A DNA stretch of 64,000 nt from the NCBI GenBank assembly GCA_965279375.1, contig OZ257156.1, positions 4,640,001-4,704,000 of the forward strand, given 5' to 3'. Position numbers and translations under genes: made by a program. Source of the DNA: Gemmatimonas sp. (lineage in GTDB: Bacteria > Gemmatimonadota > Gemmatimonadetes > Gemmatimonadales > Gemmatimonadaceae). This document shows, piece by piece, positions 1 through 64,000 of this stretch. The notes beneath the pieces are model-generated. The model was not told where the DNA came from. It saw nothing but the letters and a program-made list of their open reading frames with translations, and searched no databases. Position 1 is the stretch's first letter. Each line of letters begins with the position of its first letter.

Positions 1-699
1 CTTGAGCCCCGCGCCAAAATCGATGGACACGCGATAGAACGCGCTCCGCGCAGCGTTTACGCCGGCCAGGCGGAAGATGTCGGCGGCGAGCTTCTCGCGA
101 ATCAACGAAGGATCCGAGAAGCCGGGCGAAAACGAGAGCTCCTTGAAGCCGTGGAAGCGCTGGTCGGCGATCGCGGGGACCTTGTCTTCGAACTCGTCGA
201 ACTGCATCCGAAAGGGCAGCTTGTACGTGCCACTGCGCCAAGATGACGAGAGCGACGAGTTTCCCTTGAGTCGCCAGCCCACGTTCTTCCACGTCTTGCC
301 ATTGAACTTGAGCGTGACGTCGACGTAGTCGGGTTCAACCGACGGGAGACCACCGCCCGGCAGACCACCACCACCGCCCGGCGCCCCACCGCCTCCTCCT
401 CCTGGGCCGCCAACACCGCCTGCGCCGAAGTCACTACCAAACAGCGTACGCATGTTGGTCTTCACGCTGTCCCACTGCGACGCACGCATCGTGATCTCGA
501 TGCTGTTCACGGCCGCCTGCGGCAACACCGTGGCATAGTCTGGCGCAACGCCCTTACCGTGCGAGGCGGTGGTCCAGTCCGGGTTGTAGCTCGTCGGACT
601 GGCTTCTGGAGAGCCGGGAGACGCCGGGTCAGCGCGGCACGCAGTCAGCAGGGCAGCTGCCGATACGAGGCATGCTCGAAGTAGCGCGGATCGTTGCAT
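1..699 (-). CDS. CotH kinase family lipoprotein (partial, runs off window start)
   Basis: Not in the ORF track; translated by hand from ATG at 699: MQRSALLRACLVSAAALLTAC (lipobox), Gly-rich linker, then VGWRLKGNSS, KLPFRMQFDEF, FHGFKELSF, DPSLIREKLA (CotH N-terminal motifs). Open to the window edge. Confidence 0.8.
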   Translation of the reverse strand, partial: MQRSALLRACLVSAAALLTACRADPASPGSPEASPTSYNPDWTTASHGKGVAPDYATVLPQAAVNSIEITMRASQWDSVKTNMRTLFGSDFGAGGVGGPGGGGGGAPGGGGGLPGGGLPSVEPDYVDVTLKFNGKTWKNVGWRLKGNSSLSSSWRSGTYKLPFRMQFDEFEDKVPAIADQRFHGFKELSFSPGFSDPSLIREKLAADIFRLAGVNAARSAFYRVSIDFGAGLK

Positions 700-870
700 G
701 GGTGGCGGGGCGGGGGTTCGTCACGGTTCTGTTACAAAACACGTGACATTTGCCACACCCTATCGACCCCAACGGCCCCGGTTACCACGACAGGCATTGG
801 CGCCGTTCGGCGCGGCGCCCGACTGGCGCCGCGCCTTACGCGCGATCGCGGAGGCGCTCTCGCGTAAGCG

Positions 871-2820
871 CTATCGCGCTCCCGTGGCGGCTTTCAGCTT
901 GGACGCGCCGCCAACCACTGGGAGTGAAAGCGACGACTTCGCGAGATCGATGGAGAGCTGCGCACCCGGAGCTGGGCGGAGCGTGAACCCCGCGTCGGTG
1001 GACAGGATCATCAGCCCCAGCTGCTGACCGGGAAGGAGCACCTGATCGTCCGACTCGAGCGGCACGGTCAGCGTGTAGAACTTTCCGGGCTCGAGCGGTG
1101 AGCCTGCACGCATGAACGTGTAGTCGCCGGTGCCGCGCAGTGATTCGTGATTCTGCGGATCCGCCCATCCACGCGTGACGACGCCCACCTGCCCTGCACT
1201 GCCGATACGCGTGGTGTCGAAGGGCAGCGTGACCAGATAGACCGAGAGGTTCACCGCCGGCTTGTTGGCCGCGAGAGTCAGCGTCACGCTCGCGCGTCCC
1301 GACAGATGGATGGAGTCGGTGAGCGCAGGCAATGCATAGAGCAACCGATTGGGCGATGCAGCGGAGAGTGCCATCATCGCCGGAGTCACCAGCCCGTCGT
1401 CGGTGAACGTTTCGATGCTCGCAGCACGCGGAGCGCTGAATCCGAGCGCACCTACGCCGCTGCCGCCTTTGCTCAGGCGCAGCGTGACGTTGGCAGAGCC
1501 GGGCACAGGATAATCCGCGAAGAACGTCGGAGCCGGCGCCGCGCCACGGCCGCCCGCGACGGGTGCCGTTGCCGTCGATTGCACGATCATCGCGCGCGGC
1601 AGTGTATCGACGCCGTTCGCCACGCCGTAGAGATAGTGCGCCCACCACTTCGCCTGGATCTCCTGCGGCGGCGGTGCGCCATGTCCGCCTTGGCTCATGT
1701 ACAGCTTCGCGGAAGGGTTCACGTTCTTGAGCGCGTCCCACATGCGGATGGTATGCTCTGGCATCACGTTCCAGTCATTGAAGCCATGCGCGAACAGCAC
1801 CGCCGCCGTGATGTTCTTGGCCTGCGGCGTCTGATCGCGGTCCGCCCAGAACTGGTTGAAATCGCCGGACTGCCGATCGGCCGATGCCGCGAAGATGCCA
1901 TCACGCCAGATGCTGTCGCAGCGCTCGCGTACGCGGCCGCTGTGCACGAAATCGTAGAGCGCGTGCACGTCCTCGCCGAGGTAGCCACCGGGAGACCGCA
2001 CCAATCCGTTCGAGCGGTAGTAGCGATACTGCGACGTGTTGGGCGAGATCGGGATGATCGCTTCAAGTCCCTTCACTCCGCTCAGTGCCGCCGCCAACGG
2101 CATGGTGCCTTCATACGACACACCAGTCATGCCGACCTTGCCACTCGACCACGCGGTGGCACTCACTTCGACGTCGCCGTCGAGGGACGTGAATCCCTTG
2201 GCTCGACCGTTCAGCCAATCGATCACGAACTTGGGCGTCGCGTTCTCTATGGAGTCACCAACCGTCGGACACCCGCTGGACAGTCCGGTCCCCGCGTTCT
2301 CCGCGGCCACCGCAGCGAACCCGCGTGCCACCCACGCTACGGGACCGGACTTGAGCCGCATGTCCTCCGTGAACGGTTTGTAGGCAGGCACTTTGCGCAG
2401 CGGGGACGGTGCGCCGAGTTCCTGCGCAACGTCCCAATTGGGTGACTCCCCATTCGTAGGGCCAATGTAGGGAGACGACAGCATGAGGCTCGGCACCTTG
2501 AGCCCCGCCGCCTCCGCCGCCCCCGGTCGCACGACTTGCACGTGGATGCGGTCAGGCTTGCCGTCTCGATCGCTGTCGAAGTTGGTGAGCACCCACACCG
2601 ACTCGCGAACGAGTTTGGTGGAGTCGGCAAATTCGGTGACGGGCTGCAGCATGCCGTCCTTCACGACCACGTCCAGCTTGCCGTTCGCGCCGATGCCAGA
2701 GACGGGTGCGACGGCGCCAGTTCCCGGCCGATTCTGCGCGAGCAGGTGCGCCGGAGTGCCCAGCGCGCCGCCCGCGATCGCCAGCGCGAAGAACGTAGAA
2801 TGCGTGATCGAAAGCTGCAT
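871..2820 (-). CDS. Xaa-Pro dipeptidyl-peptidase (peptidase S15/PepX-like), secreted
   Basis: Signal peptide, DSDRDGKPDRI, IDWLNGR, nucleophile motif GVSYEG, HGFNDWNV, C-terminal PepX-like beta domain. Confidence 0.85.
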   Translation of the reverse strand: MQLSITHSTFFALAIAGGALGTPAHLLAQNRPGTGAVAPVSGIGANGKLDVVVKDGMLQPVTEFADSTKLVRESVWVLTNFDSDRDGKPDRIHVQVVRPGAAEAAGLKVPSLMLSSPYIGPTNGESPNWDVAQELGAPSPLRKVPAYKPFTEDMRLKSGPVAWVARGFAAVAAENAGTGLSSGCPTVGDSIENATPKFVIDWLNGRAKGFTSLDGDVEVSATAWSSGKVGMTGVSYEGTMPLAAALSGVKGLEAIIPISPNTSQYRYYRSNGLVRSPGGYLGEDVHALYDFVHSGRVRERCDSIWRDGIFAASADRQSGDFNQFWADRDQTPQAKNITAAVLFAHGFNDWNVMPEHTIRMWDALKNVNPSAKLYMSQGGHGAPPPQEIQAKWWAHYLYGVANGVDTLPRAMIVQSTATAPVAGGRGAAPAPTFFADYPVPGSANVTLRLSKGGSGVGALGFSAPRAASIETFTDDGLVTPAMMALSAASPNRLLYALPALTDSIHLSGRASVTLTLAANKPAVNLSVYLVTLPFDTTRIGSAGQVGVVTRGWADPQNHESLRGTGDYTFMRAGSPLEPGKFYTLTVPLESDDQVLLPGQQLGLMILSTDAGFTLRPAPGAQLSIDLAKSSLSLPVVGGASKLKAATGAR

Positions 2821-2965
2821 GTCGGAACCGTCCGCTTATGTGAGTTGGAACATGTCTGCCGCGCGCATGTAACTGCGTCGCCGACCTCGGCTACGTACCC
2901 GAACGCCAGAACTTACATCACCAGCCTCCACCCTTCACTTACCCTTCACTTACCCTACGCTCCCG

Positions 2966-4315
2966 CTACACCCGCACGACGCGCCAGCGGCCGCTTCCCC
3001 AGAGGACCGACATCACGACGCCACGCGCGGCCGCCGTCAACGCGAGCGTCCACCAGAGACCTGTGGTGCCGTATTGTGCAGCGGCCCACGCGCCGACCGG
3101 AATACGGAGCGCCGTGATCGCCGTGGACGACAGCATCGGCGGCAACGTCCACCCTGCCCCACCCATCGCGCTCTCGAGCACGACTTCCGCGCCAAGAAAC
3201 AGCTGGGAAAACGCAGCGATCCGCAGATAGTGCGCCGCTTCGGCCACCACCGCGGGATCGGTTGAGAAGATGCCCGCCAGCCACGTCGGCGCGAGCGTCG
3301 TGCACGCGGCCATCACGAAACCGACTCCGCTCACGATGGCGGCGGCGCTCCATCCCGCTTTGCGCGCGCGTTCCACGTTGCCGGCGCCGAGACTCTGTCC
3401 GACGATTGCAGCCACTGCCGCGCCGAAGCCGACGGCGATGACGTACACGATGCCTTCCACGCGAAAGCCGAGCCCCAGCGCGGCGAGCGCCGGCGTACCG
3501 AACTGCGTGGTGGTCCGCGTGAGGAACACGTAGATCGCGCTGAATGCGACACCCGTCGCTGCTGCCGGTGCCCCGATGCGTGCGATCGATGCGATCACGT
3601 CACGGCGCGGGAGTGCGAACCGCACCATTCCGCGCGCATGCAACACCGCGATGCCAGCGACACAGCCCAACGCGCGCGGAACAATCGTGGCCAGCGCCGC
3701 ACCACGCACGCCCATGGGCGCGATCGGACCGTAGCCGAGGATCAATAGCGGATCGAGCACGAGACCGAGCACCGTCGTGCAGGCGAGCACGTACAACGGA
3801 GTGCGCGTATCACCGCTCGCGCGAAACGCTGCATCCACGGCAAAGAAGCCGAAGATGAGCGGCATGCCCAGCAGATAGGTGCCGAGGTACTGCGCTCCGA
3901 TGCGCGTCACACCGGGACTCGTTTCCATCAACGCGAAGAGCGTCGGGATGAGCACCGGCGTGAGCACGGCAATGACGCATCCCAACGCGATGCCAAACAG
4001 CAATCCATCGCTGACCGTGCGCGCCGCTTCGCTGGGGCGACGCTCACCGTGTCGCCGTGCGACGATGGCGTCGACGCCGATGCTCACCATCTCACCGATC
4101 GAGATGACGAGCCAGATCCAGAAGATCGAAGCGGTGGCAGCGGCAAGTGAATCGGCACCGAGGTAGCGGCCGATCCAGAACGTGTCCACGGTGTGGAACA
4201 TGGTCATCAGCAGATTCGCGATGACCGCCGGAACCGCGACGCGCCGGATCGTGCGCGCCAACGGTTCATTGACCAGCGCGCCTTCCGACGCGTCGTGCTC
4301 TGCCTCGAGACTCAG
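2966..4315 (-). CDS. MATE family efflux transporter
   Basis: ~12 hydrophobic segments, VDTFWIG, FRASGDTRTP, VGQSLGAG. Start uncertain; placed at a CTG overlapping the mrp stop. Confidence 0.85.
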   Translation of the reverse strand: MSLEAEHDASEGALVNEPLARTIRRVAVPAVIANLLMTMFHTVDTFWIGRYLGADSLAAATASIFWIWLVISIGEMVSIGVDAIVARRHGERRPSEAARTVSDGLLFGIALGCVIAVLTPVLIPTLFALMETSPGVTRIGAQYLGTYLLGMPLIFGFFAVDAAFRASGDTRTPLYVLACTTVLGLVLDPLLILGYGPIAPMGVRGAALATIVPRALGCVAGIAVLHARGMVRFALPRRDVIASIARIGAPAAATGVAFSAIYVFLTRTTTQFGTPALAALGLGFRVEGIVYVIAVGFGAAVAAIVGQSLGAGNVERARKAGWSAAAIVSGVGFVMAACTTLAPTWLAGIFSTDPAVVAEAAHYLRIAAFSQLFLGAEVVLESAMGGAGWTLPPMLSSTAITALRIPVGAWAAAQYGTTGLWWTLALTAAARGVVMSVLWGSGRWRVVRV

Positions 4316-5448
4316 ACGCGGAGGTGTTGCGCGCCGTAGCGTTCGTTGAGCCGCTCGACTGCCTTGAGGGCAATGCTTTCGAGCGCCTTGGCCGCCTTGG
4401 AGGTCGGCTCCGCTGCGACGATCGGGCGTCCCGTGTCTCCGCCTTCCTGCACTCGCGGATCGAGCGGCACCTGGCCGAGCAGCGGCAGATTGCATTCCTG
4501 CGCGAGACGTTCACCGCCACCCGATCCGAACACCGCGATCGGCTTGCCCGTCTCCGGATTCTCGAACCACGACATGTTTTCGACGATACCGAGCACCGGC
4601 ACGCCCGTGCGCTCGAACATCTTCACGCCGCGCAGCGCGTCACCCACCGACACCTGCTGCGGCGTGGTGACGATGATCGCGCCATGCACTTGCGTGGCCT
4701 GTACGAGAGAGAGCTGCGCATCGCCCGTACCCGGCGGCATGTCCACCAGGAAGTAGTCGAGCTGGCCCCACGCGACATCGCGCAGGAACTGCGTGAGGAT
4801 CTTCATCACGATCGGACCGCGCCAGATCGCTGGCTGCTCCTTCTCGATCAGGAAGCCGAGCGAAATGACCTTGATGCCATACGCTTCGAGGGGAATGATC
4901 TTCTCGTCGCGTACAGCGGGTGCCGCATCGACTCCAAGCATCAGCGGAAGGTTAGGCCCGTAGATGTCGGCATCCATGATGCCCACGCGCTTGCCCTGCG
5001 CAGCCAGTGCGAGTGCGATGTTGACGGCAACCGTCGACTTGCCCACGCCGCCCTTGCCCGATGAGATGGCGATGATACGACCAAGCTGCGGATACGCGAC
5101 AGGCTCGGGGACCTTGGGCGGCGCCTTTGTCGGTGCGCTATCCATAACCGGAAGGGCTCGGCCTGTACCGCCAGTGGCCGGCGCCTGACGCGCGGGCGTC
5201 GGCTCGGACTGCGCGGGATCACGCACATCAATGCGTACCTCGGCGACGCCCAGTGCTTCTATCGCTTGCCGCACATCGCGCACGAGCATCGCCTCGTCGG
5301 CGGGCGAAAGCAGCAACGTCAGGCGGACTTTGCCGTCGGTGGTGGTCGCGATATCGCGCACCATTTCGGCGGCCATGACATCGGCGCCGGTGCGCGGATT
5401 GCGCACGCTGGCGAGGGCGCCAGCGATACGCTCCTGAAGGGTCGACAT
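4312..5448 (-). CDS. apbC: Mrp/NBP35 (ApbC) Fe-S cluster carrier ATPase
   Basis: SGKGGVGKST, DADIYGP, DMPPGTGD, ENMS motifs; N-terminal FeS assembly domain. Confidence 0.93.
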   Translation of the reverse strand: MSTLQERIAGALASVRNPRTGADVMAAEMVRDIATTTDGKVRLTLLLSPADEAMLVRDVRQAIEALGVAEVRIDVRDPAQSEPTPARQAPATGGTGRALPVMDSAPTKAPPKVPEPVAYPQLGRIIAISSGKGGVGKSTVAVNIALALAAQGKRVGIMDADIYGPNLPLMLGVDAAPAVRDEKIIPLEAYGIKVISLGFLIEKEQPAIWRGPIVMKILTQFLRDVAWGQLDYFLVDMPPGTGDAQLSLVQATQVHGAIIVTTPQQVSVGDALRGVKMFERTGVPVLGIVENMSWFENPETGKPIAVFGSGGGERLAQECNLPLLGQVPLDPRVQEGGDTGRPIVAAEPTSKAAKALESIALKAVERLNERYGAQHLRV

Positions 5449-5581
5449 GACGATCTAAGTGGTTCGAGGGCGAATACGGCGCAGGTACCTTCCCCGCGCT
5501 CCCCCGAAAGCTAGACGCCGCACGGTGTCCGACCAAGACGAGAACGCACCCGGGCGGTTCCCGTCTCGCAGGCTCGTAACC

Positions 5582-6625
5582 TTAGGCCCGCAGGTGACCC
5601 GTCGTCAGGTACTCACGGGCATCGGCCAGCACGCGCGTCCGCACTTCATCGAGCGAACCGGTAAGCAGGGCGCCGGACGCCTTGGCATGTCCACCGCCGC
5701 CGTAGGTGCGCGCCAACTGCTGTACGTCGACCGTACCCGTGCTACGGAACGACACCTTCACCTTGCCGTGGCCGAGATCGCGGAAGAACAAGGCGAGTCG
5801 CGTACCCGCGATCGAACGTGGATGCTCGACGATGCCGTCCAGTTCTTCGCTGGTGACGTCGTACTTCTCCATGACGCCGGCGTTGACGGCGATCCACGAG
5901 AGGCCGAGCGGAGCATCGACTTCCAGTGAGCCGAGCGCATCCCGCAGCAACTGTAGCCGCCCGACGCTCACCTGCGCGTAGATGCGGGAGTACATCTCCT
6001 CGGGATTCACGCCCGCCGTGAGCAGCGCCGACGCGATCGCGTGCGCGCGCGGCGACGTGTTGCTGAAGCGGAAGCTGCCCGTGTCGGTGAGAATCGCGCA
6101 GTAGAGCGACTGCGCAATCGCCGGCGTGAGGTCGAGATCCATCACGCAGGCGAAGTCGAAGACGAGTTCACCCGTCGCACAGGCGCGTGTGTCGGCGACC
6201 GCCAACTGCCCCACCGGTTCGTCGCCCGCGACATGATGATCGATGACGCCCACCGGCACTGTGATGCTTCGTACGGTGTCGGCCAACGCGCCAAGGCGGC
6301 GCACATCGTTGATGTCGAGCACGACGAGCGCGTCGATGTCCTTGAGCGCCTGCGCGCCTTCGGTACTCGCCTCCTGCACATCGGGACCGAGCAGAAACTC
6401 GAACATGCTCGGCCACGGCGTTGGATTGACGATGCGCGCGGTCACGCCCATCTGCGCCAGCAGTCGCGCCAGCGCGGTCTCCGAGCCGCAGCCATCGCCG
6501 TCGGAGTTGATGTGCGTTGAGAGGGCGACCGTCATACCGGGCTTGAACATCGCAACGAACGCACGAATGGCGTCCACACGAGCCGGTGCAACAGCGAGCA
6601 GGTCCTGCGCGGTAGGAGTCGTCAC
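5582..6625 (-). CDS. nrnA: DHH/DHHA1 phosphoesterase (bifunctional oligoribonuclease/PAP phosphatase, NrnA-like)
   Basis: THINSDGDGCGS, IDHH, TDTGSF, GGGHAKASG; GTG start at 6625 inferred. Confidence 0.88.
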   Translation of the reverse strand: MTTPTAQDLLAVAPARVDAIRAFVAMFKPGMTVALSTHINSDGDGCGSETALARLLAQMGVTARIVNPTPWPSMFEFLLGPDVQEASTEGAQALKDIDALVVLDINDVRRLGALADTVRSITVPVGVIDHHVAGDEPVGQLAVADTRACATGELVFDFACVMDLDLTPAIAQSLYCAILTDTGSFRFSNTSPRAHAIASALLTAGVNPEEMYSRIYAQVSVGRLQLLRDALGSLEVDAPLGLSWIAVNAGVMEKYDVTSEELDGIVEHPRSIAGTRLALFFRDLGHGKVKVSFRSTGTVDVQQLARTYGGGGHAKASGALLTGSLDEVRTRVLADAREYLTTGHLRA

Positions 6626-6635
6626 GAAACAGAGC

Positions 6636-6673
6636 AAAAGAGAACGGCGCCCGTATAGCACGGAGCGCCGTTC
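6636..6673 (-). terminator. Intrinsic terminator downstream of the amino acid permease
   Basis: Minus strand GAACGGCGCTCCGT-GCTAT-ACGGGCGCCGTTC followed by TCTTTT. Confidence 0.7.
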
Positions 6674-6716
6674 AAGTTACCCGCCAGCGTTCACTTCTGC
6701 TGGCGGACGATCTGCA

Positions 6717-8195
6717 TCAAGCCACCTTGTTCAGCGTGCTGTGCTTCTTGCCGTAGCCGAAGTAGAAGAACATGCCGATCGCGAGCCAGACAACCAGACG
6801 AATCCAGGTGTCCTTGCCGAGCCCGTAGATCATGGCGCCGCACACGATGATGCCGAGCGTGGAGACGACCGGAACCGCAGGCACGCGGAAGGCGCGATGC
6901 AATTCGGGGCGCTTGACGCGCAGGATCCAGACGCCGGCGCAGACGAGCATGAACGCGAAGAGCGTACCGATGCTGGTCATCTCGCCAACGATGCTGTCAG
7001 GAAGGAAGCCGGCGAACGCAGCAGTGAAGAAGAAGAACAGGAGGTTCGACTTCCACGGCGTGCGGTACTTGGGGTGCGTGTCCGAGAAGATCTTGGGTAC
7101 GAGGCCGTCGCGGCTCATCGAGTAGAACACGCGCGACTGGCCAAGGAGCATGACCAGAATGACCGAGCTGAAACCGGCGAGAATGGCGACGGTGACCATG
7201 TTCGCGAGCCAGCCGTAACCGATCATGTACTTCTCGATGGCGAACGCGACCGATGCTTCACCGCCCGCGCCGCGGAAATCTTCGACCGTGGCGACGCCGC
7301 TGAGCACGTGGGCAAAGAGCACGTAGAGCAGCGTGCAGACCACGAGCGAGCCGAGAATGCCGATCGGCATGTCGCGCGCCGGGTTCTTGGCTTCCTGCGC
7401 CGCGGTGGAGACCGCGTCGAAGCCGATGAAAGCGAAGAACACGACACCTGCTGCACCGAGAATACCCATGATGCCGCCGTAGGCGTGCGTCACACCGAGC
7501 TTGGTGGTGTACGTCGTGGCTTCCGGGATGTACGGCGTGTGATTGGCCGGGTTCATGAAGCCCCAGCCGATACCGATCACCATCATGACGATGGCGACTT
7601 TGGTGATCACGATGATGCCGTTGAGCAGTGCGGATTCCTGCGTGCCGCGCACCAACACCAGCGAGAGCAGCAACAGTACGATGACCGCCGGAACGTTCAT
7701 GATACCCTGCGTACCGGTGCCGGCCATCGTTTCAAACGGCGAGTGGCTCCATTGGTATGGTATAGCCCCTACGCCTAGTATCGTGAGCAATTTGTTGAAG
7801 TATTGACTCCATGCGATCGCGACGGTGGCCGCGCCGACCGCGTATTCGAGCACGAGGTCCCAGCCGATGATCCACGCGACCAACTCGCCCATGGTGGCGT
7901 ACGAGTACGTGTACGCGCTGCCGGCGATCGGGATCATGGAAGCGAACTCCGCGTAGCAGAGCCCCGCAAAGGCGCATCCCAAACCGGCGACAAGGAAGGC
8001 CAACGTCACTGACGGGCCCGCGCGCTCGGCGATTGCAGCCGCAGTTCGCACGAACAACCCGGCACCGATAATGGCACCGATCCCCAAACCGACGAGGGAC
8101 CACGCGCCGAGGGTGCGTTTCAGCGCACTCTCGCCCTCGACTCCTGCATCCTTCATCAGGAGATCGATCGACTTTGTTCGATTCATACTGGCCAC
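6717..8195 (-). CDS. APC-family amino acid permease
   Basis: GIGAIIGAG, CYAEFASMIP.AGSAYTY, FFAFIGFDAVST.A.E motifs; many TM segments. Confidence 0.93.
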   Translation of the reverse strand: MASMNRTKSIDLLMKDAGVEGESALKRTLGAWSLVGLGIGAIIGAGLFVRTAAAIAERAGPSVTLAFLVAGLGCAFAGLCYAEFASMIPIAGSAYTYSYATMGELVAWIIGWDLVLEYAVGAATVAIAWSQYFNKLLTILGVGAIPYQWSHSPFETMAGTGTQGIMNVPAVIVLLLLSLVLVRGTQESALLNGIIVITKVAIVMMVIGIGWGFMNPANHTPYIPEATTYTTKLGVTHAYGGIMGILGAAGVVFFAFIGFDAVSTAAQEAKNPARDMPIGILGSLVVCTLLYVLFAHVLSGVATVEDFRGAGGEASVAFAIEKYMIGYGWLANMVTVAILAGFSSVILVMLLGQSRVFYSMSRDGLVPKIFSDTHPKYRTPWKSNLLFFFFTAAFAGFLPDSIVGEMTSIGTLFAFMLVCAGVWILRVKRPELHRAFRVPAVPVVSTLGIIVCGAMIYGLGKDTWIRLVVWLAIGMFFYFGYGKKHSTLNKVA

Positions 8196-8246
8196 GAAAG
8201 ACCCTCTCAGTGTGCAGCGGCGGAGAACGCGGGAAATGCATCACAT

Positions 8247-8272
8247 GCAAAACGGCGACAAACTGTCGCCAT
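8247..8272 (-). terminator. Possible terminator after guaB
   Basis: Minus strand GGCGACA-GTT-TGTCGCC followed by GTTTT. Confidence 0.4.
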
Positions 8273-8366
8273 TCTGTTGCAACGGGCGAAGATGGCCGCC
8301 GGTCCACACGGAGTCAAGCACGGCTCGCGCATCGCAGCGACGAGCCGGAGAGCGGGCTGCCGCGCG

Positions 8367-9980
<1,614 letters not shown>

Positions 9981-10418
9981 CTAGGGATCGAGTGACGCGT
10001 CCTCGTCGACGCGTTCAGCACGGCGCGCCATCCGACGCAGCCGGCGACGGAGATGCGGCGGCAGAAAGAACCCCGCAGCGCCCACCACCCTCGTCACGTT
10101 CAGTTCAGACAAATCCTCGGCCGCGCCCCGCCAGTGCGTGAGCAGAACCCGCCGGCCCGCGTTGTCCATCAGCCGCTGCACCGCGAGCATGACGAAGAAG
10201 ACGTCGTCCACCTCGCCGAAGAACGGGATGAAGTCGGGAATGAAGTCCAGCGGCGATATCGCATACGCGATCGCCCCCAACACCATTGCCCGGTCCAGCT
10301 TGGAGACGCGGGCATCGCGCATCAGGCCGAAGAGCAGCCGGATGTAGGCCGGAATCTGCCGGATGGCGTGCAGGACAGTGCGCTTGGCGCCGGTCCGCGG
10401 CCGATCCGGGCGTCTCAC
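9981..10418 (-). CDS. YkvA/DUF1232 family membrane protein
   Basis: YAISPLDFIPDFIPFFGEVDD signature. Confidence 0.85.
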   Translation of the reverse strand: MRRPDRPRTGAKRTVLHAIRQIPAYIRLLFGLMRDARVSKLDRAMVLGAIAYAISPLDFIPDFIPFFGEVDDVFFVMLAVQRLMDNAGRRVLLTHWRGAAEDLSELNVTRVVGAAGFFLPPHLRRRLRRMARRAERVDEDASLDP

Positions 10419-10849
10419 GCGGCAGTCCCGGGGGGCACGACGCCAGACTGCGGCTGGGCGGTGGTGGCGTTGGCGGACTGGGCGGCGGGCATCGTGCCCG
10501 TCGTGCCGGGCGCCGCAGCGGGAGGCGCGCCCACCTGGTCGGCGGCGGTCTTGGCTGCGTTCACGACGTCGGTCGCGACCGACATGGTCGACTGCGCCAC
10601 GCCATTCAGCACACCCATCGCTCGATTGAGCAGTCCCATCGTGTCGGAGATGGTGCCCACCGCGACCCCACCGGAGCGCAGCTTGTCCTCCACACCCTCG
10701 GCGAACTTGGTGAAGACGCTGACCGGCGTGAGGGGCTTTTCGGCGTACTTCTGCTCGAGGAACTCGACGTAATCGAGCACCTGGTACAGTCGCTCATCGT
10801 TGAGCGTATCGAGCTTGCGAGCGATGCGCTCGCGAACATACGGGTTCAT
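10415..10849 (-). CDS. Hypothetical protein (N-terminus DUF2281-like)
   Basis: LDTLNDERLYQVLDYVEFLEQK helical N-terminus; 4-bp overlap with the downstream ykvA-like gene. Confidence 0.65.
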   Translation of the reverse strand: MNPYVRERIARKLDTLNDERLYQVLDYVEFLEQKYAEKPLTPVSVFTKFAEGVEDKLRSGGVAVGTISDTMGLLNRAMGVLNGVAQSTMSVATDVVNAAKTAADQVGAPPAAAPGTTGTMPAAQSANATTAQPQSGVVPPGTAA

Positions 10850-10937
10850 CAGGCTTCTCCCGCGTCACAGAGGGACGCGCATGCGGATGACGCACTGCCG
10901 GCGATGGCCCCCGTACGCGAGGCAGGAGCCGATCGAT

Positions 10938-11936
10938 TCAGCCGCGCCAGCGTTTCCGCTCGCCGCGCGCGTCGATGTGACAATATGGTGTCGCGAAGCG
11001 CCGGCTGGAGTACACGCCTAGGCCGCCGGCGAGTTCCGGATGCGTGCGCTCGACCCAGTCCACGGCCTGCTCGACACGATAGGCATCGAAGATGGTCAGC
11101 TTGCCGTCACCGTCCGCATCGATCGCCACGTCTGCCGCATCACCATAGAGGTGTCGCGAATCCCGTGCCGAACCTTCCACACCCGCGTTGTGCAGCGGTG
11201 TCCGGAAGCCGCTGTGCACTTCGAGATCGAAATCCATCTGCATCTCGCCGCGACGGCGTGACAGCTCGCGCAGGACCAGCTCGATCTTGTCGAGAACGCG
11301 CGGGTCGATGGCCACGTAGCGGGGCCAGATCGTCTGCGAATCGTGCGTGATGAAGTCGCGCACCTTGAGATGCCGAGTGAGCGGGAGGTCGAGTTGCGCT
11401 TCGCGAACCTCGGCGAAGCCTGCGGGACGCTCGCCCTGCTCGTTTCGCGACCACTCGGACGGATAGCGCCCGATCTGATATCCGTTGAGCGTGCTGCCCA
11501 GCTTGAGCTCGAAGGGCACCAAGACCGCGAGCCGAGGTGAGTGGATGCGCTGCTTGAGCCCCGCGCGGGTGACTTCGAGCTCGTAGAATCCGGCTTCGAG
11601 CGGGGCCAGGAGGGTATCGCCGTCGAGCGGGCGTGCTACGTCGCCGCTCTGATCGCTTTCGACGCGCACCCACTGATACGTGAACCCCGTTGGCGAGCCA
11701 TGCACCTGCAACGGGAACGCCACGCGTTCGCCGGCGCGCACGAAGTGCATCTGCACATCGCCACTGAGTCCGTACGATGCCGACGCTGCTTCAACCACCG
11801 GGACGCTGCGCTTGGCGCTTTCGGCAGAGGAACCGGCGAGCAGTTCGGTCGGCGGCTGATAGAGCTCGACCGCCGCGATGGCAGCGAGACCGCTCAGGAC
11901 GATAGCGACGCGGCGCTTCACTACAGGGCTCCCCAC
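10938..11936 (-). CDS. Peptidase M15A (D-Ala-D-Ala carboxypeptidase-type zinc metallohydrolase), exported
   Basis: SGFRTP..N, SRHLYGDAAD, YCHIDARG; N-terminal hydrophobic anchor. Confidence 0.8.
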   Translation of the reverse strand: MGSPVVKRRVAIVLSGLAAIAAVELYQPPTELLAGSSAESAKRSVPVVEAASASYGLSGDVQMHFVRAGERVAFPLQVHGSPTGFTYQWVRVESDQSGDVARPLDGDTLLAPLEAGFYELEVTRAGLKQRIHSPRLAVLVPFELKLGSTLNGYQIGRYPSEWSRNEQGERPAGFAEVREAQLDLPLTRHLKVRDFITHDSQTIWPRYVAIDPRVLDKIELVLRELSRRRGEMQMDFDLEVHSGFRTPLHNAGVEGSARDSRHLYGDAADVAIDADGDGKLTIFDAYRVEQAVDWVERTHPELAGGLGVYSSRRFATPYCHIDARGERKRWRG

Positions 11937-12976
11937 CGCGCGCGCGTTCCGCGCACATCGATGTGCACGAATGGGCCGTGCGCCGACGTGGCGGGATACA
12001 CGCCAACTCCACCGACGAGCTCCGGGTGCGCGGCCTCGACCCGATTGGCCGCGTCAGCAAGGACGCGCGCATCACGTGTATCGATGCGGCCGTCGCGATT
12101 GAGATCGCCCATCCAGTCACGCGTGCCGTTCACCACGTAGACGTCCGCGGCATCGCCGTACTGATGGCGACTGTCCTGCACGCGTCCGCCGGCACCTACA
12201 CCTTGCGCGTTGTACTGCGGCGTCCGGAAGCCGGACATCACGTGCAGCTTGTTGACCGCCACGCCCATGCGCTGTAGCTCGTCGATGACGAGTTCGAGCT
12301 TGTCGACCAGCGGCTCGCGCAGCACGAGATACTTGGGCCATGTGGCGCCCTGGTCGTGCGTGAGGAAGTCCGCCAACCGGAAGTGATCGGAGACGGCGGT
12401 TGCGCTGTTGCTCGGCGTCACCTCGACGAATCCCTCGGGATTCGCGTAGGCGCTCGAACGCGCGGAACGCTGCTCGCTCGGGAAGAAGCCGATGCGATAG
12501 CTCCCAATCCGCCCGCTGATCTTGTCGGCGAACGGTCGCATCGTGATCAGGTGGAACGCTGAATCGCCTTCAGCGGCCGTATACACACCGGGCCGGCGAG
12601 CCGCGTCGTCACCGAAGAGCTGGGCGAGGAGCGGGATTGATGCGGCGCGCGATGGAGTCAGAAAGCGCGCCCGCAGCTTGCGGCTGCGTCCACGGAGCGA
12701 GTCGAGAAATGCGAGCGAGACGCGTCCGCCTTCCGTGGTGACGCCGACGCTGGTCCTCGGCGCGCGTACCGCCAAACGGGCATCCGCCGATGCCGGCAGC
12801 GCCAAGGCACACACGATCGCCGCCGCCGACGCCCCCAAGGCGCCTGCCAAACGGCGGCGCTTCCGGGAGCGTGAGCTGGTCATCGGACCGCGCGAGGCGG
12901 TGCCGAGCGAATCGTGCGTCGCAGGAGAAATCGGCGTGTCGGCGAAAGGGGCGGTATTGCGGTCCGGGTTCATCAC
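11921..12976 (-). CDS. Peptidase M15A family protein (paralogue), exported
   Basis: SGFRTPQYN, SRHQYGDAAD, FVHIDVRG; signal peptide ending PASADA; start uncertain. Confidence 0.8.
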   Translation of the reverse strand: MMNPDRNTAPFADTPISPATHDSLGTASRGPMTSSRSRKRRRLAGALGASAAAIVCALALPASADARLAVRAPRTSVGVTTEGGRVSLAFLDSLRGRSRKLRARFLTPSRAASIPLLAQLFGDDAARRPGVYTAAEGDSAFHLITMRPFADKISGRIGSYRIGFFPSEQRSARSSAYANPEGFVEVTPSNSATAVSDHFRLADFLTHDQGATWPKYLVLREPLVDKLELVIDELQRMGVAVNKLHVMSGFRTPQYNAQGVGAGGRVQDSRHQYGDAADVYVVNGTRDWMGDLNRDGRIDTRDARVLADAANRVEAAHPELVGGVGVYPATSAHGPFVHIDVRGTRARWGAL

Positions 12977-13053
12977 GATAGACGACTCAGACCGGACCGG
13001 GAAATATAGCCGCGCCGGGAGACCATCACGTAGACGGCCCGGACTCGCTCAGG

Positions 13054-13878
13054 CTAGTAGATGTAGACCGGCGTACCGATCTGCACACGGTCGTACAGCA
13101 CGCGGATGTCTTCGTTCCGCATGCGCACACATCCGTGACTGACCGCACGTCCGATCGAATTGGGCTCGTTCGTCCCGTGGAGCCCGTAGCCATCGCCCAG
13201 ATAGAGCCGGAAATCTCCCAGCACGCCTGGGTATTTGCGCTGGTTGGTCCCATAGGGCGGAATCACGACGCGTCCGTCGGCGATGATCTCCTTGCCCTCC
13301 GCCGCGGTGAGCGTTCGAACGGACCCATCTTTCGAGCGGCGCACGACATCGTTGCCCACGACCGTGATCTCGCCGCCGTCCTTGAGGCGGATGGGGGCGC
13401 CGCGCTCAAGCTGCACCACGCTCGAGCGGCGGCGATTGGCCTGCTCCTGATAGTGCCAGTCCGGCGGGACCCAAGCAGGTGCCGAGTCACGGCGCTGGAC
13501 GACCAACCGTCCGCGCGGCGTCTCGAAGTGCAGCACCTTGCTGCCGCCCTTGACCACGAGCGTCTTGCCGCTGCCAGTGGCTACGGGCGCGGTGAACAGG
13601 ACGCTGTCGCCCTGCTTGTACCAGACGCGGCGATCGGCGATGGAGACGACGAGGTAGGGACCGCCCGGGGCGGCCTCGGGGACGCTGGCTACCTGCGCCC
13701 GCAGACTGTCCACGCCCGCGTTCGCCTCGAGCTTGGCCTGCAGCAGCGCCTCGGTGTTGTCGTTGAACACCAGCCGCGCCACGTCGCGCCCGAATCGGAC
13801 GCGCACCGTCGAGTAGGTGAGCCAGGCGGTGACGGCCGTGGAGGCGAGGGTGAGTCCGAGCAGCGTTCGAAAAATCAC
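13054..13878 (-). CDS. L,D-transpeptidase (YkuD domain)
   Basis: [24 protein letters not shown]...SHGCVRM catalytic motif, GTPVYIY; N-terminal TM; GTG start estimated. Confidence 0.9.
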
Positions 13879-13928
13879 GCGGCCACGGCGTACAGCGCTC
13901 GTGTGGGCGTCGGTTACGTGTGAGGAGG

Positions 13929-14582
13929 TCAAAAGAAGTAGACCTTCATGCCGCGCGTGAGGTTGGCCTTGATGGCAGCGAGATCGGCGGCGGACGCGCG
14001 CACGGCGCCCGGCATCACGTAGCTGCTGTCGGCCAGCGGTCCTTCGGCGGGGAGCGCGTAGATGAGCGTGCCGCCGCTGGTGACGATGGCGTCCGGTCCC
14101 GTCCAGCCGGCGACCGCGCGCTCGGCGGGAACCGGCAGCCCGCGATCGACCCAAAGCCAGCTCGGGAGCGCGAACTTGTCGCTGTTACCGATCAGCTGCT
14201 CGACCGTACGCGTCCCCTCCGGCACGGACACTTGGAGGGTGTCCGGGGGGAGTCCGACTCGACGCCCGGCCCCGACCCGCACCGCGAAGCGACGCAGTTC
14301 GGCCGTCCCTCTTTCGAGGACGATCGTGCCGGAATCGGTGTTGACGGAGAGGTGCAAGGCGTCATCGCCGTCGGCCTGACGTCGCATGAGCTCGAGCATC
14401 AACCCCGACTGATCGGCTTCCGCGGCGAGGATCGCATCGTTTCGCTGCCGCTCGATGTCGGTCATCCCTTGGCGCAACCGCTCGGTTTCCGCGGTGTATC
14501 GCTGGCGACGTTGCAACAGCAGTCCGTCGGCAACCAGCGTGGTGACGAAGACGATCGAGAGCAGGATGGAGCGTCGTTGCAT
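13929..14582 (-). CDS. Degenerate YkuD-like protein (catalytic His/Cys absent)
   Basis: TM plus coiled coil, then [18 protein letters not shown] and C-terminal LIYALP...MPGAVRA...GMKVYFF, collinear with the neighbouring LDT. Confidence 0.6.
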
Positions 14583-14667
14583 GCGCTGGGCGTTGGTGGC
14601 GTCCCTCTGGCGGGACTAGATTCCAAAAGTAGTTCCTGCACCTTCATCGGCCCACACCCGAGTACGG

Positions 14668-16227
14668 ATGTCAGCACGCACTGCGCGCCCCGTCGCCCTG
14701 ATCATTCTGGACGGCTGGGGTTATCGCGAAGACCCTACCGCCAACGCGATCCTGCTCGCCGATACGCCCAATTGGCATCGCATCTGGTCACACCCCTCAC
14801 GGACGCTGCTGACCGCTTCGGGACGCGCGGTCGGTCTGCCGGTGGGACAGATGGGCAACAGCGAAGTCGGGCACCTGAACCTGGGCGCCGGTCGCATCGT
14901 CATGCAGGATCTGGTCCGCATTACCGCGTCCATCGAGGACGGGTCCTTTTTCCAGAACCCTGCCCTGCTGACCGCGTGCCACACGGCGCGCGCGAACGAC
15001 TCGACGCTGCACCTCGTGGGGCTGCTGGGCGACGGAGGCGTGCACGCCTACGACGAGCATCTGCTCGCCCTCGTGGAGCTGGCAACCCGCGAACAGGTGT
15101 CGCGTATCGTCATTCATGCGCTGCTGGACGGACGTGACACGCCGCCGTCGTCGGGGATGGGGTTCCTGTCTGAACTGCTGACGAAGATCGAGGGGCGCGC
15201 GGAATTGGCATCGGTGTCAGGTCGCTACTTCGGCATGGACCGCGACAACCGCTGGGAGCGCACGGAAGCGTGGTATCGCGCGGCGGTGCTGGGCGACGGA
15301 CCGATCGTGAGCGATCCCAAGGCGGCGCTGCAACGCGCCTACGACGCGCACACCACCGATGAATTCGTGCAGCCGTTCGTGGTGGGCGATGCGACTGGCG
15401 CGCCGCGCGCGCCGATGCGCGATGGCGATGCGGTGATCTGCTTCAACTATCGCTCCGACCGCATGCGGCAGACGCTGCGCGCGCTGGCGATGCCCAACTT
15501 CACGGGCTTCGAAACGGGAACGCGCCCCAACGTGGCCATCACCACCATGACGCGCTACGAGGAAGACTTCCCCTTCCCGATCGCGTTCGCGGCGCAGTCG
15601 ATGCAGCACCTGGTGGGCGAAGTGATTTCCGATGCCGGGCTCACGCAGCTGCGCACGGCCGAGACCGAGAAGTATCCGCACGTCACGTTCTTCTTCAACG
15701 GCGGGCGTGACGCGCCATTCCCCGGAGAAGATCGCAAGATGGTGGCGAGCCCCAAGGTGGCCACCTACGACCTGCAGCCGGAGATGAGTGCAGCGGGCGT
15801 GTGCGATATCCTGTGCGAAGCGCTCGCCAACCGCACGCACGATTTCGTGTTGTGCAACTTCGCCAACTGCGACATGGTGGGGCACACGGGCTCCATTCCC
15901 GCCGCGATTTCCGCTGTGGAAACGGTGGACGCGTGCCTTGGCCGCATTCTCGAAGCGGCGCGCATCGGTGGCGCGCGGTTGATCATCACTGCGGACCACG
16001 GCAACGCCGACGTGATGGTAGACGAAACGACCGGGCAGCCGCATACGGCGCACACGACCAATCCGGTGCCGATTGTTGTGCTCGATCCCGATGGCGACGT
16101 GCCACTCCGCTCGGGCGGTGCGCTGTGCGATGTTGGCCCCACGGCATTGGCACTGCTCGGCCTCACGTTGCCTCCTGAAATGACCGGTCGCGATCTCCGC
16201 GATCTTTCGCATCCTCCGACGGCCTGA
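14668..16227 (+). CDS. gpmI: 2,3-bisphosphoglycerate-independent phosphoglycerate mutase
   Basis: ILDGWG, GQMGNSEVGH, DGRD, AETEKYPHVT, DMVGH, TADHGN, HTAHT. Confidence 0.97.
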   Translation: MSARTARPVALIILDGWGYREDPTANAILLADTPNWHRIWSHPSRTLLTASGRAVGLPVGQMGNSEVGHLNLGAGRIVMQDLVRITASIEDGSFFQNPALLTACHTARANDSTLHLVGLLGDGGVHAYDEHLLALVELATREQVSRIVIHALLDGRDTPPSSGMGFLSELLTKIEGRAELASVSGRYFGMDRDNRWERTEAWYRAAVLGDGPIVSDPKAALQRAYDAHTTDEFVQPFVVGDATGAPRAPMRDGDAVICFNYRSDRMRQTLRALAMPNFTGFETGTRPNVAITTMTRYEEDFPFPIAFAAQSMQHLVGEVISDAGLTQLRTAETEKYPHVTFFFNGGRDAPFPGEDRKMVASPKVATYDLQPEMSAAGVCDILCEALANRTHDFVLCNFANCDMVGHTGSIPAAISAVETVDACLGRILEAARIGGARLIITADHGNADVMVDETTGQPHTAHTTNPVPIVVLDPDGDVPLRSGGALCDVGPTALALLGLTLPPEMTGRDLRDLSHPPTA

Positions 16228-16955
16228 TGACTTCTTCTTTTTCGCTGGCACTGCGTCGGGCCTTCGTGCCGACGTCCCTTTCCGCTGCCCTGCTGCTCGC
16301 GGTCGCACCCACGCGGGTGGAAGCGCAGGTCGGCCATCTGCCCGACAAGAGTCCCTACGAGGACGTGAAGCCCGGCCAGACCCTCACGCTGAGTGCGGGC
16401 CGTCTGGGCGTGAAGCGTGATCCGGCCAAGGTGGCGCCGGACGCCGGAATGCTCTTTGGCCTGCGATACGATCTGCCGATCGGCGGGCCGGCCGGATTCT
16501 TCGTGAGCTACGAGTTCGCGCCGTCTCAGCGACGCGTGCTGGACCCGGGCAAGCCCGCGGCCACGCGGTTGGTGGGCACGCCGAATGTGACGACGCACGT
16601 AGTGGACCTGGGGTTGGACGTGTCGCTGACCGGCCGCAAGACGTGGCATCGGCTGATGCCCTCGCTGACGGGCGGCCTGGGGCTGGTGAGCGATTTCGGC
16701 GGCCTCGACACCGGCGCCTACAAGTTCGGCACGAAGTTCACGTTCGCGTACGGCGCGGCGATCAAGTATCTGCTGCGCAACGGCTGGACCATTCGCGCCG
16801 ATGCGACCAATCACATCTGGCAGTATCAGTATCCCGACCGGTATTTCGTGAAGGCGTCGGACACAACGTCGGTGCTGACCGACACCAAGGCACGCTCGGC
16901 GTGGCGCGGCAACTGGGCGCTGTCTGGCGGCGTGTCGATCCCGATCTTCCGGTAA
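16227..16955 (+). CDS. Hypothetical exported protein, probable outer-membrane beta-barrel
   Basis: Signal peptide (VEA-Q), alternating aromatic/hydrophobic beta-strand pattern, TGATG coupling to gpmI. Confidence 0.6.
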   Translation: MTSSFSLALRRAFVPTSLSAALLLAVAPTRVEAQVGHLPDKSPYEDVKPGQTLTLSAGRLGVKRDPAKVAPDAGMLFGLRYDLPIGGPAGFFVSYEFAPSQRRVLDPGKPAATRLVGTPNVTTHVVDLGLDVSLTGRKTWHRLMPSLTGGLGLVSDFGGLDTGAYKFGTKFTFAYGAAIKYLLRNGWTIRADATNHIWQYQYPDRYFVKASDTTSVLTDTKARSAWRGNWALSGGVSIPIFR

Positions 16956-16962
16956 CGCAGGA

Positions 16963-17391
16963 ATGCCGCGCACTTCGCTCACGCGGCGCGTCACGTTTGC
17001 GTCAGCTCATCGCTATCGACGCCCGGACTGGAGTGATGCGGAGAACGAAGCGGTATTCGGGGCGTGTGCGCATCCCAATTTCCACGGACACAGCTACACG
17101 TGCGACGTGACGGTTGCAGGTCCGGTCGATGAAGAGACCGGATTCGTCGTGGACCTGGGCTTTCTCGACCGCATGCTGCAGCGTGAAGTGCGTGATCGGT
17201 TCGATCACCGCAACATCAACCTCGACGTGCCGGAGTTCGCTGACGGCAAGTTGATTCCGACGGGCGAGAATCTCGCGCGCTTCATCGCCGAACGCATGCA
17301 GGCAGCGCTGGCGCACACGAGTGCGGTGGTGGTCCGCGTCCACCTGGCCGAAGATGCCACGTTGAGCAGCACGTATGAGGTGGACGCATGA
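16963..17391 (+). CDS. queD: 6-carboxytetrahydropterin/6-pyruvoyl-tetrahydropterin synthase
   Basis: FASAHR, CAHPNFHGHSY, TGFVVDL, DH, TGENLA. Confidence 0.85.
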   Translation: MPRTSLTRRVTFASAHRYRRPDWSDAENEAVFGACAHPNFHGHSYTCDVTVAGPVDEETGFVVDLGFLDRMLQREVRDRFDHRNINLDVPEFADGKLIPTGENLARFIAERMQAALAHTSAVVVRVHLAEDATLSSTYEVDA

Positions 17392-18980
17392 CAGTCGCAC
17401 GATACGTGGGTGCCGCCGTGCTGATGTGCGCAGCGAGCGCGTGTTCGACGGCGAAGGTTGCACCGATTGCGCCGCATCGACCGGAGCCGGTGCCCGCCGT
17501 GATGACGCCAGCCGCGATCGTGCCACCAACGCCGACATTGCGGAACGTGGTGCGCGGCATCGTGGATTCCGCGACCGCGGCGCCAATGTGGCGCAACGCA
17601 CGCTGGGGTATTCTGCTGGTCGATGCGGCGAGCGGCGACACGCTGGCCTCGCACGATGCCGATCGACTGTTCATGCCCGCGTCAAACGAGAAGCTGCTGA
17701 CCGCCGCGATCGCCGTGCAGCAGTTGGGGCTCGAGTATCGGTGGCGCACGCCGGTGTCCCTTCGTGGTACGCAGCGCGGACACACGTGGGTGGGCGATCT
17801 GCTGGTCGCGGGCAGCGGCGATCCGAGCGTGAGTGATGCCATGCGCGGTGATACGGCGGCGCGCGCGTTCGACCCCATCGTGGCGGCGTTGAAGGCACGC
17901 GGCATCACGCAGATCGTGGGCGAGGTGCGGTCGATGGGTGATGCGTTCACTGGCCCAACCTCGGGCTTCGGCTGGGCGATCGACGATCAGGACGCGGAGT
18001 ATGGCGCCGCGGTGGACGAGCTGATCTTTAACGAGGGACTGCTGCGCGTGCGCGTGTATGGTGGCGCCAAGGCTGGTGCCGCGGTGCGCGTGGTGCGCGC
18101 GCCCACGAGTGCGTATCCGCCGATCGTGATGCGGGCGGAAACGCGCGACAGCGTGGCTCGGCGCGATCGGGTGCGTGCCGAGTATGACTCGGTGGGTGGA
18201 GCGCTCGTGATCTCGGGAGCGATTGCGACGGGTGACAGCGCGCTGCTGGAGCTGTCGTACCGGCACCCGGCCGATGCGTATCTGGCCGCGTTGCGCGAGC
18301 GGCTGATGGGTGGTGGCATTCGACTGCGCCCCATGCCGCGTGCGCAGCGCCGAAGCTTCGCGCGCATGGTCGCTCGCGACTCCGCACGCGGCGCGAGTGC
18401 CGACACGTTGGTCGTGCTGGAATCGCCGACGCTTCGCGACGTGCTGCCGCGCATGCAGAAGCCGTCGCAGAATCAGATCGCCGAGTTGCTGTTTCGCACA
18501 ACCGGCAGAGTGGTGAGTGGCGACGGCTCGGCCGATAGTGCGCGGGCCGTTGGTGTGCGCACGCTGGCGACCTTCGGAATTGCGCCGACGGAGATTGCGT
18601 ATCGCGACGGCAGTGGATTATCGCGCCACGATTACGTGACGCCGCGCGCGGTGATCAAGGTGCTCGATGCGATGCGCCGTGCGCCCACGTTCGATGTGTA
18701 TCGCGACGCACTGCCGATTGCCGGCGTGGATGGCACGATTGCCAACCGCATGAAGGGCACGCCGGCGCAGGGGAATGCGCGCGCGAAGACGGGGACGCTG
18801 GATAAGACGCGCGCACTCTCGGGCTACGTGACCACGGCTGATGGGCGGCTGGTGATGTTCTCGATGCAGTGCAACAACTTCACGGTGCCCAACCGCGAAG
18901 TGGAACGTGTGCAGGATCTGTTGGTGACGACGGTAGCTGGCTTCCGTTCTGCGAGCGACAGCGGTCCCCGTGGCCGCTGA
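17388..18980 (+). CDS. dacB: D-alanyl-D-alanine carboxypeptidase/endopeptidase (PBP4, S13)
   Basis: PASNEK (SxxK), SQN (SxN), DGSGLSR, AKTGT (KTG); lipobox-like ASAC. Confidence 0.92.
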   Translation: MTVARYVGAAVLMCAASACSTAKVAPIAPHRPEPVPAVMTPAAIVPPTPTLRNVVRGIVDSATAAPMWRNARWGILLVDAASGDTLASHDADRLFMPASNEKLLTAAIAVQQLGLEYRWRTPVSLRGTQRGHTWVGDLLVAGSGDPSVSDAMRGDTAARAFDPIVAALKARGITQIVGEVRSMGDAFTGPTSGFGWAIDDQDAEYGAAVDELIFNEGLLRVRVYGGAKAGAAVRVVRAPTSAYPPIVMRAETRDSVARRDRVRAEYDSVGGALVISGAIATGDSALLELSYRHPADAYLAALRERLMGGGIRLRPMPRAQRRSFARMVARDSARGASADTLVVLESPTLRDVLPRMQKPSQNQIAELLFRTTGRVVSGDGSADSARAVGVRTLATFGIAPTEIAYRDGSGLSRHDYVTPRAVIKVLDAMRRAPTFDVYRDALPIAGVDGTIANRMKGTPAQGNARAKTGTLDKTRALSGYVTTADGRLVMFSMQCNNFTVPNREVERVQDLLVTTVAGFRSASDSGPRGR

Positions 18981-20259
18981 ACCCGCGCGCAGCTACGAGG
19001 AGGCACTCGCGGCGATTCTCGAGGCTGCGCGCGCCGTAACGACCGCAGCAGAGTTCACGGAAACGGTCGCGTTGGGCGATGCACTGCATCGTGTGCTCGC
19101 AGCAGCGGTGCGAAGCCCGCTCGCGTTGCCGCCATGGGATAACGCCGGCATGGACGGGTACGCGGTGCAGCGTGCTGCGGTGGCGGGGGCAAGTCCAAGC
19201 GCGCCAATCACGCTGCGCGTGACTGGCTCGATCGCGGCGGGTGCGGATCCGGCCACGCTGCCAACGGTGACGCACGATAGCGCGGTGCGCATCATGACGG
19301 GCGCACCAGTGCCGCCGGGATGCGACGCGGTGGTGCGTATCGAGGACACGGATCGTGGCACGACCTCGGTGGTGATCACCAACGATCGTGATCTCGCTGG
19401 ACGCGGAAACGTTCGCCCTCGCGGTGAGGATATCGCTGCGGGCGCCGTCGTATTCGAGGCCGGCACTCGGCTCGGTGCCTCGCACCTTGGTACGCTGGCG
19501 AGCGTCGGCGCGCCGACGGTGTCGGTGTATCGCAGGCCGCGCGTGACGTTGCTCTCGAGTGGCGACGAGCTGGTATTGCTCGACCAGTTCGACGAGGCGC
19601 TGGCGGGCCGGAAGATCGTGTCGTCGTCCACCTACGCGCTGCCGGCGCTGCTGCGGCAGGCCGGCGCGGATGTGCGCGTGCTGCCGCTGTTGCCCGATGA
19701 CTTGCAGGTCGTGACCAACGCCATTCGCGAGGCCGTCGCCGAGGGCTGCGATCTGTTGATCACCACCGGCGGCGTGTCGGTCGGCGCACACGACTACACG
19801 CGCGATGCGTTGGCGGCACTCGGCGGGGCGTTGGGCTTCTGGCGCGCGCGCATACGCCCTGGCGGACCGATCGGTACCGGAACCGTGCTGGGCGTGCCGT
19901 GGCTCGGACTGCCGGGGAATCCGGTGTCCACGATGGTCACCGGCGCACTCTTTGCGTGGCCATTGGTGCGCGCGATGAGCGGAGATGTGGCGGTCCACCA
20001 TGTGCCGTTGATGGCGTACGTGCGCGATACGATGGAGACGCCGGCGCCGCTCACTTATTTCGTGCGCGTCACGCTCGCGGTTCGGGACGATGGCGAGCTC
20101 GAGGCGCGGACGGCGGGGCCGCAGGGCTCTAATTTGCTGCGCACGATGGCGCTGGCGAATGGCCTGCTGATGGTACCCGAAGCGATGCAGCGGGTGGAAC
20201 CGGGCACACGCCTGCCGGTGTTGATGCTGCCTGGAGTTGAACTGAGTGGTCTCCGATGA
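18970..20259 (+). CDS. moeA: Molybdopterin molybdenumtransferase
   Basis: PPWDNAGMDGYAV, RIMTGA, SSGDEL, TTGGVSVG, GLPGNPVS. Confidence 0.95.
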   Translation: MAAEPARSYEEALAAILEAARAVTTAAEFTETVALGDALHRVLAAAVRSPLALPPWDNAGMDGYAVQRAAVAGASPSAPITLRVTGSIAAGADPATLPTVTHDSAVRIMTGAPVPPGCDAVVRIEDTDRGTTSVVITNDRDLAGRGNVRPRGEDIAAGAVVFEAGTRLGASHLGTLASVGAPTVSVYRRPRVTLLSSGDELVLLDQFDEALAGRKIVSSSTYALPALLRQAGADVRVLPLLPDDLQVVTNAIREAVAEGCDLLITTGGVSVGAHDYTRDALAALGGALGFWRARIRPGGPIGTGTVLGVPWLGLPGNPVSTMVTGALFAWPLVRAMSGDVAVHHVPLMAYVRDTMETPAPLTYFVRVTLAVRDDGELEARTAGPQGSNLLRTMALANGLLMVPEAMQRVEPGTRLPVLMLPGVELSGLR

Positions 20260-20339
20260 GTGGCCGTGACACGGGCAGCTCATGATGATTCCCATCATGA
20301 TGATTCCCGTGATGAGTGCGCTACCTCCAACGAGCGACG

Positions 20340-21059
20340 ATGAGTGAACAGTGGAGTGACGTCGTGCGCGACGGCATCACGACGTTGCATGGAGCTGCAC
20401 TCGACGAGGCGCTGGCGCGCCGGTTCGAGCTTGCGGACGAAACTGTTGTGCTCGATGGCGTCAGCTTCGTATTGCGCAAGCCGGCCAACGCTGATCATCT
20501 GATCAGCGAAGCCGACTACGTGATGGATGAGCGATTGCCATACTGGGCCGACCTCTGGCCTTCGTCGCGACAGCTGGCCACGACGCTGCTGCGTGAGCAA
20601 GGGAACGGTCGCACACTCCTGGAACTAGGGTGCGGTCTTGGCCTGCCGTCGATTGCTGCCTTGCGTGCGGGATTCGACGTCACGTCCACCGACTACTACG
20701 AAGATGCGCTGCAAGTCACGCGCGCGAACGCCGGTCGGAACCTGGGCGTGGAGCCGCACGTGCGCATGGTGAACTGGCGGCAGTGGCCGGATGACTTTGG
20801 CCCGTTCGATGTGATCGTGGCCGCCGATGTGATTTACGAGCCCGAGTACGCGGTGCTCGTGGCGTCGTGCATTGCTCGCGCGTTGAGTGCAGACGGCGAA
20901 GCGATCATCGCCGATCCGGGGCGCACGTCGCTGGCGCGCTTTCTCACCGAGCTGCCGCTGGTGGGGCTCGAGATCGTGGAGTCGAGCACCACCCCGTATC
21001 ACGAAGGCAAGATCAACCAGCAGATTCAGGTGATGCGCCTGCGGCGCGTGCAGCGCTGA
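20340..21059 (+). CDS. Class I SAM-dependent methyltransferase (Methyltransf_16/METTL21-like)
   Basis: PYWADLWPSS, LELGCGLG, TDY, FDVIVAADVIY, ADPGR. Confidence 0.8.
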   Translation: MSEQWSDVVRDGITTLHGAALDEALARRFELADETVVLDGVSFVLRKPANADHLISEADYVMDERLPYWADLWPSSRQLATTLLREQGNGRTLLELGCGLGLPSIAALRAGFDVTSTDYYEDALQVTRANAGRNLGVEPHVRMVNWRQWPDDFGPFDVIVAADVIYEPEYAVLVASCIARALSADGEAIIADPGRTSLARFLTELPLVGLEIVESSTTPYHEGKINQQIQVMRLRRVQR

Positions 21060-21092
21060 CGGCTAACCGTCGGCTGCACGCGCGCGACGACG

Positions 21093-22280
21093 TCACGGTA
21101 CGAGCGTGACCGTGATCGGTGCGCCGAGTCGCAGCGCATAGGCGTCGAGGTACTTCCACCACGCTTGTGGGGTTGGGATATCGCCCGCTGCCGTCCATGC
21201 AGCGCCCACATAGTGCACGACCGGCTTTCCGACGGGCGCCGACGAGACGGCCATGTAGTGACCGTACGCTTCCTTCCAATCGGACACGCGATCGCGCGGG
21301 ATGAGCACCGCAGTTCCGATTTCGCCGTGGCCACCGTTCTTGGGCGCCGTCGGGCCCCACCCTGACACCCACGCCCACGGGTTGACCTTGCTGGTGCTGC
21401 CGATCAGGCCGGGCCGCTTCACGAGACCGATCACGAAGGGGATGCTGGTGGTGCCTGCCGTCGTGGTGTTGAAGATGCTCTCTTCGCGATAGACCATCTG
21501 ACCCGCGTCCACGCTGATGCGCTTCACTTCGCTGACCGAGAGTCCGGCAGCGTTCCACGGGTCATAGCGCAACTCGAAGACGGCGCGCAGCGGACCGTTG
21601 GCCAGGATCTTCCATGCCTTGAAGTTGTCAGCGCGAAAGAGCGTGTCGTTCTTCCAGACGGCCGTACCGCCGGCACCGAGCGTTTCGCCCACGTCGAAGA
21701 AGTCCGCACCCTCGCCGGTGTCCACATGATACGCATCGTGCCCCTTGTCGTACCATTTGTCGACGATCAGCGCGCGCGTCTTCTTGCTCCACACGTCGAT
21801 GCCGCTGCTCGACATCGCGGACGATGTCTTCTTGAGCCCTTCGCCGTAGATGCGCCACGCGCCGCGATCGTTCTCCCATGCGATGTCATCGCGCGGCTCG
21901 TCGTGGCGAATGTGCACCCGCTTTGGGACCGCGGCCGCTGCCGTGGCCTCGACGGTGAAGCGGCGCGTTTCCTTGGCAAGAAAGCTCGCCTGAAAAATCA
22001 GCTCATCCACACTGCCGTTGCCATCGTTGTCCACCGCTTGCGAGATGATCTCGCGTCCTTCGGCGTCGGTGACGCGAATGGCAGCGGCCGACGCGCTGCT
22101 GATCTTCGAGAGCACCGTGCTCCACGGAACGGAGACAATTTCCTCGCTGCGATCGATGGCGAGCGTATTCTGCGCGCGGACGGAGAACTTGGCCGCGCTC
22201 TGCGCAGAGGCGACCGCGCCATGCGCCAACAGCGCGACAGCGAGCGTGACGGGAGATACGACTCGGGTGAACGCGTTCAT
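21093..22280 (-). CDS. DUF4861-family secreted protein
   Basis: Signal peptide; RDDIAWEND..WRIYG, SSGIDVWSK, YHVDTGEGADFFDVG.TLGAGG; ATGA overlap with kduI. Confidence 0.75.
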   Translation of the reverse strand: MNAFTRVVSPVTLAVALLAHGAVASAQSAAKFSVRAQNTLAIDRSEEIVSVPWSTVLSKISSASAAAIRVTDAEGREIISQAVDNDGNGSVDELIFQASFLAKETRRFTVEATAAAAVPKRVHIRHDEPRDDIAWENDRGAWRIYGEGLKKTSSAMSSSGIDVWSKKTRALIVDKWYDKGHDAYHVDTGEGADFFDVGETLGAGGTAVWKNDTLFRADNFKAWKILANGPLRAVFELRYDPWNAAGLSVSEVKRISVDAGQMVYREESIFNTTTAGTTSIPFVIGLVKRPGLIGSTSKVNPWAWVSGWGPTAPKNGGHGEIGTAVLIPRDRVSDWKEAYGHYMAVSSAPVGKPVVHYVGAAWTAAGDIPTPQAWWKYLDAYALRLGAPITVTLVP

Positions 22281-23113
22281 CGCAGCGTCTCCATGTTGAC
22301 GGGATCCATATCGGCGTAGTCCTGATTCTCTCCACCCATCGCCCAGCAGAACGAGTAGGCGCGGGTGCCACATCCGCAGTGCACACTCCATCCCGGCGAC
22401 AGCGCCACTTCACCGTCGCGCATGACGAGCGATCGCGTCTCGGTCGGCTCGCCCATCAGGTGCATCACCACGGCGTCGGACGGGAGATCGAAGTACAGAT
22501 AGACCTCCGAGCGGCGGTCGTGCGTATGCGCCGGCATGGTGTTCCAGACGCTGCCGGGCGCGAGCACCGTGACCCCCATGACGAGCTGCGCACTGCGCAC
22601 ACCCTTGAGGTGGATGTAGCGACGCACCTGTCGCTTGTTGGCCGTTTCCTGCGCGCCCAGATCCAACACGTCCGCGTCGGCGGGCGTGATGCGTGCCGTG
22701 GGGTAGGCGGCGTGCGCGGGATAGCTGACGAGGTAGAATCGCGCGGGCTCGCCCACGTGGCTGCTGGCGAATACCACGTCCTGTGAGCCCCGGCCGATGT
22801 ACAAGGCTTCGTGCGCCTCAAGCGGATAGGCCATGCCATCCACCGTGACCGTGCCCGCCGCACCGATGTTGAGCACGCCGATCTCGCGACGCTCGCAGAA
22901 GTACTCCGCGCGCAGTGGTGACGGGTTGGGGAGCGTCAGCGGCTCGAGGAGGGGCACCGCCCCGCCGAGTACGACGCGGTCGAGGTCGACAGCGCGGAGC
23001 GAGATAGTTCCTGCAGCGAACAAATCAGACACAACGAAATGCTCGCGCAGTTCGGTCGTGTCCATGCGTCGCACGGCAGCAGCGTGTGGGAGGTAGCGCA
23101 TGGGGGTGGGCAT
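22277..23113 (-). CDS. kduI: 5-dehydro-4-deoxy-D-glucuronate isomerase
   Basis: ERREIGVLNIG, SAQLVMG, WNTMPAHTHDRRSEVYLY, WAMGGENQDY.DMD. Confidence 0.95.
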   Translation of the reverse strand: MPTPMRYLPHAAAVRRMDTTELREHFVVSDLFAAGTISLRAVDLDRVVLGGAVPLLEPLTLPNPSPLRAEYFCERREIGVLNIGAAGTVTVDGMAYPLEAHEALYIGRGSQDVVFASSHVGEPARFYLVSYPAHAAYPTARITPADADVLDLGAQETANKRQVRRYIHLKGVRSAQLVMGVTVLAPGSVWNTMPAHTHDRRSEVYLYFDLPSDAVVMHLMGEPTETRSLVMRDGEVALSPGWSVHCGCGTRAYSFCWAMGGENQDYADMDPVNMETLR

Positions 23114-23239
23114 TGGGTCTTGGCGGGGACGGCGACTGGAAAGCTATCTGCCCGGCGGTCGATCCGCAGCGCTCGCTCTCTTCGACTCGCCTGATGCCGT
23201 CTGGTCGGGTTGGCGTCGTCCGCGCAACTTGCCGCACCC

Positions 23240-24538
23240 ATGCCCGAGCCCCTGCCCAAGCCACCGTCTCCCGCCGAGTCCCCCCTCGAGCGCGTGAGCA
23301 CCACGGCGTCCGACGCGACAGTGTCCGCTTCGACAGCGCCCACCGTCCGCTTTGGCGTGGACCAGCTGTGCGACGAGCCCACGCGGTTTCCGGCGTGGGG
23401 ACGGGTTGGCATGATCACCAACGAGGCGGCCCGGCTGGCGTCGGACTCCGCCGCGCGATCCCGCAGCGCCTTGCTCAGCGCCGGCTTTCCGCTGGTGCGC
23501 CTCTTTGGACCGGAGCACGGCCTGATCGCCACGGCCGACGATGGCGCGGCCGTAGCCGACGGTGTGGATGCGCCGACCGGGATGCCGGTCGTGTCGCTCT
23601 ACGGCGAGCGCATGCGCCCCTCGCCGGACGCGCTCGCGGACCTCGACGCGCTGCTGTTCGATGTGCCCGATGTGGGCGCGCGCTTCTACACCTACACCTG
23701 GACGCTCTACCACGCACTGGCGGCGTGCGCCGACGCGGGGGTACCGCTGGTGGTGCTCGATCGCCCCAATCCGCAGGGCGGGCTCCTCGCCATGGCGGAG
23801 GGGCCGATGCTCGAGGCATCGTGCCGATCGTTTCTTGGCGAGACGCGCATTCCGATCCGGCATCAACTCACACTCGGCGAGCTCGCGCGACTGTGGCAGC
23901 GCGAGGAGTTCCCCACGGCGATACTGCACGTGGTGCCTGTCGAGGGATGGTCGCGCGCGATGCGCTGGCCGGAGACGGGCCTCCCGTGGGTACCGACCTC
24001 TCCGGCGATGCCGTCGTTCGAGAGCGCCTCACTCTACGCCGGCACCTGCCTGCTGGAAGCGACCAACCTGAGCGTCGGCCGCGGCACCGCGTGGCCGTTC
24101 CGGTGGATCGGTGCGCCGTGGCTCGACGCCGATCGCCTGCTCGATGCGTTCGCGCAGCGACAGCGCCTTTCGCCATCGCTCGCGGCCATTGGAGCGACGC
24201 CGCTGCAGGCAGAGCCCACGAGTTCCCTCTACGCTGGCGAGCGTTGCCGCGGAATCCTGTTCGACATGCGTGATGCCGCGCTCGCGCGGCCGGTCGCACT
24301 AGGCGTGCATCTGCTGGCGTCGCTCGCGGCGACGCATCCGATCCAGTTCGCCTGGGCGCGCTATCCCACGGCCGCCAATCCCACCGGAGACCATCACCTC
24401 GCTCGCCTGTTTGGACGCACCGATGCTGAGGCCCTGCTGTCTGCGCAGCCTGTGGACATTGACGAAGCCCGCGTGGACGAGTGGACTCGCGCCGACGCGT
24501 GGGAGTCTCGCGTGACGCCAATCTTGTTGTACGACTAG
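23240..24538 (+). CDS. Exo-beta-N-acetylmuramidase NamZ family (DUF1343)
   Basis: LFGPEHG, SLYG, DVPDVGARFYTY, VLDRPNP, WVPTSP; start uncertain. Confidence 0.88.
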   Translation: MPEPLPKPPSPAESPLERVSTTASDATVSASTAPTVRFGVDQLCDEPTRFPAWGRVGMITNEAARLASDSAARSRSALLSAGFPLVRLFGPEHGLIATADDGAAVADGVDAPTGMPVVSLYGERMRPSPDALADLDALLFDVPDVGARFYTYTWTLYHALAACADAGVPLVVLDRPNPQGGLLAMAEGPMLEASCRSFLGETRIPIRHQLTLGELARLWQREEFPTAILHVVPVEGWSRAMRWPETGLPWVPTSPAMPSFESASLYAGTCLLEATNLSVGRGTAWPFRWIGAPWLDADRLLDAFAQRQRLSPSLAAIGATPLQAEPTSSLYAGERCRGILFDMRDAALARPVALGVHLLASLAATHPIQFAWARYPTAANPTGDHHLARLFGRTDAEALLSAQPVDIDEARVDEWTRADAWESRVTPILLYD

Positions 24539-24573
24539 TTGTACCACCAGTTGCACGACTAACCAGCGATCGC

Positions 24574-25083
24574 ATGACCAACTTGACCATTCGCATCAAG
24601 CGCGGCACCGATGGCGACGTGACGCTCACCTGCGTGCGCGCCAACGGTACCAGCACTTGGCAGCGCCAGACCGGGCCTAGTGCACGCTTCTTTCCGCTTC
24701 ATGACCTCACCCACCTCGCCGTCGAGACTGTGCTTGGCGAGTTGTGTGGCTTCTACGGATTGGTCGCCGCCGGTTGGGAGATCACCGACTTCGGCCACCC
24801 GTGGCCACGCGGGCCGTTGCCTCAGACCGCCGCTGACATGGAGTTGGTGATCGGCTTTCTCGACGCAGAACGCGCCAGTGGCGAGGCGTGGACGGCCGCG
24901 ATGATGCATGAGCGCAGCCGACTGCAGCACGACGCGCGCGGTGCAGCGCCCGCGACAGACGCACACTCCATCTGCATCACCGACGCACAGCTTGGCGCCA
25001 TTCGTCAACGTCGTGCCGAGCTGTTCGCCGAGTGGGAACGGACGCCGCCGGGGGACACGCTGACCGTGGTGTTTCACGTGTAG
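24574..25083 (+). CDS. Hypothetical protein with HDLTH..VE motif
   Basis: Plausible ATG; TLTCVR.NGTSTW, HDLTHLAVE, GFYGLVAAGW. Confidence 0.65.
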   Translation: MTNLTIRIKRGTDGDVTLTCVRANGTSTWQRQTGPSARFFPLHDLTHLAVETVLGELCGFYGLVAAGWEITDFGHPWPRGPLPQTAADMELVIGFLDAERASGEAWTAAMMHERSRLQHDARGAAPATDAHSICITDAQLGAIRQRRAELFAEWERTPPGDTLTVVFHV

Positions 25084-25215
25084 GGCTGCATGCCTGGCCG
25101 GTAGCCGCGTCCTTTGCTGCAACGCGGCGCGATATTGGAGTGCAGCGAACCGCCGCCACGCGATGATCGACGTGCCTGTCGACCGCTTGTCAGACCCCAT
25201 CTGCACTATTCGCCA

Positions 25216-28200
25216 ATGGCCGAAATTCGTCTCTCCGTCGCACTCGATCCCGACACGCTGCTGCGAAATGCCACGCGAGGGCTGTTTCCGTTGCCGACCA
25301 CCACGCACGGCGAGCCTTGGCCCACGCTGCCGGTGTGGCTCGTCTTGCGACAGGGTGGCTTGCGCGACGATGTGCATCGACTGGCCGCTCAAGCGGGGTG
25401 CAGCGGATGGTTTGATCCGCCGGTGTGCCTCTTCGCCGAAGTCGCGCCGCGCTGGGGCGCGTCATCGGTGGCCGCGCTCACGGAGCAGGAGCGTCTCGCA
25501 CTGCTATCGGCGGTGGTGGCGCGTCGAGCGCACGGGATCTTCGATCGCGGCGGCAGTGCCGAAGCGTGGGTGCCAGCCATCGACCGACTGCTTGGCGAAC
25601 TGTTGAGCGAAGGCGTTTCGCCAGAAGCGTTCCGCACTGCGATCTCCTCGCGATCGGATCAGGACGCCTCCGAGCGAGAGCGCGATGAGCGTCTCGCAGG
25701 CGTGTTTGCCGATTGGGTGCAGCTTCTCGATGAACGCGGCCGAGTGGATGGGCGCGATCAGCTGGTTCGTCTCGCCCATGACATCGTGCACGATCCCCAC
25801 GCATTCGCCCAACGGCTCGGCGGGCGACGTGAGTTGCGCATTGTGGGCTTGGCGGACCTGCGTGGTGGGTGGAAGCCTCTGCTCACCGCGCTCCGCGCGT
25901 GCACGAGCGTGGATACGGTCACGCTCTTCGCATCCCACGCACTGCCGTTGCCCGCGTCGCTCGATGCGATCGTTGAGCAGGTCGAGGTTCAGCGCGACAA
26001 TGCGTTAGACGCTGTGTCGTCCCTGCCCCTCTGCGCCGGCGCACAGGTTGCGTTCGTCGAGGCGCCGGACGCCGCGCGCGAGGTCGAGCAGATCGCAGTC
26101 CGCGTGCGTGCGCTTCTCGATTCGCGCTCCGCAACGCCCGATCGGATCGCGGTGGTCACGCGCCAGGCGCGCCCCGGTGTGGACGCACTGGCGGACGCAC
26201 TGGAATCGATGGGAGTTCCGGTGACCGCACGTCGTCGCGCCGCGCTCTCGCAGAGCGGCCCCGCACGAGCACTCCGCGCGCTATTGCATGCAGCGGCAGA
26301 GAACTTCTCGCGCCACGCCGTGTTGGAACTGTCGGAGCAGCCGCTGCTGGCGCTCCGATTTGATGCCGACGTGCTGCAGGCAGCGGCGCAGTCATCGCCA
26401 ATCACCGCTCTCGGTGAGTGGGAGCCTGCCATGCGTCGACTGCTCGCGCGATGCGAAGCGCGCGAAGCGGACTCGGGCGACTGGCGCTCGCAGCGTGGAC
26501 TGCCAGAGACAGCGCGCGTTGCCCGCACGTTGGCGGCCTGGATGGAGTGGCTGCCCGACCTGACGGCTTTGGCAACGGCACGCACGGATGGCGACTGGTT
26601 CGCGTGGGCGATGCAGGTGCTCACCGATGCTCGCTGGGGGGTCACGACACAACTGAACACCGCGCCGGCGGACGACGAGCGCGTACGGCGAGCCGACGTG
26701 CGTGCGCGCGACCAGATACTCGCGCTGTCCAACGAATGGGTGCGTGCCCTCGGCGCTCTCGACGAAACGCTGACGCGAAGCAGCGGGCGCTCCGACGCGG
26801 AAGTGTTTGCCCGTCGACTGGCGCTGGTGCTCGATGCTGACGTCATCACGCAGCCGGAGACCAGCTTTGGCGTAGTGGTGGCAGAAGCCTTGGCGGCAGG
26901 ATGGCGCGCCTTCGATCATGTGTTCGTCGTTGGACTCGTGGCGGGCGAGTTTCCTCGGCGACCGCCTCCCTCTGCGCTCATGTCCGACCGCGATCGTCGC
27001 GCGCTCATGATGCATGGGCTGTCGCTTGACGCGCCGGACAGCTGGCGTGCACGCGAACGCGCGCTCTTCGACGTGCTGTGCGCTGCGCCGCGCCAGCGCT
27101 TGACGCTGTCCTGGTCCTCGATGGACGGCGAAGGACGCGAGGTTGCACGATCGGCGTACGTCGACGACGCCATCGACGCACGACTGGCTGCGCTCGATCT
27201 GTCGAGCGAGAACGAGCTCGAAGCCACGGGCGATCTGGTACGCATTCCCGCGCAACAGGTCCTCACCCCCGGCTTCCCCATCGTCGCGCGCGGGCACGAG
27301 GCAGCCGTTGTGCATGCCTCCGCTGCGGCGACCCACGAGGCCGGTCGCTCGAACGCACCCACTGCGTACAACGGACAGATCGAAGACGCGGCAATGCACG
27401 CGCTACTCGACGCACGCTACGGCGAGGCCTACAACTGGTCGGCGACGCAGCTCGAGGAGCTGGCGAAGTGCGCGTGGTCGTGGTTCGCCAGCCGCGTGCT
27501 GAAACTGGAGCAGCGCGGCGACCTGACGGAACAGATGGAGCCCACTACGCGCGGCAGTCTGTTGCACGACGCGCTGGACCGCTTCTTTGCTGACGCGCGC
27601 AGGCGAACTGGGGCGCCAGCATTTCTGCGAGAGACCGACCGGCCGTGGGCTGAGCCCGCGCTGCGTGACGCGCTCGACTCAGCGTGGTCCACACTGTCCA
27701 GCACCGAGTGGTTGGGTAGCCCCGCGCTGCACGACATCACCCGTGCAGAGCTGGCGGCGCAACTGCAACGATATCTCGACTTCGAGATCGGCTACAACGA
27801 GAAGAGCTACAACAACAAGACGAACGCATCGCGACAGATTCGGATGGGTGCGTTCGCCGGCGAAATGGACTTCGCGAATGTCGCGCTGGGTGCGAATGGC
27901 GTGTCATTTCGTCTGCGCGGTCTGATCGATCGTGTGGACATTGGCGTGGACGATCGCATTCCCGATTCGGAGCAGTACATCGCAGCCATCGATTACAAGA
28001 GCTCCATCGGTTCGGCGCCGGCAGGCGGCAAAGCCAGTGGATGGAAGGACGGCGTGGTGCTTCAGGTGCCGCTGTATGCTCTCGCGCTGCGACAGCTGAG
28101 CATTGGTGGTAGCGTGCGCAGTCTCGCGCGCTTGGAGTATCGCACGCTCAAGCGGCCCAAGGCCGTGCACACGCTCGACTTCGTGACGCTCAAGCTGGTG

Positions 28201-28398
28201 AAGAAGGAGCGCGAACTGCAGGAGGTGCCCGAGGCGGAGGACGCGCTCGCCGGCGCGCTCTCCCATGCGGCAGCAAAGGTGCAGCAGGCGCGAACTGGTG
28301 TGCTTCCTGCGTCGCCGACTGATTCGTGCGGCTGTTCGCCGTACTGCGTGGCGCGTGACATCTGTCGCATTCCCAATGGCCCGAGGGAGGTGCGCTGA
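25216..28398 (+). CDS. addB: AddB/RexB-like helicase-nuclease subunit B (C-terminal PD-(D/E)XK nuclease with Fe-S Cys residues)
   Basis: WSATQLE..AKC, RGSLLH, RGLIDRVD, IDYKS, LQVPLY, terminal C..CSPYC...IC; no intact Walker A seen; TGATG coupled to the helicase. Confidence 0.8.
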   Translation: MAEIRLSVALDPDTLLRNATRGLFPLPTTTHGEPWPTLPVWLVLRQGGLRDDVHRLAAQAGCSGWFDPPVCLFAEVAPRWGASSVAALTEQERLALLSAVVARRAHGIFDRGGSAEAWVPAIDRLLGELLSEGVSPEAFRTAISSRSDQDASERERDERLAGVFADWVQLLDERGRVDGRDQLVRLAHDIVHDPHAFAQRLGGRRELRIVGLADLRGGWKPLLTALRACTSVDTVTLFASHALPLPASLDAIVEQVEVQRDNALDAVSSLPLCAGAQVAFVEAPDAAREVEQIAVRVRALLDSRSATPDRIAVVTRQARPGVDALADALESMGVPVTARRRAALSQSGPARALRALLHAAAENFSRHAVLELSEQPLLALRFDADVLQAAAQSSPITALGEWEPAMRRLLARCEAREADSGDWRSQRGLPETARVARTLAAWMEWLPDLTALATARTDGDWFAWAMQVLTDARWGVTTQLNTAPADDERVRRADVRARDQILALSNEWVRALGALDETLTRSSGRSDAEVFARRLALVLDADVITQPETSFGVVVAEALAAGWRAFDHVFVVGLVAGEFPRRPPPSALMSDRDRRALMMHGLSLDAPDSWRARERALFDVLCAAPRQRLTLSWSSMDGEGREVARSAYVDDAIDARLAALDLSSENELEATGDLVRIPAQQVLTPGFPIVARGHEAAVVHASAAATHEAGRSNAPTAYNGQIEDAAMHALLDARYGEAYNWSATQLEELAKCAWSWFASRVLKLEQRGDLTEQMEPTTRGSLLHDALDRFFADARRRTGAPAFLRETDRPWAEPALRDALDSAWSTLSSTEWLGSPALHDITRAELAAQLQRYLDFEIGYNEKSYNNKTNASRQIRMGAFAGEMDFANVALGANGVSFRLRGLIDRVDIGVDDRIPDSEQYIAAIDYKSSIGSAPAGGKASGWKDGVVLQVPLYALALRQLSIGGSVRSLARLEYRTLKRPKAVHTLDFVTLKLVKKERELQEVPEAEDALAGALSHAAAKVQQARTGVLPASPTDSCGCSPYCVARDICRIPNGPREVR

Positions 28399-31300
28399 TG
28401 AACTCATCTGCGGTTTCTGGCAGCGAGACCACGCGTCACGTCGGACTCCCGCCGCTCACGCTCGCGCAGCGCGAGGTCGCGTTGGCGACGGACGCACGAC
28501 TGCTCGTGGGTGCAGGCGCGGGTTCTGGCAAAACGTCCACCGTGGTGCAAACGCTCTGCTATCTGCTGGGCGGCATCATCACTGATGTGGAAGGCAATCG
28601 CTACACGCATCCGTCGCCACTGCAACTGAGCGACATCGCCGCGATCACCTTCACGAACGAGGCAGCGGCAGACCTCAAGCGAAAGCTGCGCTCGGCGTTG
28701 ATTGCGTGCGGCCTCCGTGAGATGGCCACAGACGTTGACGCTGCTCGCATCGGCACGATCCATGGCTTCTGTGGCGACCTGCTCCGAGAGTTCGCACTGA
28801 GGGCCGGCTTGCCACCTGCGCTTTCGGTGCTCGCGGACGGTGAGACGACGGCGCTGGCGTACGAATGCGCGAGTCGTGCGGTGCAGCATGCTGCCCAAAC
28901 TCAAGGAGTGACGCACTTCGACGTGCTGCTCACCAATCGCACGATCGCCGACGTGACGACGCTCGTGGTGGAAGTCGCGAGCGACAGCGACCGACTGCTG
29001 ACATGGGAGTCGAACGCTGCGAACCTTCGCGCGCACGAACGCGCGCTACTCCACCTCGCGCAGATCGCGCGCGAGTACCGCCAGGAAGAACTGCAGCGCC
29101 TGGGTGCCATGGATTTTGATCGCATGATCGTGGCGGTGCGTGATCTCCTGCGTCGCGACGAACGAGTGCGCCACGCGGTGCAGCGACAGGTGCGACTGCT
29201 CATCGTGGACGAGTTTCAGGACGTGGATCCTGCGCAGCGCGATCTGGCATTCCTGCTCTCCGGACTCGAGTTCTCTGATCCCGACCCATCACGCCTGATG
29301 CTGGTCGGTGACCCGAAGCAGAGCATCTACAAGTTCCGCCGTGCCGACGTGTCGTTGTGGAACGATGTGGCGCGACGTTTTAGTGAATCCAACGCGGGGC
29401 GCCAGCTCGAATTGAGCGACAACTTCCGCAGCCGACGCGGCATTCTGGGGTTGGTGGACGCGGTCGTCGGCGCGCGGCTCGCCGTGCCAGTGAATCTCGA
29501 GGTTGGGCGCCAATCGTTCGAAGTGGACTACCACCCGCTGCGAGCGATGGGCGCCGATGCCGAAGGGGATCGGTGCGTGGAGATCATCGCCGTGCGCGCC
29601 GGCAACGATGGCAAGGCGCGCAATGTCGGGGAGGTGCGCACCGAGGAGGCGGCCGCGGTCGCAGCGCGCATCGCCGAGTTGCATGCAAGCGGCGTCGGGC
29701 ACGGCGAGATGGCGATGTTGTTCTCAGGATTTGGCGCAATCGACATCTATCGAGCGGCGCTTCGCGAACGCGGCATACCCGTGTACATCCTGCGCAGCGA
29801 CGGATTCTGGGAAACGCGCGAAGTGCTGGACTGCCTGCTGGCGTTGCGCGCGATACGTGATACAGCCGACGATGTGGCGCTGATCGGCTTCCTCAAAGGG
29901 CCGTTCGTTGGCCTGCGCGACGATACGCTGATGGCGTTGCGTGCTGCGTTGCACGCGAATGGCCTTTGGGGCGCGCTCGCCGAGAGCGCGGTGGAACCCG
30001 AACTGTGCGACCGCGCTCGTCAGATGCTGCAGCGCTACACGGCACTCCGCGATCGCATCCCCGTCCACGCGCTCCTCGATCGCCTCGTGACGGAGAGCGG
30101 TTTTCTCGCGTACCTCGCGCACGATCCGGATCGGGCAACTCAGGCCATCGCAAACATCCGCAAGCTGATTCGCAAGGCATCAGCGGCCGCCGAACAGTCG
30201 TTGGGTGAGTTCCTGCGCGAGGTCGCGGAGGCGCGCGTGCGGCAGGATCGAGAGGGAGAAGAGCGCCTGTACCGCGAGCGCGCAGATGTGGTCACGATCA
30301 CCACGGTGCACAGCGCGAAGGGGCTCGAGTGGCCGATCGTCTTCTGGTGCGACATCACGCGCGGACCGCGTGAACGCAACGAGCCGCTGCAATGCGGACG
30401 CGCGTTCTTCAGGCTCAAGTCGCTCACGGACGAAGTGGACGACGACGGCGAACCGATCGATACGCGGCACGCCGAACTGTCGCGGTCCATGCGTGAAGAG
30501 GCACTGTCTGAAGCGCTGCGATTGTGGTACGTGGCAGCTACGCGCGCCAAGCGCCTGCTGGTGCTCAGTGGCGTGCCACTCGGCGACAAGATGAAGGGTG
30601 TCGACAACATGGCGGCGGAACTGCGACGGTGCTTTCCGTCACTCGCCACCGACGATCCGTCGCCCGAGATTTCGTACGTGGACGCGCAGCAGGCACCGTT
30701 CACATTGACGGTTCGCGTGGCAGCAGAACGAGGGGTGGCCGATGATGCGAGCGCTGGGGATCCGCTCGCTGAACGTACTCACAGAGTACCGACGATCGCG
30801 CTGCCTCCCGTGCCTGTCGTTGTCGCGCGCGGTCGTTCGCGTCTGTCGGCAACGCAGCTGATGACGGCTGCGCAGGATGCGAGTGTGTGGTGGCGGCGAT
30901 ACGCGTTTGGCTTTGCGCCTGACGAGCAATTTGCAGACGCCAGCGGCGTGTCGGTGATCGCGCGAGGTGTGGTAGTCCACGAAGTCCTCGATCAACTCAC
31001 CGTGCGACGTTACGCCGCCGAACGGTACGATATCGAGGAGCTGGTGGAGTGGGCGATCGAGCGGCACGATCCCGATGCACCAGACGCGAGCTCAGAGGCC
31101 GGTCGTTCCTACCGTGCGCAGATTCGCGCGCTGGTGGAAACCGCCGAGTCGTCGGACGAGTGGCGTACGCTCGCCTCGCTCCCGACGGCGCGCAGCGAAC
31201 TCACGTTCACACGCATACTGCGCGATGGCAGCGTCATTGACGGGGCGCTGGATCTCGTGGCCATGCGTGGCGACGTGGCGCGGATCATCGACGTGAAAAC

Positions 31301-31523
31301 GGGTGCCACGCGCGACGACGATCTACTGGCCGAGCGCTATGCCGTGCAAGCGACCGTGTATCAGGAGGCGGTGCGATCGATCGCGGGAGTCGCGACGTCG
31401 TTCGCGCTGCTCAGCGCACGCGATGGTCGCGTGGTGGAAGTGGACGCCAGTGACGTTTCACTGGCGTCGCTCATTCGGCGGCTACGTGGGACAGACGTGC
31501 GAGGCGTGCCCGCGCTCGACTAG
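28398..31523 (+). CDS. addA: AddA/RexA-like UvrD helicase with C-terminal nuclease
   Basis: AGAGSGKT, ITFTNEAA, TIHGF, VDEFQD, VGDPKQSIYKFR, NFRS, TVHSAKGLE, YVAATRA, IIDVKTG. Confidence 0.88.
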   Translation: MNSSAVSGSETTRHVGLPPLTLAQREVALATDARLLVGAGAGSGKTSTVVQTLCYLLGGIITDVEGNRYTHPSPLQLSDIAAITFTNEAAADLKRKLRSALIACGLREMATDVDAARIGTIHGFCGDLLREFALRAGLPPALSVLADGETTALAYECASRAVQHAAQTQGVTHFDVLLTNRTIADVTTLVVEVASDSDRLLTWESNAANLRAHERALLHLAQIAREYRQEELQRLGAMDFDRMIVAVRDLLRRDERVRHAVQRQVRLLIVDEFQDVDPAQRDLAFLLSGLEFSDPDPSRLMLVGDPKQSIYKFRRADVSLWNDVARRFSESNAGRQLELSDNFRSRRGILGLVDAVVGARLAVPVNLEVGRQSFEVDYHPLRAMGADAEGDRCVEIIAVRAGNDGKARNVGEVRTEEAAAVAARIAELHASGVGHGEMAMLFSGFGAIDIYRAALRERGIPVYILRSDGFWETREVLDCLLALRAIRDTADDVALIGFLKGPFVGLRDDTLMALRAALHANGLWGALAESAVEPELCDRARQMLQRYTALRDRIPVHALLDRLVTESGFLAYLAHDPDRATQAIANIRKLIRKASAAAEQSLGEFLREVAEARVRQDREGEERLYRERADVVTITTVHSAKGLEWPIVFWCDITRGPRERNEPLQCGRAFFRLKSLTDEVDDDGEPIDTRHAELSRSMREEALSEALRLWYVAATRAKRLLVLSGVPLGDKMKGVDNMAAELRRCFPSLATDDPSPEISYVDAQQAPFTLTVRVAAERGVADDASAGDPLAERTHRVPTIALPPVPVVVARGRSRLSATQLMTAAQDASVWWRRYAFGFAPDEQFADASGVSVIARGVVVHEVLDQLTVRRYAAERYDIEELVEWAIERHDPDAPDASSEAGRSYRAQIRALVETAESSDEWRTLASLPTARSELTFTRILRDGSVIDGALDLVAMRGDVARIIDVKTGATRDDDLLAERYAVQATVYQEAVRSIAGVATSFALLSARDGRVVEVDASDVSLASLIRRLRGTDVRGVPALD

Positions 31524-31530
31524 TCGGAGA

Positions 31531-33573
31531 CTAGCGGAGCGCGGGTTCGCGGAGGCGACTGGCGACGACTTCGGAGATGTCGAGCACCGGCACTTCGCTG
31601 CCGGCGCCAGTGACGCCGTCGGTGATCATCGTCATGCAGAACGGGCACGCGACGGCGATCTGGTCGGCACCCGTGGCCAGCAACTCTTCGCTGCGCTCGA
31701 CGTTCACACGCTTGCCCACGTTTTCTTCCATCCACATGCGTCCGCCGCCCGCACCGCAGCACAGGCCGCGGCTCTTGGTGCGCACCGGCTCCACGAGTTC
31801 GACGATGGGCAGCGCCTTGCGCAGCGTGGTGCGCGGCGCGTCGTAGATCTCGTTGTAGCGACCGAGGTAGCACGAGTCATGGTAGGCGATCTTGAGACGC
31901 TGACCATGCTCCGTGTCGAGCGGTACGCGGCCTTCGTTCAGCAGCTGCTCGATGTACTCGGTGTGGTGAATGACCGTGTAGTGTCCGCCGAGGTCGGGGA
32001 ATTCCTTCCCCATCTGGTGGAAGCAGTGCGGGCAGAAGGTGACGATCGTGCTGATCGCGTAGCCGTTGAGCGTTTCGATCACGCCCTTGGCAAGCATCTG
32101 GTAGAGGTACTCGTTGCCCATGCGACGCGCCGGATCTCCGTGGCAGGTCTCTTCCTGGCCGAGGATCGCAAACTTGACGTTGGCCGCCTGCAGAATGCGC
32201 GCGAATGCGACTGTGATCTTCTTGGCGCGATCGTCGAACGAGCCCATGCAGCCGACCCAGAACAGGATGTCGGCCTTCTCGTCGCGCGCGGCCAGCTCGG
32301 CCATCGTGGGAATGTCCATCCCTTCCGACCACTTCTCGCGATCGGCCGGGCTGAACGCCCACGGGCTGCCGTTGCGCTCGAGCGACTGCATCGCCGGCTG
32401 CAACTCGTCCGGGAAACGCGATTCCATCAACACCAGGTCGCGACGGAGCTCGTTGATGATGTCGAGCTGATCGATCGAGACCGGGCATTCCTGCACGCAG
32501 GCGCGGCAGCTGGTGCACGCCCACAATTCATCTTCGGTGATCCAGCCGTCGAGCAGCTTGTGATCGAGAACTGCCACCTGCTCCGTCGTAGGCTCGGCAG
32601 TACCGATCACGTCCAGCATCGACGCCTTTTCCGTGAGACGCGCGCGCGTCTTCACGACGATCATGCGCGGCGACAGCACCTTGCCCGTGAGGTTGGCGGG
32701 ACACGCCGCCGTGCAACGACCGCACTCCGTGCAGGAGTAGCCGTCGAGGAGATTCTTCCACGACAGATGCTCGACATCCGACGCACCGAACTGCTCGGCG
32801 TCTTCCGCCTCGAGATTCATCGGGCGCATCGCGCCGACGGTGCCCGGGCCGCTCGTGTTGGAGAACCACACGTTGATGAGCGACGTGAGCACGTGCAGAT
32901 GCTTGGAGCCCGGCAGATGATTCAGGAAGTACAGAATCAGCACTGCGTGGAACCACCACGACGCGCGCGCGATCGTATGCGCCGTCTCTACCGACACGCC
33001 GTTCAAGAGCGACGCGAGCATCCCAGAGATCACGCGGCCGTCTGTGGAGGCACCAACGCGAATCTCCGCCGCAAACAGCAGCAACAGCGACACCATCAAC
33101 GCGGCGATCATGCTCAGGATGAACACCGCATCGCCGCCGTGCACTGGGTCGCCGCTGAAACGCGCCGGTTTGATCACCAACCGACGATAGAGCAGGAAGC
33201 CGACGGGCAACAGTACGAACACCGCGAACAGCTCCTGCGACACGACGTACGGCAGATACAGGAAGCGAGGCAGGATCCAGTCGTAGCTGAATCCTGTCAC
33301 GAGTCCCTGAATCATGATTTCGAGCGTGCCAAGACCCAGCACGCAGAAGCCCCAGAACACGAGGGCGTGCATCATGCCGCCGATCGGATCGCGCAGAATC
33401 TTCGTCTGCCCAATGCCGATGAGCAGGAAGTTCTTCGTGCGCACGTCCGGGTGGTCCGTGCGCACTTCCGGCTTGCCGATGCGCAGCCAGCGGATCAGTC
33501 GTTGCGCGCTGCGGGCAAAGAACCCGAGCGCGACAACGAGAATGACGGCAAAGATTCCGTTGGACAGCGTCAT
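31531..33573 (-). CDS. FadF-like membrane Fe-S oxidoreductase (TM domain + ferredoxin + CCG domains)
   Basis: CTECGRC..ACP, CTSCRAC...CP, CPHC, HDSCYLGR, CCGAGGG, ACPFC. Confidence 0.88.
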   Translation of the reverse strand: MTLSNGIFAVILVVALGFFARSAQRLIRWLRIGKPEVRTDHPDVRTKNFLLIGIGQTKILRDPIGGMMHALVFWGFCVLGLGTLEIMIQGLVTGFSYDWILPRFLYLPYVVSQELFAVFVLLPVGFLLYRRLVIKPARFSGDPVHGGDAVFILSMIAALMVSLLLLFAAEIRVGASTDGRVISGMLASLLNGVSVETAHTIARASWWFHAVLILYFLNHLPGSKHLHVLTSLINVWFSNTSGPGTVGAMRPMNLEAEDAEQFGASDVEHLSWKNLLDGYSCTECGRCTAACPANLTGKVLSPRMIVVKTRARLTEKASMLDVIGTAEPTTEQVAVLDHKLLDGWITEDELWACTSCRACVQECPVSIDQLDIINELRRDLVLMESRFPDELQPAMQSLERNGSPWAFSPADREKWSEGMDIPTMAELAARDEKADILFWVGCMGSFDDRAKKITVAFARILQAANVKFAILGQEETCHGDPARRMGNEYLYQMLAKGVIETLNGYAISTIVTFCPHCFHQMGKEFPDLGGHYTVIHHTEYIEQLLNEGRVPLDTEHGQRLKIAYHDSCYLGRYNEIYDAPRTTLRKALPIVELVEPVRTKSRGLCCGAGGGRMWMEENVGKRVNVERSEELLATGADQIAVACPFCMTMITDGVTGAGSEVPVLDISEVVASRLREPALR

Positions 33574-33581
33574 GCGGATTG

Positions 33582-34571
33582 CTATCCCTGCGACTTGGCG
33601 GCCTTCACGGCAGCGGTCAGCGCAGGCATCACTTCAAAGACGTCGCCCACAATGCCGTAGTCAGCGATCTTGAAGATCGGTGCATCCTTGTCCTTGTTGA
33701 TCGCGACGATCGTCTTGGACGTGCGCATGCCGGCGAGATGCTGAATCGCGCCAGAGATGCCGACGGCGATGTACAGGTTCGGGCTGACGTTGCGTCCGGT
33801 CTGGCCGATCTGGTCCGAATGCGGGCGCCACCCTTCGTCGGTCACGGCGCGCGTCGCACCAACCGCTGCGTTGCCAAAGGCATCAGCGAGATCGTCGCAC
33901 AGCTTGAAGTTCTCGGGTGCCTTGAGACCACGACCGCCCGCCACGATAACCGGCGCATCGCCGAGATCGAGCTTGCCCGTGCCACCGGTGCGAAGCTCCG
34001 TTACTTTCACGCGCGAGGCGCTCGGATCGGTCGCCGAGGTGATGCTCTCCGTCACGAGCGGGCGGGCATCAGCCGTTGGCTGGAACGCGCTTGGACGCAC
34101 CGAGATAAGCGCCGGTGCGGCACCCAACGCCAGCGTCGCGATCACCTTTCCGTTGTTGATCGGGTGCGTGGCGACGATCGCGCCGCCGTCCACCACAAAG
34201 CCCGTCGCGTCGGCGATGAGTCCCGTGCCCAACTTGGCCGCCACACGCGGCGACAGATCACGTCCCTGCGCCGTCGCGCTGAACAGCGCGTATGCGTACG
34301 TGCCGCTCCCCAAGCGCTGCGCCAGCGTGGCCGCGAGCGCTTCCGGGTTGTACTGCGTGAAGCCCGCATGCTCGAGCACGAGCACACTGTCCGCGCCATG
34401 CTCGGCGAGCGCACCAGCCTTGGCCGAAATGCCTGCAGCGCCCGCGAGCACCGCGTGCACGCTGCCACCACCCGAGAGCTCGGCGAGCTTGCGCGCTGCT
34501 GTCACCGCTTCGAGTGCGACCTTGCGCAGCTCACCGCCGCGCGTTTCTGCAAATACGAGAACGTTGGCCAT
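33582..34571 (-). CDS. etfA: Electron transfer flavoprotein alpha subunit
   Basis: AGGRG, GATRA, QIGQTG, AVGISGAIQHLAG, AINKDKDAPIF. Confidence 0.96.
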   Translation of the reverse strand: MANVLVFAETRGGELRKVALEAVTAARKLAELSGGGSVHAVLAGAAGISAKAGALAEHGADSVLVLEHAGFTQYNPEALAATLAQRLGSGTYAYALFSATAQGRDLSPRVAAKLGTGLIADATGFVVDGGAIVATHPINNGKVIATLALGAAPALISVRPSAFQPTADARPLVTESITSATDPSASRVKVTELRTGGTGKLDLGDAPVIVAGGRGLKAPENFKLCDDLADAFGNAAVGATRAVTDEGWRPHSDQIGQTGRNVSPNLYIAVGISGAIQHLAGMRTSKTIVAINKDKDAPIFKIADYGIVGDVFEVMPALTAAVKAAKSQG

Positions 34572-34573
34572 GG

Positions 34574-35326
34574 TCAGAGCACCTTCGCTTCAGTCTGAAG
34601 AAGACGAACGAGTTCCGGCACCGCCGCCGAACTGTCGCCAAGAATGCGACCAGCCGCACGCTCGGCCGGGAGCTCCATCTTGCGCACGGAGACCTGCTCC
34701 GCGCCCAACTGCGCCGGCTTCACGTCGAGCGGCTTCTTCTTGGCCGCCATGATGCCCTTGAGCGACGGGAGTCGCTCCTTGTTCAAACCGTCATCGATCG
34801 TGAGCAGCGCGGGGAGCGGGAACTCCACGACTTCGATCGCGCCATCGAGCGCACGTTCGGCCGTACCGCGTCCGTTCGCGAGATCGAGCTTGAAGACGTT
34901 GGTGACGCACGGCAGGTCGAGCAGCTCGGCGACCATCGGGCCCGTCATCTGGTTCATCGTGTCGATGGAGATGCGACCAAACAGGACGAGATCGTAACCG
35001 CCCTCCTTGATCTCCGCGGCCAGCGCGCGCGCGACGGCAAAGCCATCGTGCGTGGGCGCGTCGCTCTTGAGCAACACACCGCGGTCGGCGCCCATCGCGA
35101 GCGTCTTGCGGATCTGCTCCTGCGCGGCGTCGCTGCCGAGCGTGATGACCGTGACTTCACCGGCGCCCGCCTTTTCCTTCAGCTGCAGCGCGGCCTCGAC
35201 GGCCCACAGGTCGAAATCGTTCACATCGTACTTCAGTCCCGTTTCGTCAACACGGGTGCCGTCAGCGGTGATGGCGAACTTCACTTCCATCACCGGGACG
35301 CGCTTGATGCACACGGCAATCTTCAC
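34574..35326 (-). CDS. etfB: Electron transfer flavoprotein beta subunit
   Basis: KIAVCIKRVP, AVEAAL, LAMGAD, RLPSLKGIMAAKKK; GTG start at 35326. Confidence 0.95.
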   Translation of the reverse strand: MKIAVCIKRVPVMEVKFAITADGTRVDETGLKYDVNDFDLWAVEAALQLKEKAGAGEVTVITLGSDAAQEQIRKTLAMGADRGVLLKSDAPTHDGFAVARALAAEIKEGGYDLVLFGRISIDTMNQMTGPMVAELLDLPCVTNVFKLDLANGRGTAERALDGAIEVVEFPLPALLTIDDGLNKERLPSLKGIMAAKKKPLDVKPAQLGAEQVSVRKMELPAERAAGRILGDSSAAVPELVRLLQTEAKVL

Positions 35327-35483
35327 CGCGGTCGCTCCGTCAGAAGGGCCAAGAGGTAGGGTAACGACGGAAGCTAGACCGGCGCGGTGGCGTGGGCAAT
35401 GTGACGCCACCGTCGGGTTTGGGCATTGCTTTTCCGGGTGGGCACGCGAGCCGCCGTCCCCACCCGGGCGATACGCTCCGCCC

Positions 35484-36722
35484 CTACTTGAACGCGCTCA
35501 GTCCCGTGATCGCCTGGCCGAGGATCAGCGAGTGCACGTCGTGCGTGCCTTCGTAGGTGTAGACGCTCTCCAGATTGGCCATGTGACGCAGGGCGCCGTA
35601 CTCCGCGAGGATTCCGTTGCCGCCCAGGAGTCGGCGCGTTTCGCGCGCGATGTCGGTGGCGATGTCCACGTTGTTGCGCTTGGCCAGCGACACCTGCACC
35701 GGCGTGAAGTTGCCGGCGTCCTTGAGGCGACCCAAGTGCAGCGCGAGCAGCTGCCCCTTCACGATTTCCGTGAGCATGTCGGCGAGACGCACCTGCTGGA
35801 TCTGGAAGCCGCCGATCGGGCGATCAAACATCACGCGCGACTTGCTGTAGGAAACCGCCTCCTCGAAGCAGGCGAGCGCCGCACCGATCACGCCCCACGA
35901 GATGCCGTAGCGCGCTTGCGTGAGGCACATGAGCGGGCTCTTGAGCCCCTTGGATTCGGGGAGCAGCGCGTCGGCCGGCAGATGCACGTCGGCGAAAACG
36001 AGTTCCGACGTGTCGCTCGCACGCAACGACAGCTTGCCCTTCTGATCGCGCGCGGTGAAGCCGGGCGACTTGGTATCGACGATGAAGCCGCGAATGGAGG
36101 AGTCTTCTTCGCTGTCACCCGTCTTGGCCCACACGATGGCGATGTGCGCCATCGAGCCATTGGTGATCCACATCTTCGCGCCGTTGAGAATCCACGTGCC
36201 GTCGGCCTGCTGCCGTGCGCGTGTGATCATCCCCGACGGATTGGACCCGTAGTCAGGCTCGGTCAGTCCGAAACAGCCGATGAGTTCGGCCTTGGCGAGC
36301 TTGGGCAGATAGTGGCGCTTCTGCGCTTCGGAGCCAAACGCGAAGATCGGATACATGACGAGAGCGCCCTGCACCGAGGCGAACGAGCGAATGCCCGAGT
36401 CGCCGCGCTCGAGTTCCTGCATGATGAGTCCATACGCGACGCTCGAGAGCCCAGCGCAGCCGTACTCTTCGGGGAGCGAAGCGCCGAGGACGCCGAGCTC
36501 GGCGAGTTCGGGGATCAGCTCGGTGGGAAAGCGCCCGTCGACATAGCACTTGCCAATGATTGGCAGGATTTTCTCATCGACGAATGCGCGAATCGTCGCG
36601 CGAATCGCGCGCTCTTCTTCGGTGAGCGCCGCGTCGATGTTGAACAGGTCGGCAGGGTTTGCCGTGAGTTCGACAGACGGGAGCGCGGGGATCGCGGCAG
36701 CGGTCAGCAGATCAGTCGCCAT
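35484..36722 (-). CDS. Acyl-CoA dehydrogenase, glutaryl-CoA dehydrogenase-like
   Basis: YGLIMQELERGDSG.RS..SVQ, GCFGLTEPDYGSNP, KMWITNG, LGGNG, TYEGTHDVH. Confidence 0.9.
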   Translation of the reverse strand: MATDLLTAAAIPALPSVELTANPADLFNIDAALTEEERAIRATIRAFVDEKILPIIGKCYVDGRFPTELIPELAELGVLGASLPEEYGCAGLSSVAYGLIMQELERGDSGIRSFASVQGALVMYPIFAFGSEAQKRHYLPKLAKAELIGCFGLTEPDYGSNPSGMITRARQQADGTWILNGAKMWITNGSMAHIAIVWAKTGDSEEDSSIRGFIVDTKSPGFTARDQKGKLSLRASDTSELVFADVHLPADALLPESKGLKSPLMCLTQARYGISWGVIGAALACFEEAVSYSKSRVMFDRPIGGFQIQQVRLADMLTEIVKGQLLALHLGRLKDAGNFTPVQVSLAKRNNVDIATDIARETRRLLGGNGILAEYGALRHMANLESVYTYEGTHDVHSLILGQAITGLSAFK

Positions 36723-36881
36723 GGGATTCATGCCCTGCAGGTGGGAGTGCAAATCGAGACGTCGGAAATGTAGCAAGCCGTCCACCAATGTGTTGCACGC
36801 ACGCTTCACGGATTGACAGGGCTCTTTCGAGGCATGGAATTCCTCCCACGAATATTCTTGGCTCCCCATCCGAGGCGTACG

Positions 36882-39704
36882 ATGCGACGTTTTTTCACGG
36901 CGATGGCCGTTCCGATTTTTCTTGCCGCATGCAGCAGTGGCGGTGATTCCGGTGGAGTGACACCGCCCCCTCCTGCGACGCCGAGTATCGGCGTGTCACT
37001 CGCGGCGTCCTCGTCGTCGGTGAATGCAGGAAGTGCCGCGACCACCACCGTGACGCTCACGCGTACCAACTTCACTGGGGCCGTCAACCTGACGGCGACC
37101 GGGATGCCGACCGGTGTGACGGCATCGTTCACGCCGGCGCAGTTGAGTGGCGCGACGACGAGTGCGTCGGTGTCGTTTGATGTTGGCGCGACGGCGGCCG
37201 CCGGCACGTCCACGATCACGGTGCGCGCGAACGGTACCGGTGTGAGTGAGGCCACGGCGACGTATTCGCTCACGATCGCCGCGCAGACCATCACGTTGAC
37301 CGCCGGCAGCGCCACGATTGCCGCAGTGCAGGGTGCGACGGTCACTGTGCCGCTGACGCTTGCGCGCGCGGGTGGATTCGCGGGTGCAGTGAGTCTGACG
37401 GCGTCTGGTGCGCCGACAGGCGTCACGGCCACGCTCACGCCCGCCTCGTTGGCGGCAGGTGTGACGAGCAGCACGCTGTCGTTGGCGGTTGCATCGACGG
37501 CCGCGGCGGGCACGTCCACGATCACGATCAGTGCCGCCGGCACCGGCGTGGCCACGCAGACGGCGACGGTGGCGTTGACGATCACCGCGGCGACCGCGCC
37601 CGATTACTCGCTCACCGCTGCACCCGCCGCATTGTCCGTGGTCGCTGGACAGACGGGGACGAGCGCACTCACGGTAGCGCGCATTGGTGGCTTCGCGGGC
37701 AACGTCACGCTCGCGCTCGAAGGCGCACCGGCTGGTGTCGCGGGTGTCTTTGCGCCGAACCCGGCGACGGCCGGCACTTCGACGCTGACCATCACGACGA
37801 CGTCGGCCACCGCGCCGGGCACGTACAACCTGACGGTACGCGGCACGGCCACTGGTGTCGCCGATCGCACGACGACGATCGCGCTCACCGTCACGCCTAC
37901 GCCAAGCATCACCGTCGCGGTGGGATCTGCAGCGCTCTCCGTGGCGGCGGGCGCCAATGCCACGAATCCGATAACCATCACGCGCGCTGGCGGCTTTGCG
38001 GGTGATGTCTCGCTCACGTTGTCGGGCGCACCGAGCGGCGTCACGGGCGTGTTCACGCCAGCCAACGTTGCGGCGGGCAGCACGACGTCATCCTTGGCAC
38101 TGACAGTGGGTGCCGCGACGGCGCTGGGCAGCTACACGCTGACAGTCAACGCCACCGGTACCGGCGTGGCTGCCAAGACGGCGACGATCGCGCTCACGGT
38201 CACCGCGGCGGCACCGGTGGCCAACTACACGCTCTCGGCCAGCAGCGTGTCGGCGCAGCAGGGCGCGACGGGCACGAGCACGGTGACGATCACGCGCACC
38301 GGCGGATTTGCGGGCGCGGTGAATCTCGCGGTGAGTGGACTGCCGAGTGGCGTGACGGCGACGTTTAACCCGGCGTCGGCGACGGGCAATTCGTCGTCGT
38401 TGTCGCTGGCGGTGGCATCGAGCGTGGCGACCGGTACGTACTCCGGCACGATCACGGGTACGGCGACGGGGCTGGCGAACGTGACGACGCCGGTGAGCCT
38501 GACGGTGACGAGCGGCAACTCGGGCGGCGGTGGCAACATCGCCTTCCGCTTCTGCGGTCAGAGCCCGGTGCCGGTGTTCTTCGCGTATCGCAACGGATCG
38601 ACCGGCAGCTGGACCGCGGTGTCGCCGAGTGCGAACAACACGTTCAGCTTCTCGCTCTCGGCGTCGACGGGTCAGGTGGCGTATGTGACCTCGACGGGTA
38701 CGAACTCGGTGCAGGTGAACGTGCAGAGCTACGCCGCGAGTGAGTTCCCGGGCATTGCCACCAACCAGTGTGGCGGTGCGTTGGGCAACAAGACTGTCAC
38801 CGGTACGGTAGCAGGGCTCGCTGCCGGGCAGTCCGCGACGATCTCGTTGGGCAACGGGTCCACCACCGTTTCGGCGAACGGTTCGTTCACCATCACAAAC
38901 GCGACCGATGGCAACACCGATCTCGTGGCGACGCGCTCGGGTCTCAACTTCACGACCTTCTCGCAGGCGACGGACAAGTTCATCCTCCGGCGCAACATCA
39001 ACCCGGCCGCCGGTGGCTCGATCGGCGCAACGCTCGACTTCGGATCCGCAGAAGCGGTAAATCCTGCAACGACGACGGGAACCGTCACGAATACTGCGGG
39101 TGAAGCTGTGATCGGACAGGTCTCGTTCCAGACGGCGAACGGCGGCTTCGGCGCCTTCTTCAGCCTCGGCGCCGTGCAGACGTCGCCGGTCACGCTGCTC
39201 GGCGTGCCGAGCAACCTGACGCAGTCGGGAGACTTCCACCTTACGTTGATCTCGGCTTCGGGTACGAACACCGTCGGCCCGATCAACTCGCGCACGGTCA
39301 CCCAGTACAACCGCGACCTCGCCGCGCGCTCGCTCACGCTCGGACCGCTCCTCAACGCGCCAACGATCACGACGGTCGGCTCCTCGCCGTATGCCCGTAT
39401 CCGAGTGCAGGGATCGTGGCAGACCGAGTACAGCGACCAAGTGACCATGGGCTTCGGGCAGTCCAACGGACGGACGTGGGCACTCACGGCATCACGCAAT
39501 TTCTTTGGCGGCGGAGCCGCTCAGTACGACCTCGAAATCCCGGACCTCAGCGGCGTTGCCGGCTTCAGCAACGCCTGGGGACTTTCCGTCGGAGCATCGA
39601 CCGTCTCCAGCCTAAGCGCGTACAACGGCTACTCGGGACTGACAACGATTCTCGAGGGATCGATCTTCCGCATCGGCACGCGCACCGTGACGATCACCCC
39701 GTAA
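36882..39704 (+). CDS. Large surface lipoprotein with five ~100-aa Ig-like beta-sandwich repeats
   Basis: MRRFFTAMAVPIFLAAC lipobox, poly-Pro linker, five repeats of about TR.GGFAG.V.L...G.P.GVT..F.P, Thr/Ala/Ser/Gly-rich. Confidence 0.82.
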   Translation: MRRFFTAMAVPIFLAACSSGGDSGGVTPPPPATPSIGVSLAASSSSVNAGSAATTTVTLTRTNFTGAVNLTATGMPTGVTASFTPAQLSGATTSASVSFDVGATAAAGTSTITVRANGTGVSEATATYSLTIAAQTITLTAGSATIAAVQGATVTVPLTLARAGGFAGAVSLTASGAPTGVTATLTPASLAAGVTSSTLSLAVASTAAAGTSTITISAAGTGVATQTATVALTITAATAPDYSLTAAPAALSVVAGQTGTSALTVARIGGFAGNVTLALEGAPAGVAGVFAPNPATAGTSTLTITTTSATAPGTYNLTVRGTATGVADRTTTIALTVTPTPSITVAVGSAALSVAAGANATNPITITRAGGFAGDVSLTLSGAPSGVTGVFTPANVAAGSTTSSLALTVGAATALGSYTLTVNATGTGVAAKTATIALTVTAAAPVANYTLSASSVSAQQGATGTSTVTITRTGGFAGAVNLAVSGLPSGVTATFNPASATGNSSSLSLAVASSVATGTYSGTITGTATGLANVTTPVSLTVTSGNSGGGGNIAFRFCGQSPVPVFFAYRNGSTGSWTAVSPSANNTFSFSLSASTGQVAYVTSTGTNSVQVNVQSYAASEFPGIATNQCGGALGNKTVTGTVAGLAAGQSATISLGNGSTTVSANGSFTITNATDGNTDLVATRSGLNFTTFSQATDKFILRRNINPAAGGSIGATLDFGSAEAVNPATTTGTVTNTAGEAVIGQVSFQTANGGFGAFFSLGAVQTSPVTLLGVPSNLTQSGDFHLTLISASGTNTVGPINSRTVTQYNRDLAARSLTLGPLLNAPTITTVGSSPYARIRVQGSWQTEYSDQVTMGFGQSNGRTWALTASRNFFGGGAAQYDLEIPDLSGVAGFSNAWGLSVGASTVSSLSAYNGYSGLTTILEGSIFRIGTRTVTITP

Positions 39705-39770
39705 CGGCAACACGGCCTCGCCGCCGCCGCGGCGAGGCCCCCACGCCCCGTCCCGCCTTCCCCACAACCC

Positions 39771-39813
39771 AACACGCCTCCGGTCCTTTCCCGACCGGAG
39801 GCGTGTTCGGTTT
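39771..39813 (+). terminator. Strong hairpin, probable terminator
   Basis: AACACGCCTCCGGTC-ctttccc-GACCGGAGGCGTGTT, perfect 15-bp stem; weak U tract. Confidence 0.55.
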
Positions 39814-39856
39814 AACCCGCTCTTGACCGTCTCTTTGCGCCGTCCTAAGGTGGCGA

Positions 39857-42800
39857 ATGAGACTTCTGGTCCAGCACCAAAGCACGTGGGCGTACCCCAC
39901 ACCGGCCGCACTTGGGCCCCATCTGATCCGCCTCGCGCCCGCCAGCCATACGAAGGCTCGGATCGAGACCTTCGGCCTCAACGTCGGCCCCACCGCCGGC
40001 GATATCCGCTGGCAACAGGACCCCTACGGCAACAAGGTCGCGCGCCTCACCTACCCCGCCGGCACTCGCGTGCCCGCGCTTCAGGTGGGCATCGAGTTCA
40101 CCTGCGAGGTCAAGCCGGTCAACCCGTTCGATTTCTTCGTCGATGACCGCTGCAAGGAAGCGCCCTTTGCCTATCCCGCCGAGCTGCAGCCCGACCTCGC
40201 CCCGTTTCTCGACCTGCGCGACGCGTCGTTAACCGGTGGCCCGAAGCTCGACGCGTTTCTAGACGCGCTCCCCCGCGATGGCGACACCGTCCAACTCGTC
40301 GTCGCCCTCAACGAGGCGGTCAATCGCGTCACGCGCTACGTCATTCGCGAAGAGGCGGGCATCTGGACGCCGGAAGAAACGCTCACGAACGGCCGCGGCA
40401 GCTGTCGCGACTCCGCCGTGCTGCTCATCGCCGCGCTCCGCTCCCGCGGACTCGCCGCGCGCTTCGTCAGCGGATACCTGATTCAGCTCACCGACGAAGG
40501 CATGATCCCCGGCGCGCCCAAGGGCGTCTCGCGGGACGTCGTCGATCTGCACGCGTGGGCCGAGGTCTTCATTCCAGGCGGCGGCTGGATCGGTCTCGAT
40601 GCCACAAGCGGACTGCTGTGCGGCGAAGGACACATCCCCCTCGCCTGCACCGCCACGCCGCCGCTCGCCGCGCCGGTCGAAGGCACGAGCGACACGCAGG
40701 CCGAGGGCGTCAGCTTCACAATGCGCATCGAGCGGCTGGGCCACGAGCCGCAGCCCACGCGCCCGTACGAAGAGTCGGTGTGGGAAGCGCTGCTGGCCGC
40801 CGGCGATCGTGCCGACGAGGCACTGCGCGCTGCCGGCCTCACGATGACGATGGGCGGCGAGCCGACGTTCAACGGGCGCGACAACCCGTCGTATCCCGAA
40901 TGGAACGGTGATGCACTGGGCCCCGACAAAACCAAGGTCGGTCGCCGCTTTGCCGCCGGTCTCGTCGAGCGACTCGCGCCCGGCGGCATCATCATGGAGC
41001 GCGTTGGCAAGCAGTATCCCGGCGAGAGTCTGCCGCGCTGGGCGCTCGACATCATCGGCCGACGCGACAGGCGCCCCATCTGGCGTGGCCCCACGCTGGT
41101 CGACCCCACCGGCGCCACCACGGCCGACGCCACGCGCTTCGCTGCCACACTCGCCGGCCGCCTCGGACTCGGCCGCTTCGTCATTGCCGCCTACGAAGAC
41201 CCGTGGCGCGCCCTGCAGGACGAAGCCAACCTCCCCATCGACGTCGATCCGCGTACCGCCAAGCTCACCGACTCGGAAGAGCGCCGACGTCTCGCACGCC
41301 TGCTCGATCGTGGCATCAACACCGAAGTGGGATACGTGCTGCCGCTCACGCGCTTTGAAGGCGCATGGGTGAGTGATCGATGGACGTTCCGTCGCGGCAA
41401 TTGCTTTCTGCTGCCCGGCGACGGACCGATGGGGCTGCGCTTGCCGCTGCAGTCGCTCACGGCCGCATGGGTGGCCGCGCCAACAGAAGCCTCGCTCGAC
41501 GCGCCCGATCCGCGACGCGAGGCCGCACTCAAGGCCGAAGACGAACGACAAGCGCGTTTACGCGCGGCGTTGCAGCGCGTGATTCAAACGCAGCGCGAAG
41601 GTAGCCGACAGACGCAGAGTTCCGTTGGCATCATTGGTGGCACAGTGGTGCAAGGAGCCACGGTGCGCACCGCGCTCTGTGTGGAGGCACGCGATGGTGC
41701 ACTGCGCGTCTTCTTTCCGCCGCTCGAAACGCTCGACGATTTCCTCGCGCTGCTGTCCGCGGTCGATCGCACGTCGCAAGACCTTGGCTTGCCAGTCGCG
41801 CTCGAAGGCTATCCGCCGCCGTCGTCCAACGAGCTGCAGAAGTTCTGCATCACCCCCGACCCCGGAGTGCTGGAGGTCGCACTCACACCCGTCACGAGCG
41901 TGCGTGAACATGCGGCCCTCGTGGACACGGTGTTTGACGTCGCGTTGCATGCGGGGCTACACAGCGAGAAGTATCTGCTCGACGGTCGCATGGCCGGCAG
42001 CGGCGGTGGCAATCACATCACCTTCGGTGGACCGGAGCCGCTCCAAAGCCCCTTCCTGTCGCGCCCTGATCTGCTGGCGAGTCTGCTCACCTTCCTGCAG
42101 CACCATCCGTCGCTGTCGTACATGTTCTCGGGGCTGTTCGTCGGCCCCACGTCCGAAGCGCCGCGCGTGGATGAAGCGCGACACGACGCGCTGTACGAAC
42201 TCGAGATCGCGCTCGACCGCGCGCACGATCGCTCGCAGCCCACGCCCACGTGGCTGACGGACCTCCTGTTCCGTCATCTCCTCGTCGACGTGGCCGGCAA
42301 CACGCACCGCGCCGAGCTCTCGATCGACAAACTCTTCGATCCCAACACGCCGTACGGCCGACAGGGTATCATCGAGATGCGCGCCTTCGAAATGCCGCCG
42401 CACCCGCGAATGATCACGGCGCAGGCGCTGCTGCTGCGCTCACTGCTCGCGAGCTTCGCGCACGAGCCGTATCAGGCGCCGCTGGTGCGCTGGGGACAGA
42501 CGCTGCATGACAAGTTTTTGCTCCCCACGTTTCTCTGGCGCGATTTCGAAGACGTGCTGGGGTTTCTCGACGCGCGCGGCTTCCCGCTTCCTGTCGATGG
42601 CTACAAGCCGTTCGTCGATCTGCGCTGTCCGCTGGTGGGCACACTCGACGCGGGCGACATCGTCCTCGAAGTGCGCAACGCCATCGAGCCTTGGCCGGTG
42701 CTTGGCGAAGAAGCGACACCAACCGGCACGTCGCGCTACGTCGATTCGTCGATGGAGCGCATCGAAGTACGGCTGCGTGGTGCGGTCGCCGAGCGCCACG

Positions 42801-43210
42801 TCGTGCTGGTGAATGGTCACCGCCTGCCGCTACGGCCATCTGGCGTTGCATCGGAGCTCGTCGGCGGTGTGCGATTCCGCGCGTGGGCACCGCCGCACAG
42901 CCTCCATGCGCATCTTGGCATTCATCACCCGATCGCGCTCGACATCGTCGACACGTGGGGGCGTCGCTCGCTCGGCGCGTGCGCCTATCACGTCTGGCAT
43001 CCGGAAGGGCGCAGTTTCGATTCGCCGCCGCTCACCCGATTCGAAGCATCCGCGCGTCGCGCACAACGCTTCACGCGAGAATCGCCGTTGCGGGCGCCGG
43101 TGCAGCCTCGCGAAGCCGCCGCGCACGGCGACGCTCCCTACACGCTCGACCTGCGCCGCTACCCTATCGATCGTCCGCCACCACGCGGTGAGGAGACTGC
43201 CGACTCGTGA
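39857..43210 (+). CDS. Transglutaminase-like domain fused to DUF2126 putative amidoligase
   Basis: WQQDPYGN, NPFDFF, GSCRDSA (Cys), DLHAWAEV, WIGLDATSG, TMGGEPTF, YPGESLPRW, TPDPGVLEV, GGGNH, GNTHRAE, RYVDSS, YHVWHPEGR. Confidence 0.9.
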   Translation: MRLLVQHQSTWAYPTPAALGPHLIRLAPASHTKARIETFGLNVGPTAGDIRWQQDPYGNKVARLTYPAGTRVPALQVGIEFTCEVKPVNPFDFFVDDRCKEAPFAYPAELQPDLAPFLDLRDASLTGGPKLDAFLDALPRDGDTVQLVVALNEAVNRVTRYVIREEAGIWTPEETLTNGRGSCRDSAVLLIAALRSRGLAARFVSGYLIQLTDEGMIPGAPKGVSRDVVDLHAWAEVFIPGGGWIGLDATSGLLCGEGHIPLACTATPPLAAPVEGTSDTQAEGVSFTMRIERLGHEPQPTRPYEESVWEALLAAGDRADEALRAAGLTMTMGGEPTFNGRDNPSYPEWNGDALGPDKTKVGRRFAAGLVERLAPGGIIMERVGKQYPGESLPRWALDIIGRRDRRPIWRGPTLVDPTGATTADATRFAATLAGRLGLGRFVIAAYEDPWRALQDEANLPIDVDPRTAKLTDSEERRRLARLLDRGINTEVGYVLPLTRFEGAWVSDRWTFRRGNCFLLPGDGPMGLRLPLQSLTAAWVAAPTEASLDAPDPRREAALKAEDERQARLRAALQRVIQTQREGSRQTQSSVGIIGGTVVQGATVRTALCVEARDGALRVFFPPLETLDDFLALLSAVDRTSQDLGLPVALEGYPPPSSNELQKFCITPDPGVLEVALTPVTSVREHAALVDTVFDVALHAGLHSEKYLLDGRMAGSGGGNHITFGGPEPLQSPFLSRPDLLASLLTFLQHHPSLSYMFSGLFVGPTSEAPRVDEARHDALYELEIALDRAHDRSQPTPTWLTDLLFRHLLVDVAGNTHRAELSIDKLFDPNTPYGRQGIIEMRAFEMPPHPRMITAQALLLRSLLASFAHEPYQAPLVRWGQTLHDKFLLPTFLWRDFEDVLGFLDARGFPLPVDGYKPFVDLRCPLVGTLDAGDIVLEVRNAIEPWPVLGEEATPTGTSRYVDSSMERIEVRLRGAVAERHVVLVNGHRLPLRPSGVASELVGGVRFRAWAPPHSLHAHLGIHHPIALDIVDTWGRRSLGACAYHVWHPEGRSFDSPPLTRFEASARRAQRFTRESPLRAPVQPREAAAHGDAPYTLDLRRYPIDRPPPRGEETADS

Positions 43211-44679
43211 CAAACAGCCTGCCCTCCAGTCTCTTCGAACGCTATCAGTCACCGCCGGGCACGTATGACGAACTCTTCGACGCCACCGGTGCCGCGCGCG
43301 ACGCGTTTCACCGTGTGCTGGCCGCCCTCGGCGCGTCATCGCCCGAAGACTTCGCCAAAAGTCAGGCGCTCGCCGAAGTGGCAATGCTCAAGCAAGGCGT
43401 CACCTTTTCGGTGTACGCTGACAATCGTGGCACCGAAAAGGTCTTTCCGTTCGATCTGGTACCACGCATCGTCGCCGCGCCCGACTGGCAGCCGCTCGAG
43501 CGTGGGCTCGCGCAACGCGTGCAAGCGCTCGGACATTTTCTGGACGATGTCTACGGCGAGCAGCGCATCCTCCGCGACGGCATCATCCCGCGCGAGCTGG
43601 TGCTGGGCGCACAGCAGTACCTGCCCGTCATTCACGGCGTGAGGCCGGCCGGCGGCGTGCGTGTCCACATCGCGGGCATCGATCTCATTCGCGATGCGGA
43701 CGGCTGCTTCCGCGTGCTCGAGGACAACGTGCGCACCCCCTCCGGCGTGTCGTACGTGCTGGAGAATCGCCTCGTCACCAAGCGCATCTTCCCGCGCCTG
43801 TTCGAGCAGGCGTCAGTGCATCGCGTCGATCACTACCCTACGCGACTCGGCGAAACGCTGCGCAGCGTCTCCCCGCGCGACCCGGATGAATCCACCGTGG
43901 TGGTGCTCACCCCCGGGTCATACAACTCGGCGTACTTCGAGCACAGCTTTCTCGCGCGGCAGATGGGCATCGAGCTGGTGGAGGCGCCGGACCTGTTCGT
44001 CGAGCACGACAAGGTGTTCATGCGAACCACGCGCGGACCGAGGCGCGTGGACGTGATCTATCGCCGCACCGACGAACTCTTTCTCGACCCCGAAGTCTTC
44101 CGCCCCGACTCCGTGCTGGGTGTGCGCGGCCTCATGCGCGCGTGGGCCGCCGGCAACGTGACGTTAGCCAACGCGCCGGGCAATGGCGTCGCCGACGACA
44201 AGGCGATCTATCCGTTTGTACCGGACATGATTCGCTACTACCTCTCGGAAGCGCCCATCCTCGAACAGGTGCCCACGTACGTGTGCCTGCGCGACGAGGA
44301 CCGTCGCTACGTGGTGGACCATCTCAGCGAGCTGGTGGTGAAGGCCGTGGATGAATCGGGCGGCTACGGCATGCTCATGGGACCACAGGCGTCCAAGAAG
44401 GAGATCGACGAGTTCCGCACGCGGATCGAGGCCGACCCGCGCAAGTACATCGCGCAGCCGCGCATCGAACTCTCTACCTGCCCCACCTGGGACCCGAGCA
44501 AGCGCTGCATGGAAGCCCGTCGCGTGGATCTGCGTCCATATATCCTCTCCAATGCGCAGGGCCCGTGGGTGCTGCCCGGTGGCCTCACGCGCGTCGCACT
44601 CGTGCCCGGATCCTACGTCGTCAATTCGTCGCAAGGCGGCGGATCGAAAGACACGTGGGTGCAGAAGGGGGTCGCATGA
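43207..44679 (+). CDS. Circularly permuted type 2 ATP-grasp protein
   Basis: FPFDLVPR, VLEDNVRTPSGVSY, NSAYFEH, NAPGNGVADDK, GGYG, DLRP, VVNSSQGGGSKDTWV. Confidence 0.93.
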   Translation: MTNSLPSSLFERYQSPPGTYDELFDATGAARDAFHRVLAALGASSPEDFAKSQALAEVAMLKQGVTFSVYADNRGTEKVFPFDLVPRIVAAPDWQPLERGLAQRVQALGHFLDDVYGEQRILRDGIIPRELVLGAQQYLPVIHGVRPAGGVRVHIAGIDLIRDADGCFRVLEDNVRTPSGVSYVLENRLVTKRIFPRLFEQASVHRVDHYPTRLGETLRSVSPRDPDESTVVVLTPGSYNSAYFEHSFLARQMGIELVEAPDLFVEHDKVFMRTTRGPRRVDVIYRRTDELFLDPEVFRPDSVLGVRGLMRAWAAGNVTLANAPGNGVADDKAIYPFVPDMIRYYLSEAPILEQVPTYVCLRDEDRRYVVDHLSELVVKAVDESGGYGMLMGPQASKKEIDEFRTRIEADPRKYIAQPRIELSTCPTWDPSKRCMEARRVDLRPYILSNAQGPWVLPGGLTRVALVPGSYVVNSSQGGGSKDTWVQKGVA

Positions 44680-45662
44680 TCTCACGCGTTGCCGACTGCT
44701 GCTTCTGGTTAGGGCGCTATGTCGAGCGCATCGAGGCGACGGCCCGCCTGCTCTCCGTTACGCGCACCTTGGCGATGGACGCCGAGCTGGAGCCGCGGCA
44801 GTGCTGGCTGCCGGTCGTCATCGTGATCGGTGAAGAGCCGCAGTTCATCGACCGCACGACGGAGTCGCCCATCGCGCAGACCTCGGGCGAACAGGTCGAA
44901 CGGTACATGACGTGGGATGAGCAGAACCTCTCCTCCATCAAGGCCTCCATCGCCGCCGCGCGAGAGAACGCACGACAGATCCGCGAGGTGATCAGCCTCG
45001 AAGTGTGGGAGGCGATCAACGAGTTGTATCTCTGGATGGGTGGCGCCGATGCACGCGCTGAGTATGCGAGCGATCGGTACATGTTCTATCGGTTCATCCG
45101 GCAGCGCTGTCAGTTGGTTGCAGGGCTGCTGCGCTCCACCATGCTGCACGAGCTCCCGCTCAACTTCATCTGGCTGGGCATGCTGCTCGAGCGTGCGGGG
45201 CAGACGGCACGCGTGGTTGACGTGCAGCACCACGCGCTGGTGATGCGCGAGCGTGAAAATCAGGTGATCGAGACCGCGCTCTGGCTCTCGCTGCTGCGAG
45301 CCTGCTCGGCGTTCGAGCCGTTCACCAAGCGCAACCGCGGGCGCATCACCGGCGACGCCGTGGCGCACTTCCTGATCTTCGAGCCGCTCTTCCCCAAGTC
45401 CATCGCCTACAGTGTGCATGAGGCATGGCGGCGGTTCATGGTCATTCGCCCGCCGGAAGAGCCGGATCTACCCGGCGCTCGGAGCGCGGAGCGGCTGCGC
45501 GCGCTGGATCGATGGATCGCCGACAGGGCCGCGGTCGGGGCCGCTGGTGACGTTCACGGCATGCTCACACATGTTGTGGATGAAATTGCCGATATTTGTA
45601 CGGACATCGGTGCCGAACTTTTTGGCCACGCGTCCGCCCCCGCCCTGGAGTCTGCGCAGTAA
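44676..45662 (+). CDS. Alpha-E domain protein
   Basis: MISRVAD..FWLGRYVERIE..AR, ARENAR.IRE.IS.E.WE, LG..LERA..TAR, FPKS. Confidence 0.92.
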   Translation: MISRVADCCFWLGRYVERIEATARLLSVTRTLAMDAELEPRQCWLPVVIVIGEEPQFIDRTTESPIAQTSGEQVERYMTWDEQNLSSIKASIAAARENARQIREVISLEVWEAINELYLWMGGADARAEYASDRYMFYRFIRQRCQLVAGLLRSTMLHELPLNFIWLGMLLERAGQTARVVDVQHHALVMRERENQVIETALWLSLLRACSAFEPFTKRNRGRITGDAVAHFLIFEPLFPKSIAYSVHEAWRRFMVIRPPEEPDLPGARSAERLRALDRWIADRAAVGAAGDVHGMLTHVVDEIADICTDIGAELFGHASAPALESAQ

Positions 45663-47491
45663 TGCCCAAGTACCTCGCGATGTCGTTCGAAGGCGACTTC
45701 GCACCCTCGTTCGACCTGCATTGCCTGCGCCCCGGACGTCGCCCCCCTGATGGCTGGGGGCTGGGCTACTACCCGGGCGGTGGACAGGCGGCGGCTGTTC
45801 TCAAGGAACCGTCTCCACCGTTCGGCAGCATTCGCAGTGAGCTGGTGAAGGCGTGGGAGCATCTGGAGTCGTCGCTGTTCGTGCTGCACATCCGCGTGGC
45901 CACGTGGGGCCCAGTCAGCGACGCCAACACACAGCCGTTCGCGCGTAGCTGGGGCGGGCGCGATTGGTTGATGGCGCATGCCGGCAGCCTGACACAGCGG
46001 TTGCCACAGCGTGCAGGGGCGCGCTTTGAAGCGGTCGGCTCCACCGACACGGAACAGCTCTTCTGCGAACTGCTCGACCGCGTTGCAGACATGGGCTGGC
46101 GCTCGCTCGGCGATGCCGACCCCGAGTTGTTGCGTCGCTGGTTCGCGGAAGTGAACGACAAGGGTGTGCTCACCAGTTGCCTCACCGATGGTCGTGATCT
46201 GGCGGTCTACGCCGACGAGCATGGCGACGGCGACGTGTACGTGTGCGAGATCGTGCCGCCGTTCAACGAGATGTCGTTTGGCGATGAGGATCTCACCGTC
46301 GATCTCGGTCAGCGCGGCGTGAAGAGCCGGAAGGGCGTTGTGGTGTCGAGCGATCCGTTGCAGGTGACTGGCATCAAGGACGCCAAGTGGCGCCGGTTGC
46401 CGCCCGGCCATCTGCTGATCATTCGGCAGGGGGCGATTCGCGTGGAAGTCGCACCCCCCGCGAGTGAGACCGCCGACTCCGCGAGCCCGCTGATCACCGC
46501 AGACGTCATGGGACCCAACGGCGCAGAAGCCGCGGTCATCCGCCGCGCGACGACCGTGCATCCCGTCGCCGCGCCGGTGCGCCAGCTCGAGATCGTGCAT
46601 CACACCGTGTATCGCTACAAACGTCCCGTCGAACGCAGCACGCACAACTTGCGTCTCGTGCCGATGCAGGATCATCTGCAGCGCTTGCTGTCGCACACGC
46701 TGACGGTCACGGTCGACGGACAGCCTCTTTCCACGCCGCAAAGCGCAGAGTACGAAGACGTCTTCGGCAATCGCGCGCAACGCCTGCTCATCGAGCGTCC
46801 GTATCACGAGCTCTCGATCGAGTCACGCGCCACCGTCGAGCTGTACGACACCGATCCGCTCTCGTTCCGTCCGTTGCGCGTGCGCTCCTCCATCCCGCTG
46901 GTGTGGATGCCGTGGCAGCGACAGATCCTGCAGCCGTTTCTGTTGCCTCCGGAGCTGCCGGAGAGTGAGCTCAACGAGCTGCTCGACTACGCGATGAGTT
47001 TCGTGAAGCGCAACGATTCCGATCTGCTGGAAACGTTGCTCGACATCAACAACTCGATCTTCCGCGAGTACGCGTATCGGCAAGGCACCACGACGGTCTC
47101 TACGACGCCGTTCGAGGTGTACGTCAACCGCTTTGGCGTCTGCCAGGATTTCACCAACCTCTTCATCTGCCTCGCGCGCCTGCTCGGCGTTCCGGCGCGC
47201 TACGTGTGCGGCTACGTGTACACGGGCCCCAGGCACGTCAACCAACGCCAGTCGGAAGCGTCGCACGCGTGGGTGCAGGTGTACTTGCCCGAAGTGGGCT
47301 GGAAGGGATTCGATCCGACCAACGGCATCCTCACACAGACGGATCACGTGCGCACCGCCGTGGGTCGCAATTACGTGGACGCCACGCCAACGTCAGGAAC
47401 GATCTACGTGGGCGGTGGCTCGGAGTCGCTGTCGGTGGACGTGCGCGTGTCGCCGACGGAAGCGGTGGCAGAGACGGTTGCGGTGGGTTGA
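45662..47491 (+). CDS. Fusion: degenerate class II glutamine amidotransferase (Ntn) domain + transglutaminase-like domain
   Basis: N half: DGWG, HIRVAT, NTQPF, GSTDTE. C half: HHTVYRY, DVFGN, GVCQDF, SHAWVQVY, GFDPTN, GRNY.DATP. Confidence 0.85.
   Translation: MPKYLAMSFEGDFAPSFDLHCLRPGRRPPDGWGLGYYPGGGQAAAVLKEPSPPFGSIRSELVKAWEHLESSLFVLHIRVATWGPVSDANTQPFARSWGGRDWLMAHAGSLTQRLPQRAGARFEAVGSTDTEQLFCELLDRVADMGWRSLGDADPELLRRWFAEVNDKGVLTSCLTDGRDLAVYADEHGDGDVYVCEIVPPFNEMSFGDEDLTVDLGQRGVKSRKGVVVSSDPLQVTGIKDAKWRRLPPGHLLIIRQGAIRVEVAPPASETADSASPLITADVMGPNGAEAAVIRRATTVHPVAAPVRQLEIVHHTVYRYKRPVERSTHNLRLVPMQDHLQRLLSHTLTVTVDGQPLSTPQSAEYEDVFGNRAQRLLIERPYHELSIESRATVELYDTDPLSFRPLRVRSSIPLVWMPWQRQILQPFLLPPELPESELNELLDYAMSFVKRNDSDLLETLLDINNSIFREYAYRQGTTTVSTTPFEVYVNRFGVCQDFTNLFICLARLLGVPARYVCGYVYTGPRHVNQRQSEASHAWVQVYLPEVGWKGFDPTNGILTQTDHVRTAVGRNYVDATPTSGTIYVGGGSESLSVDVRVSPTEAVAETVAVG
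47355..47457 (+). repeat. Direct repeat copy 1 (3' end of the transglutaminase gene; attL-like)
   Basis: Ungapped match to 53773-53875 (offset 6418), about 10 mismatches in 103 bp by manual count; 46-bp identical core at 47391-47436. Confidence 0.92.
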
Positions 47492-47495
47492 GTGG

Positions 47496-50400
47496 TCAGC
47501 TGTTGGGTGGGTCGGGTAGCGTTGTCAGCGCCGTGAGTGCCTGCAGGCGATCGCTATCGTCCGCAAGTTTGGCCAGCTGTAGTTGCGTAGCGGCGAACGC
47601 GGCATCGCGCTGGACGCGGTAGGCCGCGTATTGCTCCCCGCGACGCGTGAGGGTGAGGATGCCGAGTACGGCTCCTGCCCACGCGTCGCCTGCGTCGCGA
47701 CGCTCGCTCAGATGCGCCGAAACAGAAGGCGAGAGCAGCTCCTCCAAGTGGTCCGTCAAATATTCGGACGAGAAGCCCGCAGTGGACCACTCGTGGACGG
47801 CAACTCGCGCGAGCAACGGCGCGTACGCTTCGACGATGCCATCGCTGCGCGCCTTCGCGAGCAGGCCGCGACGCTGCTGGACGGCTGTTGGATTCGCACC
47901 GGCGTCGAGCAACTCGAGCAGGAGCGTATCGCTGCCCGGCTCCAACAGCTCCGGATGCGCCGCGAGATAGTCGCGTGAGTGCGACCAGCTATCCGCGTTC
48001 CACCACGCCACAGCCAGACGATCGAGCGCCGGATCGATGCGCAGCCACTCCGGCACGTCGCCTGCCGCATGTTGCCAGTGTGCATCGAAGACATCCGGAT
48101 ATCTCGCGCGTTCGCGACGTGCAATCATCCGCAGATATCTCGCGCGCCCGCGTACGAGCTCTGGCTCGCTCAGCGCCGCGTGTAGGCAGCGCACAGTTTC
48201 CCCGAACTGCTCAACAGGGCGCGAGCGCAGTATCTGCAGGTTTTCGACAAGCGACGGGTTGTCCGCCAGGGACAGCAGGACCGCGTTCCAGACCGCGTCG
48301 TCGGCGCCCGAGAGCGGCGCAGCCAGCAGTTCCGCCGCTCGCAACTCTCCCTGAGCGATCGCGCGGAGCCGATTGATGCCCTCTGCCATAACGGACGCGC
48401 CCTCATCTTCCGCACCGGTCTCGTTCAGAGCGCGACCCCGAACGATGTATGCCAACGCCAGCGCCACAGCGCTCGCCGAACGTCCAGGACTTTCCAGCAG
48501 CGCGAGCGCACGCGTCGATAGCGAAAGCGCACTCGCGAAGTCGTCAGCCTTGAGCTGCATCAGGCTCAGATTGAAAAGCGCCGTCCCAACCCACCCGTCG
48601 GATACGCCTCGCAGCGAATCCACGTCCAGCAGAGCGAGTGCTTCTTCCAACGACCGGCGGGCATCCTCAACGCGATCGAGCGCAAGCAACGCTGCGCCAG
48701 CGTTGAGCGCGCACACGCCGCGGGGCAACCCCGTCTGCCCGGACGCTTGGTACGGTGCCAGCACCGCGTGCGCTTCCGCCGCGAACGCCAGCGCCTCCAG
48801 CGGCCGCGCCTGCGTCACGCAGCCGCCGGTGAGATCAGCAAGCAACGACGCCAACTGCAGTGCGGACGCCAGCGTACTGATGTGCGCCTCGCGGAAGGCC
48901 TCAAGCGAACCTTCGCGTGCCTCTGCCGCCTCCTCGCTGCGGCCGAGCTGTTCCAGCATGGCGAACAGTCGACCCCACGACGCCACGGTTCCGCGACGAA
49001 CGAGACGATCGGGGGACGAGCTCATCAACGTGATCGCTTCTCGTTGGCGATCGACCAGTACTTCCGTAGCGCCGCCCGTCGCTATCGCAACCGACGTGTC
49101 GACCACGATGCCCAGAATCGCACGGAGCTGCGCGCTGCGCGCCGACGAACGCAGTCTCTCCTCGAGCGACGCGAGTTCGGCGAGTCCCGTCCTCGCGTCC
49201 GTGCTCAGCAATTGCACTGCACGTTCGAGCTGTACCAGCGCCAACGAGACCTGCGCGTCGGCGTTGCTCTCCGCGTGTGGACTGATCAGGCCAAGCGCTT
49301 CATTCAGCAACGCCAGCGGATCGGTCCCGATCGGAGACGCCCAGCCGAGTATCCCTTCGACGCGCATCGTAAAGGCGAGGAGCCGCAACCCTTCCGCCGT
49401 GGCGACGTCGAGAATCGTACCCGTCGCTTGGCGCGCACGGTGCAGTATCGCCACGCGCTCAGCGGCCAGTGGTCGTGGTCTCGTATCCGCAGGCCGCACG
49501 CCAGTAGCACCGCTCTCATAGAGCGCGCCGACAAGCTCGGCCACCTCGATCTTGGCGCGAATCACCAGAGCATCCACCAGCAGGGCGATGCGATGGTCGC
49601 TCGACTCCGTCTCCGCGTCGAGCAGCGTGATCGCGCGCCGGCTATAGCCGTCGGCGCTCGTCATGTCTCCTAGCGCTTGCGCGGACTGCGCCGCCAGGTA
49701 GAGCGCGCGAGGCAGCTCGAATGCGCGCACCTCCGGTTCGTCGACGAGCGACTCGAGCAGTTCGATTGCCTCTTGAGCAACCCGAACAGATGCGCGCGGA
49801 TTTCCGAGCCGCAGTTGTGAAAGCACCCGCGCGGTCAGCGTCCCCGCCAGCGTTCGTCGTCCAGACGATTGCTCGGTCGCGTTGCGCGCGATGTCGGAGG
49901 CCTCCGTAGCCGCGGCATCGGACTCTTCCGATTCCTCCGCGGCGCCCAACGCGGAGGACAACGCGTACAATGCCATCGCAAGCTCCATCGGCACGCCGAG
50001 CTGGCGCTGGATGTCGACGGCCTCTCGTTGCAATTCCACCGACTCCTTCGGCAATCCGCGAAGCAGTGCGGTGCTGCTGACGACCGCCAGTGCTTGGGCG
50101 AGGCTGGGGAGGAACGCGTCGCGATCGCGCTCCACCAGTCGGCGCAATAGGACGATCCCCTCCGGCCCCGCATCCGCGAGATGTCGCCAGGCGTGACGCC
50201 AGAGGTACGGGTGCGCCTTCGGCGGCTGCCCTTGATCGAGCAGGGACTCATACTGCTCCGCGATGGCCGTCGCGATCGCGCGTGCGGCCTCTGGCAACAG
50301 ACGTCGTCCGAGCGCCGCACCGGTCGTGGGCCGCAGATAGTCCACCAAGCGCTGGTGCGCGATGCGAAACACGCCCTGATCGCCTTCGGATCCGGCCACC

Positions 50401-52277
50401 ACGTGGCGAGCGAGCGCGTCGAGCAACGCGTACACATCGTCGCGCTGATACGTTGTGCCGCTGGGCGAGAGCGCGGTCGCCACCGCCGGCCAGACATCAT
50501 CAGGCGGGAAACCGCTTCCCAGCGCACAGGCAAGCGCGCGCATCAGTTCACGTGCCGCGCTGGGGTGTGCGCGACCGCCGATCATGAGCACGGTCTGTTC
50601 GAGGTCGCGTTCGAGCGCCGCCTCCACGCCGGTGGGCAATCGGTCGCGCCAATCCGCGCGACTGGTATCCACTGGTGTCTCGCGCAGCTGCGAGGTCACC
50701 AGCCGCGCGAACAGGAACGGTCCCGCGCCGAGCGGTGCGTCAGCGGCGGCGGCTTCGATGATCGCGTCGGCAACCAGCGTGGGATCCATTTCGCGTGAGA
50801 CGCTTTCCAGTCGACGCACCACGTATCGGCGCACATCCTGCATCGTCTCTGCGGCATCGTCCGCGAGATTGATCGTCTCCCCGGTGGTGCCAAGCAGCGC
50901 CAATAGTCCCGGTTGCCCCGCGCCACTGGAGACCTCGCGCGTACCCACCAATACCAGCGCCTCGCGCGAAAGGGGCTGCACCACTTCGAGTGCGAGATTG
51001 CGGCACTCCGTGTCGCCCGCTTCGTCGAGCCCGTCAAGCACGAGCATGAGCGGCCGTCCCTCACGCTTGCGGCGGGCGGCAAGTCCCAGAATGTCGTAGA
51101 TGCTCGAATCCGCGTCGAGCTCGAGTTGTTGCGCGAGATTCACGACGGCGGTGCGTGTATCCAGTCCACGACAGTGCAACTGCGCGCTCACTGTTCCTTC
51201 ACCTGGATCAAGCGTGTCGGGGATGTCGTCTTGCGTGAGCAGGCGCGCCCGCTCCCAGGAATCAGACAGACTCGCGATGCGCCCGAGAACAGCGGACTTC
51301 CCCGAGCCCGCGGGCCCGGTCACAACACATGTACCCGGCGCTCTGCGCGCGATCCACGACACGATGCGCGACAATACGCTGGTGCGCCCGGTGAAGAACG
51401 AGATGTCGGCTTCCTGCGGCTGGGCGACCGCGCGCTCGTCAGGATCACCCTCCGGCGCCAGGCCTCGCGTACGCACGCGCGAGGGGCCGCGAAGCACACC
51501 ACGTGACGTGCCGCGCGCCGCCTGGAGCAGATGCTCTACCACACGATGCTGCGCCTGCGGCCGATAGAGGGGATTGCGCAGCATCGGCCACGCATTGCCC
51601 GTCGAGGCCTGTTGCGGTGAATGCCGATCCTCCGACCACTCCTTCAACAACGCGTCGATGACATCGTCGCCGCGCACGCGCGCATCGTACACTCCCCAGC
51701 GCAATCGTAAGCGTTCGTCCTTGGGACCTTCGGTGAGCAGTCGCTTGAGTTCGCGCGGCAGCGCACCGCTCAGCGATTCCTCATCGGCGCGCGACGCCGA
51801 CACCACGCCGAACCACGCGGAGCCCGGATCCTTACGTCCGGCGATCACCGCGTCGGCCATGGCGAGGGCCGGCGCCACCCCGCCGCCGGAGAAACAGGTG
51901 TCCACGACCACGAGCACTTGCGACGCGCCGGTGCGCGCGGCCCATGCACCGAGTTGCGCAGCACTCGCCACTTCGTCGTCGCGCACGTCGTCGGCGCGAC
52001 TCATGAGCAGGACGTCGCCGTCCGGCCCCGGCGCTCCGTGTCCGATCCAGACCACCACCAGCACGCCGCCCTGCAGCGATTGCCTGCCGAGCGCCCCTGT
52101 GACCTTCCCCAGCAAATCACCCTGCGTCAGGTCGGCAAGCAGCACGCCGTCGAAACCATGCTCGGTCTTCAGGTGTGTGACCAACTCCGACGTATCAGGA
52201 ACTGCGCGCTGGAGCGGCGCGAGCTTCGCGTATGCCCCGTTTGCGATCGCGACAACCCGGTGCGCCTGCTCGCTCAC
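47496..52277 (-). CDS. Caspase-like (C14) protease - STAND/NACHT-like NTPase - TPR repeat protein, ~1593 aa
   Basis: VVAIANGAY..L..L, WIGHG (His), VVDTCFSG (Cys), SAS; FTGR, GPAGSGKS (Walker A), LVLDGLDEAG (Walker B), LVGTR, FRIAHQ; TPR-like helical repeats; GTGA overlap with the lipase stop. Confidence 0.85.
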   Translation of the reverse strand: MSEQAHRVVAIANGAYAKLAPLQRAVPDTSELVTHLKTEHGFDGVLLADLTQGDLLGKVTGALGRQSLQGGVLVVVWIGHGAPGPDGDVLLMSRADDVRDDEVASAAQLGAWAARTGASQVLVVVDTCFSGGGVAPALAMADAVIAGRKDPGSAWFGVVSASRADEESLSGALPRELKRLLTEGPKDERLRLRWGVYDARVRGDDVIDALLKEWSEDRHSPQQASTGNAWPMLRNPLYRPQAQHRVVEHLLQAARGTSRGVLRGPSRVRTRGLAPEGDPDERAVAQPQEADISFFTGRTSVLSRIVSWIARRAPGTCVVTGPAGSGKSAVLGRIASLSDSWERARLLTQDDIPDTLDPGEGTVSAQLHCRGLDTRTAVVNLAQQLELDADSSIYDILGLAARRKREGRPLMLVLDGLDEAGDTECRNLALEVVQPLSREALVLVGTREVSSGAGQPGLLALLGTTGETINLADDAAETMQDVRRYVVRRLESVSREMDPTLVADAIIEAAAADAPLGAGPFLFARLVTSQLRETPVDTSRADWRDRLPTGVEAALERDLEQTVLMIGGRAHPSAARELMRALACALGSGFPPDDVWPAVATALSPSGTTYQRDDVYALLDALARHVVAGSEGDQGVFRIAHQRLVDYLRPTTGAALGRRLLPEAARAIATAIAEQYESLLDQGQPPKAHPYLWRHAWRHLADAGPEGIVLLRRLVERDRDAFLPSLAQALAVVSSTALLRGLPKESVELQREAVDIQRQLGVPMELAMALYALSSALGAAEESEESDAAATEASDIARNATEQSSGRRTLAGTLTARVLSQLRLGNPRASVRVAQEAIELLESLVDEPEVRAFELPRALYLAAQSAQALGDMTSADGYSRRAITLLDAETESSDHRIALLVDALVIRAKIEVAELVGALYESGATGVRPADTRPRPLAAERVAILHRARQATGTILDVATAEGLRLLAFTMRVEGILGWASPIGTDPLALLNEALGLISPHAESNADAQVSLALVQLERAVQLLSTDARTGLAELASLEERLRSSARSAQLRAILGIVVDTSVAIATGGATEVLVDRQREAITLMSSSPDRLVRRGTVASWGRLFAMLEQLGRSEEAAEAREGSLEAFREAHISTLASALQLASLLADLTGGCVTQARPLEALAFAAEAHAVLAPYQASGQTGLPRGVCALNAGAALLALDRVEDARRSLEEALALLDVDSLRGVSDGWVGTALFNLSLMQLKADDFASALSLSTRALALLESPGRSASAVALALAYIVRGRALNETGAEDEGASVMAEGINRLRAIAQGELRAAELLAAPLSGADDAVWNAVLLSLADNPSLVENLQILRSRPVEQFGETVRCLHAALSEPELVRGRARYLRMIARRERARYPDVFDAHWQHAAGDVPEWLRIDPALDRLAVAWWNADSWSHSRDYLAAHPELLEPGSDTLLLELLDAGANPTAVQQRRGLLAKARSDGIVEAYAPLLARVAVHEWSTAGFSSEYLTDHLEELLSPSVSAHLSERRDAGDAWAGAVLGILTLTRRGEQYAAYRVQRDAAFAATQLQLAKLADDSDRLQALTALTTLPDPPNS

Positions 52278-53662
52278 GCCAACGCCCCGTTCCACACGAG
52301 GAAGGGATGCGTGACCGGTGCTGGACCGCCGGCGATCGCGCCGCTCACACGCGCGTGATAGCCACCGGCCGGCAGTGGTCCGAGCGTTGCCCACCCGTCC
52401 TTGCCAACGACGGTCGCAGGTCCCATCTGCTGCAACCGTTCGTCAAACACCGTGACGTGAAGGCGATCGTCACCTTCGTCATGCACGCGGAGTCGGGGGC
52501 GATCTTCAGGTGACCATAGCTCCGCCATCGAGACGCCGATGGTCGATGGCGCGGTCGACTGCCAGATCACGTCTTCACGCGTGAGCAAGCCGTCGATGAG
52601 ATCGAGCGCGGAACGAGTGCCCTGCAGCTCCCCATGCTGATTGGCAACTTCGAGCACCTCACGATTCCTCCCCTGCACCGGTTGGGAGGCAAGGCGCGGC
52701 ACCGTTCCATCGCCACCCTGACTACTCCCGTCGATCTCCTCCGAAGCGATCAGTCGTCCATGCGACCATGCCGCCGTCGTCAGGGTGGGCTGCCGGATGC
52801 CCACGACCTTGTGGAACGCATACGCGGGCTCCGGCGAGGCATCGAGCGTCGCGTGAAAGGCGAGGGCGTCGTCCTGCATAGCGCGGGAGACGTCGGGGAG
52901 ATCGAGGCCGTGCAGACTTCGACGCGGCACATCAGTACCGAGATCGAGACAGTCGTACGTCGGCAGCAACTGATGCAACGACGGCAGACTGCGAGCGAAC
53001 TCTGTGAGATGGAGATGAAACGGCCCGAGGCTCGGCTCGAGGCCGTTCGACAGCGTATTCAGCGCTTTGAGGGCGCCGCGATGCGGCGTGCCGATGGTGA
53101 TCAGCGTGCGGGTGAAAGCGGCACCTCCTTCCTGCTCGAGAAACCACCGCGCGATCAGTCCGCCCATTGAATGACACACCAGCACGAGGCGCGACTCTTC
53201 CATGCCCGGCTGCTCACGCCAGCGTGCCAGCGCGTCTTCGGCGACGACCTTCAGCAGGCGCGCGTTATAGCGATTCGACAGCCGCCAGTCGTAGGGAAAC
53301 GAAATCAGATTGGGAATGCGATCCGGATCGCGCGGATCGGGCTCGATCATCTGGAAGCGCGTGCTCCGCAAAAACTCGAGTGTCCCATCGTACCCGGTGA
53401 TGGGGCTCCACAGTCCTGGGATCACGTGAAGGCTCGGCAGCAGATGCGTCGCACGAATCCTGTTGCCTGGCGGGGCCTCATCGCCGATGCCGATTGGCAG
53501 TGCGAGCGACTGCAGTGAACCTCCGAGCGTCTTGATCGCGTTGACCAGGCTGCCCGCCTCAAGCGACCAGATCGGCCCTCGCTCCATATGCTCCAGAGCG
53601 CTCCCCATGATGCCGGGGATGACGATGACGACGTCGCGAACGAGATTCGTATCCACAGGCAT
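52274..53662 (-). CDS. LCAT/PGAP1-like alpha/beta-hydrolase (lipase/acyltransferase)
   Basis: VIPGIMGS, FPYDWRLS, CHSMGG nucleophile elbow, GTPHRGA, GDGTVP, QHGEL. Confidence 0.87.
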   Translation of the reverse strand: MPVDTNLVRDVVIVIPGIMGSALEHMERGPIWSLEAGSLVNAIKTLGGSLQSLALPIGIGDEAPPGNRIRATHLLPSLHVIPGLWSPITGYDGTLEFLRSTRFQMIEPDPRDPDRIPNLISFPYDWRLSNRYNARLLKVVAEDALARWREQPGMEESRLVLVCHSMGGLIARWFLEQEGGAAFTRTLITIGTPHRGALKALNTLSNGLEPSLGPFHLHLTEFARSLPSLHQLLPTYDCLDLGTDVPRRSLHGLDLPDVSRAMQDDALAFHATLDASPEPAYAFHKVVGIRQPTLTTAAWSHGRLIASEEIDGSSQGGDGTVPRLASQPVQGRNREVLEVANQHGELQGTRSALDLIDGLLTREDVIWQSTAPSTIGVSMAELWSPEDRPRLRVHDEGDDRLHVTVFDERLQQMGPATVVGKDGWATLGPLPAGGYHARVSGAIAGGPAPVTHPFLVWNGALA

Positions 53663-53772
53663 TGGGCGACCGGCGCGGCGCGCGGCGAGGCAACGGACGG
53701 AACGTCAACTGGGCTACCGCGGAAGAAAGTATCTCCCGCAGGCCATCCGCGTGATAGGGCTACCGCGCGCTT

Positions 53773-53909
53773 CCGACGTGGGGCGCAACGACGTGGACGC
53801 CACGCCAGCGTCAGGAACGATCTACGTGGGCGGTGGCTCGGAGTCGCTGTCGGTCGACGTACGCGTAACCCCGACTGTGCTCGTACCAGAGGCGGCTGGC
53901 GTCAGCTGA
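53773..53909 (+). pseudogene. Direct repeat copy 2: displaced transglutaminase gene 3' fragment with its own stop (attR-like)
   Basis: Encodes DVGRNDVDATPASGTIYVGGGSESLSVDVRVTPTVLVPEAAGVS* versus AVGRNYVDATPTSGTIYVGGGSESLSVDVRVSPTEAVAETVAVG* in copy 1; stop at the same relative position. Confidence 0.85.
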
Positions 53910-53930
53910 GTCGACAAGAAACCGTAGCCA

Positions 53931-54536
53931 TCACTCGGCGCGTCGGTATTCCATGTAGCGCGCCGTGTCGTCGGCCACCGCCTTGCCGTACAGCCGCTCG
54001 ACCATCTCCAGGGACATGTCGATCCCCGCCGAGATGCCCGCCGATGTGACGACGCCATCGTGCACGACGCGCGCATCGCGCTGCACGTCGATGGTGGCGT
54101 CCAGCGAGGCGAGCGCATCGAGGGCGCCCCAATGAGTCGTCGCGCGCTTGTGCGCGAGCAGACCAGTCTGCGCCAACAGCAATGCACCCGAACAGACGGA
54201 CGTGACGTGAGTCGCGTTCGCAGCGGTCGCGAGAATCCAGTCCAACGTCGGAGGGTGTTCCAGCAATGGTCGCGTTCCCCAGCCGCCGGGCACCACGAGT
54301 AAGTCGATCGGTGGTGCCGACGCGAAATCGTAGTTCGGCAGCAATTGTAGTCCGCCGGTCGCCGTCACCGGCCCAGCGCGTTCCGCAACCAGAAATACGG
54401 AGAACGGTGCGCTCGCGTCGCTTCGCCGTGAGTCGAGCCCGGGCTCGAGGCGCGTGCGGGAGAACACCTCAAACGGCCCCGCAAAGTCCAGCACCTCGAC
54501 CTGGTCGAAGACCAGGATACCGACGGTTAGCGTCAC
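53931..54536 (-). CDS. DJ-1/PfpI family protein
   Basis: FDQVEVLDFAGPFEV, VPGG.G, SVCSGA, ATTHW, TSAGISAGID. Confidence 0.9.
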   Translation of the reverse strand: MTLTVGILVFDQVEVLDFAGPFEVFSRTRLEPGLDSRRSDASAPFSVFLVAERAGPVTATGGLQLLPNYDFASAPPIDLLVVPGGWGTRPLLEHPPTLDWILATAANATHVTSVCSGALLLAQTGLLAHKRATTHWGALDALASLDATIDVQRDARVVHDGVVTSAGISAGIDMSLEMVERLYGKAVADDTARYMEYRRAE

Positions 54537-54752
54537 GACTGCTCCTGATAAGACGGAGATAGGACTCTGCGACTACGGCTCCGCATGAATCTCCGATCAC
54601 GCGCTCGAATAGAGAAGTCGGTCGTCCCCGCGTGTGTGTGGTGGGCGATGACGCCACTGGTCCTCAAGAATCCGTGCGCGCAATCCGAGACTGCAGCTGA
54701 GGTCGACGCCGGCCGTGTAGGCACCTCACGCCATTCGCCGGATCTACCTCGC

Positions 54753-56222
54753 ATGCGCATTCCGTTCTTCGCTCCGTCTGACGAAGTCGCTCGTCTCAAG
54801 GCACAACTCGCGCAGGTCACCGAGCGGTCGGATGTTCTCGACCAGTCATGCGGCGTGGGGTTGTGGGACGCAGTGTTGTACAACGCGGACGCGCTCGATC
54901 CGCGCAGCGTGTGGACCTGGTCGCCCGAGTTCCGTCGCCTCATCGGCTACAGCAGCGAAGCGGACTTCCCCAACGTCTGCCAATCGTGGTCGGACAAGCT
55001 GCATCCCGATGACGCGCCTGCCACATTTGCTGCGTTCGGCGGCCACCTCAAGGAGCCCAACGGCACCGGCCACTACGACGTCACCTATCGTCTCAAGATG
55101 AAGGACGGCGAGTACCGCTGGTTCCGCGCCAGCGGCGGCTGCCGTCATTCTGCAGACGGGCAGACCATCCGCGCCTGCGGGTCGCTCACGTTCATTCATG
55201 AGCAAAAGATGCAGGCGCTCAAGATCGAGCAGGATGCGCACTACGATCAGGAGGTCATCGCCGCTCTTGCCGACGGCCTCAAGGCGCTCTCCGACGGCGA
55301 CCTGCGGCATCGCATCGTGGCGGAGGTGCGCCCCACCGCGCAGCCCCTCAAGGACAGCTTCAACGCAACGGTCGAGCAGCTGCACGAAACGATCTCGCAG
55401 GTCAGCGCTGCCTCCTCGCAGGTGAAGAGCGCCGGTGAAGAGATCGCGGACGCGAGTCAGTCGCTCGCGGACGGCGCGACTCGTCAGGCCGCGAGCCTGC
55501 ACGAAGTCACCAGCAGCCTCGACGAGCTGGCATCGATGGCGAGCACGAACGCCACGTCAGCACGCAAGGCCAGCGAGCTTTCGTCGGTGGCGCGTTCCCA
55601 TGCGAGCGACGGCGAAGCACGGATGGCCAACCTCACGGCGGCGATGGCCGACATCAAGGCCTCCACGCAGGAAACCGCCCGCATCATCAAGACGATCAAC
55701 GAGATCGCGTTTCAGACCAACCTGCTCGCGCTCAACGCGGCCGTCGAAGCGGCGCGCGCTGGCGATGCGGGCCGTGGCTTCGCCGTCGTTGCCGAGGAAG
55801 TGCGCTCACTCGCGCTCCGAGCGGCCGCCGCTGCGAAGAGCACGGAAGCGCTGATCGAGAAGAGCGTGACCGCGACTGAACGCGGCGTGCGACTGAACGA
55901 TGAGGTCCTGAGCAGCCTGCAGGAAATCACCGGCCAGATCGCGCAGGTGGTGACCGTCGTGAGTGAGATTTCCGTCGCCAGCACAGGTCAGGTAGATGGC
56001 GTCTCGCGTATCACGCGTGCGGTGGCGGACGTGAACAACATCACGCAGCAGGTCGCTGCCAGCGCCGAGGAGTCGGCGAGCGCCGCCGCAGAACTCAACG
56101 CGCAGGCCAGCACGCTCAACGATACGGTATTGACGTTCGCGCTCGAGGAGGATGTGTTCGGTGAAGCGACACATGCGCCGGCGCGTCGTCCCGCACGCGC
56201 GATGGCGGGACGAGGGCGCTAG
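54753..56222 (+). CDS. Soluble PAS-domain methyl-accepting chemotaxis protein
   Basis: GLWD...[27 protein letters not shown] (PAS); [37 protein letters not shown]; no TM segment. Confidence 0.92.
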
Positions 56223-56223
56223 C

Positions 56224-57159
56224 TCACACCGCCGCGCGCTTCCGCCGCTCGAGCGGGCTCACGTTGCGCCGCGCCGCCGGCGTGATCCCGACCTCGCGGC
56301 ACTTGGCGCGAAAGCCTGCGCCATGGTCCAGCGGCTCGCCGGTCTCGTGCTGCCACTGGTGCACCATCTCGTGCAACAGCGTGTGCATCGCCTCGCGCCA
56401 GCCATGCTTCGCAATGTGCGTACGTGACATCACGATCTCGCTCGGCCTGTGTCGCGACCCCGGATCGAAATGGCCCAAACGTGTGGCCATGCGGCCGGAG
56501 AGACGAATCGGCAGCGCGCTGAGCGTGCTGTCGAACCACTGTGCGTTGAGCGCTCGATGTGCCTCGCGCAGTTGCGCGATCATGGCGAGGTCGCCCGGAC
56601 GCGCCGGTTCAGCGCGGCGCACCGCTGGCGCACGTTCCACGTCGAACGCGAGGATCTGTTCCTTGGCCGCGCTCCTCGCCTGCTTGGTGCGCGCCATCGC
56701 GAACGTCACGATGGCACGCAGCACGGGTTCCGGCGCATCCGCGTAGCCTTCGTGCACACGCAACGTACGGCCAATCAGCGAGACCATCACCGTCCGCGTG
56801 CGCATCAACGTCAGCCCTTCCACTCCGCGCAGCCCCAGCTCCTGCAGGCGTGAGAAGAGCACCGCGGTGCGGGCGCGGGTCGCGGAACGCCCGCGTGCGG
56901 GCCGATCACGCGTGGCGTCAGCGGCGGGTGTGGCGGTGGGCGTCGCCGCATCGCGAAAGAGTTGCGGCAGCGTCTCGCCGGGCATGACGGAGGGCGCGGC
57001 GATCGGCGCAGGCGCAAACGCGGATGGCACCGCCACCGGACGCGGGGTCGCAACCACGGGGCGAGCTGGCTCGGCGCGCTCCACCGCAGGCGACGGAGTG
57101 ACCGTCGTCGTCGGTGTATCGAAATCAAAGCCGAGTTGCGAGAGCCAGGAGAGTCGCAT
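56224..57159 (-). CDS. SprT-like zinc metalloprotease
   Basis: LNAQWF, RM..RLG, TLLHEMVH, HG..F; low-complexity N-terminus. Confidence 0.8.
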   Translation of the reverse strand: MRLSWLSQLGFDFDTPTTTVTPSPAVERAEPARPVVATPRPVAVPSAFAPAPIAAPSVMPGETLPQLFRDAATPTATPAADATRDRPARGRSATRARTAVLFSRLQELGLRGVEGLTLMRTRTVMVSLIGRTLRVHEGYADAPEPVLRAIVTFAMARTKQARSAAKEQILAFDVERAPAVRRAEPARPGDLAMIAQLREAHRALNAQWFDSTLSALPIRLSGRMATRLGHFDPGSRHRPSEIVMSRTHIAKHGWREAMHTLLHEMVHQWQHETGEPLDHGAGFRAKCREVGITPAARRNVSPLERRKRAAV

Positions 57160-57268
57160 CGCGGGGAAGTTTGCGCGCGCGAGCGACAAATGGGGAGTGG
57201 TGCAGGTGCGATCCGCCGTGTCGAATGTGCCAGAGCGGCTCACACCTGCTAGACCAGCGAAGCAGAGA

Positions 57269-57991
57269 TCAGTGCGCTGACGCGCGCACCGTCGTCAGTA
57301 GGGCCCGCAGCGCATCCACCTGATCACCGACGACGGTGTGTCCCAATCCCGGGTAGATCCGCAGATCGACCGGTGCACCAGCTTCGGTAAACGCGGCCGC
57401 GGCGCTTCGCACGCGCGACTCCGGGATGTGCGCATCCTGATCGCCGCACGCCAGCAACACGGGCGTGCCAGCCAGCGCAGCATCGAGCGATCGCTGAGCC
57501 AACTCCTCTCCAATTAGCGCGCCGGCCAGCGCCGCAACCGCCCCGTAGCGCGCCGGATGACGTGCCGCGAATTCCAGCGTAAGGCAGGCGCCTTGCGAGA
57601 AGCCCGCCAATACGATCCGTTCGGAGGGAATTCCGGCGGCCTGCGCCTCCAGCACAGCGCGCTGCACCGACGCGAGGGCGCCGCTCAGCCACGGCTCGTT
57701 GCGCTCGATCGGCGCCAGAAAGCGATCGGGATACCACGAGTTTTCGTCGGCCCGAGGAGCGATGATGGCCGCGTCATCCGCACCCGCCGACCGCGCCAGC
57801 GGGAGCATCGACTCGGGGCTGCCGCCGCGCCCGTGCACCAGCACGAGCGCGTAGGTGGCGTTTGCCAGCGGCACGCCGGCGTGGAGCGCTGGGATGCCGG
57901 CGTGTGGCTGTTGGTCGTTGTCGCTGTGGTGCGTGCCGCTTGCAGGGGTCTTCAAAGTGTCCGTCGTCTGTTCAGTGTTGTGTTGCGCCAT
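57269..57991 (-). CDS. Phospholipase/carboxylesterase (alpha/beta hydrolase)
   Basis: HGRG, SWYP.RF, GFSQG, D.HIP, YPGLGH. Confidence 0.88.
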   Translation of the reverse strand: MAQHNTEQTTDTLKTPASGTHHSDNDQQPHAGIPALHAGVPLANATYALVLVHGRGGSPESMLPLARSAGADDAAIIAPRADENSWYPDRFLAPIERNEPWLSGALASVQRAVLEAQAAGIPSERIVLAGFSQGACLTLEFAARHPARYGAVAALAGALIGEELAQRSLDAALAGTPVLLACGDQDAHIPESRVRSAAAAFTEAGAPVDLRIYPGLGHTVVGDQVDALRALLTTVRASAH

Positions 57992-57993
57992 TG

Positions 57994-59073
57994 TCAGCGC
58001 CACGGCGTCCGTTCGATCGGCGTGAGATGCGCTTCGATTTTTTCGCGATGCTCTTCCATCCAGTACGGCAGTCGCAGCGTGGTGCCTGCTGTCTCGAACG
58101 GTTCGTCCACGAGGAAGCCTGGGCCCATCGTTGCGAGTTCGACGATGTGTCCATCGGGATCGCGCGTGTAGATGCTCTTGAAGTACGTCCGGTCCATCAC
58201 CTCCGATACCGGCAGTCGCGCATCCAGCAGCCGTTGGCGGAACTCCAGTTGCGTTACCTCGTCGGCTACCGCGAGCGCATAGTGGTGCCCCTGCCCCGTG
58301 CCCATCGCCGCGTGGCGCACCTTCGCGGGATCCTTCTCGAGGTACGTGACGAGACTGCCGGGGCGTCCATCGGGCGTGCCCCACGACCAATGCCGCGTGC
58401 CGGGATCGTCGAAGTTCTCCGTCTTCTTCACGAGCGTCATGCCGAGCACGCCGCGCAGGAATTCGTCGGTGTGCTCCACGTTGGACGCCATCGCCGTGAT
58501 GTGGTGCATACCGCGTGTCAGCGTCATCGCGTCATCGATCTGCTCGACTGGCTCGGGCCAAGTGATCGCCGCAATCGTCTCCTCGTCGCGCGCACCGGCC
58601 ACCAGTGCCGCGGGCGGCGTGCGCTGCGGGCGATCGGCGCCGATTTCGTCGAGCTGCATCCCCGGTCCTTCCGTCGCGATTTCGAGAATCACGCCGTCCG
58701 GATCGCGGAAGTAGATGGAGGTGAAGTAGTGCCGGTCCCACGGTCCGCGCACCTTGATGCCCAGATCGGTCAGACGACGCTTCCAGCGCAGCAATGCGTC
58801 GGTGTCAGCCACGCGGAGCGCGACATGGTGCGTGCCGCCGATACCGGTGCGGCCACGCGGTGCCCGAGGCCACTCGAAGAAGGTGATGACGGTGCCGGGG
58901 CCGCCGGTCGCGTCAGCGAAGTACAGGTGGTAGCTGCCCGGATCGTCGAAGTTGACGGTGGTCTTGATGAGGCGAAGCCCGAGCACGCGGGTGTAGAAGT
59001 CGGCCGTGCGCTGCGCGTTGCTCGCGACGAGCGTGACGTGGTGAAGGCCGAGGATGGTGGACGAATTGGTCAT
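57994..59073 (-). CDS. VOC/glyoxalase ring-cleaving dioxygenase (MhqO/MhqA-like)
   Basis: GLHHVT, KTTVNFDDPGSYHLY, HHVA, DRHYFTSIYFRDPDG..LEIAT, repeated in the second half. Confidence 0.88.
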   Translation of the reverse strand: MTNSSTILGLHHVTLVASNAQRTADFYTRVLGLRLIKTTVNFDDPGSYHLYFADATGGPGTVITFFEWPRAPRGRTGIGGTHHVALRVADTDALLRWKRRLTDLGIKVRGPWDRHYFTSIYFRDPDGVILEIATEGPGMQLDEIGADRPQRTPPAALVAGARDEETIAAITWPEPVEQIDDAMTLTRGMHHITAMASNVEHTDEFLRGVLGMTLVKKTENFDDPGTRHWSWGTPDGRPGSLVTYLEKDPAKVRHAAMGTGQGHHYALAVADEVTQLEFRQRLLDARLPVSEVMDRTYFKSIYTRDPDGHIVELATMGPGFLVDEPFETAGTTLRLPYWMEEHREKIEAHLTPIERTPWR

Positions 59074-59109
59074 TTGGCGCTCCTGCCCCACTGCCGGGGG
59101 CGTCGATTG

Positions 59110-59147
59110 TCTTAGTGCTAAGATATAGACCAATTGTCCGTCGTCAA
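59110..59147 (-). promoter_or_regulatory. Sigma70-like promoter with overlapping palindromic operator upstream of the dioxygenase-esterase pair
   Basis: Minus strand TTGACG-N16-TATCTT; palindrome TCTTAG-NN-CTAAGA at 59110-59123 overlaps the -10. Confidence 0.6.
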
Positions 59148-59154
59148 CCCGTGG

Positions 59155-59520
59155 CCGGTTATGCCGTTCGCTCCATCGGGTTCTAGCGGTAACCGGTCAC
59201 GCGGTTCGCTCCATCGGGCTCTACGGGTAACCGGTCACGCCGTTCGCTCCATCCGGTTCAACCGGTTACCGGTCACGCCGTTCGCTCCACTCAGGACTGG
59301 CCACCCACCACTCGCGACCCGAAACAGAGGAGTGTCAGAGCGGCGGCAGCACGCAGTCGCCAGTCCCCGGTTCAGGGTTTCTCACTCAGATCAAGCGGGG
59401 TCGAGGACCGCCAACCCGACACAACCCTGTTGCGGGCTACGGGTGGTGAGTGGCGGGAGATCAGTGGAGCGAACGGCGTGACCGGTGACCGAACAGCGAA
59501 CCGCGTGACCGGTACCCGGT
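59155..59520. repeat. 38-bp tandem repeats (x3.5) with inverted copies enclosing a long hairpin
   Basis: Units start at 59155, 59193, 59231 and 59269 (core CCGGTCACGCCGTTCGCTCCA); reverse-complement copies at ~59463-59486 and ~59496-59515; self-complementary interior. Confidence 0.85.
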
Positions 59521-59530
59521 GACTGACTGC

Positions 59531-60370
59531 TCAGCGCGACTGTCGCGCGAAGCGCTGCCCCACCCCGGCCACGAACTCCCCCGAGGGATCGTAGCTCCAC
59601 GGCGTCACCACGATGCACTCCGCATCCGCCTCGATCACGTTCACCGCGCTCGCCCGGTGCCCGCGCACCCGCCTGGAGAGTGTGTTCGCCGTGCTCGACA
59701 CGAATCGCCCCGTGCCGCGCGTGATCAGCTCCACGCGTTCCTCATGATCGTGTCCCGCGCAGACGACATCCGCGCCGCTGGCGGCGAGTTCGTCCATCAC
59801 CCACTCCGGACGGCGTAGTCCCCAACGCTTCGACAGTCGCCCGCGCACGACGTTGTGATGCAGCACGAGAATACGCAGATCGCCGGCCGGACTGGCTTCG
59901 AGCCGCGCGCGCGCATCGCGCAGCTGTCCCTCGGTCAGCGCTCCCTTCACGCGCCAGTGGCGTGGATACAACGTGATCGCCCGTGGCAGCATGCCCGCGG
60001 CGGAGTTGAGCCCAATGAGCGATAGCCCAGGCAGGCGCACCGTCGGCTCCGTGTCCGGCTGAATCAGCGCGCGAAATCGCTCGTGCAATCTTGACGCGCT
60101 ACCGATGCCGAATGGGGCGTGCCACCAGGCGGTATCGTGATTGCCTGGCACGGTGATGATCGGCGCGATGGCCGCGAAACGATCGAGCACCGCGCGCGCG
60201 TCGCGGAACTCGTGCGTCCGCGCGCGCTGCGACAGATCGCCCGAGATGATGATGGCATCGAACAACGACGCCGCCGCGAGTCGTTCCGCGGCGGCGACAT
60301 GGTGCGGGACGAAGTTCCGTCCGAGATGAACGTCAGAGATGTGCAGGACGCGCAGCAGGCGCCCACTCAT
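59531..60370 (-). CDS. Calcineurin-like metallophosphoesterase
   Basis: HISDVH, SGDL, PGNHD, LHH, GHDH. Confidence 0.9.
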   Translation of the reverse strand: MSGRLLRVLHISDVHLGRNFVPHHVAAAERLAAASLFDAIIISGDLSQRARTHEFRDARAVLDRFAAIAPIITVPGNHDTAWWHAPFGIGSASRLHERFRALIQPDTEPTVRLPGLSLIGLNSAAGMLPRAITLYPRHWRVKGALTEGQLRDARARLEASPAGDLRILVLHHNVVRGRLSKRWGLRRPEWVMDELAASGADVVCAGHDHEERVELITRGTGRFVSSTANTLSRRVRGHRASAVNVIEADAECIVVTPWSYDPSGEFVAGVGQRFARQSR

Positions 60371-60394
60371 GCGTGGTGAATCATGGAATGCGAA

Positions 60395-61408
60395 TCATCC
60401 GAGACGAGCGATCACGGCGTTGGTGAAGTCATCCGTGGTAGCCGTGCCGCCCAGATCGCGCGTGAGCACGACACCGTCGCGGAGCGTTCCTTCCAGTGCT
60501 TCGCGAATACGCTTGGCGCGCTCGTGATCGCCGATGTGTTCGAGCATCATGCACGCCGCGAGGACGAGCGCACCCGGGTTGGCGATGTTCTTGCCTGCGA
60601 TATCGGGCGCCGTACCGTGAACGGCCTCGAAGATCGCGGCCGTGCTGCCGATGTTCGCACCCGGCGCGAGCCCGAGTCCACCCACCAGCCCCGAGATCTC
60701 ATCGGAAAGAATGTCGCCGAAGAGATTCGTCGTCACGACGACATCGAACGACTCCGGACGCATCACGAGATGCATCGCCATCGCGTCGATGATGCGCTCT
60801 TCGAACTGCACGCGCCCTTCGTATTCGCGCGCGACCATGCGCCCGACATCGAGGAAGAGCCCCTGCGAGAACTTGAGAATGTTCGCCTTGTGGACGAGCG
60901 TGACCTTTTTGCGATTGTGCGCGAGTGCGTATTCGAACGCGTAACGCACGATGCGCTCCGATCCCTGTCGCGTGATGATCGCCACGGACTCTGCCGCCGC
61001 CTTGGGATCGTCACCGATCTTCACGTAGTGCTCCACACCGATGTAGAGCCCTTCCGTGTTTTCGCGCACGAGCACGATGTCCACGTTGTCGAAGCGACCC
61101 GGGATGATCGTGTGTGCCGGGCGCACGTTCGCGTAGAGATCGAACGTCTTGCGCAGCGCGACGTTGATCGAGCGGAAGCCTTCGCCGACCGGCGTCTCGA
61201 GCGGCCCCTTGAGGGCGAGGCGCGTGCGCTTGATCGAGTCGAGCGTGACGTCGGGGATCGGATCGTTCCAACGGGCAACACCGGCCATGCCGGCAACCTG
61301 TCGGTCCCATTCGATGTCAGCGCCCGCCGCCGCGAGGATGCGGACGGTTGCGTCCGCGATGGACGGCCCGATGCCGTCGCCTGGGATGAGTGTCACAGAA
61401 GTGGCCAT
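60395..61408 (-). CDS. Isocitrate/isopropylmalate dehydrogenase family (probably NAD-dependent IDH)
   Basis: IPGDGIGP, LKGP, SINVALRK..DLYANVRP, RENTEG, VHKANI, NLFGDILSD, FEAVHGTAPDIAG. Confidence 0.92.
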   Translation of the reverse strand: MATSVTLIPGDGIGPSIADATVRILAAAGADIEWDRQVAGMAGVARWNDPIPDVTLDSIKRTRLALKGPLETPVGEGFRSINVALRKTFDLYANVRPAHTIIPGRFDNVDIVLVRENTEGLYIGVEHYVKIGDDPKAAAESVAIITRQGSERIVRYAFEYALAHNRKKVTLVHKANILKFSQGLFLDVGRMVAREYEGRVQFEERIIDAMAMHLVMRPESFDVVVTTNLFGDILSDEISGLVGGLGLAPGANIGSTAAIFEAVHGTAPDIAGKNIANPGALVLAACMMLEHIGDHERAKRIREALEGTLRDGVVLTRDLGGTATTDDFTNAVIARLG

Positions 61409-61553
61409 ACGCTAAACATCGTCTCCTGAGGCGCTCGGGTGAAGCGTCGATTCGCAGTCGGGGACATCCCGCGTGGCTGCTGCTATTGACAGCGCCGCGT
61501 CCAAGAGCGAAAAACCCTGCCACCGAGACCTCCTGCCCGCTCTCCCCCCCTCC

Positions 61554-63632
61554 GTGACTTCCCGCCTACTTCGCCTCCTCCCCTGGCTCGCCGTCGCTTT
61601 GCTCGGCGCGGGTGCCATCGCCGTCGTTGCGTTCACGCGCGGTGAGAAGATCAGTGCCGCATGGCTTCTTACCGCAGCCGTCTGCAGCTACCTGATCGCG
61701 TATCGGTTCTACAGCCGAATCATCGCGCTCGATGTGTTCAAGCTCGACCCCACGCGCTCGACGCCGGCGGAACGACTCGACGACGGTCGAGATTACGTGC
61801 CGACAAACAAGTGGATCGTCTTTGGTCACCACTTTGCAGCGATTGCCGGCCCCGGACCACTCGTTGGTCCCACACTCGCCGCGCAGTTCGGCTTTCTTCC
61901 CGGCGCGCTCTGGATCATCGTCGGCGTGGCGCTCGGTGGTGCCGTACAGGACTTCGTCATCCTCGCCTCGTCCATCCGACGCAACGGCAAGTCGCTCGGC
62001 CAGATGGCCAAGGAAGAAATCGGGACCGTGGCCGGTGCGACCGCGCTCGTGTCCATCCTCGGCATCATGGTCATCCTGATCTCGGTGCTCGCACTGATCG
62101 TCGTCAACGCGCTGCGCGACAGCCCGTGGGGCGTGGTGACCATCGGCCTGACGATTCCGATCGCCATGCTGATGGGCGTCTACCTGCGATGGATCCGACC
62201 GCACCGGGTGCTTGAGGCGACCGCGGGCGGCCTGGTGCTCCTGATGCTCTCGCTCTACGCCGGCAAGTGGGTGGCGGCGAACCCCGAGCTCGCGCCGATG
62301 TTCACGCTGAGCGGGCCGACGCTCGCCCTCTCGATCATGGTCTACGGCTTCGCGGCATCGGTGCTGCCCGTGTGGCTCCTGCTCGCGCCGCGCGACTACC
62401 TGAGCGCCTTCGTGAAGATCGCGGTGGTGTTGGCGCTGGGCGTTGGCATTCTTGTGGTGCTGCCGCCGATGGAAATGCCGGCCGTCACGCCGTTCATCAA
62501 CGGCACAGGCCCTGTCTTCTCCGGCAAGCTGTTCCCGTTCGTCTTCGTAACGATCGCTTGCGGTGCCATCTCGGGCTTCCACGCGCTCATCTCGTCGGGC
62601 ACCACGCCCAAGCTGCTCCGTCGCGAAAGTGATGCGCGCTTCGTGGGTTACGGCGCGATGCTGACCGAGTCGTTGGTAGCCACCATGGCACTCGTCGCAG
62701 CCTGCGTACTCACGCCGGGTGTCTACTTCGCGATCAATTCGCCGGCAGCCGTCATCGGCACGACGGCCGAGTCGGCGGCGGCGGCGATCAACAACTGGGG
62801 CTTCTTCACCGCGATTTCCGCGACCGAGCTGGAAACGCTCGCGCGTCAGGTCGGCGAAAGTTCGCTGCTCTCGCGCACGGGTGGCGCGCCCAGCTTGGCC
62901 GTCGGCATGGCGCATCTGTTCTCGAAGGCGCTGGGCGGCGAAGCCTCGATGGCGATCTGGTACCACTTCGCCATCATGTTCGAGGCGCTGTTCATCCTCA
63001 CCACGCTCGATGCCGGCACGCGCGTGGGTCGCTTCATGCTGCAGGACCTCCTCGGCAACATCTACAAGCCGTTGGGTCGCGTGTCGTGGTATCCCGCGGT
63101 GTTCCTCACCAGCGCGATGTTCGTGTCGATGTGGGGCTACTTCCTGTACCAGGGCGTGACCGATCCACTGGGCGGCATCAACTCGCTCTGGCCGCTGTTC
63201 GGTATTTCCAACCAGCTGCTGGCCACGGTCGCGCTCTGCGTGGGAACGACGGTGTTCATCAAGATGGGCAAGGCCAAGTACGCCTGGATGACACTGCTGC
63301 CGATGTCGTGGCTGGCAATCGTCACGATGACCGCGGGCACGCTCAAGATCTTCTCCCCCGACCCGAAGCTGGGCTTCTTGTCGCACGCGCGGCTGGTGGA
63401 GTCGCAGATCGCGAGCGGTACGCTGCCCAAGGCGATCAAGTCGGTGGAGGCGGCCCAGCGGATCATCTTCAACGACCGTCTCGACACTGGTGTGGCGGCC
63501 TTCTTCCTGATCTCGGTGATCGTGATCCTGGCCGCCTCGATCCGCGAGTGGCTGGCCGTGCTCAACGGCCGCAAGCCGATGGTGAGCAGCGAATCGCCGT
63601 ACGTGGCCACGAAGCTGGTCGGCGAGGGATAA
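61554..63632 (+). CDS. cstA: Carbon starvation protein A family transporter
   Basis: [65 protein letters not shown] start estimated. Confidence 0.94.
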
Positions 63633-63640
63633 CCTCTGAG

Positions 63641-63697
63641 GCAGTCGCACCGAGCAAGCCCGGCCGAGCAGTCGCACCGAGCAAGCCCGGCCGAGCA
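63641..63697 (+). repeat. 27-bp tandem duplication upstream of and within the cstA terminator
   Basis: GCAGTCGCACCGAGCAAGCCCGGCCGA x2 (63641-63667, 63668-63694). Confidence 0.9.
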
Positions 63698-63714
63698 ATC
63701 GGCCGGGCTTTTTT
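63683..63714 (+). terminator. Intrinsic terminator of cstA
   Basis: AAGCCCGGCCGA-GCAA-TCGGCCGGGCTT followed by TTTT. Confidence 0.85.
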
Positions 63715-63735
63715 CGTCCCAGCTGCAGATTTTAC

Positions 63736-63791
63736 TTGACGATTCAGGGCAAGATGTAAACGTTTACACGTCGCGCATGTAACCGTTTCCA
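63736..63791 (+). promoter_or_regulatory. LacI-type operators with a possible -35
   Basis: Perfect palindrome TGTAAACGTTTACA (63755-63768), degenerate TGTAACCGTTTCCA (63778-63791), TTGACG at 63736. Confidence 0.75.
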
Positions 63792-63851
63792 TTCGTCCCG
63801 GATTCAGGCGCGAATCCCTTCCCTCCTCGCCGACTCTTGCCTACCGGTCGA

Positions 63852-64000
63852 GTGCCTCGCGTCCCATCCATCACCATCCGTGACGTCGCCCGCGAAGCCG
63901 GGGTGTCGGTCGCGACGGTGTCGCGCGCGCTCAATGATCTGGAGCGCGTGACCGACGATACACGGGCGCGGGTGCGCGTCGTGGCGGATCGGCTGGGATA
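63852..64000 (+). CDS. LacI-family transcriptional regulator (partial, runs off window end)
   Basis: Manual translation from [34 protein letters not shown]...TR.RV, the LacI HTH. Confidence 0.93.

Follow-up and report, generated by a model that had tools for sequence, protein, structure and literature searches.

A two-gene cassette between two copies of a transglutaminase gene end in a Gemmatimonas genome

Introduction

How did the 3ʹ end of a transglutaminase gene come to be present twice in the genome of a Gemmatimonas sp., once on each side of a two-gene cassette, with the gene itself left intact? We addressed this question for a 64,000-nt stretch of contig OZ257156.1 (positions 4,640,001-4,704,000; assembly GCA_965279375.1; genome 5.31 Mb), referred to here as the window, whose own numbering is used throughout (Table 1). 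The target gene is the last of a DUF2126-TGase / CP-ATP-grasp / alpha-E / GATase-TGase operon (39857-47491). The original prediction described an integration scar, with insertion of cargo at the gene's 3ʹ terminus, regeneration of the gene, and a second gene end stranded downstream. Our analysis bears out these three points.

Table 1. Features of the locus, in window positions.
Feature	Position	Strand	Description
Larger variable region	39705..56223	.	Operon, cassette, DJ-1 and PAS-MCP genes
Target gene	45662..47491	+	GATase_4 + Bact_transglu_N + Transglut_core fusion (Pfam)
Copy 1	47355..47493	+	Working 3ʹ end of transglutaminase gene
Homogenised core	47375..47436	+	Contains exact run 47391-47436
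Caspase-like protease + STAND NTPase + TPR region	47496..52277	-	1593 aa, GTG start
LCAT/LPLA2-fold alpha/beta-hydrolase	52274..53662	-	462 aa, C-terminal beta-rich domain
Cargo leader and novel joint	53663..53772	.	110 bp, non-coding
Copy 2	53773..53911	+	Stranded, decayed allele of gene end
DJ-1/PfpI gene	53931..54536	-	Convergent

Results

The two copies align without gaps between 47355-47457 and 53773-53875 (93/103 identical), at an offset of 6418 bp and with a longest exact run of 46 bp (47391-47436), as originally described. BLAST of the repeat against the whole genome gave these two copies only (E about 1e-34; next match, E=0.001). Each copy reads in frame to a TGA stop at the same relative position, 47491 or 53909. 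The first stop lies 4 bp from that of the caspase gene (47496) and the second 21 bp from that of the DJ-1 gene (53931), so that this part of the prediction also stands. The copies had been thought to end in different 13-aa tails. These tails are in fact homologous: 21/36 positions are identical beyond the 103-bp repeat (47458-47493; p=1.3e-4), and similarity extends through the stop codon, with 112/137 positions of 47355-47491 identical to copy 2 and 25 differing. Since the repeat continues through the stop, for about 137 bp, the tails represent two alleles of a single gene end that have diverged, and the duplicated unit is, as judged from sequence, the entire gene end including its stop codon. 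The gene was regenerated as proposed; its "alternative C-terminus" amounts to allelic variation in a tail that is not conserved and lies outside the folded domain. In copy 2, three conserved positions have degenerated: A>D, where 78/81 relatives have A; Y>D, where 81/81 have Y or W; and T>A, where T is found in 81/81 by construction, because this residue lies within the motif that picked the rows. A stop-free frame that runs into copy 2 (53463-53909) was rejected as a gene, given its antisense overlap with the hydrolase.

Differences between the copies are unevenly distributed. In the 20 codons of 47375-47434, 19 are identical, none differs synonymously and one differs non-synonymously, as against 7 identical and 8 synonymous codons in the flanks (19/0 versus 7/8; Fisher p=3.5e-4, with core boundaries set after inspection of the data). 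At the observed number of differences, the probability of a 46-bp exact run is 0.0002 across 135 bp and 0.010 when the conserved part alone is considered. Relatives differ freely at third positions of the core, so it is not a site conserved at the DNA level. Furthermore, differences in the right flank are biased to third positions (11/20, p=0.038) and include no indels, the pattern expected of two coding alleles. We interpret the diverged-identical-diverged arrangement as a tract of recombination between the alleles; it speaks for homologous integration rather than for a copied target. A local target duplication, in which break repair copied the resident gene end and copy 2 then decayed neutrally, has been drawn for restriction-modification (R-M) insertions with long target duplications (PMC2853133), and copy 2 does show decay. 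Nonetheless, we consider it very unlikely: neutral decay predicts even divergence, whereas there is 1 difference in the 62-bp core against 15/36 in the distal tail; the third-position bias, lack of indels and retained stop also speak against it, as does a cargo without a nuclease domain.

Could the duplication be an artefact of assembly, or a chance repeat? Both copies and the cargo are matched with 0 differing letters by Logan unitigs from four runs, all of a single sample that may be the source sample; a joint of side 21, present in one contig, was left out of this reading. The 46-bp core forms a separate unitig at about twice the flank depth, and depth over the cargo (6.0, 22.3, 20.2 and 5.1 in the four runs) is near that of the flanks (4.1-5.9, 23.8-24, 18.9-23.3 and 8.2-8.3, respectively). 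The exact unitigs and the doubled core depth make a collapsed or duplicated assembly error unlikely. The unitigs break at the 46-bp core, and the order of the segments is therefore not proven by them; indeed, integrated and excised forms would yield the same unitig graph. However, with the repeat's E value, copies distinct at 25 positions, independent unitigs for each copy and even cargo depth, the probability of an artefact or chance repeat is negligible.

No integrase or transposase was found in or beside the cassette by ORF, Pfam or profile searches, which agrees with the predicted lack of an integrase in cis. Genome-wide there are four PF00589 matches, the nearest 71 kb from the locus, which from their context we take to be XerD, XerC, an integron integrase and a tRNA-Thr-linked integrase; PF07508 and PF00239 have no match in the genome. 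The integron integrase is accompanied by a large attC array. A profile built from the genome's own attC sites gave a best window match of E=0.36, and an integron gene cassette was rejected, there being no attC at the cassette end. The 110-bp leader carries an 11-bp direct repeat (53711 and 53757) and has no attC, sigma-70 promoter or terminator match.

The target gene has a close homolog in just 2/86 other genomes of the genus, plus one 43% partial match. Neither an empty site nor alternative cargo nor a second tail was found in these 86 genomes, in 300 family genomes or at 160 related transglutaminase loci (80 from genomes and 80 from metagenomes; 129 with at least 1 kb and 72 with at least 7 kb of downstream sequence), which are not independent since some are duplicates and many come from Sorangium strains. 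Homologs of the hydrolase, caspase, DJ-1 or MCP genes were likewise absent from the 160 loci. Downstream proteins from 9/11 close loci (34 proteins) had ordinary Pfam matches or none, and six short downstream nucleotide matches at related loci (25-51 bp) revealed no second tail at the protein level. Hence, the suggestion that the site is a hotspot for variable cargo is unsupported. In the putative ancestral layout, the transglutaminase gene would have been convergent with DJ-1. The surrounding region, which lies between an Ig-repeat gene and a presumably SprT-like gene (a label based on its HEMVH motif), is not found at the corresponding place in the relatives that we examined; its ends (16.5 kb apart) share no exact direct repeat longer than 9 bp, and the DJ-1/PfpI gene has a host-like GC3 of 0.80.

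A second scar is present in the same genome. Positions 2171375-2171444 of contig C1 are duplicated 11,344 bp downstream, bracketing a type I R-M block; all differences between these copies are synonymous, and there is no long homogenised core. One relative (G052) has an empty site whose downstream sequence matches copy 2, and it agrees with copy 2 at 5/7 differing sites, including the two leftmost. Among the output listed for eight regions with type I R-M loci in relatives, no repeat brackets the R-M genes; in another relative, G041, one decayed gene-tail copy adjoins hsdM. The two scars occupy unrelated genes, and no convincing end motif is common to both cassettes (the best of 8 alignments was reached by 4/100 shuffles).

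These data bear on whether the cassette is a remnant or non-autonomous site-specific island, whose integrase, lost or acting in trans, targeted the gene end while attP supplied the replacement tail. Islands classically leave a regenerated target and a displaced fragment (PMC4383910), an 11-bp direct repeat lies just inside the right end, and the genome has an integron integrase and attC array. However, two genes fill 47496-53662 and leave no space for integrase remnants, the target is a rare accessory gene, no other occupied site occurs among the 160 loci, the attC profile has no window match below E=0.36, and the two scars lack a shared gene or end motif. An island origin is unlikely, and the earlier idea of a dedicated element at an unusual target finds no support in these loci.

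What does the cassette encode? The GTG start of the caspase gene overlaps the hydrolase stop by 4 bp, and catalytic motifs are intact in both proteins. The caspase-like protein has H80-G81 and D126-x-C128, with H80 and C128 kept in 47/47 homologs, and a STAND NTPase with Walker A at 321-328 and Walker B at 415-419; it matches profile NF047832 below the cut-off (E 3.5e-9), and by sequence its caspase domain has no match among solved structures. In the hydrolase, S165, D318 and H343 are kept in at least 95% of 98 homologs. Its predicted structure (pLDDT 90.5; best structural match 4x90, E 6.7e-14, TM 0.52) suggests that, among solved structures, the fold is closest to animal LPLA2/LCAT. It has one conserved R-G (195-196), after T192-P193 and inside the core fold. 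In the cargo, Pfam identified only hydrolase and NTPase/TPR domains, with no nuclease, R or M domain, and PADLOC matched neither protein. Of the 46 best caspase homologs, 32 come from a contig of the same length as that of one of the 100 best hydrolase matches, a proxy rather than direct synteny; the two genes are probably a conserved, tightly coupled pair that moves together. Hydrolase homologs occur in 45 plasmid records, all below 60% identity, and none was found at E<=1e-15 in 400 other genomes of the class. In composition, the GC profile of the cargo is flat, and only GC3 is low (0.74-0.75, which falls near the 5th percentile among 2187 genes).

Discussion

We propose, with about even confidence, that a close relative supplied the DNA fragment that carried the 6.3-kb cassette, and that this fragment closed into a circle and entered the genome through one homologous crossover in the shared core, carried out by host functions and without an integrase. 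In the donor, the cassette would have followed the stop of the same transglutaminase gene at a distance of 4 bp, and the joint that closed the circle would lie near 53772. A single crossover in the core would integrate the circle, and heteroduplex repair at the crossover, or later conversion, would equalise about 60 bp. Copy 1 would then be resident on the left and donor on the right, and copy 2 the reverse. The gene would have survived the exchange because its reading frame was kept and its tail lacks conservation. As for a route to circularisation, the genome has ComEC and no Ku was found in it. The original tail is assigned by analogy, since neither an empty site nor a donor was found for this locus in the relatives searched.

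An alternative explanation is homology-facilitated illegitimate recombination (HFIR). A linear donor fragment would have recombined upstream in the gene, with an illegitimate joint immediately ahead of the resident's final 137 bp, and gene conversion would later have equalised the core. ComEC is present, and HFIR is the mechanism suggested for the displacement of 3ʹ ends at Vibrio T6SS and Rhs loci (PMC5361080). At the second scar, where the relative matches copy 2 at the leftmost differences, HFIR or a crossover at the left edge explains the pattern no less well than a core crossover does. However, HFIR generally removes about as much resident DNA as it inserts, roughly 1 kb in each case (PMC3240628), and it requires a second event for the identical core. 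We regard it as somewhat unlikely at the transglutaminase locus.

For the crossover model, the remaining 46-bp identity would permit rare loss of the cassette by recombination. Repeated excision and re-homing is rather doubtful, and it is decidedly improbable that the cassette, as a mobile defence unit without a recombinase, cycles through a circular form with a captured gene tail as homing anchor and also encodes an undescribed caspase-lipase immune module.

What is the function of the cargo, which is a more open matter than the scar? A role in anti-phage defence is predicted from architecture only. The TPR/STAND part would sense an invader signal and oligomerise; the oligomerised protein would activate its own caspase, which would license the lipase to damage membranes (abortive infection). 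There is perhaps an even chance that the cargo is an immune module of this kind, as yet undescribed, with a caspase-STAND-TPR sensor that kills the infected cell by activating an LCAT/lysosomal-phospholipase-A2-like lipase. If so, a caspase-activated LCAT-type lipase would be a new bacterial cell-death module. Our literature search found no paper on bacterial defence by LCAT, caspase and NTPase together, and the supplement of PMC12642450 may show such an architecture.

Caspase-like proteases fused to sensors, including STAND NTPases, have been described (Evans et al. 2025, PMC12642450; Kaur et al. 2020, PMC7159879). The nearest parallel there is LcHydrolase, a caspase-activated alpha/beta-hydrolase death effector (Evans et al. 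2025). As here, the hydrolase adjoins a caspase with an intact His-Cys dyad. In contrast, LcHydrolase has 296 aa and is cut at two conserved R-G sites, whereas ours, compared by description, has 462 aa, one conserved R-G and an extra C-terminal domain; LcCaspase (594 aa) is much shorter than the 1593-aa protein.

The scar resembles several known products of integration. As in integrase-driven islands, a regenerated target and a displaced fragment mark the ends (PMC4383910), but the cassette encodes no tyrosine or serine integrase. As in T6SS effector-immunity and Rhs loci, an incoming module pushes the old 3ʹ end downstream with no integrase known (PMC5361080); in those loci the gene gains another toxin domain as its 3ʹ end, whereas ours gained an allelic tail that is probably neutral, and one round is seen. 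In E. coli conjugation experiments (PMC3240628), 56/60 selected clones yielded the PCR product that indicates duplication, and the 14 clones sequenced had duplications of 109-950 bp, attributed to a single crossover of re-circularised donor DNA. The product, foreign DNA flanked by a partial gene-end duplication without a site-specific recombinase, is like ours, although that was a laboratory construct with identical homology and ours would be a natural event between diverged alleles.

Insertion with long target duplication is a scar type already described by Furuta, Abe & Kobayashi 2010 (PMC2853133), whose reference 37 is Nobusato et al. 2000. The likeness covers an insert below 20 kb (here a 6418-bp offset), a direct repeat of more than 30 bp that is not dispersed (here 103-137 bp, two copies genome-wide), no mobility gene in or beside the insert, and a repeat that spans the stop codon and leaves the target gene intact. 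The copies here are 82% identical over 137 bp with a homogenised core, whereas those seen in Table 2 of that paper range from 44/46 to 47/47. Unlike those R-M insertions, and unlike our second scar, this cargo has no R or M gene; lacking a nuclease, it argues that the long target duplication route can proceed without breaks made by restriction enzymes. Our case thus adds a nuclease-free cargo and a recombination tract to a known type of scar.

The duplicated gene end

Alignment within the window gives an ungapped direct repeat, 47355–47457 against 53773–53875, with 93 of 103 positions identical, an exact run of 46 bp and a spacing of 6418 bp, just as the original prediction described. A genome-wide search finds this repeat only twice in the 5.31-Mb single-contig genome. 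Both copies reach a TGA in frame at the same relative position, 4 bp from the caspase-gene stop for copy 1 and 21 bp from the DJ-1 stop for copy 2, again as predicted. The two 13-aa tails had been called different; they do differ, but they are homologous (21 of the last 36 bases identical; p = 1.3e-4), and the whole repeated unit is identical at 112 of 137 positions. Judged from these alignments, the duplicated unit is the end of the gene, its stop included. Unitigs of four runs, all of a single sample that may be the genome's own source, recover both copies and the cargo with 0 differing letters and show the core at about double the flank depth; integrated and excised forms look alike in unitigs.

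The 20 codons of 47375–47434 include 19 identical and 0 synonymously different ones, whereas in the flanks of this core 7 codons are identical and 8 synonymously different (Fisher p = 3.5e-4, with boundaries chosen after inspection). In a permutation test, the 46-bp run has p = 0.0002 when all 135 bp are considered; inside the conserved part, p = 0.010. The same third positions of the core vary among relatives; hence, it is not conserved as a DNA site. Of the 20 right-flank differences, 11 are at third positions (p = 0.038); there are 0 indels, and three conserved residues are changed in copy 2. The simplest reading is that these would be coding alleles of two lineages, joined through a tract homogenised by recombination, with copy 2 now probably decaying. 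Local duplication followed by neutral decay does not yield the uneven, codon-biased divergence seen, and we regard it as unlikely.

Coordinates of the repeat copies, cargo and related features
Feature	Location	Strand	Description
Target gene	window 45662–47491	+	GATase_4, Bact_transglu_N and Transglut_core fusion
Copy 1	window 47355–47493		working transglutaminase gene end
Copy 2	window 53773–53911		stranded second version
Cargo gene pair	window 47496–53662	minus	two genes fill the interval, 4-bp overlap
Alpha/beta-hydrolase	first cargo gene	minus	462 aa, Pfam LCAT
Caspase-like domain, STAND-type NTPase, TPRs	second cargo gene	minus	1593 aa
Second scar	G000 (source genome) C1:2171375–2182788 (L180:5376–16789)		final 23 codons of an outer-membrane-like gene (563 aa)
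Chromosomal integron	G000 C1:1246147–1391798		tyrosine recombinase, then >110 attC-like repeats

Possible routes of insertion

We favour, with moderate confidence, a route in which a donor fragment circularised and the cassette then entered by one homologous crossover. Such a crossover would produce the diverged–identical–diverged homology in one step; the donor, the circle and the empty site at this locus are elements that we infer. When HFIR (homology-facilitated illegitimate recombination) was selected in E. coli conjugation, most clones were instead ascribed to single crossovers of re-circularised DNA, which duplicated 109–950 bp of a gene end (PMC3240628). These duplications are an experimental analogue of the proposed crossover.

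The predicted lack of an integrase in cis is borne out, the two cargo genes alone filling the interval. A profile search finds four PF00589 matches in the genome, which from context look like XerD, XerC, the integron integrase and a tRNA-Thr-linked integrase; there is no serine recombinase in the genome. The integron holds 112 merged attC-like repeats by self-BLAST and 126 matches by profile, and its attC profile has no match in the window. About ten more attC-like matches lie outside the integron, e.g. at 316894, 318304, 673920, 904962, 911836 and 923854. The genome has ComEC; Ku was not found in it.

Orphan gene ends were sought across 4192 script-predicted genes of the genome, using 240 bases from the start and 240 from the end of each; of the 14 candidates listed, two are clean duplications through the stop, namely the window repeat and a second scar. 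At the second scar, C1:2171375–2171444 recurs 11,344 bp downstream, the two copies enclosing a type I restriction-modification (R-M) block and two genes. All differences between its copies are synonymous, it has no integrase, and its gene has no duplicate in any of 16 relative loci. The relative G052 has an empty site, after which the sequence matches that following copy 2; thus, copy 2 of this scar is the displaced original. The two cassettes have no convincing common end motif. HFIR followed by later conversion suits the second scar as well as the crossover does, or better, and earlier work invokes HFIR for displaced 3ʹ ends (PMC5361080); we consider this route possible, and clearly less probable than the crossover. 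A lost or trans-acting integrase is unlikely, since it would have to target two unrelated accessory genes and delete cleanly twice.

Other gene-tail copies were seen. In the relative G041, C1:97855–98133 against 99137–99350 (L213) is a third, more decayed copy, lying 1.2 kb downstream and separated from the first by two short ORFs; it ends just before hsdM, and the adjacent type I R-M system is 88% identical to that of G000. In G000, C1:425167–425243 is a 77-bp, 84% orphan copy, 0.9 kb downstream, of gene 426148–428898, which is presumably EAL-like, the copied piece being internal, near the 3ʹ end. The relative G075 has two close copies of the outer-membrane-like gene on C163 and C39 (L187, L188; 75% and 74% to the query).

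The site in relatives

Among named relatives, the target gene is best matched by Gemmatimonadaceae MAGs, and 2 of the other 86 genomes of the genus have a close homolog. Four family genomes have a DNA match, with one copy each, and neighbouring proteins at close loci are ordinary. Across 160 related loci, neither a second tail nor homologs of the cargo, DJ-1 or MCP turn up, and neither the empty site nor the other cargo that the prediction proposed to look for in relatives was found among them; a variable-cargo hotspot is thus unsupported, and the predicted ancestral layout, with the transglutaminase gene convergent with DJ-1, is a hypothesis. The Ig-repeat gene directly adjoins the SprT-like gene in seven relatives (G011, G041, G042, G043, G052, G072 and G075), so that 39705–56223 is variable as a whole. 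These 16.5 kb, absent here in the relatives examined, comprise the peptide-ligase/transglutaminase operon, the cassette, DJ-1 and a PAS-MCP gene, and have no terminal repeats. Other close homologs of the operon are in Myxococcota and Acidobacteriota.

At 36813–39704 lies a 963-aa exported protein of ~103-aa Ig-like repeats (306–309-nt period), kept in the genus at the same site at only 41–58% identity. An intergenic cluster of ~38-bp direct and inverted repeats lies at 59144–59520; related 250-bp, REP/MITE-like elements occur at G000 205048, 244694, 2703482, 5100841 and elsewhere.

The cargo

The nearest structures to the confidently predicted hydrolase model (pLDDT 90.5) are lysosomal phospholipase A2 and LCAT, and S165, D318 and H343 are kept in ≥95% of the 98 sequences compared. 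The caspase-like domain matches NF047832 under the cut-off (E 3.5e-9), with H80 and C128 kept in 47 of 47 sequences. Cargo homologs are known from Actinoplanes, Kribbella, Lentzea, Bryobacterales and others; of the 46 best caspase homologs, 32 are on a contig equal in length to that of one of the 100 best hydrolase matches, which serves as a proxy for conservation of the pair. A search of 400 further genomes from the class found no hydrolase homolog at E ≤ 1e-15. Cargo composition, singled out for checking by the prediction, is low in GC3, near the 5th percentile. The cargo leader contains a direct repeat of 11 bp (53711–53721 and 53757–53767, spaced by 46 bp), a sequence with only 8 copies in the genome; it could be a regulator site.

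PADLOC gives no match for the cargo. Caspase/hydrolase pairs are predicted conflict systems (PMC7159879), and for one such pair a role as a death effector activated by cleavage has been demonstrated (PMC12642450). The hydrolase described there has 296 aa and two R-G sites, whereas that in the window is longer (Table); hence, a defence function of the cargo is one that we only infer. The papers covered by our search contain no description of the predicted lipase/caspase-STAND-TPR architecture, and this pair is the part of the locus that merits experiment.

Comparison with known insertions

The window scar works like an “insertion with long target duplication”, in which a start or stop codon often falls within the repeat and the gene stays intact (PMC2853133). 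The R-M genes of that description are not among the window cargo, and the empty site was found at none of the 160 related loci; the scar is therefore a variant rather than a member of that kind. The feature is real and was correctly located; it is best read as an insertion scar of a known type that involves no recombinase, carrying cargo other than R-M genes.

What the first reader, a model, noticed from the sequence alone, without database searches (positions are those of the whole stretch)
47496..53662. Candidate protease-activated defence/cell-death system: LCAT-like lipase + caspase-STAND-TPR sensor
Seen: two-gene operon with a GTGA overlap. The lipase has an intact HSMGG/GDGTV/H triad, no signal peptide and a ~90-aa C-terminal extension. 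Its partner has an intact caspase His/Cys dyad (GHG, DTC), Walker A/B and ~850 aa of TPR-like repeats. Known: STAND NTPases with N-terminal effectors and TPR sensors (Avs/NLR-like) recognise phage proteins, and caspase-like proteases activate adjacent effectors such as bacterial gasdermins. Inference: an inflammasome-like circuit in which TPR sensing drives oligomerisation, the caspase cleaves the lipase zymogen, and membrane damage causes abortive infection. Its location in an inserted cassette supports an accessory defence role. Related protease-hydrolase pairs may already be reported; novelty of this exact system is unverified.
Basis: partly seen in the sequence, partly recalled or inferred. 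Interest (0 to 1): 0.88.

Follow-up and report, generated by a model that had tools for sequence, protein, structure and literature searches.

The report
Lipase paired with swappable sensor proteases
This is a two-gene bacterial module in which a membrane-lipid-cutting enzyme sits beside a sensor-linked protease that probably switches it on by cutting it, most likely as a self-destruct defence; the idea is known from other enzymes, but this enzyme family is a different one and is untested.

Summary
52274-53662(-) encodes a signal-less LCAT/LPLA2-like lipase (intact Ser165/Asp318/His343, fold match Z 28) with a flexible linker and C-terminal beta-sandwich. It overlaps 47496-52277(-), a caspase-STAND-TPR protein with intact His80/Cys128 and Walker motifs. 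A 144-nt direct repeat duplicating the 3' end of the neighbouring transglutaminase gene brackets exactly this pair.

The genes are co-conserved: 12 of 12 caspase-bearing homologues in a 301-genome sample have the lipase adjacent. Across the family the lipase is constant and the partner changes (caspase, CHAT, transglutaminase-like protease; CHAT fusions too). The linker motif tracks the protease class. All 83 paired lipases keep the catalytic Ser; 7 of 9 orphans lost it, in two lineages.

Best reading: sensor-triggered cleavage of the linker releases a cytotoxic lipase (about 0.55). Cleavage, toxicity and any phage trigger are inferred only. Chromosomal homologues are not in defence islands. 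Caspase-activated alpha/beta-hydrolases are published (bioRxiv 2025.11.14.688446), but that hydrolase is a different family. The scan had noted only a distant lipase-CHAT fusion. Verdict: new variant of a known kind.

The parts
52274..53662 (-). LCAT/LPLA2-like lipase gene, 462 aa; Ser165, Asp318, His343; no signal peptide
52580..53662 (-). Catalytic alpha/beta-hydrolase domain (residues 1-361); aligns with lysosomal phospholipase A2 over residues 8-363
   Evidence: 4x90, Z 28.4, rmsd 3.5, 319 aligned
52538..52579 (-). Linker, residues 362-375 (REDVIWQST...); low confidence in the model yet conserved; proposed cleavage region (after Gln368, or Arg362)
   Evidence: pLDDT under 50 at 365-370; W367 in 36 of 40, Q/E368 in 38 of 40, R362 in 36 of 40; cleavage is inference
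52295..52537 (-). C-terminal beta-sandwich domain, residues 376-456, no named family; proposed removable or inhibitory domain
   Evidence: seven strands; no named look-alike; role is inference
47496..52277 (-). Caspase-STAND-TPR gene, 1593 aa, GTG start overlapping the lipase stop
51558..52277 (-). Caspase-like domain (residues 1-240), His80/Cys128 invariant in the alignments
   Evidence: homologue in L003 hits Pfam Peptidase_C14 above cut-off
51408..51500 (-). 31-aa in-frame insertion between caspase and NTPase, absent from 21 of 21 homologues shown; contains three Arg-Gly dipeptides; not repeated in the genome
50118..51395 (-). STAND NTPase module (about residues 295-720), Walker A 321-328, Walker B ending 414-419
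47499..50117 (-). Helical TPR-type sensor region and C-terminal helical domain; least conserved part (27-38% mean identity against 52-60% for caspase and NTPase); about 70 aa shorter than most homologues
47355..47498 (+). Left copy of 144-nt direct repeat = last 44 codons of the glutamine-amidotransferase/transglutaminase gene; 46-nt identical core 47391-47436
53773..53916 (+). Right copy of the repeat: detached, in-frame second version of the same gene end with its stop; core 53809-53854
39705..56223 (.). Larger accessory insertion absent from four same-genus genomes: DUF2126/ATP-grasp/Alpha-E/transglutaminase operon, the pair, DJ-1/PfpI gene, small ORF, chemotaxis receptor; no integrase found

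Best explanation
A protease-gated lytic module. The STAND protein rests as an inhibited monomer; its TPR region binds a trigger, most likely a phage protein, and the NTPase oligomerises and activates the N-terminal caspase-like domains (inferred from Avs/NLR biology). The caspase cuts the lipase in the linker at residues 362-375, most likely after Trp367-Gln368, releasing an LPLA2-sized enzyme from its beta-sandwich (inferred). The freed enzyme hydrolyses membrane phospholipids and kills or arrests the cell (inferred from fold). Shown here: intact catalytic residues, domain boundaries, co-inheritance, interchangeable protease partners, linker motif tracking protease class, and catalytic decay after partner loss. 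Not shown: binding, cleavage, lipase activity, toxicity, trigger. My odds by step: partner processes the lipase 0.8; this activates rather than inactivates 0.85; the outcome is defensive cell death or arrest 0.8.
For: (1) Reverse co-occurrence: in 301 genomes of one genus, 15 matches to the partner family; 12 include the caspase part and all 12 have a lipase adjacent; a 13th with a transglutaminase-like N-terminus also has one; the 2 with no cysteine-protease N-terminus have none. (2) Of 53 loci scoring 115 bits or more, 40 have an adjacent cysteine protease (16 caspase-type, 6 CHAT, 18 transglutaminase-like), 2 a STAND gene cut by the contig end, 10 are too short, 1 has none. (3) 12 of 14 longer homologues are lipase-CHAT fusions. 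(4) Linker: Arg-Gly in 19 of 22 transglutaminase-paired lipases against 2.6 expected from other windows; aromatic-Arg in 5 of 10 CHAT-paired ones and in the 3 fusions printed; Trp-Gln/Glu-small in this clade. (5) All 83 paired lipases keep the Ser; 7 of 9 orphans with full flanks have Ser to Gly, in two lineages nested among paired relatives, one at the same chromosomal site where relatives keep both genes. (6) The LPLA2 match ends at residue 363, where the linker starts. (7) A published caspase cleaves and activates a neighbouring alpha/beta-hydrolase. (8) Mobile, patchy distribution: 0 of 300 same-phylum genomes, 34 plasmid records, repeat-bracketed here.
Against: No PADLOC model matches either protein. 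Of 114 neighbouring ORFs from 21 homologous loci only 6 had generic PADLOC hits and none formed a system; neighbours are mostly housekeeping genes. Arg-Gly enrichment is weak among caspase-paired lipases (10 of 49 against 5.9 expected) and absent for CHAT (2 of 10); the transglutaminase-paired rows are related, needing only 2 to 4 label changes on the trees. The candidate P1 in this clade (Gln/Glu) is unusual for this protease clan, and Arg362 is an equally conserved alternative. Ser-to-Gly orphans keep intact ORFs with dN/dS about 0.3-0.6, which does not separate cleanly from paired genes. Two orphans keep the Ser (L140, L113). This copy of the partner has an insertion and a short C-terminus. 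Some relatives (L014, L016) have Tat-like N-termini and sit by TPR-CHAT genes with signal-peptide-like starts, which suggests export rather than intracellular death.
Confidence: 0.55

Rival explanations
1. Same proteolytic switch, but not anti-phage: the module serves developmental cell death, stress response or lipid signalling, with the sensor reading a host signal.
For: No defence-island context in 21 loci. Long residence at fixed housekeeping sites in one genus. Common in large-genome actinomycetes (60 of 301). Apparently exported variants (L014, L016).
Against: Very patchy presence, plasmid and transposon contexts, rapid sensor swapping (TPR, WD40, HEAT) and a fastest-evolving sensor region are typical of conflict systems. 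The transglutaminase-like partners resemble the N-terminus of an NCBIfam anti-phage protein.
Confidence: 0.2
2. Guard or toxin-antitoxin logic: the lipase is active by default and the partner restrains it by binding or degrading it; sensing relieves the restraint.
For: Loss of the partner is followed by the specific loss of the nucleophile in two lineages, once needing two base changes (TCG to GGG), as expected if an unguarded lipase is toxic.
Against: An orphan with intact Ser is basal to the Ser-to-Gly clade (L140) and another exists (L113), so an unguarded lipase is tolerated. A conserved protease-specific motif sits in an inter-domain linker, where a cut would free the enzyme intact. Published analogues are activated by cleavage.
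Confidence: 0.12
3. The caspase cuts host or phage proteins itself and the lipase is a co-effector activated by binding or oligomerisation, not by cleavage.
For: Effector-independent defensive caspases exist. No direct evidence of cleavage here.
Against: Does not explain why three unrelated cysteine-protease classes replace each other beside the same lipase, nor why the linker motif changes with them.
Confidence: 0.08
4. The family works as proposed but this particular copy is impaired or decaying. This is compatible with the other readings.
For: 31-aa insertion absent from 21 homologues; C-terminus 54 residues past position 1540 against 116-174 in 25 of 26 homologues; its stop codon lies on the last bases of the left repeat.
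Against: Both ORFs are uninterrupted with all catalytic residues. The closest homologue is also short (65 residues). The insertion is in frame in an inter-domain linker.
Confidence: 0.15

Closest known systems
Caspase-activated alpha/beta-hydrolase zymogen LcHydrolase/LcCaspase (bioRxiv 10.1101/2025.11.14.688446; predicted as the caspase + alpha/beta-hydrolase pair in PMC7159879)
   Same: Adjacent caspase-like protease and Ser hydrolase; partners fused to varied sensors including WD40 and STAND; Arg-Gly cleavage motif there and Arg-Gly linkers in part of this family.
   Different: LcHydrolase is 296 aa, lacks the LCAT-type motifs and the C-terminal beta-sandwich, and is cut twice inside an insert before the nucleophile elbow that this lipase lacks (compared by eye). 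Here the proposed cut is one site after the catalytic domain, and partners include CHAT and transglutaminase-like proteases.
Avs / NLR-like antiviral STAND proteins with N-terminal protease and separate effector (VcAvs2-MBL, SsAvs4-Pepco, KrAvs12-EACC1)
   Same: Effector gene plus protease-STAND-repeat sensor in one operon.
   Different: No PADLOC or NCBIfam Avs model matches; effector is a lipase; trigger unknown; no defence-island context in the loci tested.
Lysosomal phospholipase A2 / LCAT family (PF02450) and T6SS lipase Tle4
   Same: Fold and Ser-Asp-His triad (4x90 Z 28.4; 4r1d Z 24.0).
   Different: No signal peptide, extra linker and beta-sandwich, always beside a protease; 20% identity; activity untested.
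EACC1-caspase and bacterial gasdermin-protease systems
   Same: Constant latent effector with a caspase/CHAT partner bearing variable sensors; membrane as likely target.
   Different: Effector is an enzyme rather than a pore former; no EACC1 or gasdermin gene in the module. Gasdermin details are recalled or from a search listing only.

Membership tests
LcHydrolase-type caspase-associated alpha/beta-hydrolase | Adjacent caspase-like protease with intact His/Cys | tested here: met
   His80/Cys128 invariant; adjacency conserved
LcHydrolase-type caspase-associated alpha/beta-hydrolase | About 300-aa single domain without C-terminal beta-sandwich | tested here: not met
   462 aa with beta-sandwich against 296 aa
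LcHydrolase-type caspase-associated alpha/beta-hydrolase | Insert before the nucleophile elbow carrying two Arg-Gly cleavage sites (Arg73, Arg117) | tested here: not met
   Only one helix (130-149) lies between YDWRLS and the elbow; comparison with the published sequence was by eye, no alignment was run
LcHydrolase-type caspase-associated alpha/beta-hydrolase | Cleavage by the partner yields a toxic product | not testable with these tools
   needs bench work
LCAT/LPLA2 family (PF02450) | Profile match above cut-off and LPLA2 fold with Ser-Asp-His | tested here: met
   48 bits against 21; top fold hits LPLA2 and LCAT
LCAT/LPLA2 family (PF02450) | Phospholipase A or acyltransferase activity | not testable with these tools
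   fold shows no function
Avs / antiviral STAND | Effector-STAND-repeat architecture with intact Walker A/B | tested here: met
Avs / antiviral STAND | Match to a named Avs family model | tested here: inconclusive
   none in PADLOC 2.0 or NCBIfam, but these libraries may not hold the newest Avs families; three large supplements of PMC13581612 were unreadable
Avs / antiviral STAND | Enrichment next to known defence genes | tested here: not met
   6 generic hits among 114 neighbours of 21 loci; defence-like neighbours seen only in some plasmid loci; no background control was run
Avs / antiviral STAND | Activation by a phage protein | not testable with these tools
   needs a trigger screen
EACC1-caspase system | EACC1 gene upstream and caspase passing NF047832 | tested here: not met
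   36.5 bits against cut-off 140; the upstream gene is the lipase, with 110 nt between it and the repeat
Integrative element inserted in a gene 3' end | Direct repeat that duplicates the target gene end and restores the gene | tested here: met
Integrative element inserted in a gene 3' end | Own integrase | tested here: not met
   only the two genes lie between the repeats; no integrase among the scanned ORFs of the larger insertion
Integrative element inserted in a gene 3' end | Excision or an empty site | tested here: inconclusive
   contigs break at the repeat core and module depth is near flank depth; 3 related operons lack pair and duplication but have other neighbours

The most novel reading that the evidence does not exclude
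A fifth widespread protease-gated effector class: an LPLA2-like phospholipase zymogen whose single inter-domain linker is re-tuned to three unrelated cysteine-protease folds, including transglutaminase-like (ProA/DUF4011-type) domains acting as STAND-controlled proteases, with this clade's caspase having switched to Gln/Glu specificity, and travelling here as an integrase-less cassette that inserts into a gene's 3' end.
Probability: 0.35. Interest if true: 0.8.

Novelty: new variant of a known kind. Interest (0 to 1): 0.62.

Why it matters
If right, it adds enzymatic membrane destruction by an LCAT/LPLA2 relative to the known outputs of bacterial protease-gated immunity (pores, nucleases, one hydrolase of unknown substrate). 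It supplies a predicted substrate and cut site for untested transglutaminase-like STAND N-terminal domains. It gives a natural panel of matched protease/linker pairs for studying how caspase-clan specificity evolves. The family is common enough to matter (60 of 301 genomes in one genus) and is missed by PADLOC. The predictions are cheap to test: truncation toxicity and linker swaps.

Tried and rejected
A single-sequence fold of partner residues 1-722 failed (pLDDT 42) and was not used. Promoter and terminator scans found nothing. No RNA holder was listed; this says nothing on expression. GC3 of the pair (0.74-0.75) is below its neighbours but within the genome's range (mean 0.774, sd 0.068), so composition was rejected as evidence. 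Viral contigs gave only distant, differently built lipases. No repeat bracketing the pair was found in 6 homologous loci, so the att-like repeat is not a family feature so far. dN/dS of orphans against paired genes was inconclusive. The Atlas gave no named family for the beta-sandwich, and the fold searches barely tested that domain. No homology between the two proteins. No paralogue in the genome. Residues near the caspase S1 pocket seem to vary with the linker (acidic at 169/170 with Arg linkers, Arg/Leu-Ser with Gln/Glu linkers), but this is post hoc, has exceptions (L003) and was not tested statistically. P0219, a caspase-STAND-lipase join, may be an assembly artefact and was not counted as a fusion. 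The lipase/caspase identity correlation (r 0.94, 49 pairs, 0 of 999 permutations) shows co-inheritance only. The longer GTG start at 52394 was rejected because homologues begin at the 52277 register.
Full report
OBSERVATION. The window lies in a complete 5.31-Mb genome. All quoted motifs are present. The lipase passes the Pfam LCAT cut-off; the partner has TPR, NTPase and weak caspase hits. Neither matches PADLOC. Contigs of four runs from one sample cover the pair without listed differences.

LIPASE ANATOMY. A model from a 50-sequence alignment is confident (pLDDT 89, pTM 0.91) except residues 365-370. Its best structural matches are lysosomal phospholipase A2, LCAT and Tle4. The LPLA2 alignment spans residues 8-363 (Z 28.4, rmsd 3.5, 319 aligned). 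An LPLA2-sized enzyme is thus followed by a linker and a seven-stranded beta-sandwich with no named family. The flexible linker is conserved: Arg362 in 36 of 40, Trp367 in 36 of 40, Gln/Glu368 in 38 of 40, then Ala, Gly, Ser or Asp.

PARTNER ANATOMY. 79 proteins match the caspase part, and those with Pfam data carry NTPase and/or TPR families. His80, Cys128, Walker A and Walker B are invariant or nearly so. The sensor region is the least conserved (27-38% against 52-60%). This copy has a 31-aa insertion after the caspase, absent from 21 of 21 homologues shown. Its C-terminus is about 70 aa shorter than in 25 of 26 homologues; the closest homologue is also short.

GENOMIC SETTING. In 4 of 4 same-genus genomes examined, the genes flanking 39.7-56.2 kb are adjacent, so this stretch is an insertion. 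Its cargo is a transglutaminase/ATP-grasp operon, the pair, a DJ-1/PfpI gene and a chemoreceptor; no integrase was found. Within it, a 144-nt direct repeat (47355-47498 and 53773-53916, 81% identical, 46-nt identical core) brackets exactly the two genes. It occurs only twice in the genome (E 2e-34). The left copy is the last 44 codons of the transglutaminase gene. The right copy is an in-frame second version with its own stop (26 codons identical, 8 synonymous, 10 changed). This is the pattern left by integration of a circle into a gene's 3' end (inference). Three related operons lack both pair and duplication, and 6 homologous loci show no bracketing repeat. The lipase was not found in 300 same-phylum genomes. 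It was found in 8 of 401 genomes of another phylum (the count includes the centre genome and unpublished G408, on which no other claim rests), 60 of 301 of one genus there and 34 plasmid records.

CO-CONSERVATION. From the partner side: 15 matches in 301 genomes (a floor, since the tool used a stricter first look). Twelve include the caspase part and all twelve have a lipase adjacent. One with a transglutaminase-like N-terminus also has a lipase. Two without a cysteine-protease N-terminus have none. From the lipase side: of 53 loci scoring at least 115 bits, 40 have an adjacent cysteine protease, 2 a STAND gene cut by the contig end, 10 are too short and 1 has none; weaker loci were dropped as more distant families. 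Of 38 lipase loci fetched out of 77 matches in the genus sample, 29 are paired, 1 is cut and 8 are orphans.

INTERCHANGEABLE PROTEASES. Partners are caspase-STAND with TPR or WD40, stand-alone caspases, CHAT proteases, or a domain with invariant Cys, His and an acidic residue (10 of 10 aligned). That domain matches the N-terminus of NCBIfam antiphage_ProA in 9 of 9 tested, far below the whole-protein cut-off, and models from DUF4011/Transglut_core clusters (TM 0.74-0.85). I call it transglutaminase-like; protease activity is inferred. Twelve of 14 longer homologues are lipase-CHAT fusions. Lipase clades follow partner class. The linker follows too: Arg-Gly in 19 of 22 transglutaminase-paired lipases (2.6 expected), in 10 of 49 caspase-paired (5.9 expected) and 2 of 10 CHAT-paired. 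Aromatic-Arg appears in 5 of 10 CHAT-paired lipases, and caspase subclades have their own motifs. The rows are related, so these counts overstate independence.

LOSS OF PARTNER. All 83 paired lipases keep the catalytic Ser. Seven of 9 orphans with full flanks have Gly instead. They form two lineages nested among paired relatives. In one, relatives keep both genes at the same site between sucB and aceE; an orphan with Ser is basal and five with Gly are derived. No close partner was found elsewhere in the 8 orphan-bearing genomes queried, though G864 was queried only with the other lineage's protease. dN/dS was inconclusive. This ties lipase catalysis to the protease but does not by itself say whether the protease activates or restrains it.

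EVIDENCE ON DEFENCE. It is indirect and mixed. For: architecture, patchiness, sensor swapping, and defence or transposon neighbours on some plasmids. Against: 114 of 169 selected neighbouring ORFs, from 21 loci, gave only 6 generic PADLOC hits; most identified neighbours are housekeeping genes; no background control was run.

MECHANISM. Trigger binding by the TPR region, STAND oligomerisation, caspase activation, a cut in the 362-375 linker, release of the lipase and membrane damage. Every kinetic step is inferred. Confidence 0.55; rivals are a non-phage role (0.2), guard logic (0.12), cleavage-independent co-effector (0.08), and, independently, an impaired local copy (0.15).

COMPARISON WITH PRINT. 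bioRxiv 10.1101/2025.11.14.688446 (read parts 1-4 and 6 of 6 and Table S1; figures and the large supplementary PDF not visible) shows a caspase cutting a 296-aa alpha/beta-hydrolase at two Arg-Gly sites to give a toxic product. By eye that protein lacks this family's motifs and beta-sandwich, and this lipase lacks the insert that is cut. Its Fig. 4A neighbourhoods could still include this family. PMC7159879 (passages; 2 supplements searched, no hit) predicts caspase plus alpha/beta-hydrolase pairs and notes rare transglutaminase-like peptidases in VMAP systems. PMC8195603, PMC10907252, PMC13069673 and bioRxiv 2020.01.06.895854 (passages) do not describe this pair in the passages seen. PMC13581612 (passages; 7 supplements searched; 3 large files unreadable) has no lipase, hydrolase or LCAT term. 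PMC7685563, cited by the preprint for the hydrolase, was not held and may bear on novelty. Eight full-text searches surfaced no description of an LCAT-like effector with STAND proteases; most subscription papers are not covered. Earlier scan notes hold only a distant giant lipase-CHAT fusion.

VERDICT. A real, mobile, functionally coupled two-gene module. It works like the published protease-gated effector systems but is not a member of the characterised hydrolase family. New variant of a known kind; interest 0.62.

Noticed in passing
window 47355-47498 and 53773-53916: Direct repeat duplicating the last 44 codons of the transglutaminase gene, att-like, with no integrase between the copies.
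   Followed up: yes
window 51408-51500 (-): 31-aa in-frame insertion with three Arg-Gly dipeptides between caspase and NTPase, unique to this copy; could be a self-cleavage site or neutral.
   Followed up: partly
window 39857-47491 (+): Complete DUF2126 / circularly permuted ATP-grasp / Alpha-E / glutamine amidotransferase-transglutaminase operon; its last gene matched in only 3 of 200 other genomes of the order.
   Followed up: partly
L021, L022, L027-L033, L035, L036, L041, L043, L049, L100, L107, L108, L112, L138, L155, L162, L163: Transglutaminase-like Cys-His-acid domain, related to the ProA/DUF4011 N-terminus, sits at the N-terminus of varied STAND and other proteins in place of a caspase.
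   Followed up: partly
L014:8857-10389 and L016:3253-4743: Lipase homologues with twin-arginine-like N-termini beside TPR-CHAT genes with signal-peptide-like starts: a possibly exported variant.
   Followed up: no
L142, L143, L144, L145, L148, L159, L160: Orphan lipases with Ser-to-Gly kept as intact ORFs across several genomes; may be decaying or reused as pseudo-enzymes.
   Followed up: partly
L104, L105, L110: Caspase subclade with Asn in place of the Asp two residues before the catalytic Cys, paired with lipases whose linker reads GPDQA: possible different specificity.
   Followed up: no
L010:11108-11934: Four-copy tandem repeat of about 189-193 nt downstream of the lipase.
   Followed up: no
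L109 and L111 (plasmids NZ_CP147715.1, NZ_CP034999.1): Lipase-CHAT pair next to an S8 peptidase gene in both; AbiEi/AbiEii nearby in one, TniQ/TniB transposon genes in the other.
   Followed up: no
L004:1-1442, L107:10422-15087, L110:3493-7904: Homologous modules that look frameshifted or split (lipase C-terminus in L004; STAND genes in L107 and L110).
   Followed up: no
window 39766-39812: 20-nt perfect-looking hairpin (95% complementary, 7-nt loop) at the left edge of the larger insertion, probably a terminator.
   Followed up: no
window 25114-31523 (+): Two long helicase/nuclease-like ORFs (1094 and 1041 aa) not matched in the four relative loci examined; not annotated here.
   Followed up: no
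L038:2233-3999: A distant lipase homologue followed by a trypsin-like peptidase gene: possibly a fourth protease class.
   Followed up: no
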